The position numbers and the translations under genes are program-made. Source: an uncultured virus (IMG/VR IMGVR_UViG_3300030685_000002) (lineage: Duplodnaviria > Heunggongvirae > Uroviricota > Caudoviricetes). Taken from it: DNA of 64,000 nucleotides. The notes beneath the pieces are model-generated. The model was given only the letters and a program-made list of their open reading frames with translations, did not search any database and had not been told where the DNA came from. The stretch lies in IMG/VR virus record IMGVR_UViG_3300030685_000002; one strand, given 5' to 3'. Below are positions 1 to 64,000 of this stretch, one piece after another; position 1 is the first letter of the stretch; each line of letters opens with the position of its first letter.

Positions 1-937
1 TTGACATTGTTTCTTGCTCATTTACAAAATCTATATCATACTTAGAAAACTTGTTTATCTCTCCTGTAACGGACTTTAATTCGTCATTGGATAGTTTGTA
101 CCCTTTACCTTGCATTTGTGCCTCAGTAAGTCCTGTTTTCTTTGCAGCGAACAGTCTAATGATCTTTGTATCGCTATCTTCCATTGAATACCATAGAGCA
201 GCTACATCTTCCGGATTGATTTCAAATATCGAACGCATAAGTTCAATAAGAAATCTAGTCTTACCGGCACCACGTGATGCTGCTATACCAAGGATAAACT
301 TTGGAGCAAGATATACATGTTCATCAAGCAATTTAAACCCAGTTCTAAGGTATGAAATATCTTTACCACTTGAGTAGTTCTGAATTTCATTGATAGCCTT
401 ATCAACTGAGTTCTTCATGTGCTTAATCTGTTTATCATTGAAGTTCTCAAATATCTTTTCTAACTCTTCATAAACACGTTCATAGATTTCTTTAATATCT
501 ACATCGTATTTGTATAAGTTATTGATTTCATTTGAGAACAGTTCAATCATAGTACGTCGAACATACATTTCAAATATCACATAGCAATAGTATTCCAAGT
601 TTTGTTGTGAATGAGGTTCACCGGCAAGTACTATTATTGCATATGGACCACCTACATCATCAATCATTTCATTCTTACGTAAAGCATGCACAAGAGTAGT
701 ATTATCAATGGGAACCTCCTGTTCAGACATTCCCATTAATGTTTCTAGTATCTTTTGATGTGTTACTTTATAAAGACATTGAGGTTTAATAATAGAAAGC
801 ACAAAACCCAAACTATCAGGATAATTAATGACTGTTGAAAGAATTGCTTTTTCAAATTCAATATCTTGTGGTGGGAGTTTACCAAAATCATTAGCCGGTA
901 ATGGTGGTTTTCTGTTGTAATTCCGTTTCTCGGCCAT
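1..937 (-). CDS. dnaB: Replicative DNA helicase DnaB, N-terminal part (runs off the window start)
   Basis: Not in the ORF track. Manual translation from ATG 937 gives MAEKRNYNRKPPLPANDFGKLPPQDIEFEKAILS...IKPQCLYKVTHQKI...PID...VGGPYAI, the DnaB N-domain pattern (PPQ..E.E..IL). Walker A GIAASRGAGKT lies near 260-290. Confidence 0.9.
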   Translation of the reverse strand, partial: MAEKRNYNRKPPLPANDFGKLPPQDIEFEKAILSTVINYPDSLGFVLSIIKPQCLYKVTHQKILETLMGMSEQEVPIDNTTLVHALRKNEMIDDVGGPYAIIVLAGEPHSQQNLEYYCYVIFEMYVRRTMIELFSNEINNLYKYDVDIKEIYERVYEELEKIFENFNDKQIKHMKNSVDKAINEIQNYSSGKDISYLRTGFKLLDEHVYLAPKFILGIAASRGAGKTRFLIELMRSIFEINPEDVAALWYSMEDSDTKIIRLFAAKKTGLTEAQMQGKGYKLSNDELKSVTGEINKFSKYDIDFVNEQETMS

Positions 938-1388
938 AGTTGTAATTCTCTTTTAGTTGTTGATATTTCTCAAATACTTTCTGCCATCTACTATCTTGTG
1001 ATACAAGCACACTTTGAGCTACATTATGTATTTGAAAGTGTTCACCTTTTGTAAGAAGAATGATATTTGGTTTATACAACCGAAATTGCTCATACGTTTT
1101 CTTAGTAAGCAAATGGTGGAAATTATTGATATCAAAGAAGTATAGTTTATCACCACTAAGTTCTGAAACATGTGGGCGTTCGTTCCATACTTCTTTGAAT
1201 AATTCAAGTTCACCAGTCGGCTGCCGAAACTTAGGCTTTATAGCTTTACTCTTTGTATTAATAGAAGTAGTTATTGCTGTTCTTACTTTTTGTGCTTTAT
1301 CATCAGTACGTAGGTGTTGATGGTTACGACAATAGTTGTGAGAGAATATTGGAAACGTACATGTTTCGTGTTTACAAATTTTTGCCAT
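891..1388 (-). CDS. HNH/NinG-like nuclease with N-terminal Cys/His knuckle
   Basis: CKHETC..YCRNH followed by an HNH-like core NFHHLL-x-NIILLTKGEH. Confidence 0.55.
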   Translation of the reverse strand: MAKICKHETCTFPIFSHNYCRNHQHLRTDDKAQKVRTAITTSINTKSKAIKPKFRQPTGELELFKEVWNERPHVSELSGDKLYFFDINNFHHLLTKKTYEQFRLYKPNIILLTKGEHFQIHNVAQSVLVSQDSRWQKVFEKYQQLKENYNYGRETELQQKTTITG

Positions 1389-1640
1389 TTACTTTTTAAT
1401 TACATGACATATATAGTCACATTTATACTCAGTTTTTTGATTCTCTGTAAGCTCAGTCAGTGACTTAATACTATCAAATCCATGTTGGTCAAGAAGTTCT
1501 TTATAATCAAAGAACTGTTCCGGACTAAGATGCATAATACTACTAAATTGTCGTGAAGTATCAGTTTCACCACCAAGCGTATTGCCATTCATTGCTTCAA
1601 AAGACCATTGAGCATTTGCTTTTAGTCCAATTTTAATCAT
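1389..1640 (-). CDS. Hypothetical protein
   Basis: 83-aa ORF abutting its neighbours in the leftward operon. Confidence 0.6.
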   Translation of the reverse strand: MIKIGLKANAQWSFEAMNGNTLGGETDTSRQFSSIMHLSPEQFFDYKELLDQHGFDSIKSLTELTENQKTEYKCDYICHVIKK

Positions 1641-1940
1641 TTATGTTTTTGTTTTTAATGTTTCAATATCTTTTAAAATATTATCAATTATTTCTCTTAC
1701 AGGATCAGGCAATCTAAAATATTCTTTTACATTATCATCATGATGTATTACTTGAAATAATACTTTATACATATCTGGTGCCTTAGATGCTATTATAGCA
1801 TTTGTTTCAGCAATATCTTCACCTACTTCATCACAATATAATAATACTTTTGATTCGTAATTATCAGAATCATTAAGCATATATATTCCTGCAAATTGAA
1901 TAGGATACCAAGGTGCTGGACTATGAATTAATTTTTTCAT
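1641..1940 (-). CDS. Hypothetical phage protein
   Basis: HSPAPW...NAIIASKAPDMY matches the common small phage protein pattern HTPGPW...NA.LIAAAP. Confidence 0.7.
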   Translation of the reverse strand: MKKLIHSPAPWYPIQFAGIYMLNDSDNYESKVLLYCDEVGEDIAETNAIIASKAPDMYKVLFQVIHHDDNVKEYFRLPDPVREIIDNILKDIETLKTKT

Positions 1941-1950
1941 TTTATTTGTT

Positions 1951-2106
1951 TTAAAATCCTACATAAATAAATTCAAGAGTAATATCACTTATCGGAAACT
2001 TACGTTCTTCGAAATGAATATGACCTTGCATATGAGGTTGGTAATCAATAGGGCCGACAACTGGTGGAATACCACTGATGTTGTAATCAAATATTGATAT
2101 TATCAT
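1951..2106 (-). CDS. Small hypothetical protein (51 aa)
   Basis: Manual ORF MIISIFDYNISGIPPVVGPIDYQPH...GF* fills the gap between adjacent genes. Confidence 0.5.
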   Translation of the reverse strand: MIISIFDYNISGIPPVVGPIDYQPHMQGHIHFEERKFPISDITLEFIYVGF

Positions 2107-2109
2107 AAT

Positions 2110-3504
2110 TTAAAATATTGCTAAAAATGAAGTCGGCCTACTTACTCCGACATAAAAAGCTTGTAACTTACGTTTGTTTGATATAGGCTTTACACTCATG
2201 ATATCACTTAAATCTACATAGCATCCCTTTATGGTACTACCTTGTATCTTATAGTTATTCATAGCATAGCCATACGATATATTGGCAAACTTTCCTTTGA
2301 AAGCTTGATGTTCGGACCATTCATGCGTTTTTATCGCAGTACGTTTCAGCTTATCCAAATGGTTTTTGTAAAGAGGATAACCATTTTCAGTAGGAACAAG
2401 CAATTGCACTGTCTCTTTTGATTTAGGTTTTCTTCCAACTTTTGGAACTGATATGACAAAACATTCAACAAACTCTACCATTTCAATATGTAGATTTTGA
2501 ATACGGAATGATTGTCCATTGTACGCGATAATATTCATGTGTGGTGCATACTGTTCATTCATAACAATAAGTTCGCCGGGAACATACATTTCATTTGAGT
2601 TCTCCACCCAAAGCATATTCCGAATTACTTTATTGTGTTCGATTATACGCTTGTTTCTGTATGCAGTGATACGAATATCCATTCCAGCCTGAAAGTTCTT
2701 TACATAGCTGTCTATGGCTTTGTCCATGGTTGTAATTGAATATCCTTTACCTTTTACTGCATCCCATTGCTGAGTCATAGTAGAAAGGAAAGAAACATCT
2801 TTATCACCGGCAATATGTTCACAAATTTCGTCACCAAGAATTGCTATATGATCTTCATTCTCTTGACGCATTTTAATGGTAAGTCGATACTTGTTCTTGA
2901 AATCAAAAGTAGGACTATCATTATCTCCATCAGCTTCAATTGGTGGCAACTGATTAGAATCACCGAGCCATATAATCTTAGCTGTTTTAGAGCAACACTT
3001 ACGAAGCATAGCAATCATACCTTTTGAGAACATAGAGCATTCATCTACTACGATGTACTTATATCCCATAAGTTCCGAAAACTGACTACCACCATACTTT
3101 TCTACAAAATACAATGTTCCATTAGGATCATACATTGCTGTAAGATTAGCTGCAGAAGCATAAGTAGTAGTATTCGGTATTGACTTCATAAGGTTGATAC
3201 GTGCCATGTGAGTAACACATACACCAATTACGGTATTCGGAACATACCATTCATCTGAGTTCTGTTTCTTGCGTTTAAATAACTCTTGAATCAGAAAGGA
3301 TTTTCCGGTTCCTCCTTTACCTTCAATAGTAAAATCAAAATCAGTATCAGATTTCAAAAAAGCTCGTAATAGCTGAATGGCTTCTTCTTGTTCTTTATTG
3401 AGAGTAACATTCGGGTCCCGGTCAGCTGACTTCTTTGGTTTCTTTTCTTTCTTTGGTTTTACTACTTTAGGTTGGTTAAATAAATCAATAGGTTTATCTT
3501 TCAT
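2110..3504 (-). CDS. SF1B helicase, Dda/RecD-like
   Basis: Motifs GKGGTGKS, VVDECSM, LGDSNQLPPI, MRQ, YKIQGST and YVGVSRP. Confidence 0.92.
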   Translation of the reverse strand: MKDKPIDLFNQPKVVKPKKEKKPKKSADRDPNVTLNKEQEEAIQLLRAFLKSDTDFDFTIEGKGGTGKSFLIQELFKRKKQNSDEWYVPNTVIGVCVTHMARINLMKSIPNTTTYASAANLTAMYDPNGTLYFVEKYGGSQFSELMGYKYIVVDECSMFSKGMIAMLRKCCSKTAKIIWLGDSNQLPPIEADGDNDSPTFDFKNKYRLTIKMRQENEDHIAILGDEICEHIAGDKDVSFLSTMTQQWDAVKGKGYSITTMDKAIDSYVKNFQAGMDIRITAYRNKRIIEHNKVIRNMLWVENSNEMYVPGELIVMNEQYAPHMNIIAYNGQSFRIQNLHIEMVEFVECFVISVPKVGRKPKSKETVQLLVPTENGYPLYKNHLDKLKRTAIKTHEWSEHQAFKGKFANISYGYAMNNYKIQGSTIKGCYVDLSDIMSVKPISNKRKLQAFYVGVSRPTSFLAIF

Positions 3505-3836
3505 ACTCCAAATAAATAAAAATCATTAGGATCGTTGTGTTGTTTACTGTAATCATTCTTGTACATTTCCAATTGAATATATGCTCCAAGTTCTTTCTCT
3601 TCTTTGTCTTTTTTGATGAACTGTTTCTCGCCGGCATTGAACGGCTTAATGAAGTTCTGATAATCTTTGAATCGCTTGCATAGTAATTCAAATGTCAACA
3701 ATTCTTTAGTAGGAAGTGGTTTATTCAATATGGTAAGCATAACCTGGTATATTACCTCAGCATTACCAATAGGACAAAGAACATAAAGCTTATCTAAGAA
3801 CTCATCATAGGTTGTAGTTACAGAGTGTGTAGACAT
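3501..3836 (-). CDS. Hypothetical protein
   Basis: 111-aa ORF overlapping the helicase start by 4 nt. Confidence 0.65.
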   Translation of the reverse strand: MSTHSVTTTYDEFLDKLYVLCPIGNAEVIYQVMLTILNKPLPTKELLTFELLCKRFKDYQNFIKPFNAGEKQFIKKDKEEKELGAYIQLEMYKNDYSKQHNDPNDFYLFGV

Positions 3837-4183
3837 AGCTTTTTATATTTTTGTTTTGAAACTGTTTCTCCAGTTATTACATGCATACCAATAATTAATG
3901 ATAATGTAGAAAATACATCAGGGAAAATATTGATATCATGTAGTTTCATACAAATATTTATCTTTTCATCAATAAATTCTATACGTTCATCATTTTTCCA
4001 CACAAGAAAGAGATGATTGTATTCATCCATTTGTATGTATGCAACTTCTTTTTCTATGGTTTCAAAAAGGGCGCTTTGCTTCTCTCTGTTGAACTTAAAT
4101 ATGTAACCTAAGTAGTCAGCATAGAAATTCAATTTAGATAGCTCAAACGAGCTTAAATTTGGTTTTACTAATTTTGTTTTCAT
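3818..4183 (-). CDS. Hypothetical protein
   Basis: 121-aa ORF in the operon. Confidence 0.65.
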   Translation of the reverse strand: MKTKLVKPNLSSFELSKLNFYADYLGYIFKFNREKQSALFETIEKEVAYIQMDEYNHLFLVWKNDERIEFIDEKINICMKLHDINIFPDVFSTLSLIIGMHVITGETVSKQKYKKLCLHTL

Positions 4184-4207
4184 TTACGTTATGTTTTATG
4201 AAAGTGT

Positions 4208-4215
4208 TATCTTTG
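4208..4215 (+). promoter_or_regulatory. Bacteroidota sigma-70 -7 element (TATCTTTG)
   Basis: Matches TAnnTTTG, just upstream of ATG 4233 of a lone + strand gene. Confidence 0.65.
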
Positions 4216-4232
4216 TCGCAAATCATTATGAT

Positions 4233-4550
4233 ATGCTATTTACAAATAAGGAAATAAGTAAAAGAGTCCTGGCCAAAGTAAAAGAACAGGATCCAGTAAA
4301 TTTTAAATCTGTCACGCGTAACGATATAGAAAGACTACTGAACTATTATGGTCAAGTAATTTCCCATATCATTAAGCGTGGAGGTTTTCTTACATTATCA
4401 GTATACAAGACACACAAATTCAACCGGTGCATACGAATAGCTCCGATTGAAAGAAGAATAATCTACAAAGTGTTTCTTGAAAGATGTATAAGAAGAAATA
4501 TGATAATAACGAAAGCCATTAAGGAGAGAACTACCTTTTTGAACCAATAG
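4233..4550 (+). CDS. Basic protein, possibly HU/IHF-like DNA-binding
   Basis: Start moved to 4233, downstream of the promoter. KEISKRV...VTRNDIERLLNYYGQVISHIIKRGGFLTL resembles the HU/IHF helix-helix-strand pattern. Confidence 0.45.
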   Translation: MLFTNKEISKRVLAKVKEQDPVNFKSVTRNDIERLLNYYGQVISHIIKRGGFLTLSVYKTHKFNRCIRIAPIERRIIYKVFLERCIRRNMIITKAIKERTTFLNQ

Positions 4551-4932
4551 TTTTTTTATGAAACTCTTTTTCAAACTCTTCTTGTATTCGATCTTCGTCA
4601 TTTATACGACCATTGATAATAGCAAGCCAACAAAATAAATTATTTATAAGCACAATGACTTGCATAAAAGGTATAACATATAACTGGCATTCATCATCTG
4701 ATTCAATATAGAATAATAGGCTTGAAGCTTTATGTACACGTTTTAGTGCATAAGCAAGGCATATATTCAAAAGTACAATAGTTATCCAAAATAGGAATAG
4801 TACTGCCATCCATTGAATAGGTGAGAATAAGCCAAGAACATGATTATTGTTTGTTCGGAAATCATATTCAAGACCAAGGAACATACCGATAAACAAAATT
4901 ATCGACAATATGCTATAAATGAGATTTTTCAT
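4531..4932 (-). CDS. Membrane protein (about 3 TM)
   Basis: Three hydrophobic segments. Confidence 0.7.
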   Translation of the reverse strand: MKNLIYSILSIILFIGMFLGLEYDFRTNNNHVLGLFSPIQWMAVLFLFWITIVLLNICLAYALKRVHKASSLLFYIESDDECQLYVIPFMQVIVLINNLFCWLAIINGRINDEDRIQEEFEKEFHKKTIGSKR

Positions 4933-4933
4933 C

Positions 4934-5209
4934 TTAATTTACTTTTTTGAGATATACTAAGTTTGTGTTACTTACTGCAATCGCCGGCGGTTCACCAATA
5001 ACAAGTTCTTTAATCTTATATGGCAACGCAAGGTTATCGTCTTTCGGCTCAATAGAGTCTACTTGTAAGAAGTTTTTTGGATAAGATGGAGAAGAATATA
5101 CTTCACCAACTTTTAGTTCTTCTTTGGTATCATAAGAGTATCTACGCAACTCAATAGTTGGTACGATAGCTACCGGTTCTTTTACGAACAACATTTTTAT
5201 TGTTTTCAT
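4934..5209 (-). CDS. Hypothetical protein
   Basis: 91-aa ORF with operon spacing. Confidence 0.7.
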   Translation of the reverse strand: MKTIKMLFVKEPVAIVPTIELRRYSYDTKEELKVGEVYSSPSYPKNFLQVDSIEPKDDNLALPYKIKELVIGEPPAIAVSNTNLVYLKKVN

Positions 5210-5210
5210 T

Positions 5211-5408
5211 TTATTCCTTTTTTAAAATATTATTTAATTCAATTAGTAAATCATTTCTTTTTTGAATCTCAGCTACTAATAATGCACATTTGATATGATA
5301 AGAATAAGACATACCATAATCTTCTTTGCTATCAATAGCATGTTGATGATTAAGCATAATAAAATTATCTATTAATTCCAATGCTTCTTTATTTATTTCA
5401 GTTGCCAT
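5211..5408 (-). CDS. Hypothetical protein
   Basis: 65-aa ORF with operon spacing. Confidence 0.6.
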   Translation of the reverse strand: MATEINKEALELIDNFIMLNHQHAIDSKEDYGMSYSYHIKCALLVAEIQKRNDLLIELNNILKKE

Positions 5409-5431
5409 TATTTAATTTTTAATTTAAAACG

Positions 5432-5466
5432 AAAACGTCCAGATACAATAAAGTATCTGGACGTTT
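5432..5466 (-). terminator. Intrinsic terminator
   Basis: 14-bp stem AAACGTCCAGATAC / GTATCTGGACGTTT with a 6-nt loop and T-tract. Confidence 0.8.
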
Positions 5467-5505
5467 AATTTATATCAATCTATTATTTACTGAAAGATAT
5501 ATTAG

Positions 5506-5673
5506 CTAACCATATGAACTAGATAGTTCTTGTATAATTTGACAATATACCTTTTTAAAAAGGTGATTGATATCCGAAACAAATCTAATAATAACCGTAA
5601 TCACGCATAGTAGTGTGTCGCTGCATATTGCAAACGTCTGTCCGGTGATGGGATGAATTATTGATTGTATCAT
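5506..5673 (-). other. Stand-alone ~230-nt transcription unit: leaderless 55-aa ORF or sRNA
   Basis: TATATTTG at 5685-5678, ATG at the expected start site, terminator at 5432-5466. Confidence 0.4.
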
Positions 5674-5685
5674 GATACAAATATA
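5665..5685 (-). promoter_or_regulatory. -7 promoter element overlapping a 16-bp perfect palindrome
   Basis: TATATTTG on the minus strand overlaps TTGTATCATGATACAA (5665-5680). Confidence 0.55.
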
Positions 5686-5689
5686 ATAA

Positions 5690-6223
5690 TTATTTTGAAT
5701 TAGTAAAAGCTATTAGTACATCTTTTAATTTTTCAGAATAATATTTTTGTTTAGAATCAGCAGCATAAGCAGCAGCAGCAGCAGCAGCAGCATAAGCATC
5801 AGTAGCAGCAGCAGCATAAGCAACATAATCAGCAGCAGCATAAGCATCAGTAGTAGCATAAGCAGCATAAGCAGCATAAGCAGCTTTTCTAAGAATAATT
5901 AATTCATCTTTAGTAATTAGATTTTTATTAAATTTTACAATTCCATCTAAACATTCACGAACTCTTTTATCATCAGGATATTTATTTTCAAATATTGGTA
6001 AAACAGCCCATGATAATAATAATGATAGTTCTTTCTTTTCATCTAAAGTTAGTTCACAACTATTATATATAAACCAACGCTTATCTTTAATATTTACTGA
6101 TTCAATTGACAAAATCTCTTTTATTGTAACATCATTATTATTTGGAAATAATGTTTCAATATCATTAGATGAATAACATCCTTTTCTTGAAAGTAATTCT
6201 TGTTTTGTAAATAAAGTTTTCAT
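5690..6223 (-). CDS. Imm5-like helical protein with Ala/Tyr low-complexity tract
   Basis: VLPIFENKYPDDKRVRECL followed by AAYAAYAAY...AAAAAAAAYAAD. Confidence 0.65.
   Translation of the reverse strand: MKTLFTKQELLSRKGCYSSNDIETLFPNNNDVTIKEILSIESVNIKDKRWFIYNSCELTLDEKKELSLLLSWAVLPIFENKYPDDKRVRECLDGIVKFNKNLITKDELIILRKAAYAAYAAYATTDAYAAADYVAYAAAATDAYAAAAAAAAYAADSKQKYYSEKLKDVLIAFTNSK
5759..5884. repeat. Coding GCA/GCAGCATAA microsatellite-like tract
   Basis: Visible tandem gcagca and gcagcataa units. Confidence 0.85.
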
Positions 6224-6225
6224 AA

Positions 6226-7245
6226 TTATTTTCTCCTTTTCTTTTTATAATTGTTACGTTTTTGCTTTTTAGTGTCCCATGATTTATCCCATAATTCTTT
6301 TAATCCTGATATTACAGAATCTTTATTTATTATATCATAATTAAATACAGGAACTTCATTCATTTGTTGAGTAATACCAATAGAACTGGCTTTCAATAAA
6401 GAATCTTTTCCTTGTGCATCATACTGTTCTTTAGTAACAACTATTATATTTTTAATAGATGTATCTTTAGCAATCATACGAGTAATTTCACTGGCATAAT
6501 CCATTGTAGCTTTATCAGGAACAATAGCAATAATACCTTTATGATGTGCTTGTCCTAATCCATTTAATTCAAATGGTATTTGTTCAATAGAAGCCATTAA
6601 AGTCTTTCCTATGTTACGAGCACCCAATCTATGCATCATTATTGATTTACCATTATCTACATTACCAATGATACCAATACGTGTTGGTTCTTTCTTACCA
6701 GATAATACATCAAAACTATCTTTATCAATCCATGTAAATGGTTCAATAACTTCATCTAATGCTTCTTTGGTTACTTGATTGTATTTATCCATCATATCTT
6801 TCCAATCTTCAAAATTAAAAGATGGGTCAGGACAATCGCGCATGTATTCTTTGTATTCTTTGAAACCTGTCATAATAACCGGTTCATTCCAAAGATAATC
6901 TTTTGAAAACTCAACATTAAAAGGCATACCATGTAAACCAAGACCAGATTCATTTTCTTGAACAAATGTAGGTTTCTTACTGATACCTTTTATCAATTCA
7001 ACAAGCTTATCGAAATCTATATCTTTTGGTGGTTTTACTACAAGTATTCCTTCTGCAGTTTTAAACATTTTCATTAGATTATGCATTGGTTGTGGTTTTT
7101 GCATCTTTTCAACAAATAATGCAAGTACATTAGACAAGTCTACCTCACTGCCGGTAGTTGTATTTCCGACAGTGATAATATTCTTACTAAGAAGAAATTC
7201 TTTAGCCAATGATTCAAGTTTACTTATGTTTTCTTCTAAGTCCAT
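6226..7245 (-). CDS. Hypothetical protein with isolated P-loop-like peptides
   Basis: RIGIIGNVDNGKS and GARNIGKTL; basic C-terminus. Confidence 0.65.
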   Translation of the reverse strand: MDLEENISKLESLAKEFLLSKNIITVGNTTTGSEVDLSNVLALFVEKMQKPQPMHNLMKMFKTAEGILVVKPPKDIDFDKLVELIKGISKKPTFVQENESGLGLHGMPFNVEFSKDYLWNEPVIMTGFKEYKEYMRDCPDPSFNFEDWKDMMDKYNQVTKEALDEVIEPFTWIDKDSFDVLSGKKEPTRIGIIGNVDNGKSIMMHRLGARNIGKTLMASIEQIPFELNGLGQAHHKGIIAIVPDKATMDYASEITRMIAKDTSIKNIIVVTKEQYDAQGKDSLLKASSIGITQQMNEVPVFNYDIINKDSVISGLKELWDKSWDTKKQKRNNYKKKRRK

Positions 7246-7247
7246 AA

Positions 7248-7421
7248 TTATATCTCGTTATTTTGTTTTAATAAAAGACTATTGTGGTAATTTATTAAAG
7301 CTTGCATAACTTCTGGTTCTAATGCAACAACTTTATTGTGGTGATTGTCTACAGCTAACCATATTTGATAACCATCAAATGAAGCATATACGCCATCACC
7401 TATATATTTATTTTCTTCGTT
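7248..7421 (-). CDS. Small hypothetical phage protein
   Basis: Probable start near MNEENK; motif YIGDGVYASFDGYQIWL...VALEPEV. Start coordinate approximate. Confidence 0.6.
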   Translation of the reverse strand, partial: NEENKYIGDGVYASFDGYQIWLAVDNHHNKVVALEPEVMQALINYHNSLLLKQNNEI

Positions 7422-7434
7422 CATAATATCGATT

Positions 7435-7764
7435 TTAAAGCGTTCTAATGATAGATTTATCTTTCTTTGTATGATTGTTTGGTTTACTCCATAAAGTAGC
7501 AAGAGAAGTGATTGATTTGCTTAATTCAGCATTTACTGCAGCAGCACTCTTTATTACTTCTTCCACAAGAACAGATAACGACTTATCTTTAATGACAAGT
7601 ACTGTTGCTGTTATCACACATCCGTATTCTAATCTTTTCAGACCATCCGGATAGGTAAGTTTACATATCATCTCCTGAAAACGCCCTATTAGGAACTTAC
7701 CGAACTTCGGTTGACACACATCGACTACGATAGTATTACCTACACATACTTTTTCTTTTTTCAT
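7435..7764 (-). CDS. Hypothetical protein
   Basis: 109-aa ORF. Confidence 0.65.
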   Translation of the reverse strand: MKKEKVCVGNTIVVDVCQPKFGKFLIGRFQEMICKLTYPDGLKRLEYGCVITATVLVIKDKSLSVLVEEVIKSAAAVNAELSKSITSLATLWSKPNNHTKKDKSIIRTL

Positions 7765-7788
7765 TTTATTTGAGTTTTAGTAATAATA

Positions 7789-8076
7789 TTAAAAATGTTC
7801 CATATATCCATTTTCAGAAGCCCATTCATTTCCATGACTACCCATATGAATTGAATCATATGATTTTTTTGAGCTTTCTTTCATGAAATATCTACTATAT
7901 TCTTTATAAATTAAATTGGTAAATTTAAGTTCAAATTCATATCCTTCTATATTTTTCATAAACCACCAACAATAAGATACTCCTTCTTTGGTTTTAAATA
8001 TTTCTTCAATAACACATCCTTTATATTTACCAAATGGAAATACATCTTTTTCTTTTAGTATTTTTTTATTTCCCAT
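7789..8076 (-). CDS. Protein with FGKYKG motif (DUF3820/ExoX C-terminal-like)
   Basis: FPFGKYKG...SYCWW. Confidence 0.65.
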   Translation of the reverse strand: MGNKKILKEKDVFPFGKYKGCVIEEIFKTKEGVSYCWWFMKNIEGYEFELKFTNLIYKEYSRYFMKESSKKSYDSIHMGSHGNEWASENGYMEHF

Positions 8077-8086
8077 AATTATTTAT

Positions 8087-8668
8087 TTAATAATAATTTC
8101 TATGTTCGCAATTACATTTACTATGAAGCGGAATATCATACGATACTTTAAATTGCAAGTACATATCGTTATGCTTTGAAGTAATAGGCCAATATCCTTC
8201 CATATAGTTTGTATTGGCATACATAAGACCAAATTCAATATTGACAGAAGTACGATAACCAATGCCAATATATTCAGAAAAGAATAGATTATTACGCGAG
8301 GTACGATCAAATTGATTGGGAACTAATTTAAACTGATTGCTTAAAGTATTACCATTTAAATGAAATCCAACAACACCATAGAACACACCAGTGCTAAGCA
8401 GATTGATACCTATTGAAGCCATCTCTACATTATATGAGTATTGGCGTTCTCTACGTCGTTCATTATCTATCCCGGACATCATAGTAATAGCCATTACTGG
8501 TTGTATTACTACTGGTCCAATGATATGATTGAATGAAGCGGATAGACTGGCACCAGTTTCATTACCGGTATCTGTTTTTGGAGCAATAATAGCACCTGTA
8601 ATAGATAAAAAAGATTGTCCTACTACCATTATAGGTAATAGGACAATTAATAGTAATAGTTTCTTCAT
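8087..8668 (-). CDS. Secreted, outer-membrane beta-barrel-like protein
   Basis: Signal peptide MKKLLLLIVLLPIMVVGQ, alternating beta strands, C-terminal NDMYLQFKVSYDIP...CNC. Confidence 0.6.
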   Translation of the reverse strand: MKKLLLLIVLLPIMVVGQSFLSITGAIIAPKTDTGNETGASLSASFNHIIGPVVIQPVMAITMMSGIDNERRRERQYSYNVEMASIGINLLSTGVFYGVVGFHLNGNTLSNQFKLVPNQFDRTSRNNLFFSEYIGIGYRTSVNIEFGLMYANTNYMEGYWPITSKHNDMYLQFKVSYDIPLHSKCNCEHRNYY

Positions 8669-8669
8669 T

Positions 8670-8822
8670 TTATTTATTTTCGTCGGGTTCATAATAAACA
8701 CGAGCAGGTTTGCTTAACTCAATATCAAATATCTCAATGATAGCACCAGAGAAGAACATAAGTCCTATCAATACCACCAATACAAATAATAACATAAATG
8801 TCTTTTTACGTTTTAGTTTCAT
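8670..8822 (-). CDS. Small single-TM protein
   Basis: MKLKRKKTF followed by a hydrophobic helix; start approximate. Confidence 0.5.
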   Translation of the reverse strand: MKLKRKKTFMLLFVLVVLIGLMFFSGAIIEIFDIELSKPARVYYEPDENK

Positions 8823-9120
8823 GAGATTGTCTTTTAAAGTATTTGAATAGCGCATAAACTGTCAGAAACAGGGCAAGGATGAACGTTCCATCACCAACTG
8901 GCACTGTATTCCAAGGCTTGTCATAACAAAGACTACAACCATGCTGACAACATCTTCCTGCAACATGCCAATAAGGATTACATGTATTAGGATAACCATT
9001 ATGATAATCCTCTTGATGCCAACAATTAGATTGTTGTTCTACATATATTGGACTAGGAGTATATGTGTTTAATGTTGCTTGTGGAAATACAGCAGGTTGA
9101 GTAAAAATAGTTTCATTCAT
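8806..9120 (-). CDS. Cys/His-rich small protein with PID-CTERM-like C-terminal anchor
   Basis: ...VPVGDG-TFILALFLTVYALF-KYFKR. Confidence 0.6.
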   Translation of the reverse strand: MNETIFTQPAVFPQATLNTYTPSPIYVEQQSNCWHQEDYHNGYPNTCNPYWHVAGRCCQHGCSLCYDKPWNTVPVGDGTFILALFLTVYALFKYFKRQSHETKT

Positions 9121-9146
9121 AAATTTGTTATTTGATTATTAGTTTG

Positions 9147-9297
9147 TGATCTATAAGGGAATCAAACCCTCTCTATCCTTAAATTGAATTACTAACATGC
9201 TATTCAGTCAAGAATTACCTTGAAATGTCTGTCACTAGTGATCACTAGTTGCTTGATTGTTTCATTCCAGATTGTGCGTCATTTACACTAATAGACC
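9147..9297 (-). ncRNA. tRNA-like RNA 1 with a 102-nt central insert
   Basis: Acceptor GGTCTAT/ATAGATC-A, D stem GTGT/GCAC, T arm GAGGG-TTTGATT-CCCTT; no anticodon loop. Confidence 0.7.
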
Positions 9298-9361
9298 GAT
9301 CCCATACATTTGTTCGATTGAGTAACTAAACTTCAATACTACCAGTGTACAGACTGGTCTG

Positions 9362-9585
9362 TGATCTAACCCGGATTCGAACCAGGATGATTGTTTTACT
9401 TTCGTATCGTTGGAGCCGTAGTGTTTCATTCCCACTCTTTTAAGTGTCGAAGCTCTATTTCAGACTTCTTAGATAATCATTTATCGAATATTCCATTCTC
9501 CTACCTAATCATTTCCTATTAGGCTATTATCTGAGCTCCCAATCAGTTACATTCTACTTGCGTCTACCAATTCCGCCATTAGATC
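9362..9585 (-). ncRNA. tRNA(Leu)-like RNA 2 with a 173-nt structured central insert
   Basis: Acceptor GATCTAA/TTAGATC-A, Leu-type D arm TGGCGGAATTGGTAGACGC, T arm CCTGG-TTCGAAT-CCGGG. Confidence 0.8.
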
Positions 9586-9594
9586 GTTCCATTA

Positions 9595-9912
9595 TTACAT
9601 TGCTAGTACAATAGGAATATACTTTCTTACAGTATCAGCAAGTTGAGGTTTATTCTCAAGCTTAGTGACAAGCTGAGTACATGTAGTGGCACCAAATGTA
9701 TTCACAACGATTTGTAATGCCCTTAAAAGAGCATATCCTTCGGCTTCACTATTAATCACACATTGAATAACAAGCTCTTCATTACGTGGATAGTTTAGCA
9801 CTGGCTTAGTAGTAGCTGTACCAGCTAAAGGTTGATTACCGCCATCTATAGCTTCACTTGCAGGTACTTGTTTTACACCTAAATCTGCAATAGGTAATTT
9901 TTCATTTTCCAT
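9595..9912 (-). CDS. Hypothetical protein
   Basis: 105-aa ORF downstream of the CCCE module. Confidence 0.7.
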   Translation of the reverse strand: MENEKLPIADLGVKQVPASEAIDGGNQPLAGTATTKPVLNYPRNEELVIQCVINSEAEGYALLRALQIVVNTFGATTCTQLVTKLENKPQLADTVRKYIPIVLAM

Positions 9913-9936
9913 ATCAATATTATTTATAAATTAAAC

Positions 9937-9973
9937 AAAAAAAAGAGTTACAAAATTAATCATAACTCTTTTT
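9937..9973. terminator. Hairpin terminator with an embedded -7 promoter motif
   Basis: AAAAAGAGTTA...TAACTCTTTTT; the loop reads TAATTTTG on the minus strand (9958-9951). Confidence 0.6.
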
Positions 9974-9990
9974 ATATAGTACTACAAAGT

Positions 9991-10176
9991 TTATCCAATA
10001 CCAGGACATGTAAACATAGCCAATACTTCAGATTCAACTGGTATATATTGATCTATAATATCAGCAGTTGATTGACCTACATTTGTAGCTAAAAACTTTT
10101 TAATCATCATTCTTTCTTCTTGCCTAACAAGTTCTATAACTTTAATAAGAGGCAAATGCAATGTTATTTCTTCCAT
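9991..10176 (-). CDS. Small hypothetical protein (CCCE module)
   Basis: 61-aa ORF. Confidence 0.65.
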   Translation of the reverse strand: MEEITLHLPLIKVIELVRQEERMMIKKFLATNVGQSTADIIDQYIPVESEVLAMFTCPGIG

Positions 10177-10195
10177 TTTATTCTAATTTTAAAGG

Positions 10196-10474
10196 TTAGA
10201 CTCTGTTAGTTTCATAAATAGCTAATACACCGGCTGCAGCAGAACTTAATACATTGAATTGAGCAGTACTATTAGTACTGATGAATGCTTCATTAATTTC
10301 ACCTGCTGTTGGAATAGCTAACATGATTTCATAATTTAATGCTGTCGGAACAATTGGCGCTCTTGCTAAATAAAGAATAGTAGCACCAGTGTTCTGAAAC
10401 CTTACATCAACTCTATGTCTGTTTGCGGGTACTGCAACTATTGCAGTGGCTCCCACAGTTAATGGACTAGACAT
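10196..10474 (-). CDS. Small beta-sandwich-like protein (CCCE module)
   Basis: PANRHRVDVRFQNTGATILYL, all-beta pattern. Confidence 0.65.
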   Translation of the reverse strand: MSSPLTVGATAIVAVPANRHRVDVRFQNTGATILYLARAPIVPTALNYEIMLAIPTAGEINEAFISTNSTAQFNVLSSAAAGVLAIYETNRV

Positions 10475-10485
10475 GATTATAAGGA

Positions 10486-11229
10486 TTAAACTATTGTACT
10501 ACCAACCGTAGGAGTAATGTGATGCAAAATAGTACTCAACAAATACTGATTTTGTTCGTTGTTACTTACTTTACCATTTGCAGTAGCAAGTTGATCACGT
10601 AAATTTTGAACATTCAAATCATTGATAAGTGCGCGTGTTGCATTACCATCGGCAAGAATAGTACTCTTAATCTCACAACAGCATTGAGCCATTGCAGCTG
10701 CAGAAGCTGTACCTTGTGCTATGATTTGATTCGTAGCATTTTGTACTTGCATTGCTGAGCTATTGAAGCCTTGCAATGTAGTTGTGGTAAGGTTGTTGAA
10801 ACTGTTTAATTGTTGAAGAGCATTCTGATTTTGAGAAGCGGTAATATCTCTTCCCAATCCATTGATTGAATCCAAAGTAGTAAAATTAGCTGCAGCTTGA
10901 GCAGTTGCCAATTGTCCTATTTGTGTACCTACAGTACTAATACTTTGAGAAAGGTCAATAGTATCAGCACGAATTTGAGCTGTCAATGCTGTACCATTGA
11001 TTTGACCACCTAATGATTGTAATTGATTGTTGATAGCACCAAATTCAGCAACATTTGCATTATTGTTACCACCACCAAATAAACCACCATTACCATTACT
11101 TGCAAGAAGTGAACCAAGTACTAAACCTGCAACACCACCACCTACTGCTCCAAGACCTACTCCGGAACCCATTGAACTACCACCGCCTAATGAAGCAGCT
11201 GGCAACATACCGTCTAACGTTAAAGCCAT
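10486..11229 (-). CDS. Glycine-zipper membrane segment + long Asn/Gln coiled coil with CCCE motif
   Basis: GVGLGAVGGGVAGLVLGSLL ... AMAQCCCEIKSTILADGNATRALINDLNVQNLRDQL. Confidence 0.8.
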   Translation of the reverse strand: MALTLDGMLPAASLGGGSSMGSGVGLGAVGGGVAGLVLGSLLASNGNGGLFGGGNNNANVAEFGAINNQLQSLGGQINGTALTAQIRADTIDLSQSISTVGTQIGQLATAQAAANFTTLDSINGLGRDITASQNQNALQQLNSFNNLTTTTLQGFNSSAMQVQNATNQIIAQGTASAAAMAQCCCEIKSTILADGNATRALINDLNVQNLRDQLATANGKVSNNEQNQYLLSTILHHITPTVGSTIV

Positions 11230-11269
11230 AATATATAGTTTTTAATTGCCAACTGAATTGTTGACACCT

Positions 11270-11277
11270 CAAAATTA
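11270..11277 (-). promoter_or_regulatory. -7 promoter element (TAATTTTG)
   Basis: About 40 nt upstream of the CCCE gene start. Confidence 0.55.
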
Positions 11278-11307
11278 TATACTACTGTAATCTAGGACTA
11301 ATGAATT

Positions 11308-11601
11308 TTATAGCTTTAGTTGTTTCTTTAATTCTAATGCTTTTTTTAAATCTGAAACATAATATGATTTTTCACGAAATCCTTTTACTTTACGTGGTTC
11401 AGGTATTATACCATAATCTTTTAATTCATGAAACCTAGTCAAAGATACTCCCATAAACTTAGCAGCATCTTCTCGACCCATTGTGGTAGGTCTATGAATG
11501 AGTATTGATATTTGTTCTAATTCTTCATTAGTCAAATCTTCGCATTCATTATTCTCTATCATTTTTAATACAATAGAAACAATCTTATTCAAATTTCTCA
11601 T
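11308..11601 (-). CDS. Excisionase/MerR-like HTH DNA-binding protein with N-terminal helical domain
   Basis: MGREDAAKFMGVSLTRFHELKDYGIIPEPRKVKG. Confidence 0.75.
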   Translation of the reverse strand: MRNLNKIVSIVLKMIENNECEDLTNEELEQISILIHRPTTMGREDAAKFMGVSLTRFHELKDYGIIPEPRKVKGFREKSYYVSDLKKALELKKQLKL

Positions 11602-11626
11602 TATAAATAGTTTTTATTAATATTTG

Positions 11627-11707
11627 TGGGAGTGGAAGGACTTAAACCTCCGACCCTTACAACACATATTTCTATGCAGTAAACTCTATCTGATGAGCTA
11701 CACTCCC
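11627..11707 (-). ncRNA. tRNA-like RNA 3 with an extended GAAA-capped hairpin in place of the anticodon arm
   Basis: GGGAGTG/CACTCCC-A, D stem GCTC/GAGT, T arm GGAGG-TTTAAGT-CCTTC, central TTAC-TGCATA-GAAA-TATGTG-TT-GTAA. Confidence 0.75.
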
Positions 11708-11789
11708 TGTAATTGTTAGCTACCTAATAATTATTTGTCATTATTCTACACGACTAGATACGAGATAATTATCCAAGCTATTCCAATCA

Positions 11790-12056
11790 CTATTCAATCG
11801 GTAAGCCAAGCAATTTGGCATAGCGATTAAATACTTTAGTCTCATAAGGTTTGTCCTCTTCATAGACAACAGCACGTTTAAGCCATTTATCAAAGCATTC
11901 AGGACATACCCAATGATTTAGAACTGCAATAAATCGACCTTCATTAGAAGATTGATTACAATGATCACATACACCAAATCCACCCCATTTTAGGCATTCA
12001 ACAGCTGTAGTGTTTATTACTTTAAATCCTTTAGGATTCTCTACTTTGTATGCCAT
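11790..12056 (-). CDS. Zinc-finger protein
   Basis: CDHC...CPEC. Confidence 0.75.
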   Translation of the reverse strand: MAYKVENPKGFKVINTTAVECLKWGGFGVCDHCNQSSNEGRFIAVLNHWVCPECFDKWLKRAVVYEEDKPYETKVFNRYAKLLGLPIE

Positions 12057-12342
12057 CTGGTAAGTTTAATGGTGTTGTTAGACTTTGCATTAAATCATCA
12101 AGAGTATCATAAGCATTTATTGCATCAATTTCTTGATATGAACCCATGTGATAAATAACAAGAAATTCACCTTCTGGAACAATTTTATTGCTACTCATTA
12201 ATACTTCACATTTACCAACATATGTTGATATACCTAAGATTGCTTTATGTTCAATCTTGTTATTGTGCATGTAGAAGATTTTATCTTCTATTCCTTTATT
12301 TTCAAGCATACTATTATTTTTTAATATTAATTTGAAGTTCAA
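12031..12342 (-). CDS. Hypothetical protein
   Basis: ORF in the operon; true start may be MLENK (about 12309). Confidence 0.6.
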   Translation of the reverse strand: MNFKLILKNNSMLENKGIEDKIFYMHNNKIEHKAILGISTYVGKCEVLMSSNKIVPEGEFLVIYHMGSYQEIDAINAYDTLDDLMQSLTTPLNLPDGIQSRES

Positions 12343-12529
12343 TTTCTAAAGCTTTACAAATCACAATGAATTTTTCAAAACTAACTTGTATATATCTTCC
12401 ACCTCTTACTGAACTAACCATACTTTCAGTTACTCCAGCTTTCGTTGCTATTTGACTATTACTTAACCCGGATAACATTATTTCATTACCAACAATATCA
12501 TAAACTTGTTGTATATTATTAATGATCAT
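12314..12529 (-). CDS. XRE/Cro-like HTH regulator
   Basis: GLSNSQIATKAGVTESMVSSVRGG...SFEKFIVICKALEI; start reassigned to ATG 12529. Confidence 0.8.
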   Translation of the reverse strand: MIINNIQQVYDIVGNEIMLSGLSNSQIATKAGVTESMVSSVRGGRYIQVSFEKFIVICKALEIELQINIKK

Positions 12530-12530
12530 A

Positions 12531-12893
12531 TCAAATGATTTTGTTTTGTTGAATAAATCGAATAAAGAACCATGATATGCCAATGAATAGAAATATATCC
12601 CAATAGAATCCAAAAGCAATCAAGTAAGTGATGATAGCAATCCATATCCCATTACAATAGGGACATAAGCCCAATGGCTTTGCTATATAGGCCATAAAAG
12701 ATATAAAACGTATATTCTTACCATACTTAGATAAAAGTCGCTTATATCGCACGTATTTGTATAACCAGTCATGATACCAGTCGAATATCATTCCAGGCTC
12801 TTGTATATGCTGAAAGCAAAGAGCAAGAGCAGCTACTGCAAATCCCATAAGGAGATACAGTAGCATAATGATTGGGTCGTTAGAGCACAGCAT
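12531..12893 (-). CDS. Membrane protein, DUF1360-like
   Basis: TM segments with KPLGLCPYCNGIW. Confidence 0.65.
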   Translation of the reverse strand: MLCSNDPIIMLLYLLMGFAVAALALCFQHIQEPGMIFDWYHDWLYKYVRYKRLLSKYGKNIRFISFMAYIAKPLGLCPYCNGIWIAIITYLIAFGFYWDIFLFIGISWFFIRFIQQNKII

Positions 12894-13122
12894 TCTCGCA
12901 AATATCTTTAGCTTTTGTAATACTATCTTCTGGGATTAATTTTACTTTATCAGCTGGAACATAAGTATAATTACCATTACTATGTATTGCAAATACAACA
13001 CGTAAATCACCATCACTATCTGGTACTACACTAGCTAATGTACCAATAGAATTTGCTGGATAATCTCTACCACATCCATTGATGTAGATTTCTTTCAAAA
13101 TAATTAAGTCACCTGTTTTCAT
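12880..13122 (-). CDS. Hypothetical SH3-like small protein
   Basis: MKTGDLIIL...GTL...DGDLRVVF. Confidence 0.6.
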   Translation of the reverse strand: MKTGDLIILKEIYINGCGRDYPANSIGTLASVVPDSDGDLRVVFAIHSNGNYTYVPADKVKLIPEDSITKAKDICENAVL

Positions 13123-13202
13123 AAGAATTTGTTTTTAAATGAATAATAAATAGTTTATATAAAGGAATAAATAGACAATAATAGAAATGAGCTATATTTA
13201 TG

Positions 13203-13676
13203 CTAAAAAGAGGGTAATAATGTTTTAATATCTTCAACGTTTTCTAAATTAATATATGGTATAGAAGTAATAAATTTAAAAATACCATGTGGATCAATAT
13301 TATCATCTTCTAAATTAATAATCATTTCTACATTTTTTAAATAATTTATTGGACAAGTATGTTCTTCATAAAAATATCTATCATTTTCTATATCATGATT
13401 ACCATTAAAATACATTCCTTTTATAGCAAGTAATATGTTTCCATTTTTAAGAAAAATAATAGAATCGTCTTTTCTTTTTATTGTTTTTTCAATAAAAACT
13501 TCTTTACCTTTTACTATTCCTTTGTAACCACCACCACATTCATCGCAATACCAATATCCCCAACTAATTTCTTTTCCTTCTTCATTAAATAAGTGGTCGA
13601 TTCTGTTTTTTGAATTATGGCAATATGGACATTCAATAAAATGCTTTATTTCAATTATTGTATTTATTTTTTCCAT
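13203..13676 (-). CDS. Zn-ribbon protein
   Basis: CPYC...WYCDECG; YFYEEHTCP. Confidence 0.75.
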   Translation of the reverse strand: MEKINTIIEIKHFIECPYCHNSKNRIDHLFNEEGKEISWGYWYCDECGGGYKGIVKGKEVFIEKTIKRKDDSIIFLKNGNILLAIKGMYFNGNHDIENDRYFYEEHTCPINYLKNVEMIINLEDDNIDPHGIFKFITSIPYINLENVEDIKTLLPSF

Positions 13677-14469
13677 TATAATAAGTTTTTGTAGTTTTAA
13701 ATTATATATATAGCAAATAAGCTATCATTCACACTAACCACACACGTCATTTCAACGCATAGAAAGCTCACTGTTGAACGAATAGCAATAGAATGACACT
13801 ATGTATCATATCAATAAAAGAAAGTAGCTTAAACAAGCCCGCAAAAGTAATCAAATCTTACAATATTATATAGTATCTGATACACCGGATTACACCAATC
13901 ACAACCACTATCAAATAATCTAATATAATGTAGACCAATAGATTCAACACACTATACTCTATTATAAGAAATGAATACTTAAGGAATACAACCAACTCAC
14001 CAATGCCACCACTATATCTCAATAAACCGTACTAATACATATAACGACGAATTCAACGCATTATAAGCTTTATATACTAAGAGAGACTATAGATAGCAAT
14101 AGCAGAGAATAGGAGTGTACAGAGGGTGTTCAAAAGCTCTGAAACCCTTTACTGTAGCCTATTGTAGCGTATCACCTACCTTGAAATATTGTAGTTGTTC
14201 GTTGCCAACAGACTCTATATTTAGCTGTCCAGAGCGCTTATCTTGGATAATAATGTATGACATATCCTTTTCTATATTTGAAGGCACAATGTCTATTACA
14301 ATGTTCTGTACGATTCTCAGAGGTTGTTTACGTGGTGTTTCTACCTTGTAAGTTACTGATACAAAAGTGATAATAAGTATTATTATCAATGAAAATAACA
14401 ACAGTATTTGAGTTGTTCTAGAATTAAATGTTTGCATGATTGTATAGTTTATGAATGAATAATAATAAT

Positions 14470-14477
14470 TATCTTTG
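14470..14477 (+). promoter_or_regulatory. -7 promoter element (TATCTTTG)
   Basis: Upstream of ATG 14506. Confidence 0.65.
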
Positions 14478-14505
14478 CGTAATAAATCCATTAAAACATT
14501 TCATT

Positions 14506-14994
14506 ATGGCAAAGAAATTGGCAATAGTAATTCACAGAGAAACGAATATAGCCGTCTGTATTAAATCTAAAACAGACTTAGCATTATTCTTAGAAGTATC
14601 ATTGAGTACTGTAATACGTAAATACAATGATATAGGAATGTATCAATCAGGTATTTATACTATCTATGTAGGTGTTGAATACTATCAATCCGATAAAGAA
14701 AAGAACTATAAGCATGATGCTATTCCACCAGTGATAAATAAGTCTATTGATGAACCTAGACAACAAATAGCCAATAATATTGTCATAATGACAAATAACG
14801 ACCAAGTTGTTATTCAACCAATAGAAGAAAAATTAGATGATGATACATTAGCAATGAGTCAATACAAAGAGTTCTATTCTACTAAGACATATGAGGAGTT
14901 GACAATGTATAAGAATAAACATATCAACAAACCTTATAGACTTAAATGGATTGATTACTTTGGTAAGATATTAAAAGATAATCAAGGTTATTGA
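14506..14994 (+). CDS. Protein with N-terminal HTH (NUMOD1-like)
   Basis: IKSKTDLALFLEVSLSTVIRK; start reassigned downstream of the promoter. Confidence 0.6.
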   Translation: MAKKLAIVIHRETNIAVCIKSKTDLALFLEVSLSTVIRKYNDIGMYQSGIYTIYVGVEYYQSDKEKNYKHDAIPPVINKSIDEPRQQIANNIVIMTNNDQVVIQPIEEKLDDDTLAMSQYKEFYSTKTYEELTMYKNKHINKPYRLKWIDYFGKILKDNQGY

Positions 14995-15002
14995 AATAGA
15001 TT

Positions 15003-15089
15003 TAATTGATGGCTTCTGCACCTTGTTGGGTGAAATGAGGTACCGATAGAATCAAATGCATCTACTCTCACGAGTAACGCCATCAATTA
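15003..15089. other. Multibranch RNA/DNA structure between convergent genes
   Basis: 11-bp closing stem TAATTGATGGC/GCCATCAATTA with internal hairpins. Confidence 0.5.
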
Positions 15090-15095
15090 GTAGTA

Positions 15096-15269
15096 TTATC
15101 TATTCTTATAATGTTCTATTGCTTCATGCACATGTAGTACAAAGAAGAACAATGCACCAATAAGAATTGCTCTACCATATATATATGTATGAGTAGCAAA
15201 GAATATAAATGCAACACCGAATATAAAGGCATATATAATATGCTCAATGATATGTTTAGAAGGTTTCAT
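15096..15269 (-). CDS. Small 2-TM His-rich membrane protein (57 aa)
   Basis: Manual ORF MKPSKHIIEHIIYAFIFGVAFIFFATHTYIYGRAILIGALFFFVLHVHEAIEHYKNR. Confidence 0.6.
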   Translation of the reverse strand: MKPSKHIIEHIIYAFIFGVAFIFFATHTYIYGRAILIGALFFFVLHVHEAIEHYKNR

Positions 15270-15380
15270 AATGATAAGTATTAGTGTGTGTATAATAATA
15301 GTAATGCGTGCGTAGGAATCACTTAAACAAGCCAGTCCGCAACAACTCTAGCAAGTAAGTATTTCGAGGTAATAGTATTT

Positions 15381-15410
15381 AAAAAAAAGGGAGACATTAC
15401 ATCTCCCTTT
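15381..15410 (-). terminator. Intrinsic terminator
   Basis: AAAGGGAGA-CATTACA-TCTCCCTTT with a T8 tract on the minus strand. Confidence 0.8.
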
Positions 15411-15417
15411 GTTGTTC

Positions 15418-15780
15418 TTACATGCTGTATTTGATTACACCACCTAAGCAGCTAATCTTAGCACCTGCTTTAAGTTTAATGATACCATTAGCAGCTTGAT
15501 CTTTGTCAATCACTGACTCGAACCCACATGAGTTCATGCGTGTCACTTCTTGAGAGAAGTTGTCAGTCATTCCTGCGATAGCCATGTTACACCAGATGCG
15601 TAAGTTTGGATTAGATACATCAGCATCATCTGCTTCAATCTTTACCAACTTGCCGGCAGCAGTCTTCTGACTTCCGTCACGATAGAATTGTCCAACGATT
15701 TCAAATGATGTTGGCACGATGTCACTAAGGTCGAATTTCAATTCAGCAGCTTTGTCTGCTTTGTACAATAATTTGCTCAT
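15418..15780 (-). CDS. Hypothetical protein, first gene of the leftward arm
   Basis: 120-aa ORF with its own terminator. Confidence 0.75.
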   Translation of the reverse strand: MSKLLYKADKAAELKFDLSDIVPTSFEIVGQFYRDGSQKTAAGKLVKIEADDADVSNPNLRIWCNMAIAGMTDNFSQEVTRMNSCGFESVIDKDQAANGIIKLKAGAKISCLGGVIKYSM

Positions 15781-15995
15781 AATAATTTTGTTTTTAATTT
15801 GTAATTAATTTTTTTATACGTCTAACCGGGGGGAGTTAGCAGAGAGTATCCAAGGCTTTCGTAATTTGGTAGTGGGTATACGGGGGGCTTGTATATTGTA
15901 TATGGTAGTGTAGGATATGTTCTTCGTTGGAATGGTTGTGATGTTAATGGTAATTTATAATAGTATTATTACTAGGTAGTTGTTTTTTTATTAGT

Positions 15996-16003
15996 TATCT
16001 TTG
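15996..16003 (+). promoter_or_regulatory. -7 promoter element (TATCTTTG)
   Basis: Upstream of ATG 16030 at the start of the rightward arm. Confidence 0.6.
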
Positions 16004-16029
16004 GGGTATAATTTTAAAGAGAATAATTT

Positions 16030-16779
16030 ATGAGTGATCGTTCATTAGGAGCATTTATTAAGTGCTTAGTAAGGCGTTGTGATACGCGAGGTTCATTGTT
16101 CCATGGTAGTATAGTAGATGCACGGGGTAATGAGAGTTATTTGTATAGTTGTCAAAAGTGTGGTAGAGTATTTAGTTCTACTGAAAGTACTTTTGTAAAA
16201 AAGTTTAATGGTATTCGTTTAATCAAGTTTACTGATTATCGTGTAAGAATTGAATTTTATTCTAGTAGTGAAGATGGTCTTCTTTCTATAAAAGAATCTG
16301 TAGAAGATTTTATTGACAGTATCAAAAAAGGAGATGTTTATTTTTCAAGAGATGATTTAGGTAAGGTTCTATTGAGTTTGCAGAATTTATTATCTACTTC
16401 TCAAAGGCAGTTTTCTGAGGCGTTTGCAACTAACTTATCATTATCTGAAAACTTATTGGAAAAAGAACAAATCATTAGTGGTTTGTTGACTACTCCGGTA
16501 TTTGTCCCTGATTTAATAATGAGTGATATTGATAAGGATAATGAACGTCAGATAAACAACTCACACATGCTTTCTACGTGGTTGATTACTTTATTGAACC
16601 ATGGTACTGTTTCGGTTCCAATCGAGGCTTATAGGCTATTCCATTTGCTTCTGTCAGTAAACTATGGTTATGAAGTAATGCGTTATCGTTGGGAATGGAA
16701 TACGGTAGTTGAGAATGGTGAGAAAAGAATGGTATTTCAAAATAGAACCAAAAGGAGAACAAATAGAACAAAGAGATGA
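16030..16779 (+). CDS. Hypothetical protein with Zn-ribbon and coiled coil
   Basis: YSCQKCGRVF. Confidence 0.7.
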   Translation: MSDRSLGAFIKCLVRRCDTRGSLFHGSIVDARGNESYLYSCQKCGRVFSSTESTFVKKFNGIRLIKFTDYRVRIEFYSSSEDGLLSIKESVEDFIDSIKKGDVYFSRDDLGKVLLSLQNLLSTSQRQFSEAFATNLSLSENLLEKEQIISGLLTTPVFVPDLIMSDIDKDNERQINNSHMLSTWLITLLNHGTVSVPIEAYRLFHLLLSVNYGYEVMRYRWEWNTVVENGEKRMVFQNRTKRRTNRTKR

Positions 16780-17204
16780 AAGTAGTACAAAGAATAGCGT
16801 TGGTAAAGAATTTCCATAATTATGATGGAGAAGGTCAAAATGGTCCTTATACAATTGGTACATGGATTGTGAAAAGTGTGATTGACAATGTTGAGTTTAG
16901 TGTAAAGTGTTTTACTGACATCCATGAATATTTCTTGGCCAATCCTACATTGCATATTGATTGTGAGATTGAGACAAAGGGTAAGCCATGGCAAGATAAG
17001 TATTTCAATGAACTTACTATTGTTTCCATACAGAAACCGGAAGTGCCGGCAGATGTTCCTGGTATGCCTATTCCAGAAAGTAATAGTATGATGCCACCGG
17101 CCGGTGCTGTTATTTATCCTAATGAAAATAGTGGTGGAGCAAAACCATTTGTTACTGGTGGTATTCCAGTAGGTAGTGGTGAAGGTTCGGACCTTCCATT
17201 TTAG
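16776..17204 (+). CDS. DUF3127-like ssDNA-binding protein
   Basis: KGKPWQDKYFNEL and acidic tail SDLPF. Confidence 0.75.
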   Translation: MKVVQRIALVKNFHNYDGEGQNGPYTIGTWIVKSVIDNVEFSVKCFTDIHEYFLANPTLHIDCEIETKGKPWQDKYFNELTIVSIQKPEVPADVPGMPIPESNSMMPPAGAVIYPNENSGGAKPFVTGGIPVGSGEGSDLPF

Positions 17205-17211
17205 CATGTTA

Positions 17212-17247
17212 AAGAGAAGGTAGTTTAAATACTATCTTCTCTTTTTT
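17212..17247 (+). terminator. Intrinsic terminator
   Basis: AAGAGAAGGTAGT...ACTATCTTCTCTTTTTT. Confidence 0.8.
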
Positions 17248-17261
17248 GCAAAAACAATTTA

Positions 17262-17269
17262 TATCTTTG
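17262..17269 (+). promoter_or_regulatory. -7 promoter element (TATCTTTG)
   Basis: Directly after the terminator, upstream of ATG 17294. Confidence 0.7.
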
Positions 17270-17293
17270 CACATAACATTTAAAAACTAATAT

Positions 17294-17581
17294 ATGTCAA
17301 ATTGGATAAAGCCAGGTATTCCTGTAGTGAATATCACAAATTTAGAAAAAGTCTTTGTAGTTGACCATGCTATTTTCAAAAGCAAAGAGATAAAAGATAA
17401 GAATGGAAGTTCTATTCGTGTAAGTAGATTAATAGGTATTAAAGTAAAACATGTTTCTAATAATATTACTGAGACAGAAATAATGCATTCAAAAGAACTT
17501 ATACCTTTAGATGTTGCTTTAAAAGGTGTTTTGGAATCTATGATGTTTATTAATCGAGAAGGAATTTATAAAACATATTAA
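17294..17581 (+). CDS. Hypothetical protein
   Basis: 95-aa ORF. Confidence 0.7.
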   Translation: MSNWIKPGIPVVNITNLEKVFVVDHAIFKSKEIKDKNGSSIRVSRLIGIKVKHVSNNITETEIMHSKELIPLDVALKGVLESMMFINREGIYKTY

Positions 17582-17584
17582 ACA

Positions 17585-18259
17585 ATGCAAGTAGAAGATT
17601 TTTTATATCTTGAAGAATCGGTAATAAAAGTTACTGATATGGCAATGCAAATGCCAGAGTTTAGAGATTTTAAACGTTATGATACAAGTACAAATAAGGT
17701 CTTTTTTTATAAGGCCATGGCTTATATCTATTATGTATACAAAGTCTTTGGAGAAGAGCGTTCCTACCTTCATAATCAACCTTTGCAACAACGTAGGTCA
17801 CAAGCGGTAAAAAGTCATACCGGGACTTATAAAAAAGTAAGTGATTTTGAAGAGAATGAATGGGTACAAAAATGTATTGCCGGGTACCTTAAATTTTCAA
17901 GAACACGTAATGAGATATTACTTGATACACTAAAAGAAGATATTGATATGTTTTCTGAGGTAGTACAAAAGATGCCTCATATGATTAAAAAGAAAATTAA
18001 GGTTACACATAAAGAACTTGATGAAGATGGTGAGTCAATGATTGACCGAGTTCATGATGTTGAGATAGAAATCCCAAATACAAAAGAACGACTTGATGCT
18101 TTAAAACAAGCCAGTGATTTGTATGATTATTATAATAAGGTTTTGGCAAATGTAAATAAAGATGCCATTAAGAAACGTTCTTCGGCCACAATGTTTGAGA
18201 ACCAAAAAGAAGTATCAAAGATTACGATTACTGATGAATTTCCACGAGCAAACAAATAA
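17585..18259 (+). CDS. Helical crAss-like protein (terminase small subunit candidate)
   Basis: AYIYYVY...SYL...QRR; helical; in the late operon. Function is inferred. Confidence 0.45.
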   Translation: MQVEDFLYLEESVIKVTDMAMQMPEFRDFKRYDTSTNKVFFYKAMAYIYYVYKVFGEERSYLHNQPLQQRRSQAVKSHTGTYKKVSDFEENEWVQKCIAGYLKFSRTRNEILLDTLKEDIDMFSEVVQKMPHMIKKKIKVTHKELDEDGESMIDRVHDVEIEIPNTKERLDALKQASDLYDYYNKVLANVNKDAIKKRSSATMFENQKEVSKITITDEFPRANK

Positions 18260-18264
18260 TTATT

Positions 18265-18621
18265 ATGTTAGTACTTGACCCAGTTTATTATAAATCTACA
18301 GTTCCAGAAATGACTATTGAAGTAAATGCGTTAATAGATGATCCAGATAATGTTGGGCAAAAAATACGTGTACCGGTAGTATTAGATGGCGCTAATATAG
18401 TTATGAATTTGATGAATGGTAATGTATTAGGAAAACAATATTCTACAGCAGATAATACTATTACTACAGCAGATAATATCATTACTATTCCTGAACATGA
18501 AATGACTGCTGAACCGGCAGATTATGAGTTTGATTTTAATATCATTCTTTCAACAGGTAAAAAAATTACTGGTTTTGCACCAGGAAGAAGAGAAGTCTTG
18601 CCAATTAGTACAATAAGATAA
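18265..18621 (+). CDS. BppU-like/Ig-fold tail-fibre adaptor
   Basis: Beta-rich with DYEFDFNI; directly precedes the fibre gene. Confidence 0.5.
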   Translation: MLVLDPVYYKSTVPEMTIEVNALIDDPDNVGQKIRVPVVLDGANIVMNLMNGNVLGKQYSTADNTITTADNIITIPEHEMTAEPADYEFDFNIILSTGKKITGFAPGRREVLPISTIR

Positions 18622-18623
18622 TA

Positions 18624-21600
18624 ATGGATACTTTTGATATATTAGTAAATAATACTGGTGGTAATAACACCGAGGATATTAATGTAAAAGAATCAATTTT
18701 TGAATTGAATCTAAATAATGTTGTAGTTACTTATCAAGTAATAATTGATGAGTCTACACCACATTATGATATTGATGTTCATGATACTAAAATTTCATAC
18801 TTAATTGAACCTTCAAATATATTTTTTACTAGTGGTATCGGTGATGCTCCTGATGAACAAGTTTATGGTCGTAAAAATGGTCAATGGGTTTTATTACTTC
18901 CGGAACAAAATCTTCTTCTTGGTGAATTACATACTAATGCTTATTATGGTGACTTAGGTAAGATAGCTTATGACCATTCTCAGTCTACTGGTAACGTACA
19001 TGAATTATCATTCTCCGGTTTATTAAATAAGCCAACAACAGTCCAAGGTTATGGAATAACAAATATTCCTACTTGGGCTCTTTCTGTTTCTAAACCTTAT
19101 TATACAACTATCGAAGTGACTGAAGAAGATAATCTTTATTTTACTACTAATAGAGTTCTTGGAACTTACTTGAATGGGTATGTGGCAACAGATGGTAATG
19201 TAAACGCATCTGACACTGTTTTAAGCGCAATAGAGAAGCTTAGTTATAAAAACCATAATCCACTTACTTTGGGTTCTTCTAATGGCCTTACATTGGATGA
19301 ACAAGAATTATCTTTAGGACTTTCTTCTACAAATTCTACAGGTTCATTAAGTTTTACTGATTGGAATACTTTTAATAATAAATTATCAAGTTCATTGATG
19401 GGTGTTGCTAATGGATTAGCTACATTAGGAAGTGATACAAAAATTCCATTATCTCAAATACCAGTATCTTTATTGGGCCAAGTAAACTATAAAGGTTTAT
19501 GGGATGCGTCAACTGGATTACCATCATTACCATCAACCCCAACTTCAAATGGTGATTATTATATAGTATCTGTAGCCGGTTCTACTACTATGGGTTCAAT
19601 TAGTGAATGGAAAGTAGGAGATTGGTTGATAGCAAATGGTTCTGTATGGGGCAAGGTAGATAACACAGATGCAGTAAGTTCTGTAAATGGTTATGTAGGT
19701 ACTGTTGTATTAAATAAGTCTGATATAGGTCTTTCAAACGTCTCTAATGTATTACAATGGAGTACTGATAATCATCCAACAACAACAAGTGGTTATGGAC
19801 TTCCAAATTATCCTACTACTTTGCCGGCAAGTGATGTATATTTATGGGCTAAAGAATCAGTAAAACCATCTTATGTATGGACCGAAATTGGTAATCGTCC
19901 AACATTACTTTCTCAATTTTCCAATGATCTTGGTAATTATGGTAATTGGGTAGTAAATACTGATAGTAGATTAAGTGATTCTCGTATTGCATCAGATGTT
20001 TATAATTGGGCTAAAACTTCTACAAAACCTAGTTATACTTATTCAGAAATAACTTCTAAACCTACATTATTATCACAATTTACAAATGACTTAGGTAACT
20101 ATGGTGGATTTGTAACTGGTACTCCATGGACATTAGTTGGTTATTGGTATTCTTCCAATCATCCATCTACTTTATCTGGGTATGGGATAACTGATACTCC
20201 GTGGACTAATTATTTACCATTGTCTGGCGGACAAGAATCTGGCAATATTGGTTTTAATCAGGGGCTTGGCATTTCATTTGTAAATGGTGGATATCTTAAA
20301 AATAATTCAAATGGTCTTGGATTGAAATTGACAGCAGGGGCTAATAATTTGACATTTGAGAGCTACTCCACTATAGTTCAATCTAATTCTTTGTACCTTC
20401 AAAACTTAAACGGAAGTTCTGCACTAATATCCTTTCAAGGAACTCAAATAGGTGCAAAGGAATATAATATTAAAAACAGTATAGATGGTGTAAGTAATAT
20501 AGGATTTTCTATAAGAAACTATACCGATAGTACCACTCCTATGTACATTGATGGGTCTGACAATGTATTTTTTAAAAATTATGTAACTGCAACCCAATAT
20601 AAAGTATCTGGTGGAACTTCATCACAATTTCTTAAAGGTGATGGGAGTTTGGATAGTACTACATATCAACCATTAGGTAGCGCTATTAATACTGGTAATA
20701 TATCTGCTCAGAGTGTAAACTATGCAAACAGCGCAGGCAATTCTAATCAATGGGGAGGTTATCCTATAGATTTCAATCAAGCTGTTAATGTAAATAGATT
20801 GATTGCATGGGATGTATCTGATAATAAGTTTAGAGTTGCTGATAATTCTAGTATTAAATCTTGGTTAGGCTTAGGTTCATCGGCTTATACTAATACTAGT
20901 GCATTTCAACCTGCAATTACAGGACTTACAATAAACTACATTCCTAAATGGAATGGTAGCAATATGGTAAATAGTTTAATAAGTGATGATGGGTCAGACA
21001 ATGCATATTATTATATTGGAAACGCCAATCAAGGGGGTATTAATTTAAAAAGAAGTGGAGGAGCTGTATATGGTAAATTTGGTATTGAGCAATACGGAGT
21101 AAATAATGATACTTATATCGGTTCTTTTTCAAATAATGGGCTTGGGTTATACTCAACAGGAACTAAAAGATTATACATTCGAAATACTGGGGAAATAGAC
21201 ATACTTTCAACAACTCTCTCAACCTCACCTACCACAGGCGCATTAGTTGTTGATGGTGGTATTGGAGTTAGTGGTAGTGGCTATTTTAATGGTAATATTA
21301 CTGCTAGTAGTTTTATTAAATCAGGAGGAACATCTTCTCAATTATTACTAGCTGATGGGAGCGTTGTAAATATAAGTGCAATAGGAATAGATCAAACACA
21401 AACATCTATAAATGGATCAGTTAGTGGGACTGTTATTTGTTCTATGCCATTTCAGACAAATAGTTACAAAAAGGTAGTATTAAAAGGAAGCCCATTTGGT
21501 GGATCGGCTACATATACATTTCCAGTTGCATTTACTGCATTTGGACAACCATCATATTATATAACTGGCGCGATAACTATAACTTCACTCAGTTCTACTT

Positions 21601-21659
21601 CTATTACTATAAACGCAAGTTCAACATCAGCAGGATATGTTGTTTTAGAAGGGTATTAA
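18624..21659 (+). CDS. Tail fibre / receptor-binding protein
   Basis: Fibre motifs YGRKNGQW, KPTTVQGYGIT, GVANGLATL, VSSVNG..GTVVL, GGTSSQFLKGDGS. Confidence 0.85.
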   Translation: MDTFDILVNNTGGNNTEDINVKESIFELNLNNVVVTYQVIIDESTPHYDIDVHDTKISYLIEPSNIFFTSGIGDAPDEQVYGRKNGQWVLLLPEQNLLLGELHTNAYYGDLGKIAYDHSQSTGNVHELSFSGLLNKPTTVQGYGITNIPTWALSVSKPYYTTIEVTEEDNLYFTTNRVLGTYLNGYVATDGNVNASDTVLSAIEKLSYKNHNPLTLGSSNGLTLDEQELSLGLSSTNSTGSLSFTDWNTFNNKLSSSLMGVANGLATLGSDTKIPLSQIPVSLLGQVNYKGLWDASTGLPSLPSTPTSNGDYYIVSVAGSTTMGSISEWKVGDWLIANGSVWGKVDNTDAVSSVNGYVGTVVLNKSDIGLSNVSNVLQWSTDNHPTTTSGYGLPNYPTTLPASDVYLWAKESVKPSYVWTEIGNRPTLLSQFSNDLGNYGNWVVNTDSRLSDSRIASDVYNWAKTSTKPSYTYSEITSKPTLLSQFTNDLGNYGGFVTGTPWTLVGYWYSSNHPSTLSGYGITDTPWTNYLPLSGGQESGNIGFNQGLGISFVNGGYLKNNSNGLGLKLTAGANNLTFESYSTIVQSNSLYLQNLNGSSALISFQGTQIGAKEYNIKNSIDGVSNIGFSIRNYTDSTTPMYIDGSDNVFFKNYVTATQYKVSGGTSSQFLKGDGSLDSTTYQPLGSAINTGNISAQSVNYANSAGNSNQWGGYPIDFNQAVNVNRLIAWDVSDNKFRVADNSSIKSWLGLGSSAYTNTSAFQPAITGLTINYIPKWNGSNMVNSLISDDGSDNAYYYIGNANQGGINLKRSGGAVYGKFGIEQYGVNNDTYIGSFSNNGLGLYSTGTKRLYIRNTGEIDILSTTLSTSPTTGALVVDGGIGVSGSGYFNGNITASSFIKSGGTSSQLLLADGSVVNISAIGIDQTQTSINGSVSGTVICSMPFQTNSYKKVVLKGSPFGGSATYTFPVAFTAFGQPSYYITGAITITSLSSTSITINASSTSAGYVVLEGY
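19824..20105 (+). repeat. Two 40-aa internal fibre repeats (19824-19943, 19986-20105)
   Basis: PASDVYLWAKESVKPSY...PTLLSQFSNDLGNYG vs IASDVYNWAKTSTKPSY...PTLLSQFTNDLGNYG, 29/40 identical by hand. Confidence 0.9.
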
Positions 21660-21695
21660 ATAATTATAATAGAATAAATATAAAAATAAAAAGTT

Positions 21696-22121
21696 ATGAA
21701 AATTGGAGAAATTAGATCAAAGTTTTTTGAAATTAGTAATCTAATGAATATTTTTAATTCAAAAGGTATTGATAATACTGAATTGAATTGTCTTATTCTA
21801 GATAATTTTGAAATTCTTGAAAAAGAAAACAACAAAATTCAAAAAACGATTAGTCCTAGATTAATTGAATTTGAAAACAAATTTGTTGAGATGAATAAAG
21901 AAAATCAAATAAGCCGAGACAATGCTATTTTGTTATTATCTTTAGAAGAACAAAATGAATTTAAAGTTTTAAATGAAAAATTACAAAGTGATTTTGAGAT
22001 AGAACGAAAAATTTCATTAGTAGAGATTAAAGAATCAATAGTACGTTCTACAAAAGGAATACCTATGAATGCTTTAATTACTCTTAAATACTTTTCACAA
22101 GAAAAAAATTGGAAAAAATGA
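21696..22121 (+). CDS. Helical protein, possible fibre chaperone
   Basis: Position after the fibre gene; coiled-coil character. Confidence 0.55.
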   Translation: MKIGEIRSKFFEISNLMNIFNSKGIDNTELNCLILDNFEILEKENNKIQKTISPRLIEFENKFVEMNKENQISRDNAILLLSLEEQNEFKVLNEKLQSDFEIERKISLVEIKESIVRSTKGIPMNALITLKYFSQEKNWKK

Positions 22122-22219
22122 AAAAAGAAGACGACACTTTAAAAAAAGATGACAATCCAAGAACTGGAGGCGGAACTGGTGGTGGAACTAGACCTATTAC
22201 GACCGATGAACTTTATTAG
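22118..22219 (+). CDS. 33-aa peptide MKKEDDTLKKDDNPRTGGGTGGGTRPITTDELY
   Basis: ATGA overlap with the upstream stop; overlaps the start of the next membrane gene. Confidence 0.55.
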   Translation: MKKEDDTLKKDDNPRTGGGTGGGTRPITTDELY

Positions 22220-22586
22220 AATACACGTAGTTCTAACTAAGTATATTCCAATTATAATAAATTTATTTTTACTTTTTATTTATGTATTTTGGCATGAATC
22301 AAAAATAAGAGATATGTATTTATATATTGGATTTGGACAAAGTTTAATATATAATCTATATTTATTTTCAGCATCTTTATCATTTAGATTCTGTTTATGG
22401 CATAAAGTTTTAATATTAAATATGACTATTTGTTTAATTATAGAATATTTAAATAATAAAGGTTTATTTTTACCTGACATTTTTGATACTATTATTAAAT
22501 TGACTTTATTCTCTATTATATTATCTTCAATCTTATATTATAAAAATGGATGCTACAGTAAAAAAGACAATCATACGACTCTTTAA
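22206..22586 (+). CDS. 4-TM membrane protein with FRFCLWH motif
   Basis: Hydrophobic segments; start reassigned to MNFIRIH. Confidence 0.7.
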   Translation: MNFIRIHVVLTKYIPIIINLFLLFIYVFWHESKIRDMYLYIGFGQSLIYNLYLFSASLSFRFCLWHKVLILNMTICLIIEYLNNKGLFLPDIFDTIIKLTLFSIILSSILYYKNGCYSKKDNHTTL

Positions 22587-22725
22587 AAGAGTCATAAAAG
22601 CAATAGATAATGGAGTCTGTGACAATATGACAACAAAAGAAATAGATCATCTAATACGATTACTTGAAGAGTCTAAGAAAATTGACGAAACTTACATAAA
22701 AAGAAAACGATGGATAATATTTTAA
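22546..22725 (+). CDS. 59-aa HTH-less paralog of the 11308-11601 N-terminal domain
   Basis: MDATVKKTIIRLFKRVIKAIDNGVCDNMTTKEIDHLIRLL aligns without gaps to IVSIVLKMIENNECEDLTNEELEQISILI. Confidence 0.7.
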   Translation: MDATVKKTIIRLFKRVIKAIDNGVCDNMTTKEIDHLIRLLEESKKIDETYIKRKRWIIF

Positions 22726-23090
22726 TTGCCTTAATTGGCACTGGAGGAACACTTGGTGCTATTGGTGGAGTAATGAGTATTGTTTCTTACTTTTCTCCAT
22801 CTTCTATTAGCATTCGAAAAAGTAATGCTATTATCAAAGAAAATCAATCATGGGAGACTTCATTAAATCTTCTTCTTAAATGGAAATTAGAAGCAGAAAA
22901 AAAAATTGAAACTCTTGAATTGGATGTTGAAAAACTTTTAAAAAAAGATAGTCGTTCACAAAGACTTATTTCTGCTTATCGAATGATTGTAAGTTCTAAT
23001 AAAAGTTGTCAACATAACAAAGACAATACGGATAATTGTCCAGTAGCAATTAAAATGCGTGCTTTAGATATTGAAAACAAACAAGAATAA
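22710..23090 (+). CDS. Holin-like protein (N-terminal TM + coiled coil)
   Basis: Gly-rich TM, coiled coil, C-x8-CP; directly upstream of the endolysin. Confidence 0.5.
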   Translation: MDNILIALIGTGGTLGAIGGVMSIVSYFSPSSISIRKSNAIIKENQSWETSLNLLLKWKLEAEKKIETLELDVEKLLKKDSRSQRLISAYRMIVSSNKSCQHNKDNTDNCPVAIKMRALDIENKQE

Positions 23091-23092
23091 TT

Positions 23093-23563
23093 ATGGAAAG
23101 AGCAAATAAATTTATACCTAAAATACTTTTTGCAGAGGGTGGTAGTAAATATACTAATGACCCTAATGATTCGGGAGGTGAAACTAAATATGGTATTTCT
23201 AAAAAAGCATTTCCAAATCTAGATATTAAAAATCTAACAGAAGTACAAGCAATTGCAATTTATAAAAAACTGTATTGTGATCCTTGCAAGATAGATTTAA
23301 TCAAAGATGAATTTTTAGCTTTACATGTTTTTGATTTTGCAGTTACCTCTGGTGTCCATAGAGCAATAGAAGTTCTTCAATCAGTTATAGGAGTTTTAAC
23401 TGATGGAATTTTTGGTAATCAAACTCTTCAAAAAGTAAATTCTGGAAATTATCTCAATGCTTATAAGAATGCTCGTATAGCATTTTACACTAATATAGGT
23501 ATTGGCAAAAATGCAAAATTTAAAAAGGGATGGATTAATCGAGTAAACAATTTAAAACTATAA
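23093..23563 (+). CDS. Endolysin, glycoside hydrolase family 108
   Basis: EGG...NDPNDSGGETKYGI, FDFAVTSG, DGIFG, GWINRV. Confidence 0.92.
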   Translation: MERANKFIPKILFAEGGSKYTNDPNDSGGETKYGISKKAFPNLDIKNLTEVQAIAIYKKLYCDPCKIDLIKDEFLALHVFDFAVTSGVHRAIEVLQSVIGVLTDGIFGNQTLQKVNSGNYLNAYKNARIAFYTNIGIGKNAKFKKGWINRVNNLKL

Positions 23564-23588
23564 TTACTAATCTTTAAAACTAATCATT

Positions 23589-23660
23589 ATGGCTGCAACA
23601 AAGCAAAAACCATCTTCTTCTGGAAAGAAGAAACCGATGTCAAGTAAGAAATCTTGCTAA
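23589..23660 (+). CDS. 23-aa basic peptide MAATKQKPSSSGKKKPMSSKKSC
   Basis: AT-rich leader similar to other genes here; followed by a hairpin. Confidence 0.5.
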   Translation: MAATKQKPSSSGKKKPMSSKKSC

Positions 23661-23672
23661 CAATTATTATCT

Positions 23673-23702
23673 ATTAGGGAGTGATTAAGTTCATTCCCTA
23701 AT
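23673..23702 (+). terminator. Hairpin, probable terminator
   Basis: ATTAGGGAGTGA...TCATTCCCTAAT. Confidence 0.6.
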
Positions 23703-23731
23703 GTTGTATTTACACAATAAATTAAAATGTC

Positions 23732-25021
23732 ATGAAATTCTATAAAAAACAAAATGGGAAATGGGTTATTGGCGACAATACTGGAATACCATCAGGTTCT
23801 TGTGTTGAAATTACCAATTCAATTACAGGAGCAATTACTATTGTAAAAGAAGAAGGTAATGGAAATTATGCAGATGGATTAATGCCAACAGAATTTCAAG
23901 ATATAAATGGAAATTATTATAGTGATTTATCAGCATATGAAACAGCGACATGTAGTTTTTTTGTTGATGCCTCCAGTAGTGGGGGCACAAGCAATGTTAT
24001 AGATATGAAACCGGGAGAATATCTTATCGATAAATTAGAATTATGTAGTGAAGCAACTGCTGAAAACCCAATTATCATAAATTTTTATAATCATTCAAAA
24101 ACTATAAATTGGAATTTATGGAAAGGTGAGATTCTATGGCCTGCTTATGTTTATATAAATTTTAAAGAAGATATAGATTGGTATCCAATGGGATTACGTA
24201 ATATATGTGAGAACTATGATGAAGGATTTACTATACGTAATCCTATGGATAAGATGTTTATGGGTATAGCATTTAATGCATACAGAGGACAAGAGTTTAA
24301 ATTAAAGTTTCCTTTACCTCTTAATTTGAATAGTGTATATTTTGGAGGATTAGATGAGGCTTATTTCACGGTAGCAGATTATGAAGAAATGTTGACAATT
24401 CCATGGGACAGACAATTAGGACCTTTTAATGTAATTCAATGTGGTGGAGACCGAAATGTTGATGGTCGTAATCGAATGCTTTATAAAAGAGTTGGTCAAG
24501 AATATGTTCCTATTGCACCTAATATTGTCAATCATAATCTAATAGGAGTAAAATTAATAGGGTCTTATATGAGATTCCTAATAATGAGAGATTGTGATTT
24601 ACAATCCGGAGATTTATCAGGAGCTGAAATGTCTTATTCCTATATTGAGAGATGTAGTTTCAAGTTTTCTAAGTTTGCTGAGACTAATTTTTCAAACGCT
24701 GTTGTTCAAGAATGTGATTTTACAGGTTCATATCTACGAGGTATGTTTGCTCCAAACGCATCATTTGAAAGAAGTCAATTTATGGATAGTGATCTATCTT
24801 ATGTTAACTTCGTTTCTGCTAATCTAACTAATGTTTTAATGAAAAACTGTAATCTAAATAATACCGACCTTAGGTCTGCTAACATTTGTGGAACAGACTT
24901 ACAAGGATGTTATAATTTATCTTCTGAAATAGGTACCAAGGCGATGCTTATAGGTGCTGTAGGTGAAGGACATTATGACACAGGCACTATTTGGATTGAT
25001 GGTACTTCTATATTAGTTTAA
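23732..25021 (+). CDS. Pentapeptide-repeat protein
   Basis: C-terminal CDLQS/GDLSG/AEMSY...SDLSY/VNFVS/ANLTN...TDLRS/ANICG/TDLQG. Confidence 0.85.
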   Translation: MKFYKKQNGKWVIGDNTGIPSGSCVEITNSITGAITIVKEEGNGNYADGLMPTEFQDINGNYYSDLSAYETATCSFFVDASSSGGTSNVIDMKPGEYLIDKLELCSEATAENPIIINFYNHSKTINWNLWKGEILWPAYVYINFKEDIDWYPMGLRNICENYDEGFTIRNPMDKMFMGIAFNAYRGQEFKLKFPLPLNLNSVYFGGLDEAYFTVADYEEMLTIPWDRQLGPFNVIQCGGDRNVDGRNRMLYKRVGQEYVPIAPNIVNHNLIGVKLIGSYMRFLIMRDCDLQSGDLSGAEMSYSYIERCSFKFSKFAETNFSNAVVQECDFTGSYLRGMFAPNASFERSQFMDSDLSYVNFVSANLTNVLMKNCNLNNTDLRSANICGTDLQGCYNLSSEIGTKAMLIGAVGEGHYDTGTIWIDGTSILV

Positions 25022-25048
25022 TTATAAAACAATTTGATATTAATTATT

Positions 25049-25270
25049 ATGAAAACAAGAACTTCTTACAAACGCAAATCATGGAAAACATCACTATTCG
25101 GAATTGTCTGTTTAGTAAATGTGTTTATATGTTTATTTTTAGTCTATCTAAAAACAATTACTATTACTGACACTGGTCAATATTTAGTAATCTCTACTCC
25201 TATCATTCTTGGTATTGGTAAGTTCTTTGATAAAGATAGTGATGTCACCGGAGGGACTAGAGAAGTATGA
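25049..25270 (+). CDS. Holin-like 2-TM protein
   Basis: SWKTSLFG, two TM helices, then ...KD. Confidence 0.6.
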   Translation: MKTRTSYKRKSWKTSLFGIVCLVNVFICLFLVYLKTITITDTGQYLVISTPIILGIGKFFDKDSDVTGGTREV

Positions 25271-25908
25271 TACAATTTATAAAGAAAAACTTGGTAATAA
25301 GCGCGATAATAACTATCGTGCTTTTACTGTTTATTGGTGGTGTGGTAAAATCATGTCAATCAAAACAGGCAAAAACATTGATTACAAAACAAGATGTATC
25401 ATCTGCATATCGTGATGGCTTTAATACAGCTTCTAGTAACTATCGTAAGCAATCAATTAAGTCGATTGATAGTATCAATGCTTTACGAAAAAAGGATCGT
25501 TTAGAATCAAGTAAAACGCTTTCTAATTATAAAGATAAAAATGTAGTTTTATCAAAAAAGATAAGTAAGTTTGAAAATGATTATAATACAGATACTACAA
25601 AGCATACTTTAGCGAATTGTGATAGTCTTTTAGTATTGAAAAATATATCACTGCAGCAGAAAGATACTATTATAAAAACTACTGAAAAGAAATTAATTAG
25701 TACTGAACTTAGTTTGACTGATGCTACTAAAAAATACTTCTTACAAACAGAGGAAACAGAACAATGTAAAAATGAAAATCTTATATTACAAAAAGAAAAG
25801 AAAGATTTGACTACTGCATTAAAACGTTCAACTGGTTGGTGGAGTAAAAATAATATTTGGTTCTATTTGGGCGCCGGTGCAATTGGAGGATATTTTATAG
25901 CAAAATAA
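25267..25908 (+). CDS. Spanin-like protein
   Basis: N-terminal hydrophobic helix ending VKSC, long coiled coil, C-terminal hydrophobic tail. Confidence 0.55.
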   Translation: MIQFIKKNLVISAIITIVLLLFIGGVVKSCQSKQAKTLITKQDVSSAYRDGFNTASSNYRKQSIKSIDSINALRKKDRLESSKTLSNYKDKNVVLSKKISKFENDYNTDTTKHTLANCDSLLVLKNISLQQKDTIIKTTEKKLISTELSLTDATKKYFLQTEETEQCKNENLILQKEKKDLTTALKRSTGWWSKNNIWFYLGAGAIGGYFIAK

Positions 25909-25911
25909 TTT

Positions 25912-27948
25912 ATGGCTGATATTAAACTTACATATTTAGATGATGTATTATCAATGGATAGAACACTTGTTCCGGACATTGATAATATGTGTCTAACAAG
26001 AGATTTTAAAGATACTAAGCGTTTCAGTCCAGTTATCTATAATAAAGATGAAATGCAACCTGATAAAGATAGTCCAAACTATCAAGCATGGTGGCATGAG
26101 CAATATCGTCGTTGTATAAAAGGATATATTGTTCCTAATGCAACAAAACGTGGTCATGATATTTGGATTCCCGGTAGAATGTATTTCTATTTGAATTTTT
26201 GGGTTATTCTTGCAAAATTGGATAATGTAAAAAGAAAGGATAAACGTCATCCTAAATTTACTTCTTTAGATTATTTCAAATTCATGTGTATAGAACTTAT
26301 GTTTTTAAATGCAAAAGATTTGTTATTTCCTAAGTCAAGACAGAAAGGATTCTCTGAATATGCAGCAAGTAATATCGGTTATAATTTTATTTTTATCCCT
26401 GGTTCTCAAAACGTAATTGTTGCCGGCCAAGGAAACTATGCTGAGCATACAATGACTAATGTTGTTCGCGGACTTGATTGGCTTGGAGATAGTGAGTTTT
26501 ATAAACGTAGATCACCAAACAGAAGTGACTATATTAAGTCTTCTTATCGTGAAGAGGTAGTCAATGAAGAAACCGGAGAGAAAAGAACTCTTATGCTTGG
26601 TTTTGGTAGTGAAGTTTATTGTATTACTGCAAAAGATAATACACAAGCTGTATCAGGTCTTACTCCTTTTTGGATTCTTTATGAAGAAATTGGTAAATGG
26701 AAAAAAGATACTCTTAAGCAAACAGCAGAGTTCGTTAAACCATCTTTACTTGCTGAAGGTGATAAGACCGGTTATCAAATGTATATTGGAACTGGTGGTG
26801 ATATGGATGAGTCTGTTGCTGATGTCGAAGAAATGGCATATAATCCGGCTAAATTTGATTTGCTCGAGTTTGACAATATATGGGAAGAAGATGAAATCTC
26901 TTCAACTGGTAAAGTCGCGGCTTTTGTTCCAGCTTATGAATTTGAAATAATTGATGAAGATGGTAATAGTTTAATAGAAGAAAGTATTGTTTCTATTCAA
27001 AAAGAATTATCAAGTAAAAACTCTTCTGAACGATACATTGCTCTTACAGCTAAACCACTTTATTTATCTCAGATGTTCATGGTAGCCACTGGTGGTTTCC
27101 TTGGAGAAACAGCTAATCAAAAATTGAATGATAGAAAACGTTATTTACTTACACACCGAGAACAACAGATTGCTTACAATGCAGAGATTAATTGGATTGA
27201 TCCATTTGATTGGGGTAAAGGAGTTGAACTTGTTCCAGATGAATTAGGTCGTTTTCTTATCATACAGGCACCGGAAGTTGATGGGTATGGGAAAGTATGG
27301 AAAAATCTTTATAGTGCCGCTACGGACAGTTATGATAAGGTAGAGAGTGAAACATCATTCTCATTAGGTAGTTGTTCAATTTGGAAAGGTGCTATTGATT
27401 CACATCATACTTTTGACCATTGGGTTGCTAGAGTAACGGAACGACCAACAGAAGATGAAGGTGGAAATTATCAGTTCTATGAGGATACAGTAAAACTCTG
27501 TTATCTATATGGCGAAAGTGAAAATCTTATTGAGTATTCAAATGTATTGATATTTGATTATTATAAACGGGCCGGTTGTGAGTTTTTATTGCAAGAACGT
27601 CCACAAATGGTAATTAGTCAATATGTACAAGATGGTAAGGCCGCACAACGTTATGGAGTAGAACAATCATTTATCCCTCATGCTTTAAATATATGGAGAG
27701 ATAAGATGAAACAAGATGATTTTGCTATTATCGATAAGATGTATGATATACGACAAATCGAAGCTTTTGCAAAATTTAAAAAATCACCAAAATACAATTG
27801 TGATATTACTATAGCAAGTGCTTTAAATATTGCAAGTGCATTAGAGACACAAGAGTTCGCTGCTTATTCAGAAGGAGAAGAACTAGAAGAAGATACATAT
27901 GGTGGTTATGTATCAGAGAATAATCAAGGAATTAAATTTGCTTCTTAA
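25912..27948 (+). CDS. terL: Terminase large subunit
   Basis: KSRQKGFS (Walker A), ILYEEIG (Walker B), IGTGGD, RNaseH ATDSYD, IEYS, NCD; crAss-type G..YFYLNF. Confidence 0.93.
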   Translation: MADIKLTYLDDVLSMDRTLVPDIDNMCLTRDFKDTKRFSPVIYNKDEMQPDKDSPNYQAWWHEQYRRCIKGYIVPNATKRGHDIWIPGRMYFYLNFWVILAKLDNVKRKDKRHPKFTSLDYFKFMCIELMFLNAKDLLFPKSRQKGFSEYAASNIGYNFIFIPGSQNVIVAGQGNYAEHTMTNVVRGLDWLGDSEFYKRRSPNRSDYIKSSYREEVVNEETGEKRTLMLGFGSEVYCITAKDNTQAVSGLTPFWILYEEIGKWKKDTLKQTAEFVKPSLLAEGDKTGYQMYIGTGGDMDESVADVEEMAYNPAKFDLLEFDNIWEEDEISSTGKVAAFVPAYEFEIIDEDGNSLIEESIVSIQKELSSKNSSERYIALTAKPLYLSQMFMVATGGFLGETANQKLNDRKRYLLTHREQQIAYNAEINWIDPFDWGKGVELVPDELGRFLIIQAPEVDGYGKVWKNLYSAATDSYDKVESETSFSLGSCSIWKGAIDSHHTFDHWVARVTERPTEDEGGNYQFYEDTVKLCYLYGESENLIEYSNVLIFDYYKRAGCEFLLQERPQMVISQYVQDGKAAQRYGVEQSFIPHALNIWRDKMKQDDFAIIDKMYDIRQIEAFAKFKKSPKYNCDITIASALNIASALETQEFAAYSEGEELEEDTYGGYVSENNQGIKFAS

Positions 27949-27958
27949 AATAAATACT

Positions 27959-30481
27959 ATGTTTCCAGAAAAATTAATTAATAGTGAAAATAAAGATGAT
28001 AACTATTTCAAAGAAGTAGCAAGGTATATTTTATCATCTGGTTCTTCTGATTTCCATGATGATAATATAAAAGACAGAAAATGTTGGAATATTTATCATG
28101 GTATTATTGATAATACAAAATTTGAATACTTGACAAAAGTTGAAGGTTTTACTTATCCGGCTAAGTTCAGAAATATAGGTAATGAGATTGTAAGAAGTAA
28201 GTTGAATATACTTGAATCTAAACAAGCACGTAGGTCGTTTAAAAGCAAAGCAATTGCTATGGATGAACGTACTCTTCAATTGAAGTATGAAAATCGCATT
28301 AAGGCTAGTCTAAATGCGAAATTGGAGATGTATAAAGAACGTGATGCAATTGTTCAACAACAGATTCAACAAGTACAAGATAAAATGAGTGATATGCAGA
28401 AACAGTTAGAAGTCCAACCGGATAATGAACAAGCACAAACTCAGATGGAAGAACTGAAAAAGAATATGCCAATGATTCAATTAGAGATGCAGAAACTTAT
28501 TCGAAATCTTTCACGTGTTTCATTAGACAATAATGAAATGCAAAAACGTATTGATTATTTCTTATTGAATACTGATGTTGAAATAATGCAACAGGTTGCC
28601 AATGCCGCATTAAAATCTGCTATTCAAACAGAGGATTTAAAACAGCATTGGAATGTAGGGCTTCGTGAAAAAATTGTAACTGGTAAACCAACATATATTA
28701 CTTATTATAATCCAAGAACAAAAGATATTGTTTTTAAACAAGTAGATGCAAATACTGCATGTTATTCTAAAGGTGGAAGTAATCGTTGGACTCAGAATAG
28801 TGAATGGTGTTTTACCAAAGAGTATATGAATAAAAGTCAGATATTTTCTGAATTTGAATTATCTAAATCAGAAGAACAAATTATCTCTGCTTATTCAATA
28901 GGTGATAGTGCTACAATAAAAAATTATGTTGGTAATACTGCATACTTTGATAACAGTGAAAACTTCAATGACCAACACAATGCTATTGAAGTATCACGTA
29001 TATGGTTTTTGGCACCACGTGAAATATTTTGGAAAAAGACACCAAACAAATATCGTGAAGATGAATATTTTGTACATCTTACAACAAAAGATGCTAAACT
29101 AAAAAAAGATGAAATACGTAATCGTGTTGTCATTTATGATATTTATCATATGGTTGTTATTGGAAATGTTATTCATATCAACATGGGTAAACAGGACAAT
29201 GTTTTTAGACCAATTGATATGCCCGGACTACCTACACTCCCACTTGTTGCAAGATCGTTCAATACAGCGTCTGAAAAACCATATTCTCTTATATGGAGAG
29301 TTCGCGAATTAATAGAACTTTATGATATTGTAAATTATAAGAAAGAACTTACTATTGCTTTATCCGGAGTAAAAGGTATGATAATGGATAAGAGTCAGAA
29401 ACCGGATAATATGACTGCCGGTAAATGGATGTACTATCGTAAACTTGGAACTATGTGGATTGAGACAATGAAGAAAGGTCGTAAAACACCGGCTTCATAT
29501 AATCAATTTCAAAACTATGATGATACGATTACTCAGAGTATTGCTTTTATTGATAATGTCCTTAATGGCATTGATTCATTAATAGGTAAACTTATTGGTA
29601 TTACTGATGCTTCACTTGGTCAATTTGTTTCTTCTGATCCAGTAAGTAATGTAAACATGTCGCGAGAACAATCTTCTCTTATTACTGAAATACAGTTCTC
29701 AGAAAATGATACAGTTTTTGATAAAGCAATTGAATTATTTCTAAACTTGAAAATACGTTATACATGGAAAGATGGTAAAGTATTAAACTTTCTTGATAAG
29801 GACCTGGAAGAAGTTCTTATTCAAATACCAAAAGGTTCATTGAATGGTTCAGATTTTAGAATCTATTCTTCCAATAATGTAAAAGAGGAATCACGTCTTG
29901 AAGATTTACGTACTGCAGCAATGCAATCATGGGGTCGCGCTGAACTTCCTTTTACTTCTGTAGTGAGTATGTTTAAGATTGATGATTTGACTGAAATGGA
30001 AAACAAACTTATTCAGATGTCAAAAGAGGCCGAAGCAATCAGACAACAAAATAATGTTGCTACCGAAACTGCCAAAGAAGAAGCTAAACAAAAAACAATG
30101 AATTTACAAGCTCAGATTGATATGCAACTTTTGAAAACAAAAGATGAATTTGATTTAGCTTCAAGAGAAATTGATAAAGCACGTTTACAACTTGATGAAA
30201 AACGTTATGAATGGGAATCAGAGTTTAAAGAACGAGAACTTGTTGTTAAAGAGAAAACTGAAAACTTTAAAATAATGGCAAATAATGAAATTGAATCTGC
30301 CTATTTACAAGAAGAAGGACGTGCTAATAGAGTACAAGAAATGATGAAACAGTTTGAAATTAAGATGAATGCGATACTTTCAGAAGCACAATTAAAGACT
30401 GGTGAATTACAATCAATTCGAAAGACTACTGTTGACCATGAAAAAAACATGAGGAATAAAGTAAATTTAAAAGACTCATAG
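27959..30481 (+). CDS. Portal protein
   Basis: Follows terL; YPAKFRNI; about 840 aa with a long C-terminal coiled-coil barrel as in crAss-like portals. Confidence 0.85.
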   Translation: MFPEKLINSENKDDNYFKEVARYILSSGSSDFHDDNIKDRKCWNIYHGIIDNTKFEYLTKVEGFTYPAKFRNIGNEIVRSKLNILESKQARRSFKSKAIAMDERTLQLKYENRIKASLNAKLEMYKERDAIVQQQIQQVQDKMSDMQKQLEVQPDNEQAQTQMEELKKNMPMIQLEMQKLIRNLSRVSLDNNEMQKRIDYFLLNTDVEIMQQVANAALKSAIQTEDLKQHWNVGLREKIVTGKPTYITYYNPRTKDIVFKQVDANTACYSKGGSNRWTQNSEWCFTKEYMNKSQIFSEFELSKSEEQIISAYSIGDSATIKNYVGNTAYFDNSENFNDQHNAIEVSRIWFLAPREIFWKKTPNKYREDEYFVHLTTKDAKLKKDEIRNRVVIYDIYHMVVIGNVIHINMGKQDNVFRPIDMPGLPTLPLVARSFNTASEKPYSLIWRVRELIELYDIVNYKKELTIALSGVKGMIMDKSQKPDNMTAGKWMYYRKLGTMWIETMKKGRKTPASYNQFQNYDDTITQSIAFIDNVLNGIDSLIGKLIGITDASLGQFVSSDPVSNVNMSREQSSLITEIQFSENDTVFDKAIELFLNLKIRYTWKDGKVLNFLDKDLEEVLIQIPKGSLNGSDFRIYSSNNVKEESRLEDLRTAAMQSWGRAELPFTSVVSMFKIDDLTEMENKLIQMSKEAEAIRQQNNVATETAKEEAKQKTMNLQAQIDMQLLKTKDEFDLASREIDKARLQLDEKRYEWESEFKERELVVKEKTENFKIMANNEIESAYLQEEGRANRVQEMMKQFEIKMNAILSEAQLKTGELQSIRKTTVDHEKNMRNKVNLKDS

Positions 30482-30496
30482 TAATTAAATTATTCA

Positions 30497-30504
30497 TATA
30501 TTTG
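30497..30504 (+). promoter_or_regulatory. -7 promoter element (TATATTTG)
   Basis: Upstream of the capsid operon. Confidence 0.6.
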
Positions 30505-30533
30505 CATCATATTATTAATCAAATCAAACACTT

Positions 30534-30953
30534 ATGTTTAAAGACAGATTAGAAAAAGCGATTGAGGAAATTCAATCTAAGAACAATGGGATTAAAAGTT
30601 ATCTAAGTCTTATTGAAGTATGTGATCCGGGTCAAACTGGTTTCAAGTGTAGAACAATAAATAATAGTGGTGATATTCTTCTTTGCCCTATTACAGTTCC
30701 ATTTGCCGAAAAGATCATCATTGTAAATAATGAGAAACCAACTTTAGAAAGATTTAAAGGTGTTCATCCACATTTAGCTGTTGTAATGGAAAGTGGAAGT
30801 AGTCAATTTAAAGCTAGTGATATTGTTTATTATAATCCATCAATGGCTAATGCTGCAAACCAAATCATTGTAAAAGGAGCTCTTGCTTTAGTAGTAAGTG
30901 ATTCATATCTTTTAGGTGTTGATACTAACTTTAATAATTTAATCAATGTATAA
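30534..30953 (+). CDS. GroES-like protein (tentative)
   Basis: AVVMESGSSQFKASDIVYY beta pattern. Confidence 0.4.
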   Translation: MFKDRLEKAIEEIQSKNNGIKSYLSLIEVCDPGQTGFKCRTINNSGDILLCPITVPFAEKIIIVNNEKPTLERFKGVHPHLAVVMESGSSQFKASDIVYYNPSMANAANQIIVKGALALVVSDSYLLGVDTNFNNLINV

Positions 30954-31992
30954 GCCATTATTTTTTAAAATGCAAGAAGCTACCGAAGGTCAAGATACCT
31001 CTGGTGGCTTTTCTGCTGAAGAACTTCAAAGGTTAGAAGCACCTGCTGGTACATATGATGAACCTATGAAAGTGGAAAAGACTGCCGAGGAAACAACAGA
31101 AGATACCGTAGAGACAGTTTACACTCCTTCTCCTTTGTGGGATTCATTTAAAGATTTAGAAGGCTTTAAAATGCCTGAAAAGATTACTGCCGAAACAGAG
31201 AATGATTTACTTCGTCCATTTATTGCACAGAAATTTGGTTTAGAGAAACCGGTTCTTCATCCATTAGCACAACAGATACAAGATATGACTGCTACTAATC
31301 CTAATCTTACGATTAATGATTTAGTAACAAATGTATCAGAACAGTATGTTGATGCAAGTAAATTTACTGTTGATGAAAAAATTGCATTTGATTTAAAAAC
31401 TCGTTATGGTGTTTATGATTCAGAAAAAAATCCAAGTGGTTTGACTGATGATGATATTGTACAAGAGATTGGTCGAATGACTAAAATACAAAAGCAAGAT
31501 GCTGCTTTAGTAATTGATGAAAATATCAAGAACTACAATGATAATCTTGTAAAAGAATATAAGAAAAGTCAATCTGCTACTTATGAAACTCAGTACAATC
31601 AAATGTTGGCTGAAACAAAAGGCGAATTGAATACCCTTAAAGAAAGTCTTTCAAAAGTTGATTCTATTTATGGTATTCCTGTCAATCAAGAAACCCATAA
31701 TCAGTTTTTAGCAGAATTTGAGAGAGTTGTTGTTCCAAATAAAGAAACCGGTGAACGTTTAATAGATGAAATATTGTCAGACAATATGACATTATACAAA
31801 ATGTTTGTAATGGTTGCTAAGTTTGGAGAAGAAAAAGTAATAGAAACAATTACTAAGGGGCGTGAAGGTGGAAAAGAAGCATTACTTAAGTCATTAAGTA
31901 TTACTCCTAATTTTGCTGGTGTTAGCGCTCGAAAGACTGGTCAATCATTAGACTTTGAGTCAGAAGTCAAATTGCTTGAACAACCAGAATAA
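30946..31992 (+). CDS. Acidic scaffold-like protein
   Basis: Acidic, helical, directly upstream of the capsid gene. Confidence 0.6.
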   Translation: MYKPLFFKMQEATEGQDTSGGFSAEELQRLEAPAGTYDEPMKVEKTAEETTEDTVETVYTPSPLWDSFKDLEGFKMPEKITAETENDLLRPFIAQKFGLEKPVLHPLAQQIQDMTATNPNLTINDLVTNVSEQYVDASKFTVDEKIAFDLKTRYGVYDSEKNPSGLTDDDIVQEIGRMTKIQKQDAALVIDENIKNYNDNLVKEYKKSQSATYETQYNQMLAETKGELNTLKESLSKVDSIYGIPVNQETHNQFLAEFERVVVPNKETGERLIDEILSDNMTLYKMFVMVAKFGEEKVIETITKGREGGKEALLKSLSITPNFAGVSARKTGQSLDFESEVKLLEQPE

Positions 31993-32019
31993 TAATCAAC
32001 TCTATTAATCAAATTCATC

Positions 32020-33456
32020 ATGAGAATTTTACCTGGCGCACCACAAGAGTTCGCTAATCAAACTCCGACATCAAAACACATGTCACAATACTTGATTGCA
32101 AGTCCACATATGCTTGCTCAAGTAACTACTTTATTTTCTAAAAGTTCTACTGCCTTTAGTTCGTTACTTGCCGGACGTAATATGTTTTCGGGTAAACTTG
32201 CTGATCCTTTGAATCCAAAATCAGGAAAATACAAAATCGTTGGTAACCGTAAAGTAATGTGGAACGTCAAAGGTTATCCAGACCGTAAAGCTCGCGTTAT
32301 TGCTGCATTCAAATGTGATGCATTCCCTAATGAACCGGGTCGTAATCAAACATGGATTGACTTGTATCTTGATACTAACTGGTTCTCTCCAAAAGATGTT
32401 CTTGAACTTGCCGATAATCAAACTTACGTACACGTTTCCGACTCTACACTTCCACAAGAAATTGATGCCGGAATTTTCCATTATCGTGTAAAAATCATGA
32501 CTAATGTGTCAGGTGATTTTGTAAATCCAAATTTGCTTGCAATAGGCCAAGAAGTAAGTATTTCTCATACTTCATTTGAAGAAATGTCAGAAACAGCTTA
32601 CGAAAAATATACCTTTGATGAAAAGGCATATACTCACATGACTATTCAACGTTTGAAATGGTCTATCTCTGGTACTGCTGATGAATATCGTCCTAGTGCT
32701 ATTTGGATGGAACATAACGGTGTTTCTATGTGGGCTGACCATGCACAAATTCAAATGCTTGAACGTGCTGCTACATATCGTGAAAAACAATTGTTGAATG
32801 GAAAATCAACTGTTACTGCAGATGATAAAGTTCTATTAAAAACAAATGAAGGATTCGAAGTAATGGCCGGTGATGGTATTTTGAACCAAGGTGATGGTGC
32901 TTGGAGATTACCATACAATGTTATGTCGACTCGTGTCATTGATAATATCATGGAAAATATTTCTATCTATTCTTCTTCATGGGGTAAAGAGGTAGCTGTA
33001 ATCTGTGGTATGCAGTTTTACAAGGGTTTCGCTAAGCTAATGAGAGATCAGGCTGGTATCGACCCTAAAACAGTTGAGATGGGTGGTAATGGAAAGAAAG
33101 GTATCAATCTTGATTACGAGTATTACGAATTTGGTGGAGTAAAAATGATCCCTACTGTAGTGCCTTGGTTTGATAGTCCAATGCGTGCAACTACCTATGG
33201 TGCTGATGGAACCCGTAATAGTTCTCATAATGCTATCTTTGTATCATTGGGAGATGTTGAAATCAATCAACCAGCAATTGAGTTATTGCAACTTGGTAAA
33301 CGTGGTTGGTTAGAAGGTGAAGTAAACGGTATCAATAAAGGTGGCGACATGGCCAACTCAGTAGATGGTAAACACCACCACATCCTATGGGAAACCGGTG
33401 CAGCTTTACTTGATGTAAATGGTATTGCTGAACTTTATCGTCCAGTAAAATATTAA
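32020..33456 (+). CDS. Major capsid protein (crAss-like)
   Basis: 478 aa, position in gene order, FEEMSE, TIQRLKWSISG, AGDGIL.Q, Y..YEFGG. Confidence 0.85.
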   Translation: MRILPGAPQEFANQTPTSKHMSQYLIASPHMLAQVTTLFSKSSTAFSSLLAGRNMFSGKLADPLNPKSGKYKIVGNRKVMWNVKGYPDRKARVIAAFKCDAFPNEPGRNQTWIDLYLDTNWFSPKDVLELADNQTYVHVSDSTLPQEIDAGIFHYRVKIMTNVSGDFVNPNLLAIGQEVSISHTSFEEMSETAYEKYTFDEKAYTHMTIQRLKWSISGTADEYRPSAIWMEHNGVSMWADHAQIQMLERAATYREKQLLNGKSTVTADDKVLLKTNEGFEVMAGDGILNQGDGAWRLPYNVMSTRVIDNIMENISIYSSSWGKEVAVICGMQFYKGFAKLMRDQAGIDPKTVEMGGNGKKGINLDYEYYEFGGVKMIPTVVPWFDSPMRATTYGADGTRNSSHNAIFVSLGDVEINQPAIELLQLGKRGWLEGEVNGINKGGDMANSVDGKHHHILWETGAALLDVNGIAELYRPVKY

Positions 33457-33482
33457 TTCATTCTTTTTAAAAATTATAGATA

Positions 33483-34265
33483 ATGGCTAAGACAACCAAA
33501 GACGAAACAGGTGAAGAACGCGAAGAAATAAAAATCTACGCGATCAATAAGAAGTATAAGGAAAAACCATTTTTAATGACTCCTATTACTGATAATGTAT
33601 CAAAAAAGTTATTGACAGGGCAACAAGATTTGAGTCCAACTGAATTATTAAGACAAGAATTGATAATTAAAGAAGATGAGAATTATCCTATTGTTCATAA
33701 CCAAACACTTGTTTTAATAAAGACAAACGGAAAATATCTTCCAACAAGAGATTTAGCACTTTATAATCTTGCTCTTGAAATGCCGGAGATAGCACATAGC
33801 CGTAAAGAAGTAGTAGTAGGTAAACATTTATTCTATATTCAGAATTTCGAAGCAGAAGCAGAAAAAACTATTGTTGATTCAAGAACAAAAGCAAAAGCCG
33901 GTGCGAAAGTACTTGACTTGGCTCTTTCAGATATGAATAATTTATTATTCTATTTTGGAGAGAATGCTACTAATCTATCAACGAAAATTGCTGAGGCCAG
34001 AGTATTTGAATTAGTTGAATCACGTCCGGGAGAAGTTCTTTCATATCTTGAAAATCTTGATGCTAATCAACAAATTGTATTCATCAAAAAACTTCTTTCA
34101 AAGAAGATGATACAACGCGCGGTTGCTAATGGATATATCATGTATGACAAAGTAACTCTTGGTGCAGATGAAAAAGAAGCTGCTGCTTTTATTTTCGATA
34201 ACAAAAACAATAATCTGTATGTCCCATTGAAAGATATGTTGGACAAATCAGAAGGTAACAAATAG
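33483..34265 (+). CDS. Conserved crAss-like protein downstream of the capsid gene
   Basis: Synteny; YDKVTLGA..EAAAFI..KN. Confidence 0.6.
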   Translation: MAKTTKDETGEEREEIKIYAINKKYKEKPFLMTPITDNVSKKLLTGQQDLSPTELLRQELIIKEDENYPIVHNQTLVLIKTNGKYLPTRDLALYNLALEMPEIAHSRKEVVVGKHLFYIQNFEAEAEKTIVDSRTKAKAGAKVLDLALSDMNNLLFYFGENATNLSTKIAEARVFELVESRPGEVLSYLENLDANQQIVFIKKLLSKKMIQRAVANGYIMYDKVTLGADEKEAAAFIFDNKNNNLYVPLKDMLDKSEGNK

Positions 34266-34269
34266 TATT

Positions 34270-34953
34270 ATGCCGGTATTAATTGTAGATATGTATAAAG
34301 ATTTTCTGACTATTGTTAGGAAGTCACGTGTAGGCACTGTTCTACCACTTGAATTTTCAACTATTCTAAATTTAGCAACAGAAGAAGTTATTTCAAACAA
34401 GATTGATAACTTTGATACAAACAAGAAGTTTGCAATACAGCTTTTGCCTATTACTGTTGGTCCTTATTTAGTTGTTGGAGTATGGTTGGAAGAATGGGAT
34501 GTTTATAGGTATAAAACATTTACAATTGATTTACCAAAAGATTGTAGATTGATAACAAAGTTGGTAATAGAGGTTGTTCCAAATAATGAAGGTAAATGTA
34601 ATCCTCTTTCATTAAATGAGCAGACTACTATTTTAAATGGCATTTATAGTAAGCCAACACCAACTAATTGTTATTACAATTTACAAAACCTTGAAGTGAA
34701 TGGGGCTGTTGTAAAAAAAGTATTTATTTACGCGCCCTATTCAACAAGTGGTACTGGTTATCCAAAACTTAGGATGAATTACGTTATCAATCCTCCGGTT
34801 ATATCGGAAATGGATACTACTAATTCAAGTGAAAGTATATTTGACAAAGAGGTATGTTCTGAAATCGTTACAGTTGCTTCTCGCATGTATTTAGAGGGCA
34901 TACAAGATAGTCGATATCCTACTTTCAATAATGAATTAAAATTCAAACATTAA
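34270..34953 (+). CDS. Head-tail ring/adaptor protein
   Basis: P.EF..ILN.A ... Y...P ... EIV..A..YLE.I.D.R pattern. Confidence 0.6.
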   Translation: MPVLIVDMYKDFLTIVRKSRVGTVLPLEFSTILNLATEEVISNKIDNFDTNKKFAIQLLPITVGPYLVVGVWLEEWDVYRYKTFTIDLPKDCRLITKLVIEVVPNNEGKCNPLSLNEQTTILNGIYSKPTPTNCYYNLQNLEVNGAVVKKVFIYAPYSTSGTGYPKLRMNYVINPPVISEMDTTNSSESIFDKEVCSEIVTVASRMYLEGIQDSRYPTFNNELKFKH

Positions 34954-34965
34954 TAAATAAAAATC

Positions 34966-35913
34966 ATGAGTAATTTAATAAGAGGTGGACAAGACTACCT
35001 ATTTAATACCATTGGTCCGAAAGACTTTGGAATGTATTACGAAGGTAATGTGACTACTGGTATCAAACATCTTGTATGTAAAAAATATGGAATTGATATT
35101 CCGTTTAATGGTAAGACAAGTATTATAAAGAAAACATCTGCTGTTGGTACTGCTGCAGTGATAACTCTTACCCCTGCATTCGTTGCTAAGACTACCGGTG
35201 ATCAACGATTATTTGAAATTGAGGTTACACGTCAACCATTGTATGATGGTTCCGGAAATCATCAGTTCCCAGTAAGTCATACTTATAGTTATAAGTTGAC
35301 CAATACGGCTACTTTGACTGCGGATAAACAATCTGTTGTTGATGGTCTTGTTGATGCAATCAATGCAGATGTAATGAGAACTTCAAATGCTGTAAACAGT
35401 GGTGCTTGTGTAGTAGCTACTCGTACGGGTGCTGCTGGTACTTCTGCACTTGTTCTTACTGCAAAAGAAAAAGGACAACCGGTTACTGTTCGTATTTTCG
35501 ATGATAACTTCACACAAGTACTTACAACTGCTCCTAAGAAAGATACATTGACAAATGATCAATTGAGTCGTATCTTTATGATTAAGGAAGAAAATGCAGG
35601 ACAACGTGTTGTTATGCCTACTGAGGGAGTTGATTATTGTTGTTTTACTATTGTTGCAAAAACAGAAGGATATGAAAATGTTTCTGCTAGTGCATTTGCT
35701 GATAGAGAACAGGTTTATAATTTCTATATGCCATTGGCCTTAGTAGATGATAATTTGTTTGCTGCTATTGCTGTTGCTAATGCTGGTGTTGTACCATCTA
35801 TGGCAGATGTTGTTGCTGCTCCTGATACTGCTTTTAATGGATATGTTGCATTGAATGTAAATCCATTGGATAGTCTTACTGCAAGAGTTGTGGCATTGGA
35901 AACAGCGCCTTAA
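34966..35913 (+). CDS. Structural protein (auxiliary capsid-like)
   Basis: Ala/Thr/Val-rich, LVDAINAD; followed by a terminator. Confidence 0.6.
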   Translation: MSNLIRGGQDYLFNTIGPKDFGMYYEGNVTTGIKHLVCKKYGIDIPFNGKTSIIKKTSAVGTAAVITLTPAFVAKTTGDQRLFEIEVTRQPLYDGSGNHQFPVSHTYSYKLTNTATLTADKQSVVDGLVDAINADVMRTSNAVNSGACVVATRTGAAGTSALVLTAKEKGQPVTVRIFDDNFTQVLTTAPKKDTLTNDQLSRIFMIKEENAGQRVVMPTEGVDYCCFTIVAKTEGYENVSASAFADREQVYNFYMPLALVDDNLFAAIAVANAGVVPSMADVVAAPDTAFNGYVALNVNPLDSLTARVVALETAP

Positions 35914-35935
35914 TAAATAACTTTCAATTAAATCC

Positions 35936-35973
35936 AAGAAGGGTAGGTAGGATATGTCTACTTACCCTTTTTT
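35936..35973 (+). terminator. Intrinsic terminator
   Basis: AAGGGTAGGTAG-GATATGT-CTACTTACCCTTTTTTT. Confidence 0.85.
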
Positions 35974-35985
35974 AATACTAGAAAT

Positions 35986-36642
35986 ATGGTAACATTAGAA
36001 AAGATAGTTGAGAGTTTAAAACTTCAATTAAAACCACATCTTACCGATGATCAGATATTGCATGATGAATGGATTATTGATATGATAAACTTCTCCCGGG
36101 CTACGCTTATACGTGCGTTATATGTTTCCGGAGAACCATTGACGGCATTCTTTCAAATTACTTTTGGTATAACTACTGATTTTGATGCACATTATAAGAA
36201 ATTGACTTTACCTTGTAAATTGATGCAGGGTATTGGTAAACGTAATATAAGATACTTTGGCCCGGATGGTACTAATAAACCACAGTATCATTATTGTTCT
36301 TTTGAAGAATTGGCAAGTTATGAATATCATCGATTTGGTGGTAGTCAAATAGCATTTGCTGATGTAGGTGCTTATCTTCAATTAAATACTACTGCAGTAG
36401 GACCTGTAGAGATACATGCTATTTTTGAGCAACCAAATACACTTATAGGTTACTTCTATCAAACAACAGCATATCCTATTGGAGAGAATAATGAAAGGCA
36501 GTTAGAGATAATTACTTTTCAACATATTGCTGCAAAATTAGGTATGCCGGTAGACTTTGCAAATAATGGTGTTGATGAGACAAAGAATGTTCCAGTAAAG
36601 CAACCACAACAACAGCAACAACAAGATAATGGAGGACAATAA
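35986..36642 (+). CDS. Tail ring protein
   Basis: MVTLEKIV...R..LI ... AIFEQP ... YPI ... D..NNG.D. Confidence 0.6.
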   Translation: MVTLEKIVESLKLQLKPHLTDDQILHDEWIIDMINFSRATLIRALYVSGEPLTAFFQITFGITTDFDAHYKKLTLPCKLMQGIGKRNIRYFGPDGTNKPQYHYCSFEELASYEYHRFGGSQIAFADVGAYLQLNTTAVGPVEIHAIFEQPNTLIGYFYQTTAYPIGENNERQLEIITFQHIAAKLGMPVDFANNGVDETKNVPVKQPQQQQQQDNGGQ

Positions 36643-36644
36643 TT

Positions 36645-37628
36645 ATGTATTTAGTTATAACAGAACAAGTAGAAGTTGACGGTGAATTATTCTATGAAGG
36701 TGTTTCATGGAAAGATTATCATAAAGTTCCTGAAACAACAAAAACTATTAAATATGGTAGACTTTATAATTGGTATGCTGCCATAGATGATAGAGGAATT
36801 GCACCAGAAGGATATCATATTCCAACTATTGCTGAATGGGGTAATTTAGTTGATTATTTAGGAGGAACATATGTTGCGGGTGCTAAAGTAAAGGAACTTG
36901 GAGATGAACATTGGTTATGGCAAGACCCAAATACTACTAATGAAAGTGGGTTTACTGCATTACCAGGTGGCCAATATGATACTGTTAGTGGTTCTTATAA
37001 TATGCGTGGAAATGCTTCATGGTGGTCTACTTCTCGATATTCTACTAATCTTGCACTTTTTAGTGGCGTACAATTAGATGCTGATGTTTTTGGACATAAC
37101 CAAACTAGTTATTTAGATATAGGTTTTAGTATTCGATGCATAAAAGATAATGAAATAAATGAAGGTTCAGTTACAGATATAGATGGTAATATATACAATA
37201 CTATTAAAATAGGTAATCAAGTATGGTTACAACAAAATCTTGCAACAAAACATTATCGTAATGGTGATTTAATTAGTAGTAATTTTGCTGGAATAGAAGG
37301 AGCAGTTATAGCATATAATAATGATGAAAATAATGTATATAATTTTATTCAAAATGATATTAAAGGTTTTATTATTACTTATAATAATATTGATTATATC
37401 ATTCCAGATGATAAAGCTATTGAGACGCCACGATTTACTAGAGAACAGAATATACCATTTGGAGAGTATCAGTATCGTACTCATTCGGATAAGACAACAG
37501 AATATTTTGAACCGGTTGAAAAGTATTTTGGTATTGATATGAAAGAGAATTACTCGGCTCAGTTCCGTGATGGTATAAATCCTCATAAAGATATAAATGG
37601 AAGTATTTTCAAAGAAGACTCGGATTAA
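36645..37628 (+). CDS. Protein with circularly permuted Fibrobacter succinogenes major (Fib_succ_major) domain
   Basis: YGRLYNWYAA, PEGYHIPT.AEW, GFTALPGG, WWST, GFSIRCIKD, then VTDIDGNIYNTIKIGNQVWLQQNL. Confidence 0.85.
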   Translation: MYLVITEQVEVDGELFYEGVSWKDYHKVPETTKTIKYGRLYNWYAAIDDRGIAPEGYHIPTIAEWGNLVDYLGGTYVAGAKVKELGDEHWLWQDPNTTNESGFTALPGGQYDTVSGSYNMRGNASWWSTSRYSTNLALFSGVQLDADVFGHNQTSYLDIGFSIRCIKDNEINEGSVTDIDGNIYNTIKIGNQVWLQQNLATKHYRNGDLISSNFAGIEGAVIAYNNDENNVYNFIQNDIKGFIITYNNIDYIIPDDKAIETPRFTREQNIPFGEYQYRTHSDKTTEYFEPVEKYFGIDMKENYSAQFRDGINPHKDINGSIFKEDSD

Positions 37629-38100
37629 TAAAAAGGTAAAAGAGTTTAGGAAAGAGGAATTTGATTATCATGATGTGGTTAATGAAAACAATAAGTTTGG
37701 CGTACGCAAAACGGCTTACATAGATACCCTTTTTAGACCTCGTTTATCTCATGTGACCTTTTCTACCAATACGCATCCGAAAAGCCAAATTATAAGAGGT
37801 ATGGCCTATAAAGTGTTCTTTGCATATGTTTCTATAATAGTAGAAGAACTCTTTAAAGGAAATACTATAAAAATAAATAAAGTTGGGTTATTAAGTTTGA
37901 TGACATTGACATCAAGTACTAAATACCAAGGTCGTCAGAAAGACAAAGAACGTTCAAAGAGAAAAGGATTTTATACTCGTATTAATTGCGATTATTTTTT
38001 TTCTCCGGATAAGATAAGATATGGTTTCCCTTATGTATCATTTGGGAAGTTTTATAAAAATAAATTACATTCATTAGAAGATAATAATATAAAATTTTAA
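37597..38100 (+). CDS. IHF/HU-like protein
   Basis: KVFFAYVSIIVEELFKGNTIKINKVGLLSL; position in the tail module as in crAss-like phages. Confidence 0.55.
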   Translation: MEVFSKKTRINKKVKEFRKEEFDYHDVVNENNKFGVRKTAYIDTLFRPRLSHVTFSTNTHPKSQIIRGMAYKVFFAYVSIIVEELFKGNTIKINKVGLLSLMTLTSSTKYQGRQKDKERSKRKGFYTRINCDYFFSPDKIRYGFPYVSFGKFYKNKLHSLEDNNIKF

Positions 38101-38102
38101 TC

Positions 38103-38471
38103 ATGGCAACAATTGACAAAACAAAGTATGCTGCAGCAAGTACTGCTAAGACAACGACACCTTCTAAAGGTTATACTAAAGAACAAGTGCAACAAGCACA
38201 AGGTAAATCATCTGTTCCTGCTAAAACATCGGCTCCGGCCAGTACACAGATGTCAGAAGAACAAACTGCTCAAATGATACAAGAAATTATCAAAATGTTA
38301 CAACAAGGTGCTAAGCCGGAAGATATTCTTGCTAAACTAATACAGGGTGGTATTCCACAAGCACAGGCACAACAGTTGATTCAACAAGCTACTGATCAAC
38401 TACAGTCACAAGGACAATCACAAGCAACACCACAGACAGCAACTTCTGTAACAGAACAACCAATGCAATAA
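38103..38471 (+). CDS. Gln/Ala/Thr-rich protein
   Basis: Low-complexity ends around a helical core (LQQGAKPEDILAKLIQGGIPQAQA). Confidence 0.7.
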   Translation: MATIDKTKYAAASTAKTTTPSKGYTKEQVQQAQGKSSVPAKTSAPASTQMSEEQTAQMIQEIIKMLQQGAKPEDILAKLIQGGIPQAQAQQLIQQATDQLQSQGQSQATPQTATSVTEQPMQ

Positions 38472-38473
38472 TT

Positions 38474-38653
38474 ATGAATAAGCGTTCGACAGCACACGAC
38501 GAAGAGTACTACCAGAAACTGAAAGAGGTAGTAGAGGATAGCAATAAAGAGTATAGACCAAATGAGTTGTATGTAAAGACAGCAAGGAATGTACATGGAG
38601 TTTTTGCTTATCAAAATATAGAATTAAAATCTAATAAAGATGAATCCGAATAA
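38474..38653 (+). CDS. Hypothetical protein (59 aa)
   Basis: Manual ORF MNKRSTAHDEEYYQKL...ESE* fills the operon gap. Confidence 0.6.
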   Translation: MNKRSTAHDEEYYQKLKEVVEDSNKEYRPNELYVKTARNVHGVFAYQNIELKSNKDESE

Positions 38654-39293
38654 TAAATTCTTTACAGCAGCCGAAATATATGTTCGGTTGTTGTCTGCGT
38701 TTCCAATAAAAGGGACTCAGATAAGTAAGATACAAATAATGCGATGGTGTAGTGAAGTTGTTTCAGAATATCTTACTGATCCAGTAGGATTAATTTTGAA
38801 TAAGAAAGTTCAAATTGGAGAACCTACTTCTGTTGATGATCCTACATTAGTCATTCGTTCTAATCGTGCATTGGTTCCACCTGATGTATTCAAATTAGAA
38901 AATGTTTTTGATGAATCCGGTCAGAAGATAAAACATAGTACTTATCAAGGACAGTATGTACAGTTTAGTACTACTAAGACCCCTCAGAAGTGTTTTATTG
39001 ATTACTATTCATTGCCGGTTGATGAAGTTGGTTTTCCACTTGTAAAACGTGGATATGAAACAGCATGTTATGCTTATTGTATTAAGAAGATGCATGAAGA
39101 GGATGCTAGTATTATTCCACCTCGTATTGCTCAATGGAGATGGCTACAGATATGTCAGGATTCTGATTATGAAATACAGGCTGCATATGTTAGCTGGGGT
39201 GATTTATCAAACAATGATATAGAAGAGATTCATAATTTCATTATTAGTCCGGAATATAAATTCATTACAAAAAGACATTACCATGCAACATAA
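38640..39293 (+). CDS. Tail tubular/ring protein
   Basis: IDYYSLPVDEVGFPLV; immediately before the muzzle gene. Confidence 0.7.
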   Translation: MNPNNKFFTAAEIYVRLLSAFPIKGTQISKIQIMRWCSEVVSEYLTDPVGLILNKKVQIGEPTSVDDPTLVIRSNRALVPPDVFKLENVFDESGQKIKHSTYQGQYVQFSTTKTPQKCFIDYYSLPVDEVGFPLVKRGYETACYAYCIKKMHEEDASIIPPRIAQWRWLQICQDSDYEIQAAYVSWGDLSNNDIEEIHNFIISPEYKFITKRHYHAT

Positions 39294-42200
39294 TAATACA
39301 TTTCTAGGTGGTATGAAAAGAGGTATTGATAATACGTTGATGCCACAGAATAGTTATACCTATATGCTTAATGGAAGTATTGTTTCTAAGGACGATCATG
39401 GGTTTACTATTACCAATATCCGTGGTACAAAAAACATTGCTTCTTTTGGTACTAATGAAGTTCCTATTGGATGTGTATCATTCAATGGCATCATTTATAT
39501 TGTAACTCATGATTTCGATAATGAAAAAATAAATTTTTATTCATTCAAAGGAAGTAATGGTACTATATGGGTAGAAGAAACACTTCTTATTATTCCTAAT
39601 GGGCCAAATGATAGACTTTCTATTAATCAATCAGTACTTGGTTTTACAAAAGGAAAATTACTTGAAATGATTGCTAAAAATAGTTATGATGGTTCTGTTG
39701 ATTTATATATCTGTGATGGACTTAATAAGAATATTATTATCAATACCGGTATTGACCAAGATGGTAAAAAAACACTTCGTTCATATACTAATCTTGATGA
39801 TATTGTATTGTTTGTTCATCAAAAAAGTATTACTAAAGTTCCGGATGTTCAAGGACAAGTAAAAGACAATGGTTCAATTAAACCAGGTACTTATTTTTTC
39901 TATATTCGTTATGAAGATGAATCATTAAATACAACACCATTCATAAAAGAAGTTGGTCCATTTTATATTCATAGTGGTTCGAAAGAGTTTAATAGTTCTT
40001 CAGGAGTATTGAACACTGGTGAACAAAGAGTATCAAAACAAGTACAATTACAGATTACAAATACCGACTCAAACTATAAAAAGGTTTCTGTCGGTTTTGT
40101 CCATTATTATGGAACCTCAGATACTTTGAGTAAGTCAATGCAACTTATTACTAAGTCTACAAAGATTATAAATGGTTCGGTCAATATTATATTCAATGGT
40201 AATAATGGAGTTCAAGATATTACATTTGAAGAACTCTTTAAAGATAATATGGCTTTTGATATTGCGGAAACTGAGGTACAACATGAAGATAGATATTATG
40301 GTGCTAATTGGAAAGGTCGCGCTATTGATTATAATATGCTTAAAGAAATGGCTTCTCTTATTATTCCTCATGCTGTTATTAAAAATGAAAATAATATTGA
40401 TAAAGTCTATGACCAAGATTCAAAAGACTTTGAATATATGGAAGATGAAATCTATCCTATGGGTGTTTCATTTTTAATTGATGGTCAATATAAAACACCA
40501 GTATTTCCTGTTTGTGGTTGGTATGAAGGAGTAACACTTACTAATGCCAATGGAACAATACCAGACATGAATTATACAGACTTTCGTACCTATATTGATA
40601 ATAGACATCAGTACTTCAATGAAAGTCCCGCAGACACACTTAAAACGATTGATAACTATAATGGTCTTTATAAGTTTCCAAGAAAAGGAGTAATAAGTCA
40701 TAGTACAAATGCTGATGATTTAAAACAACTTCATTTTAAACTTATGGGTGTAGAATTTATTCGTGACTTTGCTTATGAATATTATCAAACTAATAAAGCA
40801 TTACTTCCCAATATAACTACTATTTATTTTGTACAAGGTAACCGACAAGAGAATGTCGTATGCCAAGGTTATAGTTGTGCTATGGTAGAAGCTGTTGGTT
40901 TTAAAAATACCTTTGAATGTTATCGTGGAGTATCGCCAACAACTGCAGGGGATAGAGAAGTTAGTCAATCAACTAAACTAGGAACTCATAATATTGATGT
41001 TGCTTTTCCATTTTTAGGTGGTGATAGAAAGTTATTTCCAGTAATTAAAATCGAAAGATATTCTCAAGGATGGAGTATTACTAAATGGGGTGTTACTGAG
41101 TTACAGGTAATGAATAAAGAAGAAATATTAGTTCGCGAACAAGAAACTGATGCTAGTCAAAAATGGACATATTATAATAATCCAACTGCAAATGATATGT
41201 GGGCAAGATATTATGACCATAGGGATTATTTTCTTGGATTAAAAACTAATAAATATAGTGTATTTACTCCTGACCTTTTACTCAATAAAAAATTAGTTAT
41301 TGTTGGAGATTATTATTTACGACCAAAAGTAAAGATTGATGCACTTGGTCAAGGTTTTAATCCTCTTGTAACTGATAATAATATAGAAAATAAATATAAA
41401 CCACATACTAGTTCAATAATAGCTTATCAAGATTTATCAGAACGTCTTATTGAACCAAGTATATCAAACAATTATCATATAATATCAAATCCAATTGCAA
41501 TAAAGATAACTGCAAATATTATTCAAGAGAATCAAGTATTATCTACTACAGGTTTTTCAAGTAGAATGAAAAGTATTTTAGATGTTTTTGGTGATGAAGT
41601 ATGGGATGGTAGTAATGATCCACCACAAAAAGTAATTGAAAATTATTTTGATCAATCTAGAGATCAATTAAAAGATGCCGGTATTCTTATTAATAGAACA
41701 AAAAAAAGCACAACTGACAATGAAGTAGATGTACGTCCAGTTATAATAAGTTTTGAAAATATTGATATTGAATGGCCATTTGGATCACGTCTTGTTTCAC
41801 CATTTGAGAATAATCTTGATTCAAATTCATTACCAGTAGTAGCGACTAACTTATCAATGACTGCAACACCTTATTTTGGTTGTACAACAACAAAAGTTGG
41901 AAAGTATCATTCAGAAGCAACTGTGTTTACAACGGATAATCCGGATTATCGTAATTTGAATAGTGCTATTGTTGATATATGTAAATATGCTACAATTCAA
42001 GAATACATTGATTCTATAAAAAATTCATATAATATTCTTGATGAAAATTATTCAATAATAGATAATGACAATTCGTGGTTTGCAGAAGAAAATTATGTTG
42101 CAAAGAAATTTTATAAAGGTGATTTGTTTTCTCAAAATACATTTATGCGTTGTATTCGATGGAATACCTTTCCTGAAAATATTACTAACTGGGAACGTTC

Positions 42201-43662
42201 ATGGCAATGTGGTATAGCGTTTAATATGTATCTACAGTCATTTACCAACTCAAATTTGAGAGTTCCTAGTGCAGATGATACATTCTATCCATACGTACTT
42301 AAAAATGCCTTAGAAGCAAACTATGATACCATAGTGCAAGATTTTATATGGAGAAACAAAACAAATCAATTCTTTAAAGAGTCATGGGAGATAAATGGTG
42401 GATATAATGAAACAAAAGGAACATATACATTATTGCCATTTGATGAGATATTTACTATGAAAAGTAATACTGCAGCAAATAGAATTTACTTTAGTAATGT
42501 ACATGTTGATGGCGCTTTTGTAGATCAGTATAGACAGTTACCAATAGGACAATATCAAGACTTTAATTTTGAAGGTGGAGAGATAAAAAAATTAGTTACT
42601 ATCAATTCTACTTTATTTATTATCCAAAGAAAGAATATTATCCAATTGTATGGTTCAACGAAACTTCAATCGAGTCAAGATAGTTCTGAGATAGTACTTG
42701 GTGATAAAACTGTTCTTTCTTCTCAGTCAAAGAAAATTGCTGACTTTGGAACTACTCATAAAGAAAGTATTTGTAGTGGTGATAAAGGATGTTATGGTGT
42801 TGATTGGGATAATGAAAAGATATGGAGAATTGCCGGCGCATCAACAACTAGTGGTAATGTTCTTTTTGGTGCAGAAGATTTAGTAACTAGTAAACAAGTA
42901 ACTGATATTTTCAAGTTCATTAAAGGTATAATTACTAAACTTCCACAAGATTTATATTCAGAAGAACAAACAGGTATTATAAGTGTCTTTGATGAAGAGA
43001 ACAAAGAAATACTGTTTACTTTTAAACTAGGTAATGGTAATTACTTTACTTTAGTATTTAATGAAAAACTTGATTTCTTTAGTGGATTCTATTCTTATGA
43101 TACAAATTTCTATATGAAACTTGATTCAAGATTATTTTCATTCTCTAATGGAATAGATGCAAATCGGTTTACTATTTGGGAACATAACAAAGGAGATTAT
43201 CAATATTTTTATAATAATACTATTCCTAATAATTTTGAACTTGAATTTATTATTAATGGTTCTGCAGAGAAACAAGATGTAAGTTCATTTGAAAAAGAAT
43301 TTCGTTCTCACTTAATGGTAATGTGTCCAGAAGAAATAGAAAATATTAGTTGGAAAACAGAATATCAAGAATCGGAAAAAAAGGCTTTTATTAATAATGC
43401 AGAATTTTGGACTAATCCTGAATATAAAGAACATGCATGGAATATACCTATAATTCCTTCAACTAATAAAAATAATTTTGGACCATTAAGTACTCAAACT
43501 TTTAATACCTTTGAAGCAAAATCACAGATGCGTGGGCAATGGATTAAAGTAAAGATAGTATATAAAGGAAAACGTTTATTAGGTAATGTTGATAAATCAT
43601 ATATTCCTAAGTATTTCTATCTTAAAAATGTAATTACTAACTTTATAATATCTTATTCGTAA
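39283..43662 (+). CDS. Tail stabilization / muzzle protein (P22 gp10-like, crAss type)
   Basis: NTFLGGM..D...P..SY...LNG; Y..DEIY.MG; TLVFNEKLDFFSGFYSY; SQMRGQW. Confidence 0.85.
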   Translation: MQHNNTFLGGMKRGIDNTLMPQNSYTYMLNGSIVSKDDHGFTITNIRGTKNIASFGTNEVPIGCVSFNGIIYIVTHDFDNEKINFYSFKGSNGTIWVEETLLIIPNGPNDRLSINQSVLGFTKGKLLEMIAKNSYDGSVDLYICDGLNKNIIINTGIDQDGKKTLRSYTNLDDIVLFVHQKSITKVPDVQGQVKDNGSIKPGTYFFYIRYEDESLNTTPFIKEVGPFYIHSGSKEFNSSSGVLNTGEQRVSKQVQLQITNTDSNYKKVSVGFVHYYGTSDTLSKSMQLITKSTKIINGSVNIIFNGNNGVQDITFEELFKDNMAFDIAETEVQHEDRYYGANWKGRAIDYNMLKEMASLIIPHAVIKNENNIDKVYDQDSKDFEYMEDEIYPMGVSFLIDGQYKTPVFPVCGWYEGVTLTNANGTIPDMNYTDFRTYIDNRHQYFNESPADTLKTIDNYNGLYKFPRKGVISHSTNADDLKQLHFKLMGVEFIRDFAYEYYQTNKALLPNITTIYFVQGNRQENVVCQGYSCAMVEAVGFKNTFECYRGVSPTTAGDREVSQSTKLGTHNIDVAFPFLGGDRKLFPVIKIERYSQGWSITKWGVTELQVMNKEEILVREQETDASQKWTYYNNPTANDMWARYYDHRDYFLGLKTNKYSVFTPDLLLNKKLVIVGDYYLRPKVKIDALGQGFNPLVTDNNIENKYKPHTSSIIAYQDLSERLIEPSISNNYHIISNPIAIKITANIIQENQVLSTTGFSSRMKSILDVFGDEVWDGSNDPPQKVIENYFDQSRDQLKDAGILINRTKKSTTDNEVDVRPVIISFENIDIEWPFGSRLVSPFENNLDSNSLPVVATNLSMTATPYFGCTTTKVGKYHSEATVFTTDNPDYRNLNSAIVDICKYATIQEYIDSIKNSYNILDENYSIIDNDNSWFAEENYVAKKFYKGDLFSQNTFMRCIRWNTFPENITNWERSWQCGIAFNMYLQSFTNSNLRVPSADDTFYPYVLKNALEANYDTIVQDFIWRNKTNQFFKESWEINGGYNETKGTYTLLPFDEIFTMKSNTAANRIYFSNVHVDGAFVDQYRQLPIGQYQDFNFEGGEIKKLVTINSTLFIIQRKNIIQLYGSTKLQSSQDSSEIVLGDKTVLSSQSKKIADFGTTHKESICSGDKGCYGVDWDNEKIWRIAGASTTSGNVLFGAEDLVTSKQVTDIFKFIKGIITKLPQDLYSEEQTGIISVFDEENKEILFTFKLGNGNYFTLVFNEKLDFFSGFYSYDTNFYMKLDSRLFSFSNGIDANRFTIWEHNKGDYQYFYNNTIPNNFELEFIINGSAEKQDVSSFEKEFRSHLMVMCPEEIENISWKTEYQESEKKAFINNAEFWTNPEYKEHAWNIPIIPSTNKNNFGPLSTQTFNTFEAKSQMRGQWIKVKIVYKGKRLLGNVDKSYIPKYFYLKNVITNFIISYS

Positions 43663-44063
43663 TGGCCGTTTATCAACCCCCTAAAAGAAATTCCACTGGC
43701 GACACTTTGTCTGCCGGTGGTTCTGGTTTAATGACACTTGGTAGCACTTTAACTGCTACAGGTATTGGTGCAGTACCAGGAGCAATAATTGCTGGTATTG
43801 GTGGTATCGCTAGTTTATTTGGAGCTAGTGCTAAGAAAAAAGAAGAAGAAAGACAACTAGCTTATCAAGAAGATTATCAAAATCAAATAGTAGGTGAAAA
43901 AAATCAATTAGCTTCTTCGGAACAAGTATCAGAACAAAATAGAATGATGTACACACAAGAAGGTGTAAGTCAAAGTTTGAAGTCGATTAATCAAATGGTC
44001 AATCCTTCTAATCAAGTTCCATCAGGTGGTGGTACAGGAATTATAAATCAAAGACTAACTTAA
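43662..44063 (+). CDS. Internal virion/ejection protein
   Basis: Gly-rich hydrophobic segment followed by KKKEEER coiled coil. Confidence 0.6.
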   Translation: MAVYQPPKRNSTGDTLSAGGSGLMTLGSTLTATGIGAVPGAIIAGIGGIASLFGASAKKKEEERQLAYQEDYQNQIVGEKNQLASSEQVSEQNRMMYTQEGVSQSLKSINQMVNPSNQVPSGGGTGIINQRLT

Positions 44064-44067
44064 TATT

Positions 44068-45051
44068 ATGGCTAAATTATTTAATCCCAAATTATCATTT
44101 ACTCCACCATATACTACTATGGATAATGGACTAAATATGTTATTGAAAAAGAAAGTTGATCCACTTGTTCCTTTAATGAATGACGAACAACGTTTAGCAT
44201 TGAGAACAGAACAAACTCCTAGTGCATTACCATTACCAACTCCGGCACCGGTATCAGTAAGTTCAAAACCATTAGATGCATTATCAAATACAAGATATAT
44301 TGATAATTCATCGGAAGTACTTGCAAATAATACTACTAAACCTGTAGTCCCTGGCGATAAGAAAGGTATCTATGGACTATCTAAATGGGCTAACATAGCT
44401 ACTGGTGTCAATACTGCTTTAAATATCGCTACAGACCTTATAGGAGTAAATAGAGCTAGTGATTATAAACCGGCATTTGTTCCTTATCAAGCACCTATTG
44501 AAGCAACACATGTATCTCTTATGGATGCAGAACAAAAACAAGCAATGACTGATAGTATGAATAGTCAATTGAGTGGTGCTAGAGAAGCTAATCGTCGTTT
44601 TGGTTTAGTAGACCCATCACTTGCTACAAAAGGTATTTATGGTGCTAATCAAATATCATCAGAGATAAGTAAGATAAAGAATCAAGAAACACAAATCAAT
44701 GCTCAAACAGATAATCAGACTGGTGCAATAAATGCACAATCATTAGCACAACGTAATGCGGCCAATACATCTATTCAGAACGAGGCTGACAGGTTTAAAT
44801 CGGGTGTGATAGGTCAAGGTATCAGTCAGATTAAAAATGACCTTACAAGTGGTTTAAAATCAATAATTGATAATGCTAGTATTAGTGCAGTAAAAAATCA
44901 ATCTATAGAAGATGATACAGTAGCTTCATTAGAGAATCAATTAGCAACAGAAGATAATCCGGTAAGACGAAAAGTAATATATGATAATCTTACTAAAGCT
45001 AAGGCCAGTCAACAATCATTTTATAAACGAACTTGGGGAGGACGTAAATAA
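44068..45051 (+). CDS. Internal virion (cargo) protein
   Basis: Synteny; Asn/Gln/Ala-rich helices. Confidence 0.55.
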   Translation: MAKLFNPKLSFTPPYTTMDNGLNMLLKKKVDPLVPLMNDEQRLALRTEQTPSALPLPTPAPVSVSSKPLDALSNTRYIDNSSEVLANNTTKPVVPGDKKGIYGLSKWANIATGVNTALNIATDLIGVNRASDYKPAFVPYQAPIEATHVSLMDAEQKQAMTDSMNSQLSGAREANRRFGLVDPSLATKGIYGANQISSEISKIKNQETQINAQTDNQTGAINAQSLAQRNAANTSIQNEADRFKSGVIGQGISQIKNDLTSGLKSIIDNASISAVKNQSIEDDTVASLENQLATEDNPVRRKVIYDNLTKAKASQQSFYKRTWGGRK

Positions 45052-47318
45052 TGTCAATATGGGGAAACAATATTAATCCGGTTGGATATGCGGCACAGAA
45101 TCAAACAGGTCCCGGTATATCTCTTGACCCACGTATCTTATTAGCTAATGAGGGTAATAAAGCCAGTAGAGCAAGAACTTCTACTCCTAAAGCAGCAAGT
45201 GATGATAAGATGGAAGAACTATTACCTGGTCATACAAAAGCATTATATGATTATCGTAATCAAATTACTAATCGTATCAATATGCTTCCAAGTATTTATA
45301 CTGAAAAGATAAAGAATGAATCTGATCCAGAGAAACTAAAACAATATGAAACTGCTTATGATGCTGAGTTGCAAGATTTGTTTCAAAAGAAATCACAATT
45401 TGGAGTTGCAGAACAACAAGCTAAGTTTGCTAAATCTCAATGGGAAGGTTTAAATACTGAAATAAATAAAAAAGGTATTGGACAAGAAATAGCTGTTACT
45501 AATCCAAATTTAGGTAAGGCTCAAAGTGCTGAGGACTTCTTACAATTGGATAGACCATTTGCTTTAGACTTTAGTAAAACACCTAGTGGTCGTAATGCAG
45601 TAAAACTTCATAGTTACAATACTCTTCAAGAACGTAACTCATGGGATGCTGGCATTACTCCTGATGGTACTGGTGGCATTGCTCCTAGTCATACATTAGA
45701 CCCATCATTAAAGATGATGAACTCACTTGATTTTAGTAAAGAGATTAAAGGTAGAATAGATACTGCTTCAGCTAAACAAATGGCTTATGCTGGTAATAAA
45801 GATGATGGTTTAAGAAGTTGGGACTGGTCACGTTCAGATAACTATAATAATATGAAAAGTGCTGCTAGTAGTATGTGGCAAAACTTACCGGAAGATGCGC
45901 GTGCTTATGCTATGAGCTCAGCATTAAATGGTACTTTAATAGTTCCTACAGGTACCACATCAGTTGCTAAAGATGCAAAGGGCAGACCTATTACTAAGAA
46001 TGATTATACTCGTGCTAGTGGTGAGCAAGTTGTTGCAAGTATTGAATTGCTTAAGCAACAAGCAAAACGAATACCTACATCAGATGTAGAAGCTCGTGAT
46101 AAAAATTTAGCAGAACAAAAACGATTAGCTGATGCTATTATGACAGAAGCACAACGTTATGTTTACGCTACTGCTGCAAATGATACTAAAGGATTACGTG
46201 ATTTTAATTCTAGTAATAAATCTGGTATTTCCGAATTACTTAAACATGATGAAGCGGAAGATAAAAATGCTATTTCAGCAATTGATATTATCTATTCTAA
46301 ACCTACTAATCCAACTACCGGTAGTTTCTTTACTGAGAATCCTAAAGATGGTATGTTGAACTTTAATAACCCAACAGTTTATAGTAGTAAGATTACTGGT
46401 GATGAACGTAAGGTTCTTGAAAATTCATTATTCCCAGAATTAGGAGTACAAGGGAAAACAGAAAAGGTTACCAATCTTCCTATGGCTATGTTTAATGGTA
46501 TTGCATTTAAACCGGATGTTGTATTTGGCGATGATAAAAATGCGCAGATTATGGGTATCAATTCTGATTTGATAAAAACAATACGTTTTGATAAAACACC
46601 GAAAGACCAAGGAGGTTATTTGCTTTCACGTATTCAAACAGATGCTAATGGTCAACCTATTGTTCAGAACTATGTAACTACTATGGTACGTGCTACTGGT
46701 GATACTAAGTTACCTTTTGCAGTAGATGGTAAAAATCCTGTTCTTACACCTATTTCTCAGTTAGCAAAGAATCCAAAAAATCATATAAAGAAAGTAAGTG
46801 ATGCACCTGGTTTTGGTTTCGGATTTGGAGAAGATATATATGAAGTACCATTACAAGCTGAGGGACCATCTACGGCAGCACAGGAAGGACGTAATGCTAT
46901 CAATAAGTATAATATCAATAAACAGAAAGAAGCTATGGCAGAAGGTAATCTTATTGCCGGTGGAGAATCTGTTATGAATAATGCTCAACGTGAAACAAAC
47001 TTAGCAAGAACACGTAATCTTCAAAACAAATATTCTAAGAATGGATTTATTGATGACCAAGTAACTAATAAAGTTTATGTTGGTAAAACACCACAAGCAA
47101 GACTTGTTGATATACAAGCAAAAAATAATATTGATTTCAAAAGTGATCCTCAAAGGTCATATATGAAAAGTTTGAATATTATCAATAATCTTGAAACATC
47201 CGGTAAACTTCAACCGGGAGAAAAAGAACAGTATATCAATATGCTTGATAAACAAAAACAAGAACAATCAAATCCAAATGATAATTACAATTTTGGAAGT
47301 AGACAATCAATTCAATAA
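45051..47318 (+). CDS. Internal virion (cargo) protein
   Basis: 755-aa ORF directly before the giant RNAP gene. Confidence 0.55.
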   Translation: MSIWGNNINPVGYAAQNQTGPGISLDPRILLANEGNKASRARTSTPKAASDDKMEELLPGHTKALYDYRNQITNRINMLPSIYTEKIKNESDPEKLKQYETAYDAELQDLFQKKSQFGVAEQQAKFAKSQWEGLNTEINKKGIGQEIAVTNPNLGKAQSAEDFLQLDRPFALDFSKTPSGRNAVKLHSYNTLQERNSWDAGITPDGTGGIAPSHTLDPSLKMMNSLDFSKEIKGRIDTASAKQMAYAGNKDDGLRSWDWSRSDNYNNMKSAASSMWQNLPEDARAYAMSSALNGTLIVPTGTTSVAKDAKGRPITKNDYTRASGEQVVASIELLKQQAKRIPTSDVEARDKNLAEQKRLADAIMTEAQRYVYATAANDTKGLRDFNSSNKSGISELLKHDEAEDKNAISAIDIIYSKPTNPTTGSFFTENPKDGMLNFNNPTVYSSKITGDERKVLENSLFPELGVQGKTEKVTNLPMAMFNGIAFKPDVVFGDDKNAQIMGINSDLIKTIRFDKTPKDQGGYLLSRIQTDANGQPIVQNYVTTMVRATGDTKLPFAVDGKNPVLTPISQLAKNPKNHIKKVSDAPGFGFGFGEDIYEVPLQAEGPSTAAQEGRNAINKYNINKQKEAMAEGNLIAGGESVMNNAQRETNLARTRNLQNKYSKNGFIDDQVTNKVYVGKTPQARLVDIQAKNNIDFKSDPQRSYMKSLNIINNLETSGKLQPGEKEQYINMLDKQKQEQSNPNDNYNFGSRQSIQ

Positions 47319-47336
47319 TAAATACTCAATATAATT

Positions 47337-50300
47337 ATGGCTAACCAAGAACAAGAACAAACACAACCAGTAGTACCAACACTTGAAGAAAAATATCAAG
47401 CACAGTCTAGTGATGCATTTGTAGATCAAGAAGGAAATTATCAAGGAACAGTTGATGTAGTTGGAGATGCTTTAAAGAATAAGCAATCCACTGCAGATAT
47501 ACTTACCTCTATGGCGCATTCTGAACAGCCTATTTTCAACGATGTAAACTATTATGTAGACAAGTATTCAAAAGAAAAAAATCCTCTTGATACAGACGCT
47601 ATACCAGCAAGTCAAATAGTAAAAACTTATAATCAAGCAAAAATACAAAATGCTAAGAAAGTAAGTTTAAATAAACGTGGTGTTGATTTGGCCGCATTAA
47701 AATTTCAGAATGATGTACAATCACCGGAAGTAAGTGGTCGTTCAATGTCTGATAAGTATCTTGGCAATGTAAAAGACCTTACACCTTCTTATGCACCTTA
47801 TCATGATATTTTTCGTAATGAAGATAATGAACGTGGTACCGGTGAAGAACGTGCTTCTGCTGCTCCATATATTTTAAAGAATGGTAAACGTATTCCTAAC
47901 CCAGGTAAGGATGGAATGGATAAAATGTTTGGTGATGGTAAAGCAGTTGTAACAACTACTATTGACCCTACTAATGGACGTGAAGTATTTGATGTACTAC
48001 CATCAGATGCTTTTGTTGCAGGAGATAGACAGTATTCAACTAAGTGGGGTCCAAAAGAAACATTCGGTAGTTCTATTAAAGATTTCTTTGTAGGAGCTTA
48101 CAGTGCTGCAACCGCCGGTACTATGAGTTCCTTTTCTTCTGTTGGTGCTCTTTTTAATAATGCAATGAATCATGATGAAACTTATCTTTATAAACAAGGT
48201 AATGAAGCCATTCAAAAGCATTATGATAAGGTACGTGCTGCTAACCTAGCGCAAGGTAATACAAAAGCTGTAGAAGAACTTGATAAAGCATTTGAATCAG
48301 GAGATTATACCGCCATGAATCAAGCATTCAATTATTCTTATAGTTCACTTCCATCCAATGTAGGTAATTCATTACGTAGAGAAGCACAACCATTGAATTG
48401 GGCGAAAGGTGACAAAGCACTACAAGATTATTTCAATGAATGGAAACAAGCAGAGTTTAAACAATCAGCATCAACAGAACAAGGAACTGGTGCTATTGAT
48501 TGGATGGTACGTCAAGCTCCGACACTTGGTTATCTTCTTCCTCAGATAGCTGTAGGTATGGCTTCGGGTGGTGCTATGTCCGCATTAGAAGGAACTGCTG
48601 CATTTGCCGGTAAAAGTGTTGCAACAAAAGCTTTGCAGTATGGTACTGAGTTTCTAGTAAATGCTATTGGTACTTCACAGTCTTATAGTTCATTTCAACG
48701 TGTAGCTGATGAAAATGGTGTTAGTCCGGAAACAACTGCTAAATTTGGATTCTTTGCTTTACCATTGACATACGTTACTGAACATTTTACAAATAAATGG
48801 ATTGGTGAACAACTAGGACCAAACATTGCTGAAAAGGCTATGAGAGAAATCTATGCTCCAATGGCTCAAAAATTAGCTGCTAAAGAAGCTGCCGGTACAC
48901 TTACTGACAAGACTATTAAAGAAGCTGTTTACGATAGTTTCTCTAAGATATACAATAGCAAATTCATTAAAGGTATTGTTGACAATGAAAGTTATCTTGC
49001 TAATGTAGCCAAAGCAAATGTTAGTGAAGTCTTTCAAGAAAATTTTGAGCAAGCATTATACAATACTGTTCAAATGCAAGTTGATAAAGCTGCTCCAGCA
49101 TATTCCGAAGTTGGTAATGGACAGATAGGTACTACTGGTGTATTTGAAGGATTTTCAGATACTTCTTTAGGAACCATATTTGCTACTACTTTAATGACTG
49201 CTATTACTGGTGCTGTTCCTCACGTAATCAAAAAGATTAAAGGTATTCCCGACAGTAAAACAGAAACTCAACAAAAAGAATTACTGAAATGGAAAGTTCT
49301 GAAAGGCCAAGGTGATGAACTTATCAATATAGCTACTGATCATATTCAGAAACCTGATGGTGGTATGTGGGGAGTGAAAGATATCCTTATCAAAGATGCT
49401 ACTGTAGGAGAACAATTTGATCCAAGTTTATTCTCAGTACCTAAGAGTCCATCTCTACAAAAATTGGGATATCAAGAGGGACAATTAATCGACAACTTCG
49501 CTGAAATGAGGTATGTCGAATTTGTGCAATTAGTGGACTCGTATAAAGAGTTGAATGAAAGTATGGGGTTGAATGATGTTGATAGAAACATTCTTTCTCA
49601 GGCTGGATTTGATGGTCAGATATCATTAAACAAATCTGGTCAAGCTTTCATGGATATGCGCGATAGTAAAGCTGCTATTGAATCATTTCAACCAAAAGAA
49701 GCAGGTGCTACTGCTACTGATGAACAGATTGCTCAACTTCAAAAAGAAAATGAAGAAGCTAAGCAACCATTAGTTGATAAGTATAATAAAGCTTTATCTG
49801 AATACGAGTATTATACTAAACGTGAAGAGGGAACTCAAAACTCTAAAGCGGCCAATGACTTGATGAAACGTAACGTTACCGTTATGAAACAAGTTGAAAT
49901 GGAAATGCAAGCTCTTACTAACTCAAAAGAGTTTACTCGGGAGATGAAAAACGATCCTAACTTCCAACGTCAATATGCTGCATCATGGGAGAATGTAATT
50001 AAGAAGAACTTTACGTATGAAAACATTGAGAACTTACGTCAACGTGTAGATGAAGCTGCACAAGCTCAACAGACACATGCTAATGCCATTATTAATGATA
50101 TAGATAACCAAACTACTCATGCAACATTATCGAGTGATTTAAATGCCTTACAACAACGAATAGGTGATACTCTTTCAAAACCGTATAATGAAGCTGAGCA
50201 TAAATCATTGATTACTGATGTTGCCGGATTGTCTAATCGTTTAGCTAAAGAATTATCTGTATTCAATGACCAAACAAGTGGAAATGTATTTGGTACTACA

Positions 50301-53300
50301 ATGGATAATAGTAAACTTGATGAACTTAAAAATAAGTTTTCATCAATGTATGATGCTGCAAAAGGACTTACTTCTAATATCGCTCAGCAAGCAGAAGGTA
50401 AGATTCTTACTCCGGCCAATGAAAAAATTGATATGTATGGTAAACGTGTTGCTGAATTGGAACCATTCATTACTACTAAACAATCTGAATATGATGCTCA
50501 ATTAGAAACTATCAATTCTTTACCGGCGGAAACCAGCGATGAACAACGTCAACAAGAAACTGATAAGCTAAATGCTATTCAACAAGAATTGAAACATTAT
50601 CAAGATGAAAGTCAAACTGCTGCAGAAGAAGTAGGAAAAGCCGAACGTACAATTGAAAGTTTTGATGATGAACAATTCTCTCATGATAATCAGTTGAATG
50701 CTGCTGCACGCGCGCTGGGACTTGAAAACGTAAATAATCAATACTCTTCATTTAATGGGAAAGGTAAACTTCCATTTATGCGTATTGATGGACAGACATT
50801 AGAACATGCTAATGAAACTCCGGAACAATTTCAAAAACGTATTAAACTAATGCGTGAACAGAATACTCCAAATGGTAAAACATTTTTGAGTAATTACTTC
50901 ACAGAATTACAAGATACGATGAAAGAAGCTGAGGTATGGATTAATTCAGTTCTTACTGACCAGGGAGAAACTTATAAGAAAGAATATCCTGATGGTAAAT
51001 TTTATGGTACTAATGGTTCTGAAATCATTCGTCAAGAGATTGATAGAGTAAAAAAGAATGAACATTTCCTTTATACTTTCAAGACTTCTGAACGTATTGC
51101 TAATGAAAAGAAAGTAAGTGATCATCAGTCACAACCGGAACGTGAATTTGTTTCTGAATTGGCAAGTAAAAATGCTAATGGTAACAATACCTATGAGATT
51201 CAATTACGTGATGCTATACGTATGGCTGATGAACTTGCAAGTAAGATTGATGGTGCTGACTTGGCCAATCAAATGTTACGTTTGCATAGTCGTGTTATCA
51301 TTCATGAGAATACATTCAAGAGTGTTCAATTATTTACTACTCTTGGATTACGTCGTTCTGATGGCACGCAAATAATCAGTCAGAACTTAATTGAAGAATT
51401 AAATGCTATTGGAGAACTTGATCCATCTATTCTTGATGCAAAAGGACAACTTACCGAAGCACAACTTACTCAGTTATCTAAAAGAGAGAATATCGTAAAC
51501 AATATCCTTTCTGAAATGAATGTCGAATATAATAAAGAAAATTCTGAATTATTTTCTAAGGACAATCAAGATTTGTTGTTTGAGATATTCCGTGAGTTTT
51601 ATGTTGCCAATGATTCTATTGGAGAAGATGGAAAAGTACTTAATTCAGAAGGTACTCTTTTACATGCTGATGATTCATCTTCACATATTGGAGAGAATGG
51701 TTCATTGACAAATTCTACTCGTGAACTACATGCCCGTAATCCATTATTTACTATGGAGAATGTTGGTGGTGTTTCCAAACGTAAATACAATTTTTCCAGT
51801 TCTAATGCAAATGATATTACCCGACTGCGCGAACACTTGAACACGCTTATCTGGATAGGTAGTAAATACAGTATGAACGATATGTTCAAGATACGAAAAA
51901 TGATATTTACTAATGAGTCAAATACACCATTAGAAACGGGAGAACAAGAAGCTGCAATCAATTCAATAGTTGGACTTTTAAGCAATAAAACGCTTACAAG
52001 TCCTTTGTCGTTATTTGCAAATTACTTTTTACCTATGCATTCAATAGCTACTGAGAAGGGTGGCCATCACTTCATAGAAAGCTATCTAAGCAATGCATTG
52101 ACTATTGGTGGAGATTATGGTACTGGAAAGACTCAGTTCACTGTAGGAAGAGCATTTAGAATACTTCGCGGACTTGATGGATATAGTACTGATAAGAAAT
52201 CATCAGTAGGTAAACTAACAGTAGTAAGTATTACGGAAGAACTTTCTAAGGTACATAAACAATCTTTTGGTGCTGAAAATCCAACAGTAATATCATATAC
52301 TGATTTTATCAAAGGAATGAAGAGTATGAATACTACAGAAGGAAATACTTATGTTATTGATGAAGCATCACTTGTTTCTGAAAATGAAATGAAAGCTATC
52401 AAAGAACATTTTGTAAATACAAAAGCCAAATTAGTATTCATGGGTGATGTATTCCAAATGCGTGATGCAGGTTCTGTAGGTCATTATCCTTTGATGATGT
52501 TGCAGACAATGACTACGCACATGCTTACTGAACAATTTAGTGCTACTTCTCCATTACTTCGTCAACTTGCAGAAGCATGTCGCCCGGCTATTGGTGCCAT
52601 TGGTAGAATAGTAAAGTTTGATAAGGTGACAGAAGATATAAGTGGTAAGACTAAATTAGGAGCGCGTTTCTTTGCATCACACATGGATGTATGGAACTCG
52701 TTCATAGATGGTCTTGCTACCAATCCGGATAGAGCAGCTATTTTCTTAGATCAGGATGCACTGGATGCGTTTACTAAAGACAATGATACACTTAAAAAAC
52801 AAATAGAAGCAAATAAGGATAAAATCTATTTTGCTTTACGTCGCGGTGTCAATGATAATAAACTACTGCAAGGATTACGTCAGAAAGAAATCTATGCTGT
52901 ATTCAGACAGTCTGATAGTAGTCAGATAGCAAAACCTATTACTACAAGTTTAATGGCCTCAGCACTTTATACTGCTATTGGTCGTTCTAGCTCTTGGTAT
53001 GGTATGGTTGGTGATACTTCTTTGAATGTTGACCGTTCTCTTGCTGCATCTACTGGTTTACCGGAAGAAGCATTGAATGCTATTCAGCTACAACAAAAGG
53101 AAAAATTCAGAGCTATTGAAACATTGCGTTTACAGGGTTTAAATACTGATATGAATAGTATGAGTATGGAAGCACAGAAAGTGGCAACAGCACCTATTGC
53201 TAACCCTACAGTGACCACTCCAAACCCTAGTAATAATAATCAGAATCAAACTTCGGGTAAAGAGGTAGGATTAAAGATTAATTACTTTAATGCTGATGGT

Positions 53301-56300
53301 GATTTAATAGATACTGCAACAGTAGATGCTGATTGGGAAATAAAGAAAGTTGGTAATCGTGATGTCCTTTCTATTAATTGGAATGGTCAAACAAAATTCA
53401 ATAATACTATTGATCCAAATATTTCAATTAAAGATAATCTTATCAAACATATTACGGGTTTTGAAAGTATTCTTCGTACAAGTCAATCAACAGAGAATCC
53501 TATTACATTAGTAGAAGAAAATTCTGTTGAAGATTATGAACATAAAGGAACTGCATTAAAGGTTGGTGAAAGTTATTATGACAATAATGAAAAAGACATA
53601 TTTCAATTATTATCTATCAATGAATCTGTATTCTCTGATGGCTCTACTCAGTATGAGATAACCGGTATATACCCTGACGAAAATCAAACAGTATCAACAG
53701 TACTTTCAGATAACGAAGATTTCTCGGTACCTACTGCAATCATTGAAGAAGTGAAACCAGTTGTTCCAAATGAAGTAAGTCAGTTATCGCGTGAACGCTT
53801 CTTGAACAACTCTACTGCTATATTCGATAAGAACAAAAACAAGTCACATATTTTCTGGGCTACCAGTGCTACTTTAGTTGGTGCTAGCGATAGTTTAAGT
53901 CAAGAGAATGGTAAGTTACGTCGTGCAATAAATGACGCCTTTATATCGAACCTATCACAGTATAAACATTTGTTTCAATTAAAAGCTGAGAAACAAAATA
54001 CTACCGGATGGGATAAGGATAATAAGACTGCAAAGTACGATATGATTGTTCTTTCTTTTGATCCAACTAACAAAGGATTGGTAGGAGAACAGTTACAAGC
54101 CATTCAAGATATCTTTATGGGAACTATTGCTGAGGATTATGTAAATGCCATTATTAAAAAGCATTCAGTAAATCCTAATGGTACATCTATAAAAGCAATG
54201 GATATACCAGTATATTCTATCATCAATGACATATTTACTACTCCGGGATTAAATGGTGGTAAGTTTTCCAATGCTATTGGTTCTATGACTCTACCATCAG
54301 TTATTAGTATTGATGGAAGTGGTAAGATTTCTTATACTTCATTTGATGTAAAGGAAACTGAACTTGAAAAACAGAAAACTGAGAAACAACGACTAGTAGA
54401 TGCATGGAATGCTGTTATCAATAATCCTATTTTCGCACCGGTTCAATCTGAATTGATTAAACAACGTGATATGAACATGTCTATCTATGATACTCATGCA
54501 AGTATTACTGATAAGGTAAATGTTGATTTTCATGATATGGGTATTCGTAAAGTAGAGTATTCAAATAATGAAAGTGATTTGACAACGGTAACTGATTTGT
54601 TGAAAGACTTCCCTGGCGCACAAACTGATATAACTCCATTGTATATTGATGGCAGATTACGTTTAAATGTTCAATTAAATAGTAATGAAAGTATTCGTTT
54701 AGTAGTACAAATGCCTAAGTTTAGCCAGTCTATTACTAGCAAGAATGAAACCATTAAACAGCGCGCAAATGCTTCTATGGATTCTATCATTGGACGTATT
54801 AAGGCAGAAGAGGACTTTATTTCACAAGAAATATTATCATCTACTATTTTATCAGATGAACAAAAGTGGAAAGCCAAACAAACAGCATTCTCAAAAACTA
54901 CTATTTATAAATTATTGCGCGCGAACCTTTCTACTTTAAAGAACTCTACTCAGGCAACTGATAAAGCAATCTTTGCATTTATTAAGATTCAGCAAAAAAG
55001 TAAAACATTCTTGGATATCAATCTTGATTCTTTCAAGACAGATAAAGATCGTAATAGTGGTTTTGATTCACAGTATAAAGAACTAAGTGATTTTCTTTCT
55101 AAGAAAGATAATCTTGCTATGTCCGGATTATATGATTTCTTGACATTAAACAATGAAACTTATACTACTCATGTTAGTGGTAAAGAAACTATTGATATGC
55201 TTAATGTACAAGCTTTGGGCATAAACAATAAATCATTCTATGTAGGTCTTGATAAAGTAGAACCAATAACTTCACCAACTCCACCAGTAAATAAACCGGG
55301 AAAGAAAAAACTTCCAAATATAGGACTTGAAGAAACACAATACTCTTCTCCTGATGTAGAACCTATACAACAGTCAATAGACCGTGTTGCTTTACGTTTA
55401 GGACAGTCTTATACTGAATCTGAACTATTCCTTACACAAGAAGGAAAGATTCGTTTAAATGGTCTTACTGCAAGTGGTATGGTACAAGATAATACTATCA
55501 TGACATTAGCAGCAGAGAATGGTATGATGCCACGTTCTACAGTTGACCATGAAGTATTACATGTTGTCTATCGTAACTTCATAAATACTGATGCTAAAGC
55601 AATGCTATTACAAGCGGCCCAGGTAATCAACAAGTATGAACAAGGAACACCTATCAATGGTGATAAAGAACTTGAAGAATGGATTGCTCGTGATTATGCA
55701 AAACAAGAACGTGCGACTACTAAAGACAAGAATGTAAATATTGCTTTGCGTTTATACAATCAGTTCAAGAGTTTCTTGAAAGATATCGTTATGGGACTTC
55801 GCGGTGTATATGGTTCAAACAAACAGTTGAAGAACTTATACAATCAAATAAACAATGGCGAGTTTGCTAATAGGGTTCCAGAAATGAATACTGAAAAATC
55901 AGATATTGCTTTTGAAGAATATGAAAGTGATACTACTTCTGAAGAAACAGTACAATCAACAAATGAAAGTTCTAGCAAACGATTACTTATTGCCAGTCAG
56001 ATGGAAGAAGCATTAAAGAAAGAACTTTACAATACTGAATCATTAGTTATTGCTAAGTCCGGACTAAGAATGTCTATACTTCAAAACTCTATTTTCTCCA
56101 ATACAAAAAACAGTAATATTAATTCATTATCGGAAAGTATTAATTCTATTATTGAAGAAGGAAAAGAATATCAAGAATTGTATGGTGAAACTATGGCCAC
56201 TGTTATTACTCAAAATGAACAAGGAGAACTTGAAGAAAATGAAATGGCAGTAAAAGATATTGTTGAGAATGGAGAACCTTTGAATATTAAACTTTCTGAT

Positions 56301-59300
56301 ATCAATGGCCGGAATAGTATTGATGCATACAAAATCTATTCTGATAAAAATATTAGAATGATTGTGCAGACTATGCTTCCATCATATGATATGATGAATG
56401 ACTCATTTGAAAAAGAAGTGGGTGCCGGTGAACGTTTTGATTGGGATGGTTATTCTTCTGAACAGAATGTTTCCGATATACAAAAACTATATCTTAGTTC
56501 TATACCACTTATCAATACAAATGGTAGTGCTGTATTTGATGCCCGCGGAAAAGTAAAGTTCTTAGATCAGAAACAAGTTCATTCATTGATGATAGACCTT
56601 GGTATGCGAGTAAGTCAAATGGATGGTGTTACTGATAAAGTATCTGCATTAAAATCTATTATGGAAGGATTCATTGATAATTCTGAAATTGATGAATCAA
56701 ACAGATATTTGAATCCGGCAGCCGAAGTAATTCATAGCATGTACAACTACATGTTTGAAGCAAAAGGTAAAGGAACTGATTTCTCACTTGACTATTCTAA
56801 TCATTATATCTCAGAAGAAAACTATGATGGTCGTTATAAAGGACTACTTGAACGTTCTTATCAAAATGAACAAGAATGGAAACAAGAAGTAGGAGCGCAG
56901 AACTCTGATGCTACATGGTCATGGGATGCTAAACAAGAAGATCAAAAACGTAAGATAGAACAGGCTAAAGACCTTTTAAATTCATTGGTAAGTGTATATA
57001 CTTCTTTCAATGTAAAAGACCAGGTTAAGTTCACTTACTATGATGATACTATGAAGTCTACTCATTACTATAAAGACTTTTGGAGAGGTACCGCCGAAGA
57101 GATTAAACGTATTCAAGGATATAAGATTTTGAATGGTGAGTTGAACACAAATTCAATATCATTCTTTAAAGAAAATATGTCTATTGACTATACTGATATT
57201 AAGGTAAGCCGGTATAATAATGTTACTAATAAAACTAGTTTCTTAAAATACGAAAATGGTAGATTCAAATTTGCAAATAAAGAAGGTGTTATTGCTACAT
57301 CTAAAAAGTTTGGTAATACTACTATGTCACCTTTCTCTACTGATATGCTTAATACCAAAGGAGAATACGCGCATATAGTAGACATCTTTAATCGTATCAA
57401 AGGACAGTTTGCATTAAAAGGTGTTACTCCGGCCATGTTCAAGAGTCTTATGGTTGCTAATAGTTGGTCAGAGGTTACTGATAATATGAAAACTATTAAT
57501 AAGATTGGATATGTAAGTAATTTCAATTCTGAGATACAAGCCAATTATGCTACTCCATCAGATTTTATGGCTGATTATTTAGGTGCCATGATTACATTGT
57601 ATAATCAATATTCTAAAAACTATACAGAAGAAACTTTAAAAGCTAATGAGGACATTAATAAACCGGCTAAGAAAGTTATCATACAACGTAACCTATTAAA
57701 TCATATTCGATATAATACAAAAGAAAGTTTATCACCATTGACACGCATCCAGAGTATTACCGGAAGTGATATAGTTCTTGGCTTCCTAAATAGAACAACA
57801 CCAAAGAACCTTATTACTTTTGAAGTACAACCTGACATTGTAGAAAATGAAGAGATAACTAATGATGTATCTTCTATGAGATATGTTACTCCGGAAGATA
57901 TGTTTGTATCATCAAATATGATTGCTTCTATACAGCAGAAACTAGGTGGACAAACAAATGATACCCATCGTTACACAGCTAAGGGTACAGCCACTTATTC
58001 AGTTGCTTTAAAGACTACACTCAATGAAGAGTTTGATGCCTTTAAACAAGACCCTACAGATACAACTAAGATTACTGGCTTTATAGAAAGTATCGGAGAA
58101 AACCGTTCACTTGGATTTACTTCTATTGGAAAAACAAAAATTGATACTTCTGACTTCATTGACACGAGTATCAACATGTTTATGCAAGAAATGGTAAAAT
58201 CAAAAGCTCGGCCGGTTATTTATGTTCCTACTACAACAGTATCGGATACTGGTAAAATAATCTTTGCCAAAGTAGAGTCAACACTTATCAATACCGATAA
58301 TGGTTTTAATATTGATTATTCAGTTGCCGGAACAGAAGTATTACGTGAATACGATAAAATCAAAAAACGTATTAATACTTCACGTTCAAATCTGAACAAC
58401 GCACTTATGGAGATAAACAAATCATTATCTACCAAAACGAAGTTCTTGAATGCACCGGCAGAAAATAATGAAGCTCATTTTACCAAAGGATTACGTAAAC
58501 AGATGATTGATGTTTCCAAAGAAGCTCAAGCAAATGGTACTTTTGACCAATTACGTAATATGTTTGATGCAACTTCTCTTACTAAAGATTTAAGCGGTAA
58601 AGGAAGTTATGAACTTTCTTATGAAACAGTTGATGGTATTGATGTCATTATACCAGGTAATGCAGTAACCGGTAAAATAGATCAATTCAATATGATTAAT
58701 AAACAATCAAAAATTGAAAAGATTAGAAGTCTTACTAATGATGTAAAGAGTGGAAAAGTAGAAAGTCTTCCTAAATTGGAAAGAGCTATCATGCGGTTAT
58801 TTGAAAATGACTTTGCTAAGTTTACTGATATGATTGCGAACTATGGTTTTAAACCGGTTCAGTCAATGAATAATCTTACCAAAAATACTATTGGTGATAA
58901 AAACCCAACAAATACTACTGATAAGAATCCGTATTATCAACAACTTGAAAAATCAGAGATACGTTTTAATCAACCTATGTTTGGTTTCTATATGGCTACT
59001 ATGTTTGCCAATAATCATATTGATGATTTTTCATTGAATCCATTCTCTTTCAAGAACTATCTTGATAAGGTAAAACGTAATGGTCCTATTCATACACCGG
59101 CACAAAGTGTACTTACCCAAGGAACGAAAGAAGTTGTACAGAATAATGTAAGATATCAATTACATACACCTACATTGACTACAGAAAGTCCTATTGTATT
59201 CTATAGGGATAATATGGTTGATGGTGGTAATACTTATCAAGAAATTGATGGTCAAAAAGTATTGGCAAATAATGGTAATATGATGAAACCGGAAGATGGT

Positions 59301-62300
59301 CAGATAACTATTAATCCATTCCATTACTTGCAGACCTTAAACTCTATTGGTGGTACTAAAACAGTAATTGGTAATGCTTCCATGTATAAAGGTCTTACTA
59401 ACTTTCGAAGAGCTGATGGTACTTACTCACAGATTAAACGTGGGGATAAAGTCATTACTGGTTTTGATATGCAACATACCTACTACCGAAATATGTTTAT
59501 GCGTATGCTTGCTGAAACAGATCGTCAGTTAGTTGCTAGGGTTGGTGAAGAATCATTTAATGAAAACAAACTTTCATTTACTGATAAGTTCAAAGAATTG
59601 TATGATGATAAAAACAATCAAAAAGAGTTTAATGACATCATTGTAGATATGATGAACTGGATAGATAACCAACAATACTATCAAGATAGAATAACTATTA
59701 ATCCTGATGGTATAGAACGTGCCGGACACATGTACAATAGCATTGTGGCTTTCATGGCGCCAGTATCTACACAGAAAGGTTCAGTTACCTCAGTCAATAC
59801 TTACGATGCCTTAAATGACGTTGATTACAGTCAGCCATTAAACATGGATGTTGTGGATAATACCAAGACTAAGATAGTAATGAATCCATCACAAGATACT
59901 GATATCAATGCAAAACTGCAGGCAGCACCATCACAACAAGATGCTACCGGTTTAGGTGTTAGTAATAATCCTGAGATATCAAGTCTTTACAGTGCTTATA
60001 TGGAGAACAAACAAGGACTTCAAACAGCATTACGTAAAGAACTTGAAGAATCAATATCTAAGTATGGAGAAGTAGAAGCTGCAAAACAATTCAAAAATAT
60101 TGATTGGTCTAAGTATGATGTTTCTACACTTACCGAACAACAAAAATCAGAAATTGATCCAGCAATAAAACAATTGATGGACTTTATGCGTGATCGTGTA
60201 GTAAATAGCTTGCGTACTTCTGGACAAGATATGGCATTCATTGAATTATTCAGTGATATGGATGTTTCTATGCAATTGCCTATGATGCGTTCTAAAGTAC
60301 TACAGTCATACCGTAACATGGCCAATCAATCTATTCAAGCAAGAACAAAAGGTATTCGTCTTACACAAACTGTTGGAGAGTACTTAGAAGAGTTTGTACG
60401 TGATGGTAAGATATATTCTCGTAATGATGCTATTAATGAATTAAGACCCGGTACAAATTATCGTGACTATTCATTTGATGAATATAATAGTGATGCTATG
60501 AATCAAGAACTCGCTGCTGCAGGATTTACTATGCAACGATTACAAGATATGAATATCGTAAATGGTAAAACTACTGTTGGTCATATCTCCATGCCAAATG
60601 TATATGCTAAAGTATATGGTCATAGAAGTAATGAATCATTGATAGACATTCAACATATCAATTTGGGTACTGAAAGAATTGCATTGGACAGTTCTAATTT
60701 ATATGATAAATTAATGGCCGGTCTATCTGAGGATGCTGATATGTCATTGAATCAATGGAGTGCATTTGTAGACTCACCAATGATACGTAAAGCTATCAAA
60801 AACTTGAAAATAGAAACGTATGTTGATGAACTTATAAATCCTTCTGTTGATAATGATGGAAAGCGTTTTATCAGTAAACGTATTGCTAACTTGATTGATA
60901 GTACTAGAGAAATGACTACTGAGGAATTACAATCAGAAGTAAATGCTACTAATGAATCAATCTTAGAAGCTATCAATTCAATGGAACTGCAATCTACTGA
61001 CCTGGCTAATCCAGACAAAGTAATTGCTGCATTAATGGGTAGTGGTGAAATACTCGAACAAATTCTTACTGAAGCACAACAATTATTGAAAGATTTTGAA
61101 GAATCAAATACTTCATTCTTATCACGTGTTCCGGCAACGTTCTTAGGATCGGGTGGTGTGTTCAAAACAGCAATGTTTCATAATGGTGGTAACGTGGTTT
61201 ATATCCCAACGGGTATGACATTACGTAATGACTCCGATTATGATATTGATGCATTGACAATGTATTCTAATTCTCTTGATTCTAAAGGCCATATTATTCA
61301 AAAAGGTGCAGATGGTCATAGAAACAAAATGAATGCCTTACGTAACACTATTACGCTTCATAGTGGCAATCAAGAGTCTTTATTCCTTACCTCTTCATTA
61401 GATAAGATTAATGAAGTGATGAAACAGAAAGAAAAATTAGTAGATAATTTACAGAACAACTCTATTCGTTCTATCTATGAATCGTATTCAAGAAATAAAG
61501 CCGGTGCTGATGCTATTGGTATTCTTGCTAATTCATTGACAGTATCGTCCATTATTATTTCAAGCTCAGTAAATAAGTTTGTAGAAACTGGTACCCATTC
61601 TGGAATACAAAACTTTATCAATGAGAATGCACCTAAAGGTAAAATCAAGACCGGTCTGAATGGTTTTGTTATTGAACTAGGAACATGGGGACAAGGAGCA
61701 TTGGATAATGCCAAGAACAATACATTCGCGAACTACGCAATTAGTCCGGTTGGTATCAATATTCTTGCAGTACTGAAATTGAATGGTATGAATAATAGTG
61801 AAGTGTATGATTTCTTTAATAACAAGAATATACGTAATCTATTCCATACTTACTCTGGTAAGACTTCTATAATGACTAAGAGTGCTGACTTCAATCTTTG
61901 GAAGATGGCCTCAACAGAAGTGGATAAAATAGCTTCTCGTATTGAACATTTCAATAATACCAATGTATCTCAATGGTTAGAATCAAAAGGACTATCATGG
62001 AAAAGTAATGTTCATGATACAGAAAAGTATTCATTAGAACTTGAAACAACTGATGTATTATTACAACAGTCTATTGATGATCTTCTAATGAAAGAACTTA
62101 CTTCATATTATAAAAACAATAAAGAAGCATTCAAAAATAGTCCTTATGACTTTACTGGATCAGATAAAGAACAATTACTTCAACAATGGAAAAAAGATAA
62201 TGGATTTGATGATGAAAACCTATTTACTTATAAGAACAATAAAATTGTTTTTGATAAAACTGATGTATCGAATTTTGATATTAAAGACTTGGATAGCATT

Positions 62301-64000
62301 TCTACAGAAGTTGCTAATGAATTAAAACTAATGGTGCGTTCTCGTGCAAACATAAATATTGCCAGGACCGACATACAAGGTTTACGTTACATGAAAATGG
62401 TTCCTAAGCTTAGTGTTACCGCAGATGCTTTGTATCGTCTTTCTACTATCATGGGAATGCGTAATGGTATTCCTTCATTGGATAAGGATTTCAGAACAAT
62501 GATTAATACCGTACAACAAACTATTGGTATGTCATTGCAAGAATACAATTCTAATCCGGCAAGTGATATGAATGTTGCTAAACATATGGCTTACTATACC
62601 ATAAACAATGATGCTTACAATAAAGAACAAGATGAAAAGAAAAAAGCTTTTATGTTCTCCCAAGAACAATTGGTAGCTAATGAAATTAATATGGGTAAAC
62701 TTATCAAGAACTTACCTCAGATTGATTATATCTTGCAAGAACTGTATCGTCAAGAACTTATCACTAAACAGTCATTTATGGCCGATAATGAAGCTATTGA
62801 AAAAGATGTTGTAAAATCATTCTTGAAATTACAGAATAGAACAACACTGAACTTCGGTGGTGAAGTCGCTGCAGTAAGTACCGCGATAAACGATATTATG
62901 CTTGACAAGTACTATGCTACCATTGGAGAAAGTGCTATCATGAAAGGTCAGTATATCTATCAAGCTGTTGGTAATACTTATGAAAACCCATCACAGAACT
63001 TGGATTTATCAAGTCTTTTTGATAGACAATCATTTGTAAAGAACTTTCCTCAATTTATGATGGATATTGTTGAGCATTCTGATAATATTGATTATTTGAA
63101 TAAGACAGTACAAAGTGAGTTGCCGGCAGAAGAATGGATAAGATTTGCAGTTAATCCTCTTATCAAACTATTTACTATTGGTGGTAAGTTTGATGTGAAA
63201 TTATTACTTGATGTCAATACTAAAGAAATGACAGAACAGCGCGTTGCTCAGTTGAAAGACTACTTTAATTCTCTTCCAAAAGAATATAAAGAAATGCTTA
63301 TCAACTATGAGATTATTGCCAATAGAATGTCATATCGTCAAGGTGGTTTACTTCAAGTGATAGGTGTAGATTTCTACAAAGGACCAATAAGCAAAGTGTA
63401 TAACGATACATACGCCGAATTGCGCTCTTCTCTTGGTCTTGATAGTCTTGTACCAAATAAGTACAGAAAGTCCGTTACATTCAATTCAGACATTCGTGAG
63501 CGTATCTATGACTATCTTGGATTACAACCTGAGTTTGCACAATATCTAAGTCCAAAAGCAGTAGTAAATGAAAATAGTCCTAAGTATGCTTATCAGTTTG
63601 AGACAAAAACTATAGATGGTGAGAAAGTAAACACCGGACATAGAATAAATTTAAAACTGAATGATAACAATGCTTATGAAGTATTTGGAAACATTACTTC
63701 TTTAGGTATGTCTACTATGGCCGGAGAGAATATGACTTCTGAATTACGCTCATTTCAGACTACACCGGAAGAAGAATACAATCTTAGTCTTGCTAATCGG
63801 GATAATAATGATTTGATATTACATCAAGGTTCACGTGCATGGGTATCGGAAGGACAATTTCTATATACAAGAAGTGGAAAATTAATACGTGTTATTAAAG
63901 TAAAAGGAACTAATTTTGAATATCGTCTTGCTAACGATTCAGATATCACTTATCGTATGGAACAAAAGGAAATGGATACTCAGAAACGTAACAATAGGAT
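47337..64000 (+). CDS. Giant virion polyprotein (at least 5,554 aa, truncated): SF1 helicase + zincin + two-barrel RNA polymerase
   Basis: Missing from the ORF track, consistent with no stop before the window end. In-frame motifs: GGDYGTGKT (52107), VIDEAS, MGDVFQ, YTAIGRS; HEVLH (55548) + EEWIA; EDGQ, SRVPAT, DSDYDID (DYDID at 61236-61250). Confidence 0.9.
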   Translation, partial: MANQEQEQTQPVVPTLEEKYQAQSSDAFVDQEGNYQGTVDVVGDALKNKQSTADILTSMAHSEQPIFNDVNYYVDKYSKEKNPLDTDAIPASQIVKTYNQAKIQNAKKVSLNKRGVDLAALKFQNDVQSPEVSGRSMSDKYLGNVKDLTPSYAPYHDIFRNEDNERGTGEERASAAPYILKNGKRIPNPGKDGMDKMFGDGKAVVTTTIDPTNGREVFDVLPSDAFVAGDRQYSTKWGPKETFGSSIKDFFVGAYSAATAGTMSSFSSVGALFNNAMNHDETYLYKQGNEAIQKHYDKVRAANLAQGNTKAVEELDKAFESGDYTAMNQAFNYSYSSLPSNVGNSLRREAQPLNWAKGDKALQDYFNEWKQAEFKQSASTEQGTGAIDWMVRQAPTLGYLLPQIAVGMASGGAMSALEGTAAFAGKSVATKALQYGTEFLVNAIGTSQSYSSFQRVADENGVSPETTAKFGFFALPLTYVTEHFTNKWIGEQLGPNIAEKAMREIYAPMAQKLAAKEAAGTLTDKTIKEAVYDSFSKIYNSKFIKGIVDNESYLANVAKANVSEVFQENFEQALYNTVQMQVDKAAPAYSEVGNGQIGTTGVFEGFSDTSLGTIFATTLMTAITGAVPHVIKKIKGIPDSKTETQQKELLKWKVLKGQGDELINIATDHIQKPDGGMWGVKDILIKDATVGEQFDPSLFSVPKSPSLQKLGYQEGQLIDNFAEMRYVEFVQLVDSYKELNESMGLNDVDRNILSQAGFDGQISLNKSGQAFMDMRDSKAAIESFQPKEAGATATDEQIAQLQKENEEAKQPLVDKYNKALSEYEYYTKREEGTQNSKAANDLMKRNVTVMKQVEMEMQALTNSKEFTREMKNDPNFQRQYAASWENVIKKNFTYENIENLRQRVDEAAQAQQTHANAIINDIDNQTTHATLSSDLNALQQRIGDTLSKPYNEAEHKSLITDVAGLSNRLAKELSVFNDQTSGNVFGTTMDNSKLDELKNKFSSMYDAAKGLTSNIAQQAEGKILTPANEKIDMYGKRVAELEPFITTKQSEYDAQLETINSLPAETSDEQRQQETDKLNAIQQELKHYQDESQTAAEEVGKAERTIESFDDEQFSHDNQLNAAARALGLENVNNQYSSFNGKGKLPFMRIDGQTLEHANETPEQFQKRIKLMREQNTPNGKTFLSNYFTELQDTMKEAEVWINSVLTDQGETYKKEYPDGKFYGTNGSEIIRQEIDRVKKNEHFLYTFKTSERIANEKKVSDHQSQPEREFVSELASKNANGNNTYEIQLRDAIRMADELASKIDGADLANQMLRLHSRVIIHENTFKSVQLFTTLGLRRSDGTQIISQNLIEELNAIGELDPSILDAKGQLTEAQLTQLSKRENIVNNILSEMNVEYNKENSELFSKDNQDLLFEIFREFYVANDSIGEDGKVLNSEGTLLHADDSSSHIGENGSLTNSTRELHARNPLFTMENVGGVSKRKYNFSSSNANDITRLREHLNTLIWIGSKYSMNDMFKIRKMIFTNESNTPLETGEQEAAINSIVGLLSNKTLTSPLSLFANYFLPMHSIATEKGGHHFIESYLSNALTIGGDYGTGKTQFTVGRAFRILRGLDGYSTDKKSSVGKLTVVSITEELSKVHKQSFGAENPTVISYTDFIKGMKSMNTTEGNTYVIDEASLVSENEMKAIKEHFVNTKAKLVFMGDVFQMRDAGSVGHYPLMMLQTMTTHMLTEQFSATSPLLRQLAEACRPAIGAIGRIVKFDKVTEDISGKTKLGARFFASHMDVWNSFIDGLATNPDRAAIFLDQDALDAFTKDNDTLKKQIEANKDKIYFALRRGVNDNKLLQGLRQKEIYAVFRQSDSSQIAKPITTSLMASALYTAIGRSSSWYGMVGDTSLNVDRSLAASTGLPEEALNAIQLQQKEKFRAIETLRLQGLNTDMNSMSMEAQKVATAPIANPTVTTPNPSNNNQNQTSGKEVGLKINYFNADGDLIDTATVDADWEIKKVGNRDVLSINWNGQTKFNNTIDPNISIKDNLIKHITGFESILRTSQSTENPITLVEENSVEDYEHKGTALKVGESYYDNNEKDIFQLLSINESVFSDGSTQYEITGIYPDENQTVSTVLSDNEDFSVPTAIIEEVKPVVPNEVSQLSRERFLNNSTAIFDKNKNKSHIFWATSATLVGASDSLSQENGKLRRAINDAFISNLSQYKHLFQLKAEKQNTTGWDKDNKTAKYDMIVLSFDPTNKGLVGEQLQAIQDIFMGTIAEDYVNAIIKKHSVNPNGTSIKAMDIPVYSIINDIFTTPGLNGGKFSNAIGSMTLPSVISIDGSGKISYTSFDVKETELEKQKTEKQRLVDAWNAVINNPIFAPVQSELIKQRDMNMSIYDTHASITDKVNVDFHDMGIRKVEYSNNESDLTTVTDLLKDFPGAQTDITPLYIDGRLRLNVQLNSNESIRLVVQMPKFSQSITSKNETIKQRANASMDSIIGRIKAEEDFISQEILSSTILSDEQKWKAKQTAFSKTTIYKLLRANLSTLKNSTQATDKAIFAFIKIQQKSKTFLDINLDSFKTDKDRNSGFDSQYKELSDFLSKKDNLAMSGLYDFLTLNNETYTTHVSGKETIDMLNVQALGINNKSFYVGLDKVEPITSPTPPVNKPGKKKLPNIGLEETQYSSPDVEPIQQSIDRVALRLGQSYTESELFLTQEGKIRLNGLTASGMVQDNTIMTLAAENGMMPRSTVDHEVLHVVYRNFINTDAKAMLLQAAQVINKYEQGTPINGDKELEEWIARDYAKQERATTKDKNVNIALRLYNQFKSFLKDIVMGLRGVYGSNKQLKNLYNQINNGEFANRVPEMNTEKSDIAFEEYESDTTSEETVQSTNESSSKRLLIASQMEEALKKELYNTESLVIAKSGLRMSILQNSIFSNTKNSNINSLSESINSIIEEGKEYQELYGETMATVITQNEQGELEENEMAVKDIVENGEPLNIKLSDINGRNSIDAYKIYSDKNIRMIVQTMLPSYDMMNDSFEKEVGAGERFDWDGYSSEQNVSDIQKLYLSSIPLINTNGSAVFDARGKVKFLDQKQVHSLMIDLGMRVSQMDGVTDKVSALKSIMEGFIDNSEIDESNRYLNPAAEVIHSMYNYMFEAKGKGTDFSLDYSNHYISEENYDGRYKGLLERSYQNEQEWKQEVGAQNSDATWSWDAKQEDQKRKIEQAKDLLNSLVSVYTSFNVKDQVKFTYYDDTMKSTHYYKDFWRGTAEEIKRIQGYKILNGELNTNSISFFKENMSIDYTDIKVSRYNNVTNKTSFLKYENGRFKFANKEGVIATSKKFGNTTMSPFSTDMLNTKGEYAHIVDIFNRIKGQFALKGVTPAMFKSLMVANSWSEVTDNMKTINKIGYVSNFNSEIQANYATPSDFMADYLGAMITLYNQYSKNYTEETLKANEDINKPAKKVIIQRNLLNHIRYNTKESLSPLTRIQSITGSDIVLGFLNRTTPKNLITFEVQPDIVENEEITNDVSSMRYVTPEDMFVSSNMIASIQQKLGGQTNDTHRYTAKGTATYSVALKTTLNEEFDAFKQDPTDTTKITGFIESIGENRSLGFTSIGKTKIDTSDFIDTSINMFMQEMVKSKARPVIYVPTTTVSDTGKIIFAKVESTLINTDNGFNIDYSVAGTEVLREYDKIKKRINTSRSNLNNALMEINKSLSTKTKFLNAPAENNEAHFTKGLRKQMIDVSKEAQANGTFDQLRNMFDATSLTKDLSGKGSYELSYETVDGIDVIIPGNAVTGKIDQFNMINKQSKIEKIRSLTNDVKSGKVESLPKLERAIMRLFENDFAKFTDMIANYGFKPVQSMNNLTKNTIGDKNPTNTTDKNPYYQQLEKSEIRFNQPMFGFYMATMFANNHIDDFSLNPFSFKNYLDKVKRNGPIHTPAQSVLTQGTKEVVQNNVRYQLHTPTLTTESPIVFYRDNMVDGGNTYQEIDGQKVLANNGNMMKPEDGQITINPFHYLQTLNSIGGTKTVIGNASMYKGLTNFRRADGTYSQIKRGDKVITGFDMQHTYYRNMFMRMLAETDRQLVARVGEESFNENKLSFTDKFKELYDDKNNQKEFNDIIVDMMNWIDNQQYYQDRITINPDGIERAGHMYNSIVAFMAPVSTQKGSVTSVNTYDALNDVDYSQPLNMDVVDNTKTKIVMNPSQDTDINAKLQAAPSQQDATGLGVSNNPEISSLYSAYMENKQGLQTALRKELEESISKYGEVEAAKQFKNIDWSKYDVSTLTEQQKSEIDPAIKQLMDFMRDRVVNSLRTSGQDMAFIELFSDMDVSMQLPMMRSKVLQSYRNMANQSIQARTKGIRLTQTVGEYLEEFVRDGKIYSRNDAINELRPGTNYRDYSFDEYNSDAMNQELAAAGFTMQRLQDMNIVNGKTTVGHISMPNVYAKVYGHRSNESLIDIQHINLGTERIALDSSNLYDKLMAGLSEDADMSLNQWSAFVDSPMIRKAIKNLKIETYVDELINPSVDNDGKRFISKRIANLIDSTREMTTEELQSEVNATNESILEAINSMELQSTDLANPDKVIAALMGSGEILEQILTEAQQLLKDFEESNTSFLSRVPATFLGSGGVFKTAMFHNGGNVVYIPTGMTLRNDSDYDIDALTMYSNSLDSKGHIIQKGADGHRNKMNALRNTITLHSGNQESLFLTSSLDKINEVMKQKEKLVDNLQNNSIRSIYESYSRNKAGADAIGILANSLTVSSIIISSSVNKFVETGTHSGIQNFINENAPKGKIKTGLNGFVIELGTWGQGALDNAKNNTFANYAISPVGINILAVLKLNGMNNSEVYDFFNNKNIRNLFHTYSGKTSIMTKSADFNLWKMASTEVDKIASRIEHFNNTNVSQWLESKGLSWKSNVHDTEKYSLELETTDVLLQQSIDDLLMKELTSYYKNNKEAFKNSPYDFTGSDKEQLLQQWKKDNGFDDENLFTYKNNKIVFDKTDVSNFDIKDLDSISTEVANELKLMVRSRANINIARTDIQGLRYMKMVPKLSVTADALYRLSTIMGMRNGIPSLDKDFRTMINTVQQTIGMSLQEYNSNPASDMNVAKHMAYYTINNDAYNKEQDEKKKAFMFSQEQLVANEINMGKLIKNLPQIDYILQELYRQELITKQSFMADNEAIEKDVVKSFLKLQNRTTLNFGGEVAAVSTAINDIMLDKYYATIGESAIMKGQYIYQAVGNTYENPSQNLDLSSLFDRQSFVKNFPQFMMDIVEHSDNIDYLNKTVQSELPAEEWIRFAVNPLIKLFTIGGKFDVKLLLDVNTKEMTEQRVAQLKDYFNSLPKEYKEMLINYEIIANRMSYRQGGLLQVIGVDFYKGPISKVYNDTYAELRSSLGLDSLVPNKYRKSVTFNSDIRERIYDYLGLQPEFAQYLSPKAVVNENSPKYAYQFETKTIDGEKVNTGHRINLKLNDNNAYEVFGNITSLGMSTMAGENMTSELRSFQTTPEEEYNLSLANRDNNDLILHQGSRAWVSEGQFLYTRSGKLIRVIKVKGTNFEYRLANDSDITYRMEQKEMDTQKRNNR

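Follow-up and report, generated by a model that had tools for sequence, protein, structure and literature searches.

The window analysed here, 64,000 nt of the uncultured virus record IMGVR_UViG_3300030685_000002, belongs to a crAss-like phage of ~86 kb. It encodes the Crassvirus major capsid protein, muzzle protein and tail ring protein 1 together with terminase and portal, as well as an ORF of more than 5,500 codons, and the phage hallmark ORFs are open in the standard code. The nearest record (G001, 85.7 kb) is rated 100% complete, and records matching the window DNA are labelled as peat metagenomes. A run search retrieved 24 runs, comprising 23 peat-metagenome contig sets and one RNA run with 4% of the sampled words. 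Within a leftward block of small genes, an 81-nt tRNA-shaped gene (the element) is located 82 nt downstream of a gene for a Cys-rich protein and is co-oriented with the genes flanking it. The locus comprises the following features, in the order of transcription:

11790-12056, minus strand: Cys-rich protein of 88 aa (phrog_22392), an anchor of the slot
11708-11748, minus strand: upstream segment of ~41 nt, near-invariant across all three slot alleles (sequence comparison)
11707 down to 11627, minus strand: tRNA-shaped gene of 81 nt (Rfam tRNA score, cloverleaf MFE, strand-specific fold)
11602-11626, minus strand: spacer of 25 nt from the discriminator base to the HTH start codon (ATG)
11308-11601, minus strand: putative HTH protein of 97 aa (weak match to phrog_668, E 1.9e-4)
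10486-11229, minus strand: next gene, a Gly/Asn/Gln-rich protein of 247 aa that contains the residues CCCE
9361-9585, minus strand: second, more aberrant tRNA-like gene of 225 nt (ARAGORN intron mode only; sequence and fold)

The element had originally been predicted to sit directly upstream of the HTH gene of a "CCCE" module. Its position is as described. The HTH match of the 97-aa ORF is weak, and the module label refers to residues in the 247-aa ORF at 10486-11229. No CCA is encoded after the discriminator base. Relatives of the phrog_22392 protein occur mostly in Bacteroides, Porphyromonas and Elizabethkingia phages and in some Campylobacter phages; together with the body of the element, which is closest to Bacteroidota tRNAs, they indicate that the phage host is probably a member of the Bacteroidota. 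The segment at 11708-11748 is a candidate promoter or 5' leader, judged by its conservation. Its 20-nt core is found only once in the window and hence is no repeated promoter motif, and sigma-70-like sites are as frequent as expected by chance (7 found, 5.7 expected), with one weak match inside the segment. Searches for an intrinsic terminator near the element, for defence or anti-defence families among the 16 neighbouring proteins (PADLOC, Pfam, PHROGs) and for tRNA-related proteins in the neighbourhood (Pfam, PHROGs, PADLOC) were all negative. Comparison of four runs, which consist of contigs with read ends not visible, revealed no joints and zero variant letters within 11627-11707, and coverage by the RNA run is confined to ~11897-12071, with the element outside.

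On the minus strand the element starts with 5' GGGAGUG and ends with CACUCCC-A 3', and its parts are arranged as follows:

11701-11707 and 11628-11634, minus strand: acceptor strands
11683-11698, minus strand: D arm
11657-11682, minus strand: extended arm (element nt 26-51) replacing the 17-nt anticodon stem-loop (ensemble and suboptimal folds)
11652-11656, minus strand: variable region
11635-11651, minus strand: T arm
11627, minus strand: discriminator A

The minimum free energy fold is a cloverleaf with an acceptor stem of 7 bp, a D stem of 4 bp and a T stem of 5 bp (-27.1 kcal/mol), whose stability was reached by 0 of 200 dinucleotide shuffles (mean -17.4, z = -3.18). The plus strand folds at -16.2 kcal/mol (z -1.3, compared with z -3.2 for the minus strand). 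Acceptor stem, D arm and T arm, the latter with U54-U55 and A58, are all present and paired in this fold; the T loop (UUUAAGU) has U56 in place of C56, with A19 in the D loop as its partner. A local scan with the Rfam tRNA model RF00005 scored 37.9 bits (E = 1.8e-6), which passes the family gathering score of 29. The alignment spans model positions 1-71 and treats the anticodon-arm region as a local insertion of 23 nt, compared with 15 nt in the model. The same 37.9 bits were obtained on G001, where the element is the sole tRNA-model match. Neither whole-window nor local scans matched the element to any Rfam family other than tRNA. Hence, the 81-nt cloverleaf with intact acceptor, D and T stems was correctly proposed, and its coordinates were too, but the gene resides on the minus strand. 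We conclude with high confidence that this minus-strand element of a crAss-like phage is a true gene derived from a tRNA.

This gene escapes standard searches. Rfam at gathering thresholds over the whole window missed it, so that routine annotation would overlook it, and ARAGORN with default settings reported no tRNA and no tmRNA in the 64-kb window. Nothing was called at the element with introns allowed or with a lowered threshold either, because the anticodon arm is a closed hairpin of 24-26 nt. The arm consists of 4 bp, a U.U mismatch, 5 bp and a GAAAUA hexaloop cap, 9 bp in all, three of which are G.U. Pairs U26-A51, U27-A50, A28-U49 and C29-G48 form its lower part, followed by the U30.U47 mismatch, and G31.U46, C32-G45, A33-U44, U34.G43 and A35-U42 lead to the cap. 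This register dominates the ensemble with a probability of 0.91. The GAAA tetraloop register originally described (TGCATA-GAAA-TATGTG) does exist, but as a minor form with ~0.05 of the ensemble. Among 134 suboptimal folds within 4 kcal/mol, the arm loop measured 6 nt in 113, 4 nt in 14 and 8 nt in 7, and a 7-nt loop occurred in none. The canonical combination of a 5-bp anticodon stem, a 7-nt loop, U33 and a purine at position 37 is thereby lacking, as had been anticipated for the 7-nt loop from an arm of ~25 nt, and no alternative fold with a canonical anticodon loop was found. By itself, the arm folds at -5.7 kcal/mol on the minus strand and at -0.3 kcal/mol on the plus strand, a strand bias caused by its G.U pairs. 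Such strand-specific structure argues for an RNA feature and against a DNA palindrome. The arm sequence has no second copy in the window, leaving a repeated or mobile hairpin unsupported, and it exceeds the canonical length by only 7-9 nt.

Excision of part of the arm was simulated by removing every contiguous segment with floating arm boundaries (270 combinations). A lenient criterion accepted at least 4 of 5 stem pairs with U33 and R37, and a strict criterion demanded 5 of 5 pairs, Y32 and standard spacing. The same procedure was applied to alleles of the slot and of the second gene that are described below:

Window element: 6 lenient solutions (reached by 879 of 2000 shuffles); 0 strict (44 shuffles with a strict solution)
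L010 slot allele: 13 lenient (reached by 102 of 2000 shuffles); 0 strict (16 shuffles)
Second gene, L006 allele: 9 lenient (reached by 239 of 2000 shuffles); 1 strict (9 shuffles)
Second gene, window allele: 0 lenient; 0 strict (7 shuffles)

No single excision rebuilds a canonical anticodon stem-loop of the element better than chance. As its anticodon stem-loop has turned into a closed 24-26-nt hairpin, we state with high confidence that the element as encoded cannot read a codon. The proposal of a non-decoding tRNA mimic is thus sustained as far as the sequence goes, in that there is neither a 7-nt loop nor an above-chance excision.

The descent of the tRNA body was traced by BLAST against 301 Bacteroidota genomes, 142 of which contained matches at E <=1. 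Best matches were rRNA-operon tRNA-Ile(GAU), identical at 25 of 29 positions over element nt 53-81, and a tRNA with a CAU anticodon, identical at 21 of 22 positions over the variable region and T arm. The latter carries the ARAGORN label "Met"; its anticodon loop and T loop look like those of the AUA-reading tRNA-Ile2. Outside the arm, the body of the element is by these alignments a Bacteroidota-type tRNA-Ile. A comparison with tRNA-Ile(GAU) shows both strands altered at acceptor pairs 4-69 and 5-68 with pairing kept, a change to G.U at pairs 10-25 and 50-64, and A19-U56 in place of the tertiary pair G19-C56; all 16 base pairs of the frame remain intact. Position 56 is a C in 127 of 138 collected true tRNAs, about 10 of the 138 being mis-registered by the crude rule used.

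Related contigs, found by anchoring on both flanking proteins, show that the interval between the Cys-rich and the HTH gene is occupied by three types of tRNA-shaped cassette:

Window type (window, G001, two IMG/VR contigs, two metagenome contigs, L035): 81 nt, 37.9 bits, closed 24-26-nt hairpin
L006 type (L006, L007, L009, L032, L033): 70 nt, 52.9 bits, perfect palindrome CAACAU-UUU-AUGUUG
L010 type (L010/L013, L034): 108 nt, 55.8 bits, 51-nt arm with an 8-bp stem running into an inner hairpin

A normal anticodon arm is present in none of the three alleles. Copies of the window type, some of which possibly represent overlapping data, are identical but for one D-loop change in L035 (U15 to G15) that yields a standard G15-C48 pair. 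The L035 copy adjoins an upstream protein just 69% identical to that of the window, and the HTH gene travels with the element across a recombination boundary in L035. Between lineages, flanks are 71-90% identical and cassettes 32-58%. The L010-type phage carries a capsid protein 100% identical to that of the window, yet a different cassette; hence, the cassette switches between otherwise near-identical phages. We are therefore highly confident that the element is one allele of a swappable cassette slot between the Cys-rich and HTH genes.

The two sister alleles derive from other tRNA bodies. ARAGORN calls the L006-type gene tRNA-Lys(UUU), although its acceptor is mismatched (5-68 G.G, 6-67 U.G, 7-66 G.U) and three nucleotides are absent. 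A search with this allele covered 121 genomes, 34 of which had a match at E <=0.01, and its body is nearest to Bacteroidota tRNA-Arg(UCU): the best six alignments are all to tRNA-Arg(UCU), with 53-55 of 74-76 columns identical, from which it differs by the change of the anticodon from UCU to UUU and by the three missing nucleotides. Its first 14 nt are those of the window element, and the L006 allele resembles a hybrid in which two tRNA genes meet at the conserved GUAGCUCA box. A normal tRNA in close relatives, from which the element might recently have decayed, would have spoken against the original prediction; the "tRNA-Lys" in the slot is neither normal nor, with an Arg(UCU)-like instead of an Ile-like body, the ancestor of the element. 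The L010 allele has a tRNA-Ala body whose frame is perfect around the well-folded 51-nt arm. Among 120 cellular loci sharing the 26-nt 5' half of this allele, 119 of which were typed by ARAGORN, the 3' acceptor strand giving G3:U70 is found in 9 of 9 tRNA-Ala genes and in 0 of 110 Ile, Val or Lys genes, and the L010 allele carries the G3:U70/A73 set.

Beyond this sub-lineage the slot is empty of tRNAs. Five of the 10 scanned loci (L017, L018, L020, L021, L022), with HTH homologues 52-76% identical, have no tRNA in the slot, nor do L036-L041. The suggested co-occurrence with the HTH gene consequently applies to the closest sub-lineage but does not extend to these more distant homologues. Among further relatives retrieved through the capsid protein, a tRNA-model match was obtained in 0 of 17 and in 0 of 16 records; most are fragments that probably do not include the slot, G033 being complete. 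Two of the relatives without a match, G004 and G033, are complete, and another 31 related records, for the most part fragments, likewise gave none. The element is dispensable in the wider clade. Insertions are not general in the distant relative G005, where 19 of 20 listed cluster hits are canonical tRNAs according to ARAGORN. Among GenBank phages, a 1-kb query found no match; queries with the element (81 nt) and its L010 counterpart (108 nt) returned only generic tRNA matches of partial length, and no record reached a coverage of 80%.

The second tRNA-like gene (9361-9585) lies ~2.1 kb further on the same strand, in another intergenic gap of the same leftward block. It combines a perfect 7-bp acceptor stem (GAUCUAA/UUAGAUC), a class-II-type D arm and a canonical T arm with a middle of ~140 nt. 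The allele of the L006 lineage measures 110 nt, and changes between the T stems of the two alleles preserve pairing. The Rfam tRNA model does not match the window copy and scores 13 bits in L006. Removal of 36 nt from the L006 allele leaves AUAGU-CUUAUAC-ACUAU, with Y32, U33 and A37. The inserts of the second gene and of the L010 slot allele have ACU(U)ACGG in common, an observation made by eye only.

The reading that we tentatively prefer, at a probability somewhat short of even, is a non-decoding tRNA mimic that is kept for its upper half and would be excised from an early transcript by tRNA-processing enzymes. What matters to RNase P, to the enzymes that mature tRNA 3' ends and to the CCA-adding enzyme is the acceptor/T-arm stack and the elbow, and none of them depends on the anticodon arm. 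The element retains the acceptor/T-arm stack and the D/T-loop elbow with its compensated A19-U56 pair, that is, the parts used by these enzymes, and may on this account be regarded as a tRNA-shaped processing module. Its transcript would include the neighbouring genes, and cleavage at G1 and after A73 would separate or trim the message at a point 25 nt before the HTH gene, freeing a stable small tRNA-like RNA. This mechanism corresponds to the processing or stability leader suggested originally, which is plausible. Any tRNA body would serve this purpose, and decoding would be superfluous or even harmful. A processing module of this kind would account for the range of bodies that can fill the slot (Ile, Arg and Ala type), for alleles that have all lost decoding or have it blocked, and for the presence of a second tRNA-like gene, its middle variable, in another gap of the block. 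We count in its favour the tRNA frame, the RNA-level structure, the non-decoding arm, the frame constraint and the cassette behaviour, along with the co-orientation, the 25 nt to the HTH start codon and the lack of an intrinsic terminator. Counted against it are the single variant of the window allele, and hence zero covariation within the allele, the dispensability of the element in relatives, and the swapping itself, since one would expect a fixed cis signal to share the conservation of its flanks. The frame constraint could also predate loss of the loop, and the partly mismatched acceptor stem of the L006 allele fits decay better than a processing role.

Non-decoding mimics that are processed by tRNA enzymes have precedents in the tRNA-like domain of tmRNA, viral tRNA-like structures, mascRNA-type elements and mitochondrial "tRNA punctuation"; such mimics are recognised by RNase P, and tmRNA by AlaRS through G3:U70. 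Like them, the element keeps acceptor/T-arm and elbow and has another structure in place of the anticodon arm, and the L010 allele shares the G3:U70/A73 of tmRNA. It differs in standing alone as a gene of 81 nt whose 5' and 3' ends lie, as is normal, at the acceptor stem, and from tmRNA in particular by having no mRNA-like domain or tag reading frame. A tmRNA was also rejected on the grounds that ARAGORN finds none and that no Rfam tmRNA match exists.

A possible though unlikely alternative to the processing module is a young pseudogene, in which indels would have destroyed the anticodon loop of a phage tRNA-Ile gene that once supplied codons for an AT-rich genome and that now drifts; the slot would then be a place where captured tRNA genes decay. 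All slot alleles are defective as decoders, L006 additionally with acceptor mismatches and missing nucleotides, the element deviates from cellular tRNA-Ile mostly by G/C to A/T changes as expected of drift in a genome of 32% GC, and relatives do without it; these defects, the AT-directed drift and the dispensability keep this explanation alive. U15.C48, a non-standard Levitt pair where L035 has G15-C48, and an Rfam score that is low compared with the 52.9-55.8 bits of the sister alleles point in the same direction. Prokaryotic tRNA pseudogenes and gene fragments likewise show similarity to the tRNA model without a usable anticodon loop, but the frame of the element is full length and paired, with 0 of 16 pairs broken and three changes compensated on both partners. 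Decay is also hard to reconcile with an arm forming an ordered, strand-specific 9-bp helix that relies on G.U pairs and needs several coordinated changes, and with the perfect tRNA-Ala frame that the L010 allele keeps around its own arm. The original argument that the element is no simple pseudogene, given that its stems remain paired, is hence reasonable but unproven, as a recently inactivated gene would look alike.

Distinctly unlikely, in our estimate, is a trans-acting decoy or anti-defence RNA from a slot under diversifying selection, where a tRNA look-alike binds a tRNA-directed defence protein of the host as an unproductive substrate. The target would be a nuclease or modifier that grips the tRNA body, and the closed, lengthened arm would make the element unproductive. 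Variation of the slot between near-identical phages is reminiscent of accessory and anti-defence loci and fits diversifying selection better than it does a fixed signal, which keeps the decoy under consideration, as do the three isotype bodies in the slot (Ile-like, Arg(UCU)-like carrying UUU, and Ala-like) and the status of the element as the only tRNA-model match in the otherwise tRNA-free complete genome G001. Known defence nucleases target the anticodon arm by recognition or cleavage, and phage tRNAs escape through altered or shortened anticodon stems (PMC11464382, PMC12445682): T5 tRNA-Lys evades PARIS AriB (PMC11464382), a phage tRNA-Thr is active against P2-OLD (PMC12445682), and anticodon-loop variants of phages evade anticodon-arm nucleases (PMC10264068). 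As in these accounts, the anticodon stem-loop in the slot departs from that of the host, the sister allele L006 having a UUU anticodon and a shortened stem. However, the cases described there are rescue tRNAs that decode and replace the cleaved host tRNA, which the element without a loop cannot do; a phage rescue tRNA was rejected for this reason. Furthermore, the closed hairpin takes away the feature that anticodon nucleases read, the neighbouring proteins offer no defence context, and a stoichiometric RNA decoy of this kind was not found in the literature for any system. Extended to the slot as a whole, the idea of interchangeable anticodon-less tRNA mimics of Ile, Arg/Lys and Ala type that act in trans as decoys or inhibitors of defence proteins, or as chargeable non-decoding carriers, is just as doubtful; the carrier option arises from the full alanine identity set kept by the L010 allele.

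The closest published precedent are the "enigmatic" tRNA introns of Lak megaphages, whose tRNAs are typed by isotype and anticodon once an intron is predicted with eukaryote settings (Devoto et al. 2019, Nat Microbiol, PMC6784885). Both cases concern phages of Bacteroidota hosts with extra sequence in the anticodon region of tRNAs and no known bacterial mechanism of removal, and inserts, as far as they are described for Lak, are identical wherever the same one recurs and present or absent between close relatives. By contrast, the element has just 7-9 extra nt, no excision rebuilds its loop and ARAGORN intron mode is silent; it belongs to a ~86-kb crAss-like phage with standard code and a single such gene in the slot, whereas Lak phages are, in the same account, megaphages with 30 or more tRNAs. 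An unconventional small intron, removed or remodelled post-transcriptionally into a working tRNA as proposed for these phages, is very unlikely here. It draws on the L006 allele of the second gene, where the 36-nt removal produces a perfect 5-bp stem with the loop CUUAUAC (matched by 9 of 2000 shuffles), on the unexplained introns reported for tRNAs of Lak phages of Prevotella (PMC6784885), and on the presence of RtcB in the host phylum, a Bacteroides control matching the profile. Against this, the element offers 0 strict solutions in 270 combinations and 6 lenient ones that 44% of shuffles match, its surplus is small, and a bulge-helix-bulge geometry was not seen by eye. Splicing endonuclease (PF01974), RtcB and an Rnl2-type ligase were each found in 0 of 2 complete phage genomes; among 14 controls, the endonuclease family PF01974 matches only the 4 archaeal ones. 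A group I intron was rejected, the insert being too small (roughly 200 nt or more expected) and without Intron_gpI/Rfam match. Finally, an attP or other DNA-level feature derived from a host tRNA gene is close to refuted: tRNA genes are common integration targets and the L006 allele resembles a hybrid, but tyrosine integrase (PF00589) and serine recombinase (PF00239) are each absent from both complete genomes (0/2), the element is a full-length tRNA frame instead of a 3' fragment, and its structure is specific to the RNA strand.

Codon supply and, more recently, rescue from defences that cleave tRNAs are the customary explanations for tRNA genes in phages, and both presuppose a working anticodon. 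Here, a phage keeps, and near-identical genomes swap, tRNA-shaped genes that are unable to decode. In the literature searched, which left out subscription journals and bioRxiv supplements, crAss-like phages are not described as carrying tRNA-shaped genes without an anticodon in a swappable slot. As standard tRNA finders and a routine Rfam gathering scan miss the element, such elements are probably under-counted in viral metagenomes. The finding is of interest mainly if the element is functional. In that case, tRNA shape alone would be useful to phages, giving host processing enzymes a handle or tRNA-directed immunity a bait, and the unexplained "tRNA introns" of Bacteroidota phages would need re-reading. 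Should the mimics of the slot act in trans, they would, with the second gene and similar elements of Lak phages, represent a new class of RNA-based counter-defence in Bacteroidota phages.

The standard Rfam scan of the whole 64 kb, run at gathering thresholds, returned no matches. The 81-nt tRNA-shaped gene at 11627-11707 (minus strand), in which a closed hairpin replaces the anticodon stem-loop, nevertheless scores 37.9 bits in a local Rfam search; the whole-window scan misses it because speed filters hide elements of this kind. ARAGORN, with introns allowed and the threshold lowered, called a tRNA-Ser(UGA) gene at 37451-37578 (plus strand), split by a 33-nt intron; this call falls within an ORF (36645-37628) and is most likely a false positive.

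The 81-nt element occupies a slot, a swappable cassette site between a Cys-rich gene and an HTH gene that holds other alleles in related contigs, and it shares the leftward block, a minus-strand run of small genes, with a second tRNA-like gene. These and the other features noted are:

L006:2863-2932, also in L007, L009, L032 and L033: L006-type slot allele, tRNA-Lys(UUU) by ARAGORN
L010:2863-2970, also in L013 and L034: L010-type slot allele, tRNA-Ala body
Window 9361-9585 (minus strand) and L006:4964-5073: second tRNA-like gene, with acceptor stem, D arm and T arm
Window 10486-11229 (minus strand): CCCE-containing protein gene, 247 aa, Gly/Asn/Gln-rich
Window 11599-11616, 11227-11244 and 13143-13163 (read on the minus strand): AT-rich motif before start codons
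Window 47337-63998 (plus strand): long ORF of at least 5,554 codons, open past the window end

Despite its ARAGORN label, the L006-type allele is nearest to Bacteroidota tRNA-Arg(UCU), from which it differs by a drifted anticodon and the loss of three nucleotides. Its first 14 nt are common to the window element and its acceptor stem is mismatched; it is probably a recombinant hybrid. Window-type and L006-type slots also occur ~86.8 kb apart on one metagenome contig of 148,266 bp (the source of L030 and L032), which suggests either that assembly joined a pair of related ~86-kb genomes or that the contig is a concatemer.

The second tRNA-like gene has a perfect acceptor stem; its D arm is of class-II type and its T arm is canonical. 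Pair-preserving changes separate the T stems of its window and L006 alleles. The middle comprises ~140 nt in the window allele, and the L006 insert measures 36 nt. Excising a segment of the arm yields a canonical tRNA(UAU) for the L006 allele only, a result equalled by 9 of 2000 shuffles.

Several start codons within the leftward block have a similar AT-rich motif ahead of them (roughly TAAAAACTAT.TATAATG on the minus strand), which may represent a shared translation-initiation or regulatory context. The 247-aa protein has a hydrophobic N-terminal stretch and contains the residues CCCE, and its gene harbors an 18-nt direct repeat family. Pfam and PADLOC searches assigned it to no family, and its PHROG match is marginal (phrog_9288, unknown function, E 7.5e-4).

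In the L010-type allele, a 51-nt arm replaces the anticodon stem-loop of a tRNA-Ala body with a complete G3:U70/A73 identity set. By eye, ACU(U)ACGG recurs near the 3' part of this insert and of those in both alleles of the second tRNA-like gene. Under identity rules, the L010-type allele would presumably be charged by AlaRS whatever the arm, and because this predicted charging is independent of the arm, the allele recalls the tRNA-like domain of tmRNA.

Follow-up and report, generated by a model that had tools for sequence, protein, structure and literature searches.

A conserved membrane-protein cassette beside the endolysin gene of an uncultured caudoviricete, with a putative role in lysis timing

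Overlapping genes at 22118-22725 and their surroundings

Positions 22118-22725 of the window (the whole 64,000-nt stretch of DNA analysed here, from an uncultured member of Caudoviricetes) hold three overlapping ORFs: the first codes for 33 aa, the second for a 126-aa membrane protein with four helices (4TM) and the third for 59 aa. This trio lies as the sequence-only reading had described it (Table 1). From the 141-aa ORF upstream to the gene called TM-CC, successive genes overlap by 4, 14, 41 and 16 nt, and a gap of 2 nt then leads to the endolysin gene; this chain of overlaps suggests tight co-expression. All three ORFs of the trio, the small ones included, have homologs in related contigs; they are genuine genes and belong to a conserved phage module.

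Table 1. Genes of the cassette, its flanks and the distant paralogous locus
Feature	Coordinates	Strand	Remarks
141-aa upstream ORF (context)	21696..22121	+	TGA overlaps the ATG of the 33-aa ORF
33-aa small ORF	22118..22219	+	Acidic N-terminal half, PRTGGGTGGGTRP core; 3' end 14 nt into the 4TM gene
4TM, 126 aa	22206..22586	+	Four-helix inner-membrane protein; contains FRFCLWH
59-aa cytoplasmic protein (HTH-less N-domain)	22546..22725	+	First 41 nt lie within the 4TM gene
TM-CC, 126 aa	22710..23090	+	N-terminal Gly-rich TM helix, coiled coil, C-terminal C-x(4-9)-C-P motif
Endolysin, GH108 + PG_binding_3	23093..23563	+	Pfam 2.4e-19 and 1.8e-9; phrog_315 6.4e-41
73-aa two-TM protein, second holin-like candidate	25049..25270	+	Homolog directly 3' of the endolysin gene in L013 and L028
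213-aa spanin-like protein	25267..25908	+	Hydrophobic helices at N- and C-terminus
97-aa long form (N-domain + MerR/excisionase-type winged HTH)	11308..11601	-	Paralog of the 59-aa protein
247-aa Gly-rich 'CCCE' protein	10486..11229	-	First gene after the long form; phrog_9288

The 141-aa ORF has no family in Pfam or PHROG. In a second allele (allele B) a 169-aa ORF shares 78% identity with it over the first 141 residues and then continues in frame across the small-ORF segment. Programmed -1 frameshifting from the 141-aa ORF into the 33-aa frame was considered and is unsupported, as the A6 run is preceded by G and there is no canonical slippery heptamer. In locus L071 an A9 run would permit such frameshifting, which we treat as unproven. 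Nothing credible came from an Rfam scan of 21500-23300. The Bacteroidota-type promoter pattern TTTG-N17-21-TANNTTTG had 5 matches against 3.84 expected, none of them near the cassette. Deposited phages gave no nucleotide match to the window. A pentapeptide-repeat gene, another moron, lies in the same region.

An HTH-less paralog and its membrane partner

The sequence-only reading had aligned the core of the 59-aa protein without gaps to the N-domain of the HTH protein encoded at the second locus. That alignment proved exact, pairing residues 11-39 with residues 6-34 at 8 of 29 identities (V, K, I, N, C, T, E and L), and none of 1000 shuffles reached its score. The significance of the relationship was borne out by BLASTP (7/21 identities, 16/21 positives, pairwise E 7e-5), by profile-profile comparison of the short and long forms with hhalign (probability 97.3%, E 2.6e-11, 40 columns) and by a six-frame scan of the whole window with the long-form profile, in which the HTH gene scored 1.5e-45, the 59-aa ORF 6.3e-7 and the next match 1.7. 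The shared N-domain comprises the first ~40 residues, a helix, a D-N-G-x-C-D-N-h-T loop and a second helix. The 59-aa protein covers columns 1-40 of the long-form profile only and ends 19 residues on, confirming that it has no HTH: the winged-helix DNA-binding domain of HTH_17 or MerR/excisionase type is found in the long form and is missing from the short one. These comparisons establish the 59-aa protein as a true paralog of the long-form N-domain that has no HTH, and because it consists of the N-domain only, it is not a member of the MerR/excisionase class.

Over its last 55-60 residues the long form resembles HTH_17 (PF12728), which 3 of 19 members of the long-form family match, and the MerR-type domains 5d90 (HiNmlR), 5i44 (RacA) and 8dgl (RdfS), which were its best Foldseek matches (probability ~1.0, E ~0.02, 58 columns). 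By contrast, the ~40-residue N-domain matches nothing. The AF2 model of the long form has a pLDDT of 81.8, rising above 90 in the winged-HTH part.

The 4TM protein with its FRFCLWH motif is likewise as first described. Its AF2 model consists of four long helices (pLDDT 88.8, pTM 0.81), and the distribution of positive residues predicts an N-in/C-in topology. The motifs of the family, which has 179 representative clusters at E<=1e-3, are K..P, G.S and F.FC.WHR.LI, with a nearly invariant Cys/His pair; the window holds a single copy by six-frame scan. Like a holin, 4TM is a small membrane protein with a charged cytoplasmic C-tail (YYKNGCYSKKDNHTTL). No credible family was found for 4TM or its 61-member alignment in Pfam, PHROG or NCBIfam, nor was there a credible match in PADLOC; one of the 61 members gave a weak LrgB-like match at 0.0027. 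Neither 4TM nor TM-CC belongs to a named holin family in Pfam, PHROGs or NCBIfam. Structure searches with the 4TM model returned no PDB match at E<=0.001 in Foldseek, generic helical bundles only in a wider PDB search (Z<=7.5), and only viral hypothetical clusters in the ESM Atlas (score 0.89). A match did come from BFVD, to the model of an uncharacterized protein from uncultured phage cr106_1 (TM-score 0.63-0.72, probability 1.0, E 0.01), pointing to an unnamed crAss-like 4TM family. No relative turned up in bacterial genomes when they were scanned with a single 4TM pattern.

The residues 'GC' in the 4TM tail are dual-coded with the ATG of the next gene and are missing in several lineages. 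Part of what looks conserved in the 4TM C-tail and at the C-terminal end of the short form may be just dual coding with the start of the following gene. An intermolecular zinc or disulfide site, built from the 4TM Cys/His pair and the N-domain Cys, is unsupported: several members replace the N-domain Cys by Ser, Phe or some other residue, and the tail 'GC' is both dual-coded and lost in several lineages.

We collected 33 distinct 4TM loci using the 4TM protein alone, and an N-domain ORF was present in every one of them. It followed 4TM in 31, was fused to it in one and was displaced by a TnpB-type insertion (IS) in one; its start lay between -82 and +2 nt relative to the 4TM stop in 31 of the 33. 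We define an unnamed 4TM + N-domain module as a gene for a 4TM protein with F.FC.WH, followed by an overlapping gene with an h-D-x-G-x-C-x-N-h-T hairpin. The second and third genes of the window's trio have this arrangement, as do all 33 loci. In most phages the N-domain bears the MerR/excisionase-type winged HTH, which the window's cassette lacks. 4TM, N-domain and HTH form a single ORF in L066/L068 and L069, by way of two different indels, and two ORFs in L071 and L073.

The setting of the module varies. Other crAss-like phage contigs have the order small ORF, 4TM, N-domain+HTH and CCCE protein; genomes with adjacent membrane, HTH and CCCE genes were sought and found in L038, L043/L044, L046 and L097, in that order. 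CCCE homologs come after the long form in L044, L046, L093 and L097, and CCCE relatives match phrog_8119 and phrog_16490. At many loci the trio comes after tail-fibre or BACON genes. In a gut group (L023-type, csAssE-Sib) it adjoins structural or antirepressor genes, with no endolysin near the trio among the neighbours scanned. csAssE-Sib (OR575929.1), the only match of a tblastn search against deposited phages, carries small ORF, 4TM and long form as WOZ57278-80. Unlike in the window, the gene after its trio encodes a 'ring protein', neither a lysis nor a CCCE gene. The proteins of csAssE-Sib and cr106_1 are annotated as hypothetical only. A literature search (without supplements) returned no mention of csAssE-Sib and, under crAss-like or Crassvirales lysis topics, nothing on this module.

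Lysis neighbourhood, mobility and competing roles

The HTH-less form kept a constant company. In all eight short-form loci the short form is followed by TM-CC and then by the endolysin gene, which places 4TM beside the endolysin, where a holin would be expected; the gut-type long-form loci examined do not. The endolysins behind the short form come from three families (phrog_315, phrog_181 and phrog_7). In L038 and L046 an endolysin gene stands immediately upstream of a long-form trio. In the TM-CC alignment C100, C110 and P111 are invariant; TM-CC as a short homolog of the CCCE protein was rejected (hhalign probability 0.3%). Further downstream in the window, a more canonical two-TM holin-like gene, whose product has no family match, adjoins the gene of the spanin-like protein, and 4TM therefore need not be the holin. 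The L028 homolog of the spanin-like protein matches phrog_1152 (Rz-like spanin) weakly, at 3e-4.

The cassette also moves as a block. Nucleotide homology between the window and G002, an unrelated 63.5-kb phage, runs from the ATG of the 33-aa ORF (22118) to inside TM-CC, and the flanks are unrelated; a four-gene block has thus been transferred as a unit between unrelated phages, with different endolysins. On a smaller scale, the peptide and 4TM genes have been swapped together between two strains that coexist in four of four peat runs. Between the two alleles 4TM shares just 30% identity, against 78-95% for the flanking genes.

Because an endolysin gene, from one of three families, stands two genes downstream of the HTH-less form in all eight of its loci, and because the block moves as a unit, we tentatively read the trio as a lysis-timing module in which the 59-aa protein docks on 4TM, a reading we hold as a good possibility rather than with confidence. 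From gene order and a single fusion lineage we infer that the N-domain docks its bearer at the cytoplasmic face of 4TM, on the conserved F.FC.WHR loop or the C-tail. In the window the HTH-less pair and TM-CC would form the lysis-timing unit, the membrane proteins being putative holin/antiholin-type components and the 59-aa protein a cytoplasmic modulator of them, comparable to RIII acting on the T4 holin. The T4 cassette comprises the holin T, RI and the cytoplasmic RIII (PMC8385771). The window resembles such a cassette in that an endolysin is accompanied by small proteins, some in the membrane and one in the cytoplasm, in the mosaic exchange of the endolysin while the membrane genes are retained, and in overlaps that suggest tight co-expression. 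It differs in that its proteins have no sequence or fold similarity to a named holin or antiholin, in that its lysis role is putative, and in that the same 4TM/N-domain pair occurs elsewhere with an HTH and away from endolysins. Further points against the lysis reading are the gut-group loci, with no endolysin among the neighbours scanned, and L062, L064 and L066, where another small multi-TM gene immediately precedes the trio.

The sequence-only reading had further proposed a single system split over two loci, coupled either to the CCCE operon or to lysis timing. The split found no support in comparison between genomes: G002 (92% complete) has the trio and neither HTH nor CCCE gene, G007 (complete, with terminal repeats) has HTH and CCCE and neither 4TM nor short form, and the two loci of the window are not interdependent. 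As to the coupling, the HTH-less form always lies in a lysis cassette, which points away from the CCCE operon and towards the timing of lysis. The HTH gene at the second locus is the full-length paralog; it heads the CCCE operon and would act independently of the cassette.

The same genomes weigh on an alternative in which 4TM is an anchor that sequesters the HTH protein through its N-domain, and the 59-aa paralog either vies with it for that anchor or pairs with it in inactive heterodimers, timing a switch of the CCCE operon. Both N-domain forms are encoded in the window, the HTH domain is MerR/excisionase-like, the 4TM, HTH and CCCE genes are adjacent in other phages, and natural 4TM-HTH fusions exist. 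Anti-activators that lack an HTH, such as the TraR-like ones, are a known analogue. Another is SdpI, a membrane protein reported to sequester the HTH repressor SdpR (PMC2910880). As in that pair, a gene for a multi-pass membrane protein stands beside a gene for a small HTH protein in the long-form loci, and the 4TM-HTH fusion together with the obligate adjacency suggests membrane tethering; adjacency and one fusion lineage are the evidence that suggests an SdpI/SdpR-style capture. Unlike in SdpI/SdpR, the 4TM family has no SdpI homology (no Pfam match), the long-form HTH is of MerR/excisionase rather than ArsR type, no secreted ligand is evident, and the window's adjacent partner has no HTH. 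The separate occurrence of short trio and HTH+CCCE genes in G002 and G007, and the restriction of the short form to endolysin cassettes (8/8), make the decoy role unlikely.

Somewhat more doubtful still is an accessory membrane function unrelated to lysis or CCCE, for example superinfection exclusion or a winged HTH that tethers phage DNA to the membrane, with the lysis adjacency reflecting a moron hot-spot between tail-fibre and lysis genes. RacA and phi29 p16.7 tether DNA to the membrane, and the top structural matches to the HTH domain include RacA. The frequent position after tail-fibre or BACON genes would fit, as would the further moron in this region of the window, the replacement of the peptide+4TM block between the coexisting peat strains and the divergence of the 4TM alleles relative to their flanking genes. 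Against it, the gene chain that overlaps or abuts into the endolysin, and a four-gene block that travels together alongside different endolysins, argue for a function shared with lysis; PADLOC gave no match.

Lysis control and late regulation are almost uncharted in crAss-like and other Bacteroidota phages; a keyword search of one Crassvirales review returned spanins and lysins only (PMC10136315). The module is a widespread unnamed protein family (179 clusters) with an obligate partner, on which the loss of the HTH, its joining to the membrane protein in one ORF and the wholesale exchange of alleles among coexisting strains amount to natural experiments. If the pair times lysis, a major phage group would gain a new holin/antiholin-type system; should it instead tether a regulator, it would be a new membrane-to-transcription link in phages. 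Either reading gives names and testable partners to hypothetical genes.

The small ORF as a candidate leader

The 33-aa sequence is MKKEDDTLKKDDNPRTGGGTGGGTRPITTDELY. Its ATG is unchanged across 5 aligned loci, and the homology breakpoints coincide with it. Between the window and L005, the Gly-rich core shows six synonymous changes and one non-synonymous change in the peptide frame, against no synonymous and seven and five non-synonymous changes in the other two frames; this signal comes from few substitutions (7 and 4), and the pN/pS of the entire allele-B peptide, ~0.56, is not below that of the other two frames. In 30 of the 33 loci the 4TM start has the end of a small ATG ORF no more than 30 nt away, compared with 55 of 177 control ORFs. 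Its sequence class varies across the family (acidic-GGG, basic or Pro-rich) while 4TM is conserved, in 2 of 4 contexts it continues in frame from an upstream ORF, the two upstream ORFs being unrelated, and its constraint concentrates in a Gly/Pro-rich stretch of the C-terminal half. Given this position at the 4TM start, the variable sequence class, the tolerated fusions and the Gly/Pro-rich constraint, we lean towards a cis-acting leader rather than a free ligand: the ORF is probably translated, and its translation and termination at the 4TM start would set the amount of 4TM.

The peptide had at first been proposed as part of a communication or sensing system. It lacks a signal peptide and any hydrophobic segment and therefore bears no mark of a secreted signal. 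A more elaborate scheme, which we regard as a long shot, would make the module a membrane switch, in which 4TM holds a MerR-type DNA-binding protein by the 40-residue docking hairpin and HTH-less hairpins compete for it, tying the state of the membrane or lysis to late transcription; the peptide would be the specificity element of each 4TM allele, and the coexisting alleles would be pherotype-like.

The AgrB peptidase has a Cys/His pair, and the nearly invariant pair of 4TM, the purifying selection on the peptide core and the pherotype-like replacement of peptide and 4TM as allelic pairs coexisting in one habitat would all suit peptide communication, with the 33-aa product as the signal, 4TM to process, export or receive it and the N-domain proteins as output, but this is very improbable given a peptide with no signal peptide, TM segment or Cys, its in-frame fusions, a sequence class not conserved in the family, an N-domain of just ~40 residues and no receptor-type domain (TPR or histidine kinase). 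Neither an export-signal pro-peptide nor a receptor domain, the marks of an arbitrium-type system, was found, with no TPR, kinase, Pfam or PADLOC match.

Gene order and an obligate pair of membrane protein and N-domain protein

The phage contig has a GC content of about 32%. Besides portal and major head protein genes it encodes a large terminase that is 27-29% identical to its counterparts in crAss-like phages of Bacteroides, Flavobacterium and Cellulophaga. An ORF of at least 5554 aa (47337-63998), a giant protein of this crAss-like phage, extends past the window end. The cassette lies in a series of plus-strand genes downstream of the 1011-aa fibre gene, in which the overlaps from the 141-aa ORF through the 33-aa ORF (the peptide), the four-helix membrane protein (4TM) and the 59-aa ORF to TM-CC measure 4, 14, 41 and 16 nt. 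Only 2 nt separate the end of TM-CC from the start of the endolysin gene.

Genes of the cassette and the adjoining lysis region in the window
Feature	Coordinates	Strand	Remarks
141-aa ORF	21696-22121	+	
33-aa ORF (peptide)	22118-22219	+	
4TM	22206-22586	+	126-aa membrane protein
59-aa ORF (short form)	22546-22725	+	
TM-CC	22710-23090	+	126 aa; one N-terminal TM helix, coiled coil, Cys pair
Endolysin	23093-23563	+	GH108 + PG_binding_3
Pentapeptide-repeat gene	23732-25021	+	Pfam 5.9e-21
Two-TM protein	25049-25270	+	73 aa
Spanin-like protein	25267-25908	+	213 aa

The pentapeptide-repeat gene looks like a moron insertion within the lysis region. It is present at this position in the window and in locus L014; L013 and L028 are without it, and their two-TM and spanin-like genes directly follow the endolysin.

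Using the 4TM protein alone as query, we retrieved 51 viral loci, of which 33 were distinct; these include many close relatives (about 15 lineages), many from one metagenome group. All 33 contained an ORF with the N-domain, the first ~40 residues common to the 59-aa protein (short form) and the 97-aa HTH protein (long form; window 11308-11601, minus strand), and in 31 its start fell between -82 and +2 nt relative to the 4TM stop. The two genes are separated by an inserted IS605-type TnpB gene in L024. In L066 they form a single 234-aa ORF, and L069 again fuses 4TM to the long form through a different indel in the same poly-A run; in L071 and L073 they are two overlapping ORFs. Eight loci carry the short form and 25 the long form. 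It is firmly shown that the three small genes of the cassette are real, and that 4TM and the N-domain protein are an obligate co-encoded pair in which covalent fusion is tolerated. Because the pair has these properties, the N-domain would be the part that docks on the cytoplasmic side of 4TM.

In all eight short-form loci TM-CC and then an endolysin follow; with neighbour genes assigned to families in selected loci, the endolysins belong to three families, phrog_315 (GH108 type), phrog_181 and phrog_7. Adjacency of the membrane, HTH and CCCE genes, as envisaged in the sequence-only reading, was found in L038, L043/L044, L046 and L097, where a homolog of the 247-aa Gly-rich CCCE protein comes next after the long form, along with the small genes that accompany it in the window. 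The trio (small ORF, 4TM and N-domain gene) of L038 and L046 is directly preceded by an endolysin and a 1-TM protein. In csAssE-Sib the trio stands between a BACON fibre gene and a 'ring protein' gene.

Several rearrangements were seen around the pair. The fusion switch in the L066 lineage, joining 4TM to the long HTH form, lies in an A8-A9 run ~350-365 nt into the 4TM gene (L068, L069, L071 and L073) and involves two different indels; a -1 slip in the A9 run of L071 would yield the fused frame. IS605-type TnpB/OrfB genes occur in L024 (3888-5033) and a few genes downstream of the csAssE-Sib trio (L075 8487-9626; OR575929.1). Two gut-type loci have a frameshift-split long form: L037 3820-4108 (65 + 46 aa) and L048 3826-4111 (58 + 45 aa).

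A profile of six 4TM relatives, searched against 1.84 billion proteins, gave 179 representative clusters at E<=1e-3 and 62 at E<=1e-10. P15 is invariant and G44, S57, C63, W65 and H66 are nearly so, with the consensus motif F.FC.WHR.LI. No credible family was found for 4TM in Pfam, PHROG, NCBIfam or PADLOC. Its AF2 model is confident (pLDDT 88.8, pTM 0.81; helices 3-27, 47-59, 64-84 and 92-114) and matched nothing specific in the PDB; the top viral matches (TM-score 0.63-0.72) are uncharacterized proteins, the first from the uncultured crAss-like phage cr106_1. Judging by the distribution of Lys and Arg, the protein would expose its N-terminus, F.FC.WHR loop and C-tail to the cytoplasm. The window has one 4TM copy; family members P0082, P0093, P0105, P0121 and P0126 (259-289 aa) contain two units in tandem, giving eight helices. 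Codon 14 of the L071 gene is TAG for TGG (W to stop) with the rest of the gene intact; this may reflect an assembly error, a nonsense variant or recoding of the stop codon.

The 59-aa protein as an HTH-less paralog

The alignment of the 59-aa protein to the HTH protein proposed from sequence proved exact: 8/29 residues are identical in a single gap-free register, with a score reached by none of 1000 shuffles. Pairwise BLASTP gave E 7e-5. When the short-form profile (8 sequences) was compared with the long-form profile (19 sequences), hhalign returned a probability of 97.3% (E 2.6e-11, 40 columns). The long-form profile also detected the short forms of four other phage records (E 9e-7 to 2e-4), and in a six-frame search of the window it matched the HTH gene and the 59-aa ORF only. 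In the long-form model, N-terminal helices 2-16 and 25-35 (pLDDT 65-74) flank an N-N-E-C-E-D-L-T loop and are followed by a confident winged HTH, which superposes on MerR-type HiNmlR, RacA and the RdfS excisionase (probability ~1.0, E ~0.02, ~58 columns). Pfam HTH_17 was matched by 3 of the 19 long-form members, the window's own not among them. The paralogy is firmly shown, and these profile, alignment and model comparisons identify the 59-aa protein as the N-domain alone plus its own short tail.

Independence of the two loci and a possible role of the cassette

The cassette and the HTH/CCCE locus do not depend on each other, since two phage records each have one locus only. In G002 (63.5 kb, 92% complete) the peptide, 4TM, short form, TM-CC and endolysin are present, and the long form and CCCE gene are absent; in G007 (90.9 kb, terminal repeats, 100% complete) the CCCE operon is present together with the long form, and 4TM and the short form are absent. 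Both loci occur in G001 (the nearest record, complete) and in G003 (complete), which carries allele B, an alternative version of the peptide and 4TM block. Among loci retrieved with the long form as query, 4TM lies upstream in four lineages and is absent in five, the window's included. The window's CCCE gene and the 92-, 61- and 105-aa genes after it (9595-11229, minus strand) are syntenic with L044, L046, L093 and L097. In PHROGs the CCCE protein itself hits phrog_9288, and relatives hit phrog_8119 and phrog_16490.

We tentatively favour a role in lysis timing, in which the membrane proteins would be holin/antiholin-type parts and the 59-aa protein their cytoplasmic modulator, analogous to T4 RIII (PMC8385771). 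This reading is favoured because the HTH-less form is found solely beside endolysins, because the four-gene block has been co-transferred to an unrelated phage with a different endolysin, and because the genes leading into the endolysin gene form a chain that leaves hardly any space between them. On the other side, the membrane proteins resemble no named holin, a further and more canonical two-TM candidate lies next to the window's spanin-like gene, and in the gut crAss-like loci surveyed the trio is away from lysis genes. Decoy or sequestration of the regulator, a sharper version of the earlier idea, seems unlikely, and G002 and G007 weaken the case for it. An accessory function at the membrane, for example exclusion or DNA tethering, is slightly less probable again, and peptide signalling is very improbable.

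The small ORF and allele replacement

Four IMG/VR contigs carry copies of the cassette, identical or 99.5% identical; all nine differences in the 99.5% copy are located in the endolysin gene. Between the window and L005 (4TM 69% identical), changes in the PRTGGGTGGGTRP core number 6 synonymous and 1 conservative when read in the peptide frame (pN/pS 0.07); neither of the remaining frames has a synonymous change, and their non-synonymous changes number 7 and 5. Within allele B (L015 vs L014), the last 14 peptide codons, KSPDSGGATFPPSK, have 4 synonymous and 0 non-synonymous changes; in both comparisons the selection signal comes from few substitutions. The N-half of the allele B peptide varies freely, with a whole-peptide pN/pS of ~0.56 that is not below the other two frames. 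The peptide ATG is invariant in 5/5 aligned loci. A 145-aa version of the membrane ORF (start 22149) is unlikely, because the substitutions found in its extra stretch are silent for the peptide but not for this longer reading.

The small ORF was found in four distinct upstream contexts. Its start overlaps the preceding stop codon as ATGA in the window. It continues the reading frame of the 141-aa homolog in L015 and L014 (169 aa) and, in L005, that of an unrelated two-TM protein of 111 aa; in L013 it is free-standing after an in-frame TAA. Nucleotide homology between the window and L005 starts at the peptide ATG, where the upstream-gene homology of the window with allele B stops. Across the family, 30/33 distinct loci have an ATG ORF of 20-80 aa whose end is no more than 30 nt from the start of 4TM (3 of them through an off-frame ORF only, because the peptide there is fused to the upstream gene), compared with 55 of 177 other ORFs of at least 100 aa in the same loci. 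The small ORFs fall into three classes: acidic, P-[RTKD]-[TGS]-G-G-[GSA] (window, L020, L022, L027, L040, L047, allele B); basic (L023 group, L063, L066 and csAssE-Sib, whose annotation lists it as a CDS); and Pro-rich (L038, L046, L043). We favour a cis-acting leader or coupling element, which these sequence patterns suggest because the position at the 4TM start, not the sequence class, is conserved family-wide, read-through from unrelated upstream genes is tolerated, and constraint is focused on the Gly/Pro-rich stretch in the C-terminal half.

In contigs of all four peat-metagenome runs (X21-X24), two unitigs of the cassette region coexist. One is identical to the window across 22009-22725. 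The other matches 22009-22115 and 22546-22725, with 456 other letters replacing 22116-22545; this allele B unitig is the commoner, its contig depth being some 2-4 times that of the window allele. What is replaced is precisely the peptide together with 4TM, as far as the first base of the 59-aa gene. Identity between the alleles is 30% for 4TM, and 78%, 95% and 91% for the 141-aa, 59-aa and TM-CC proteins. At window 22100-22121, an indel at the poly-A junction distinguishes the separate 141-aa ORF and peptide of the window from their fused form in allele B.
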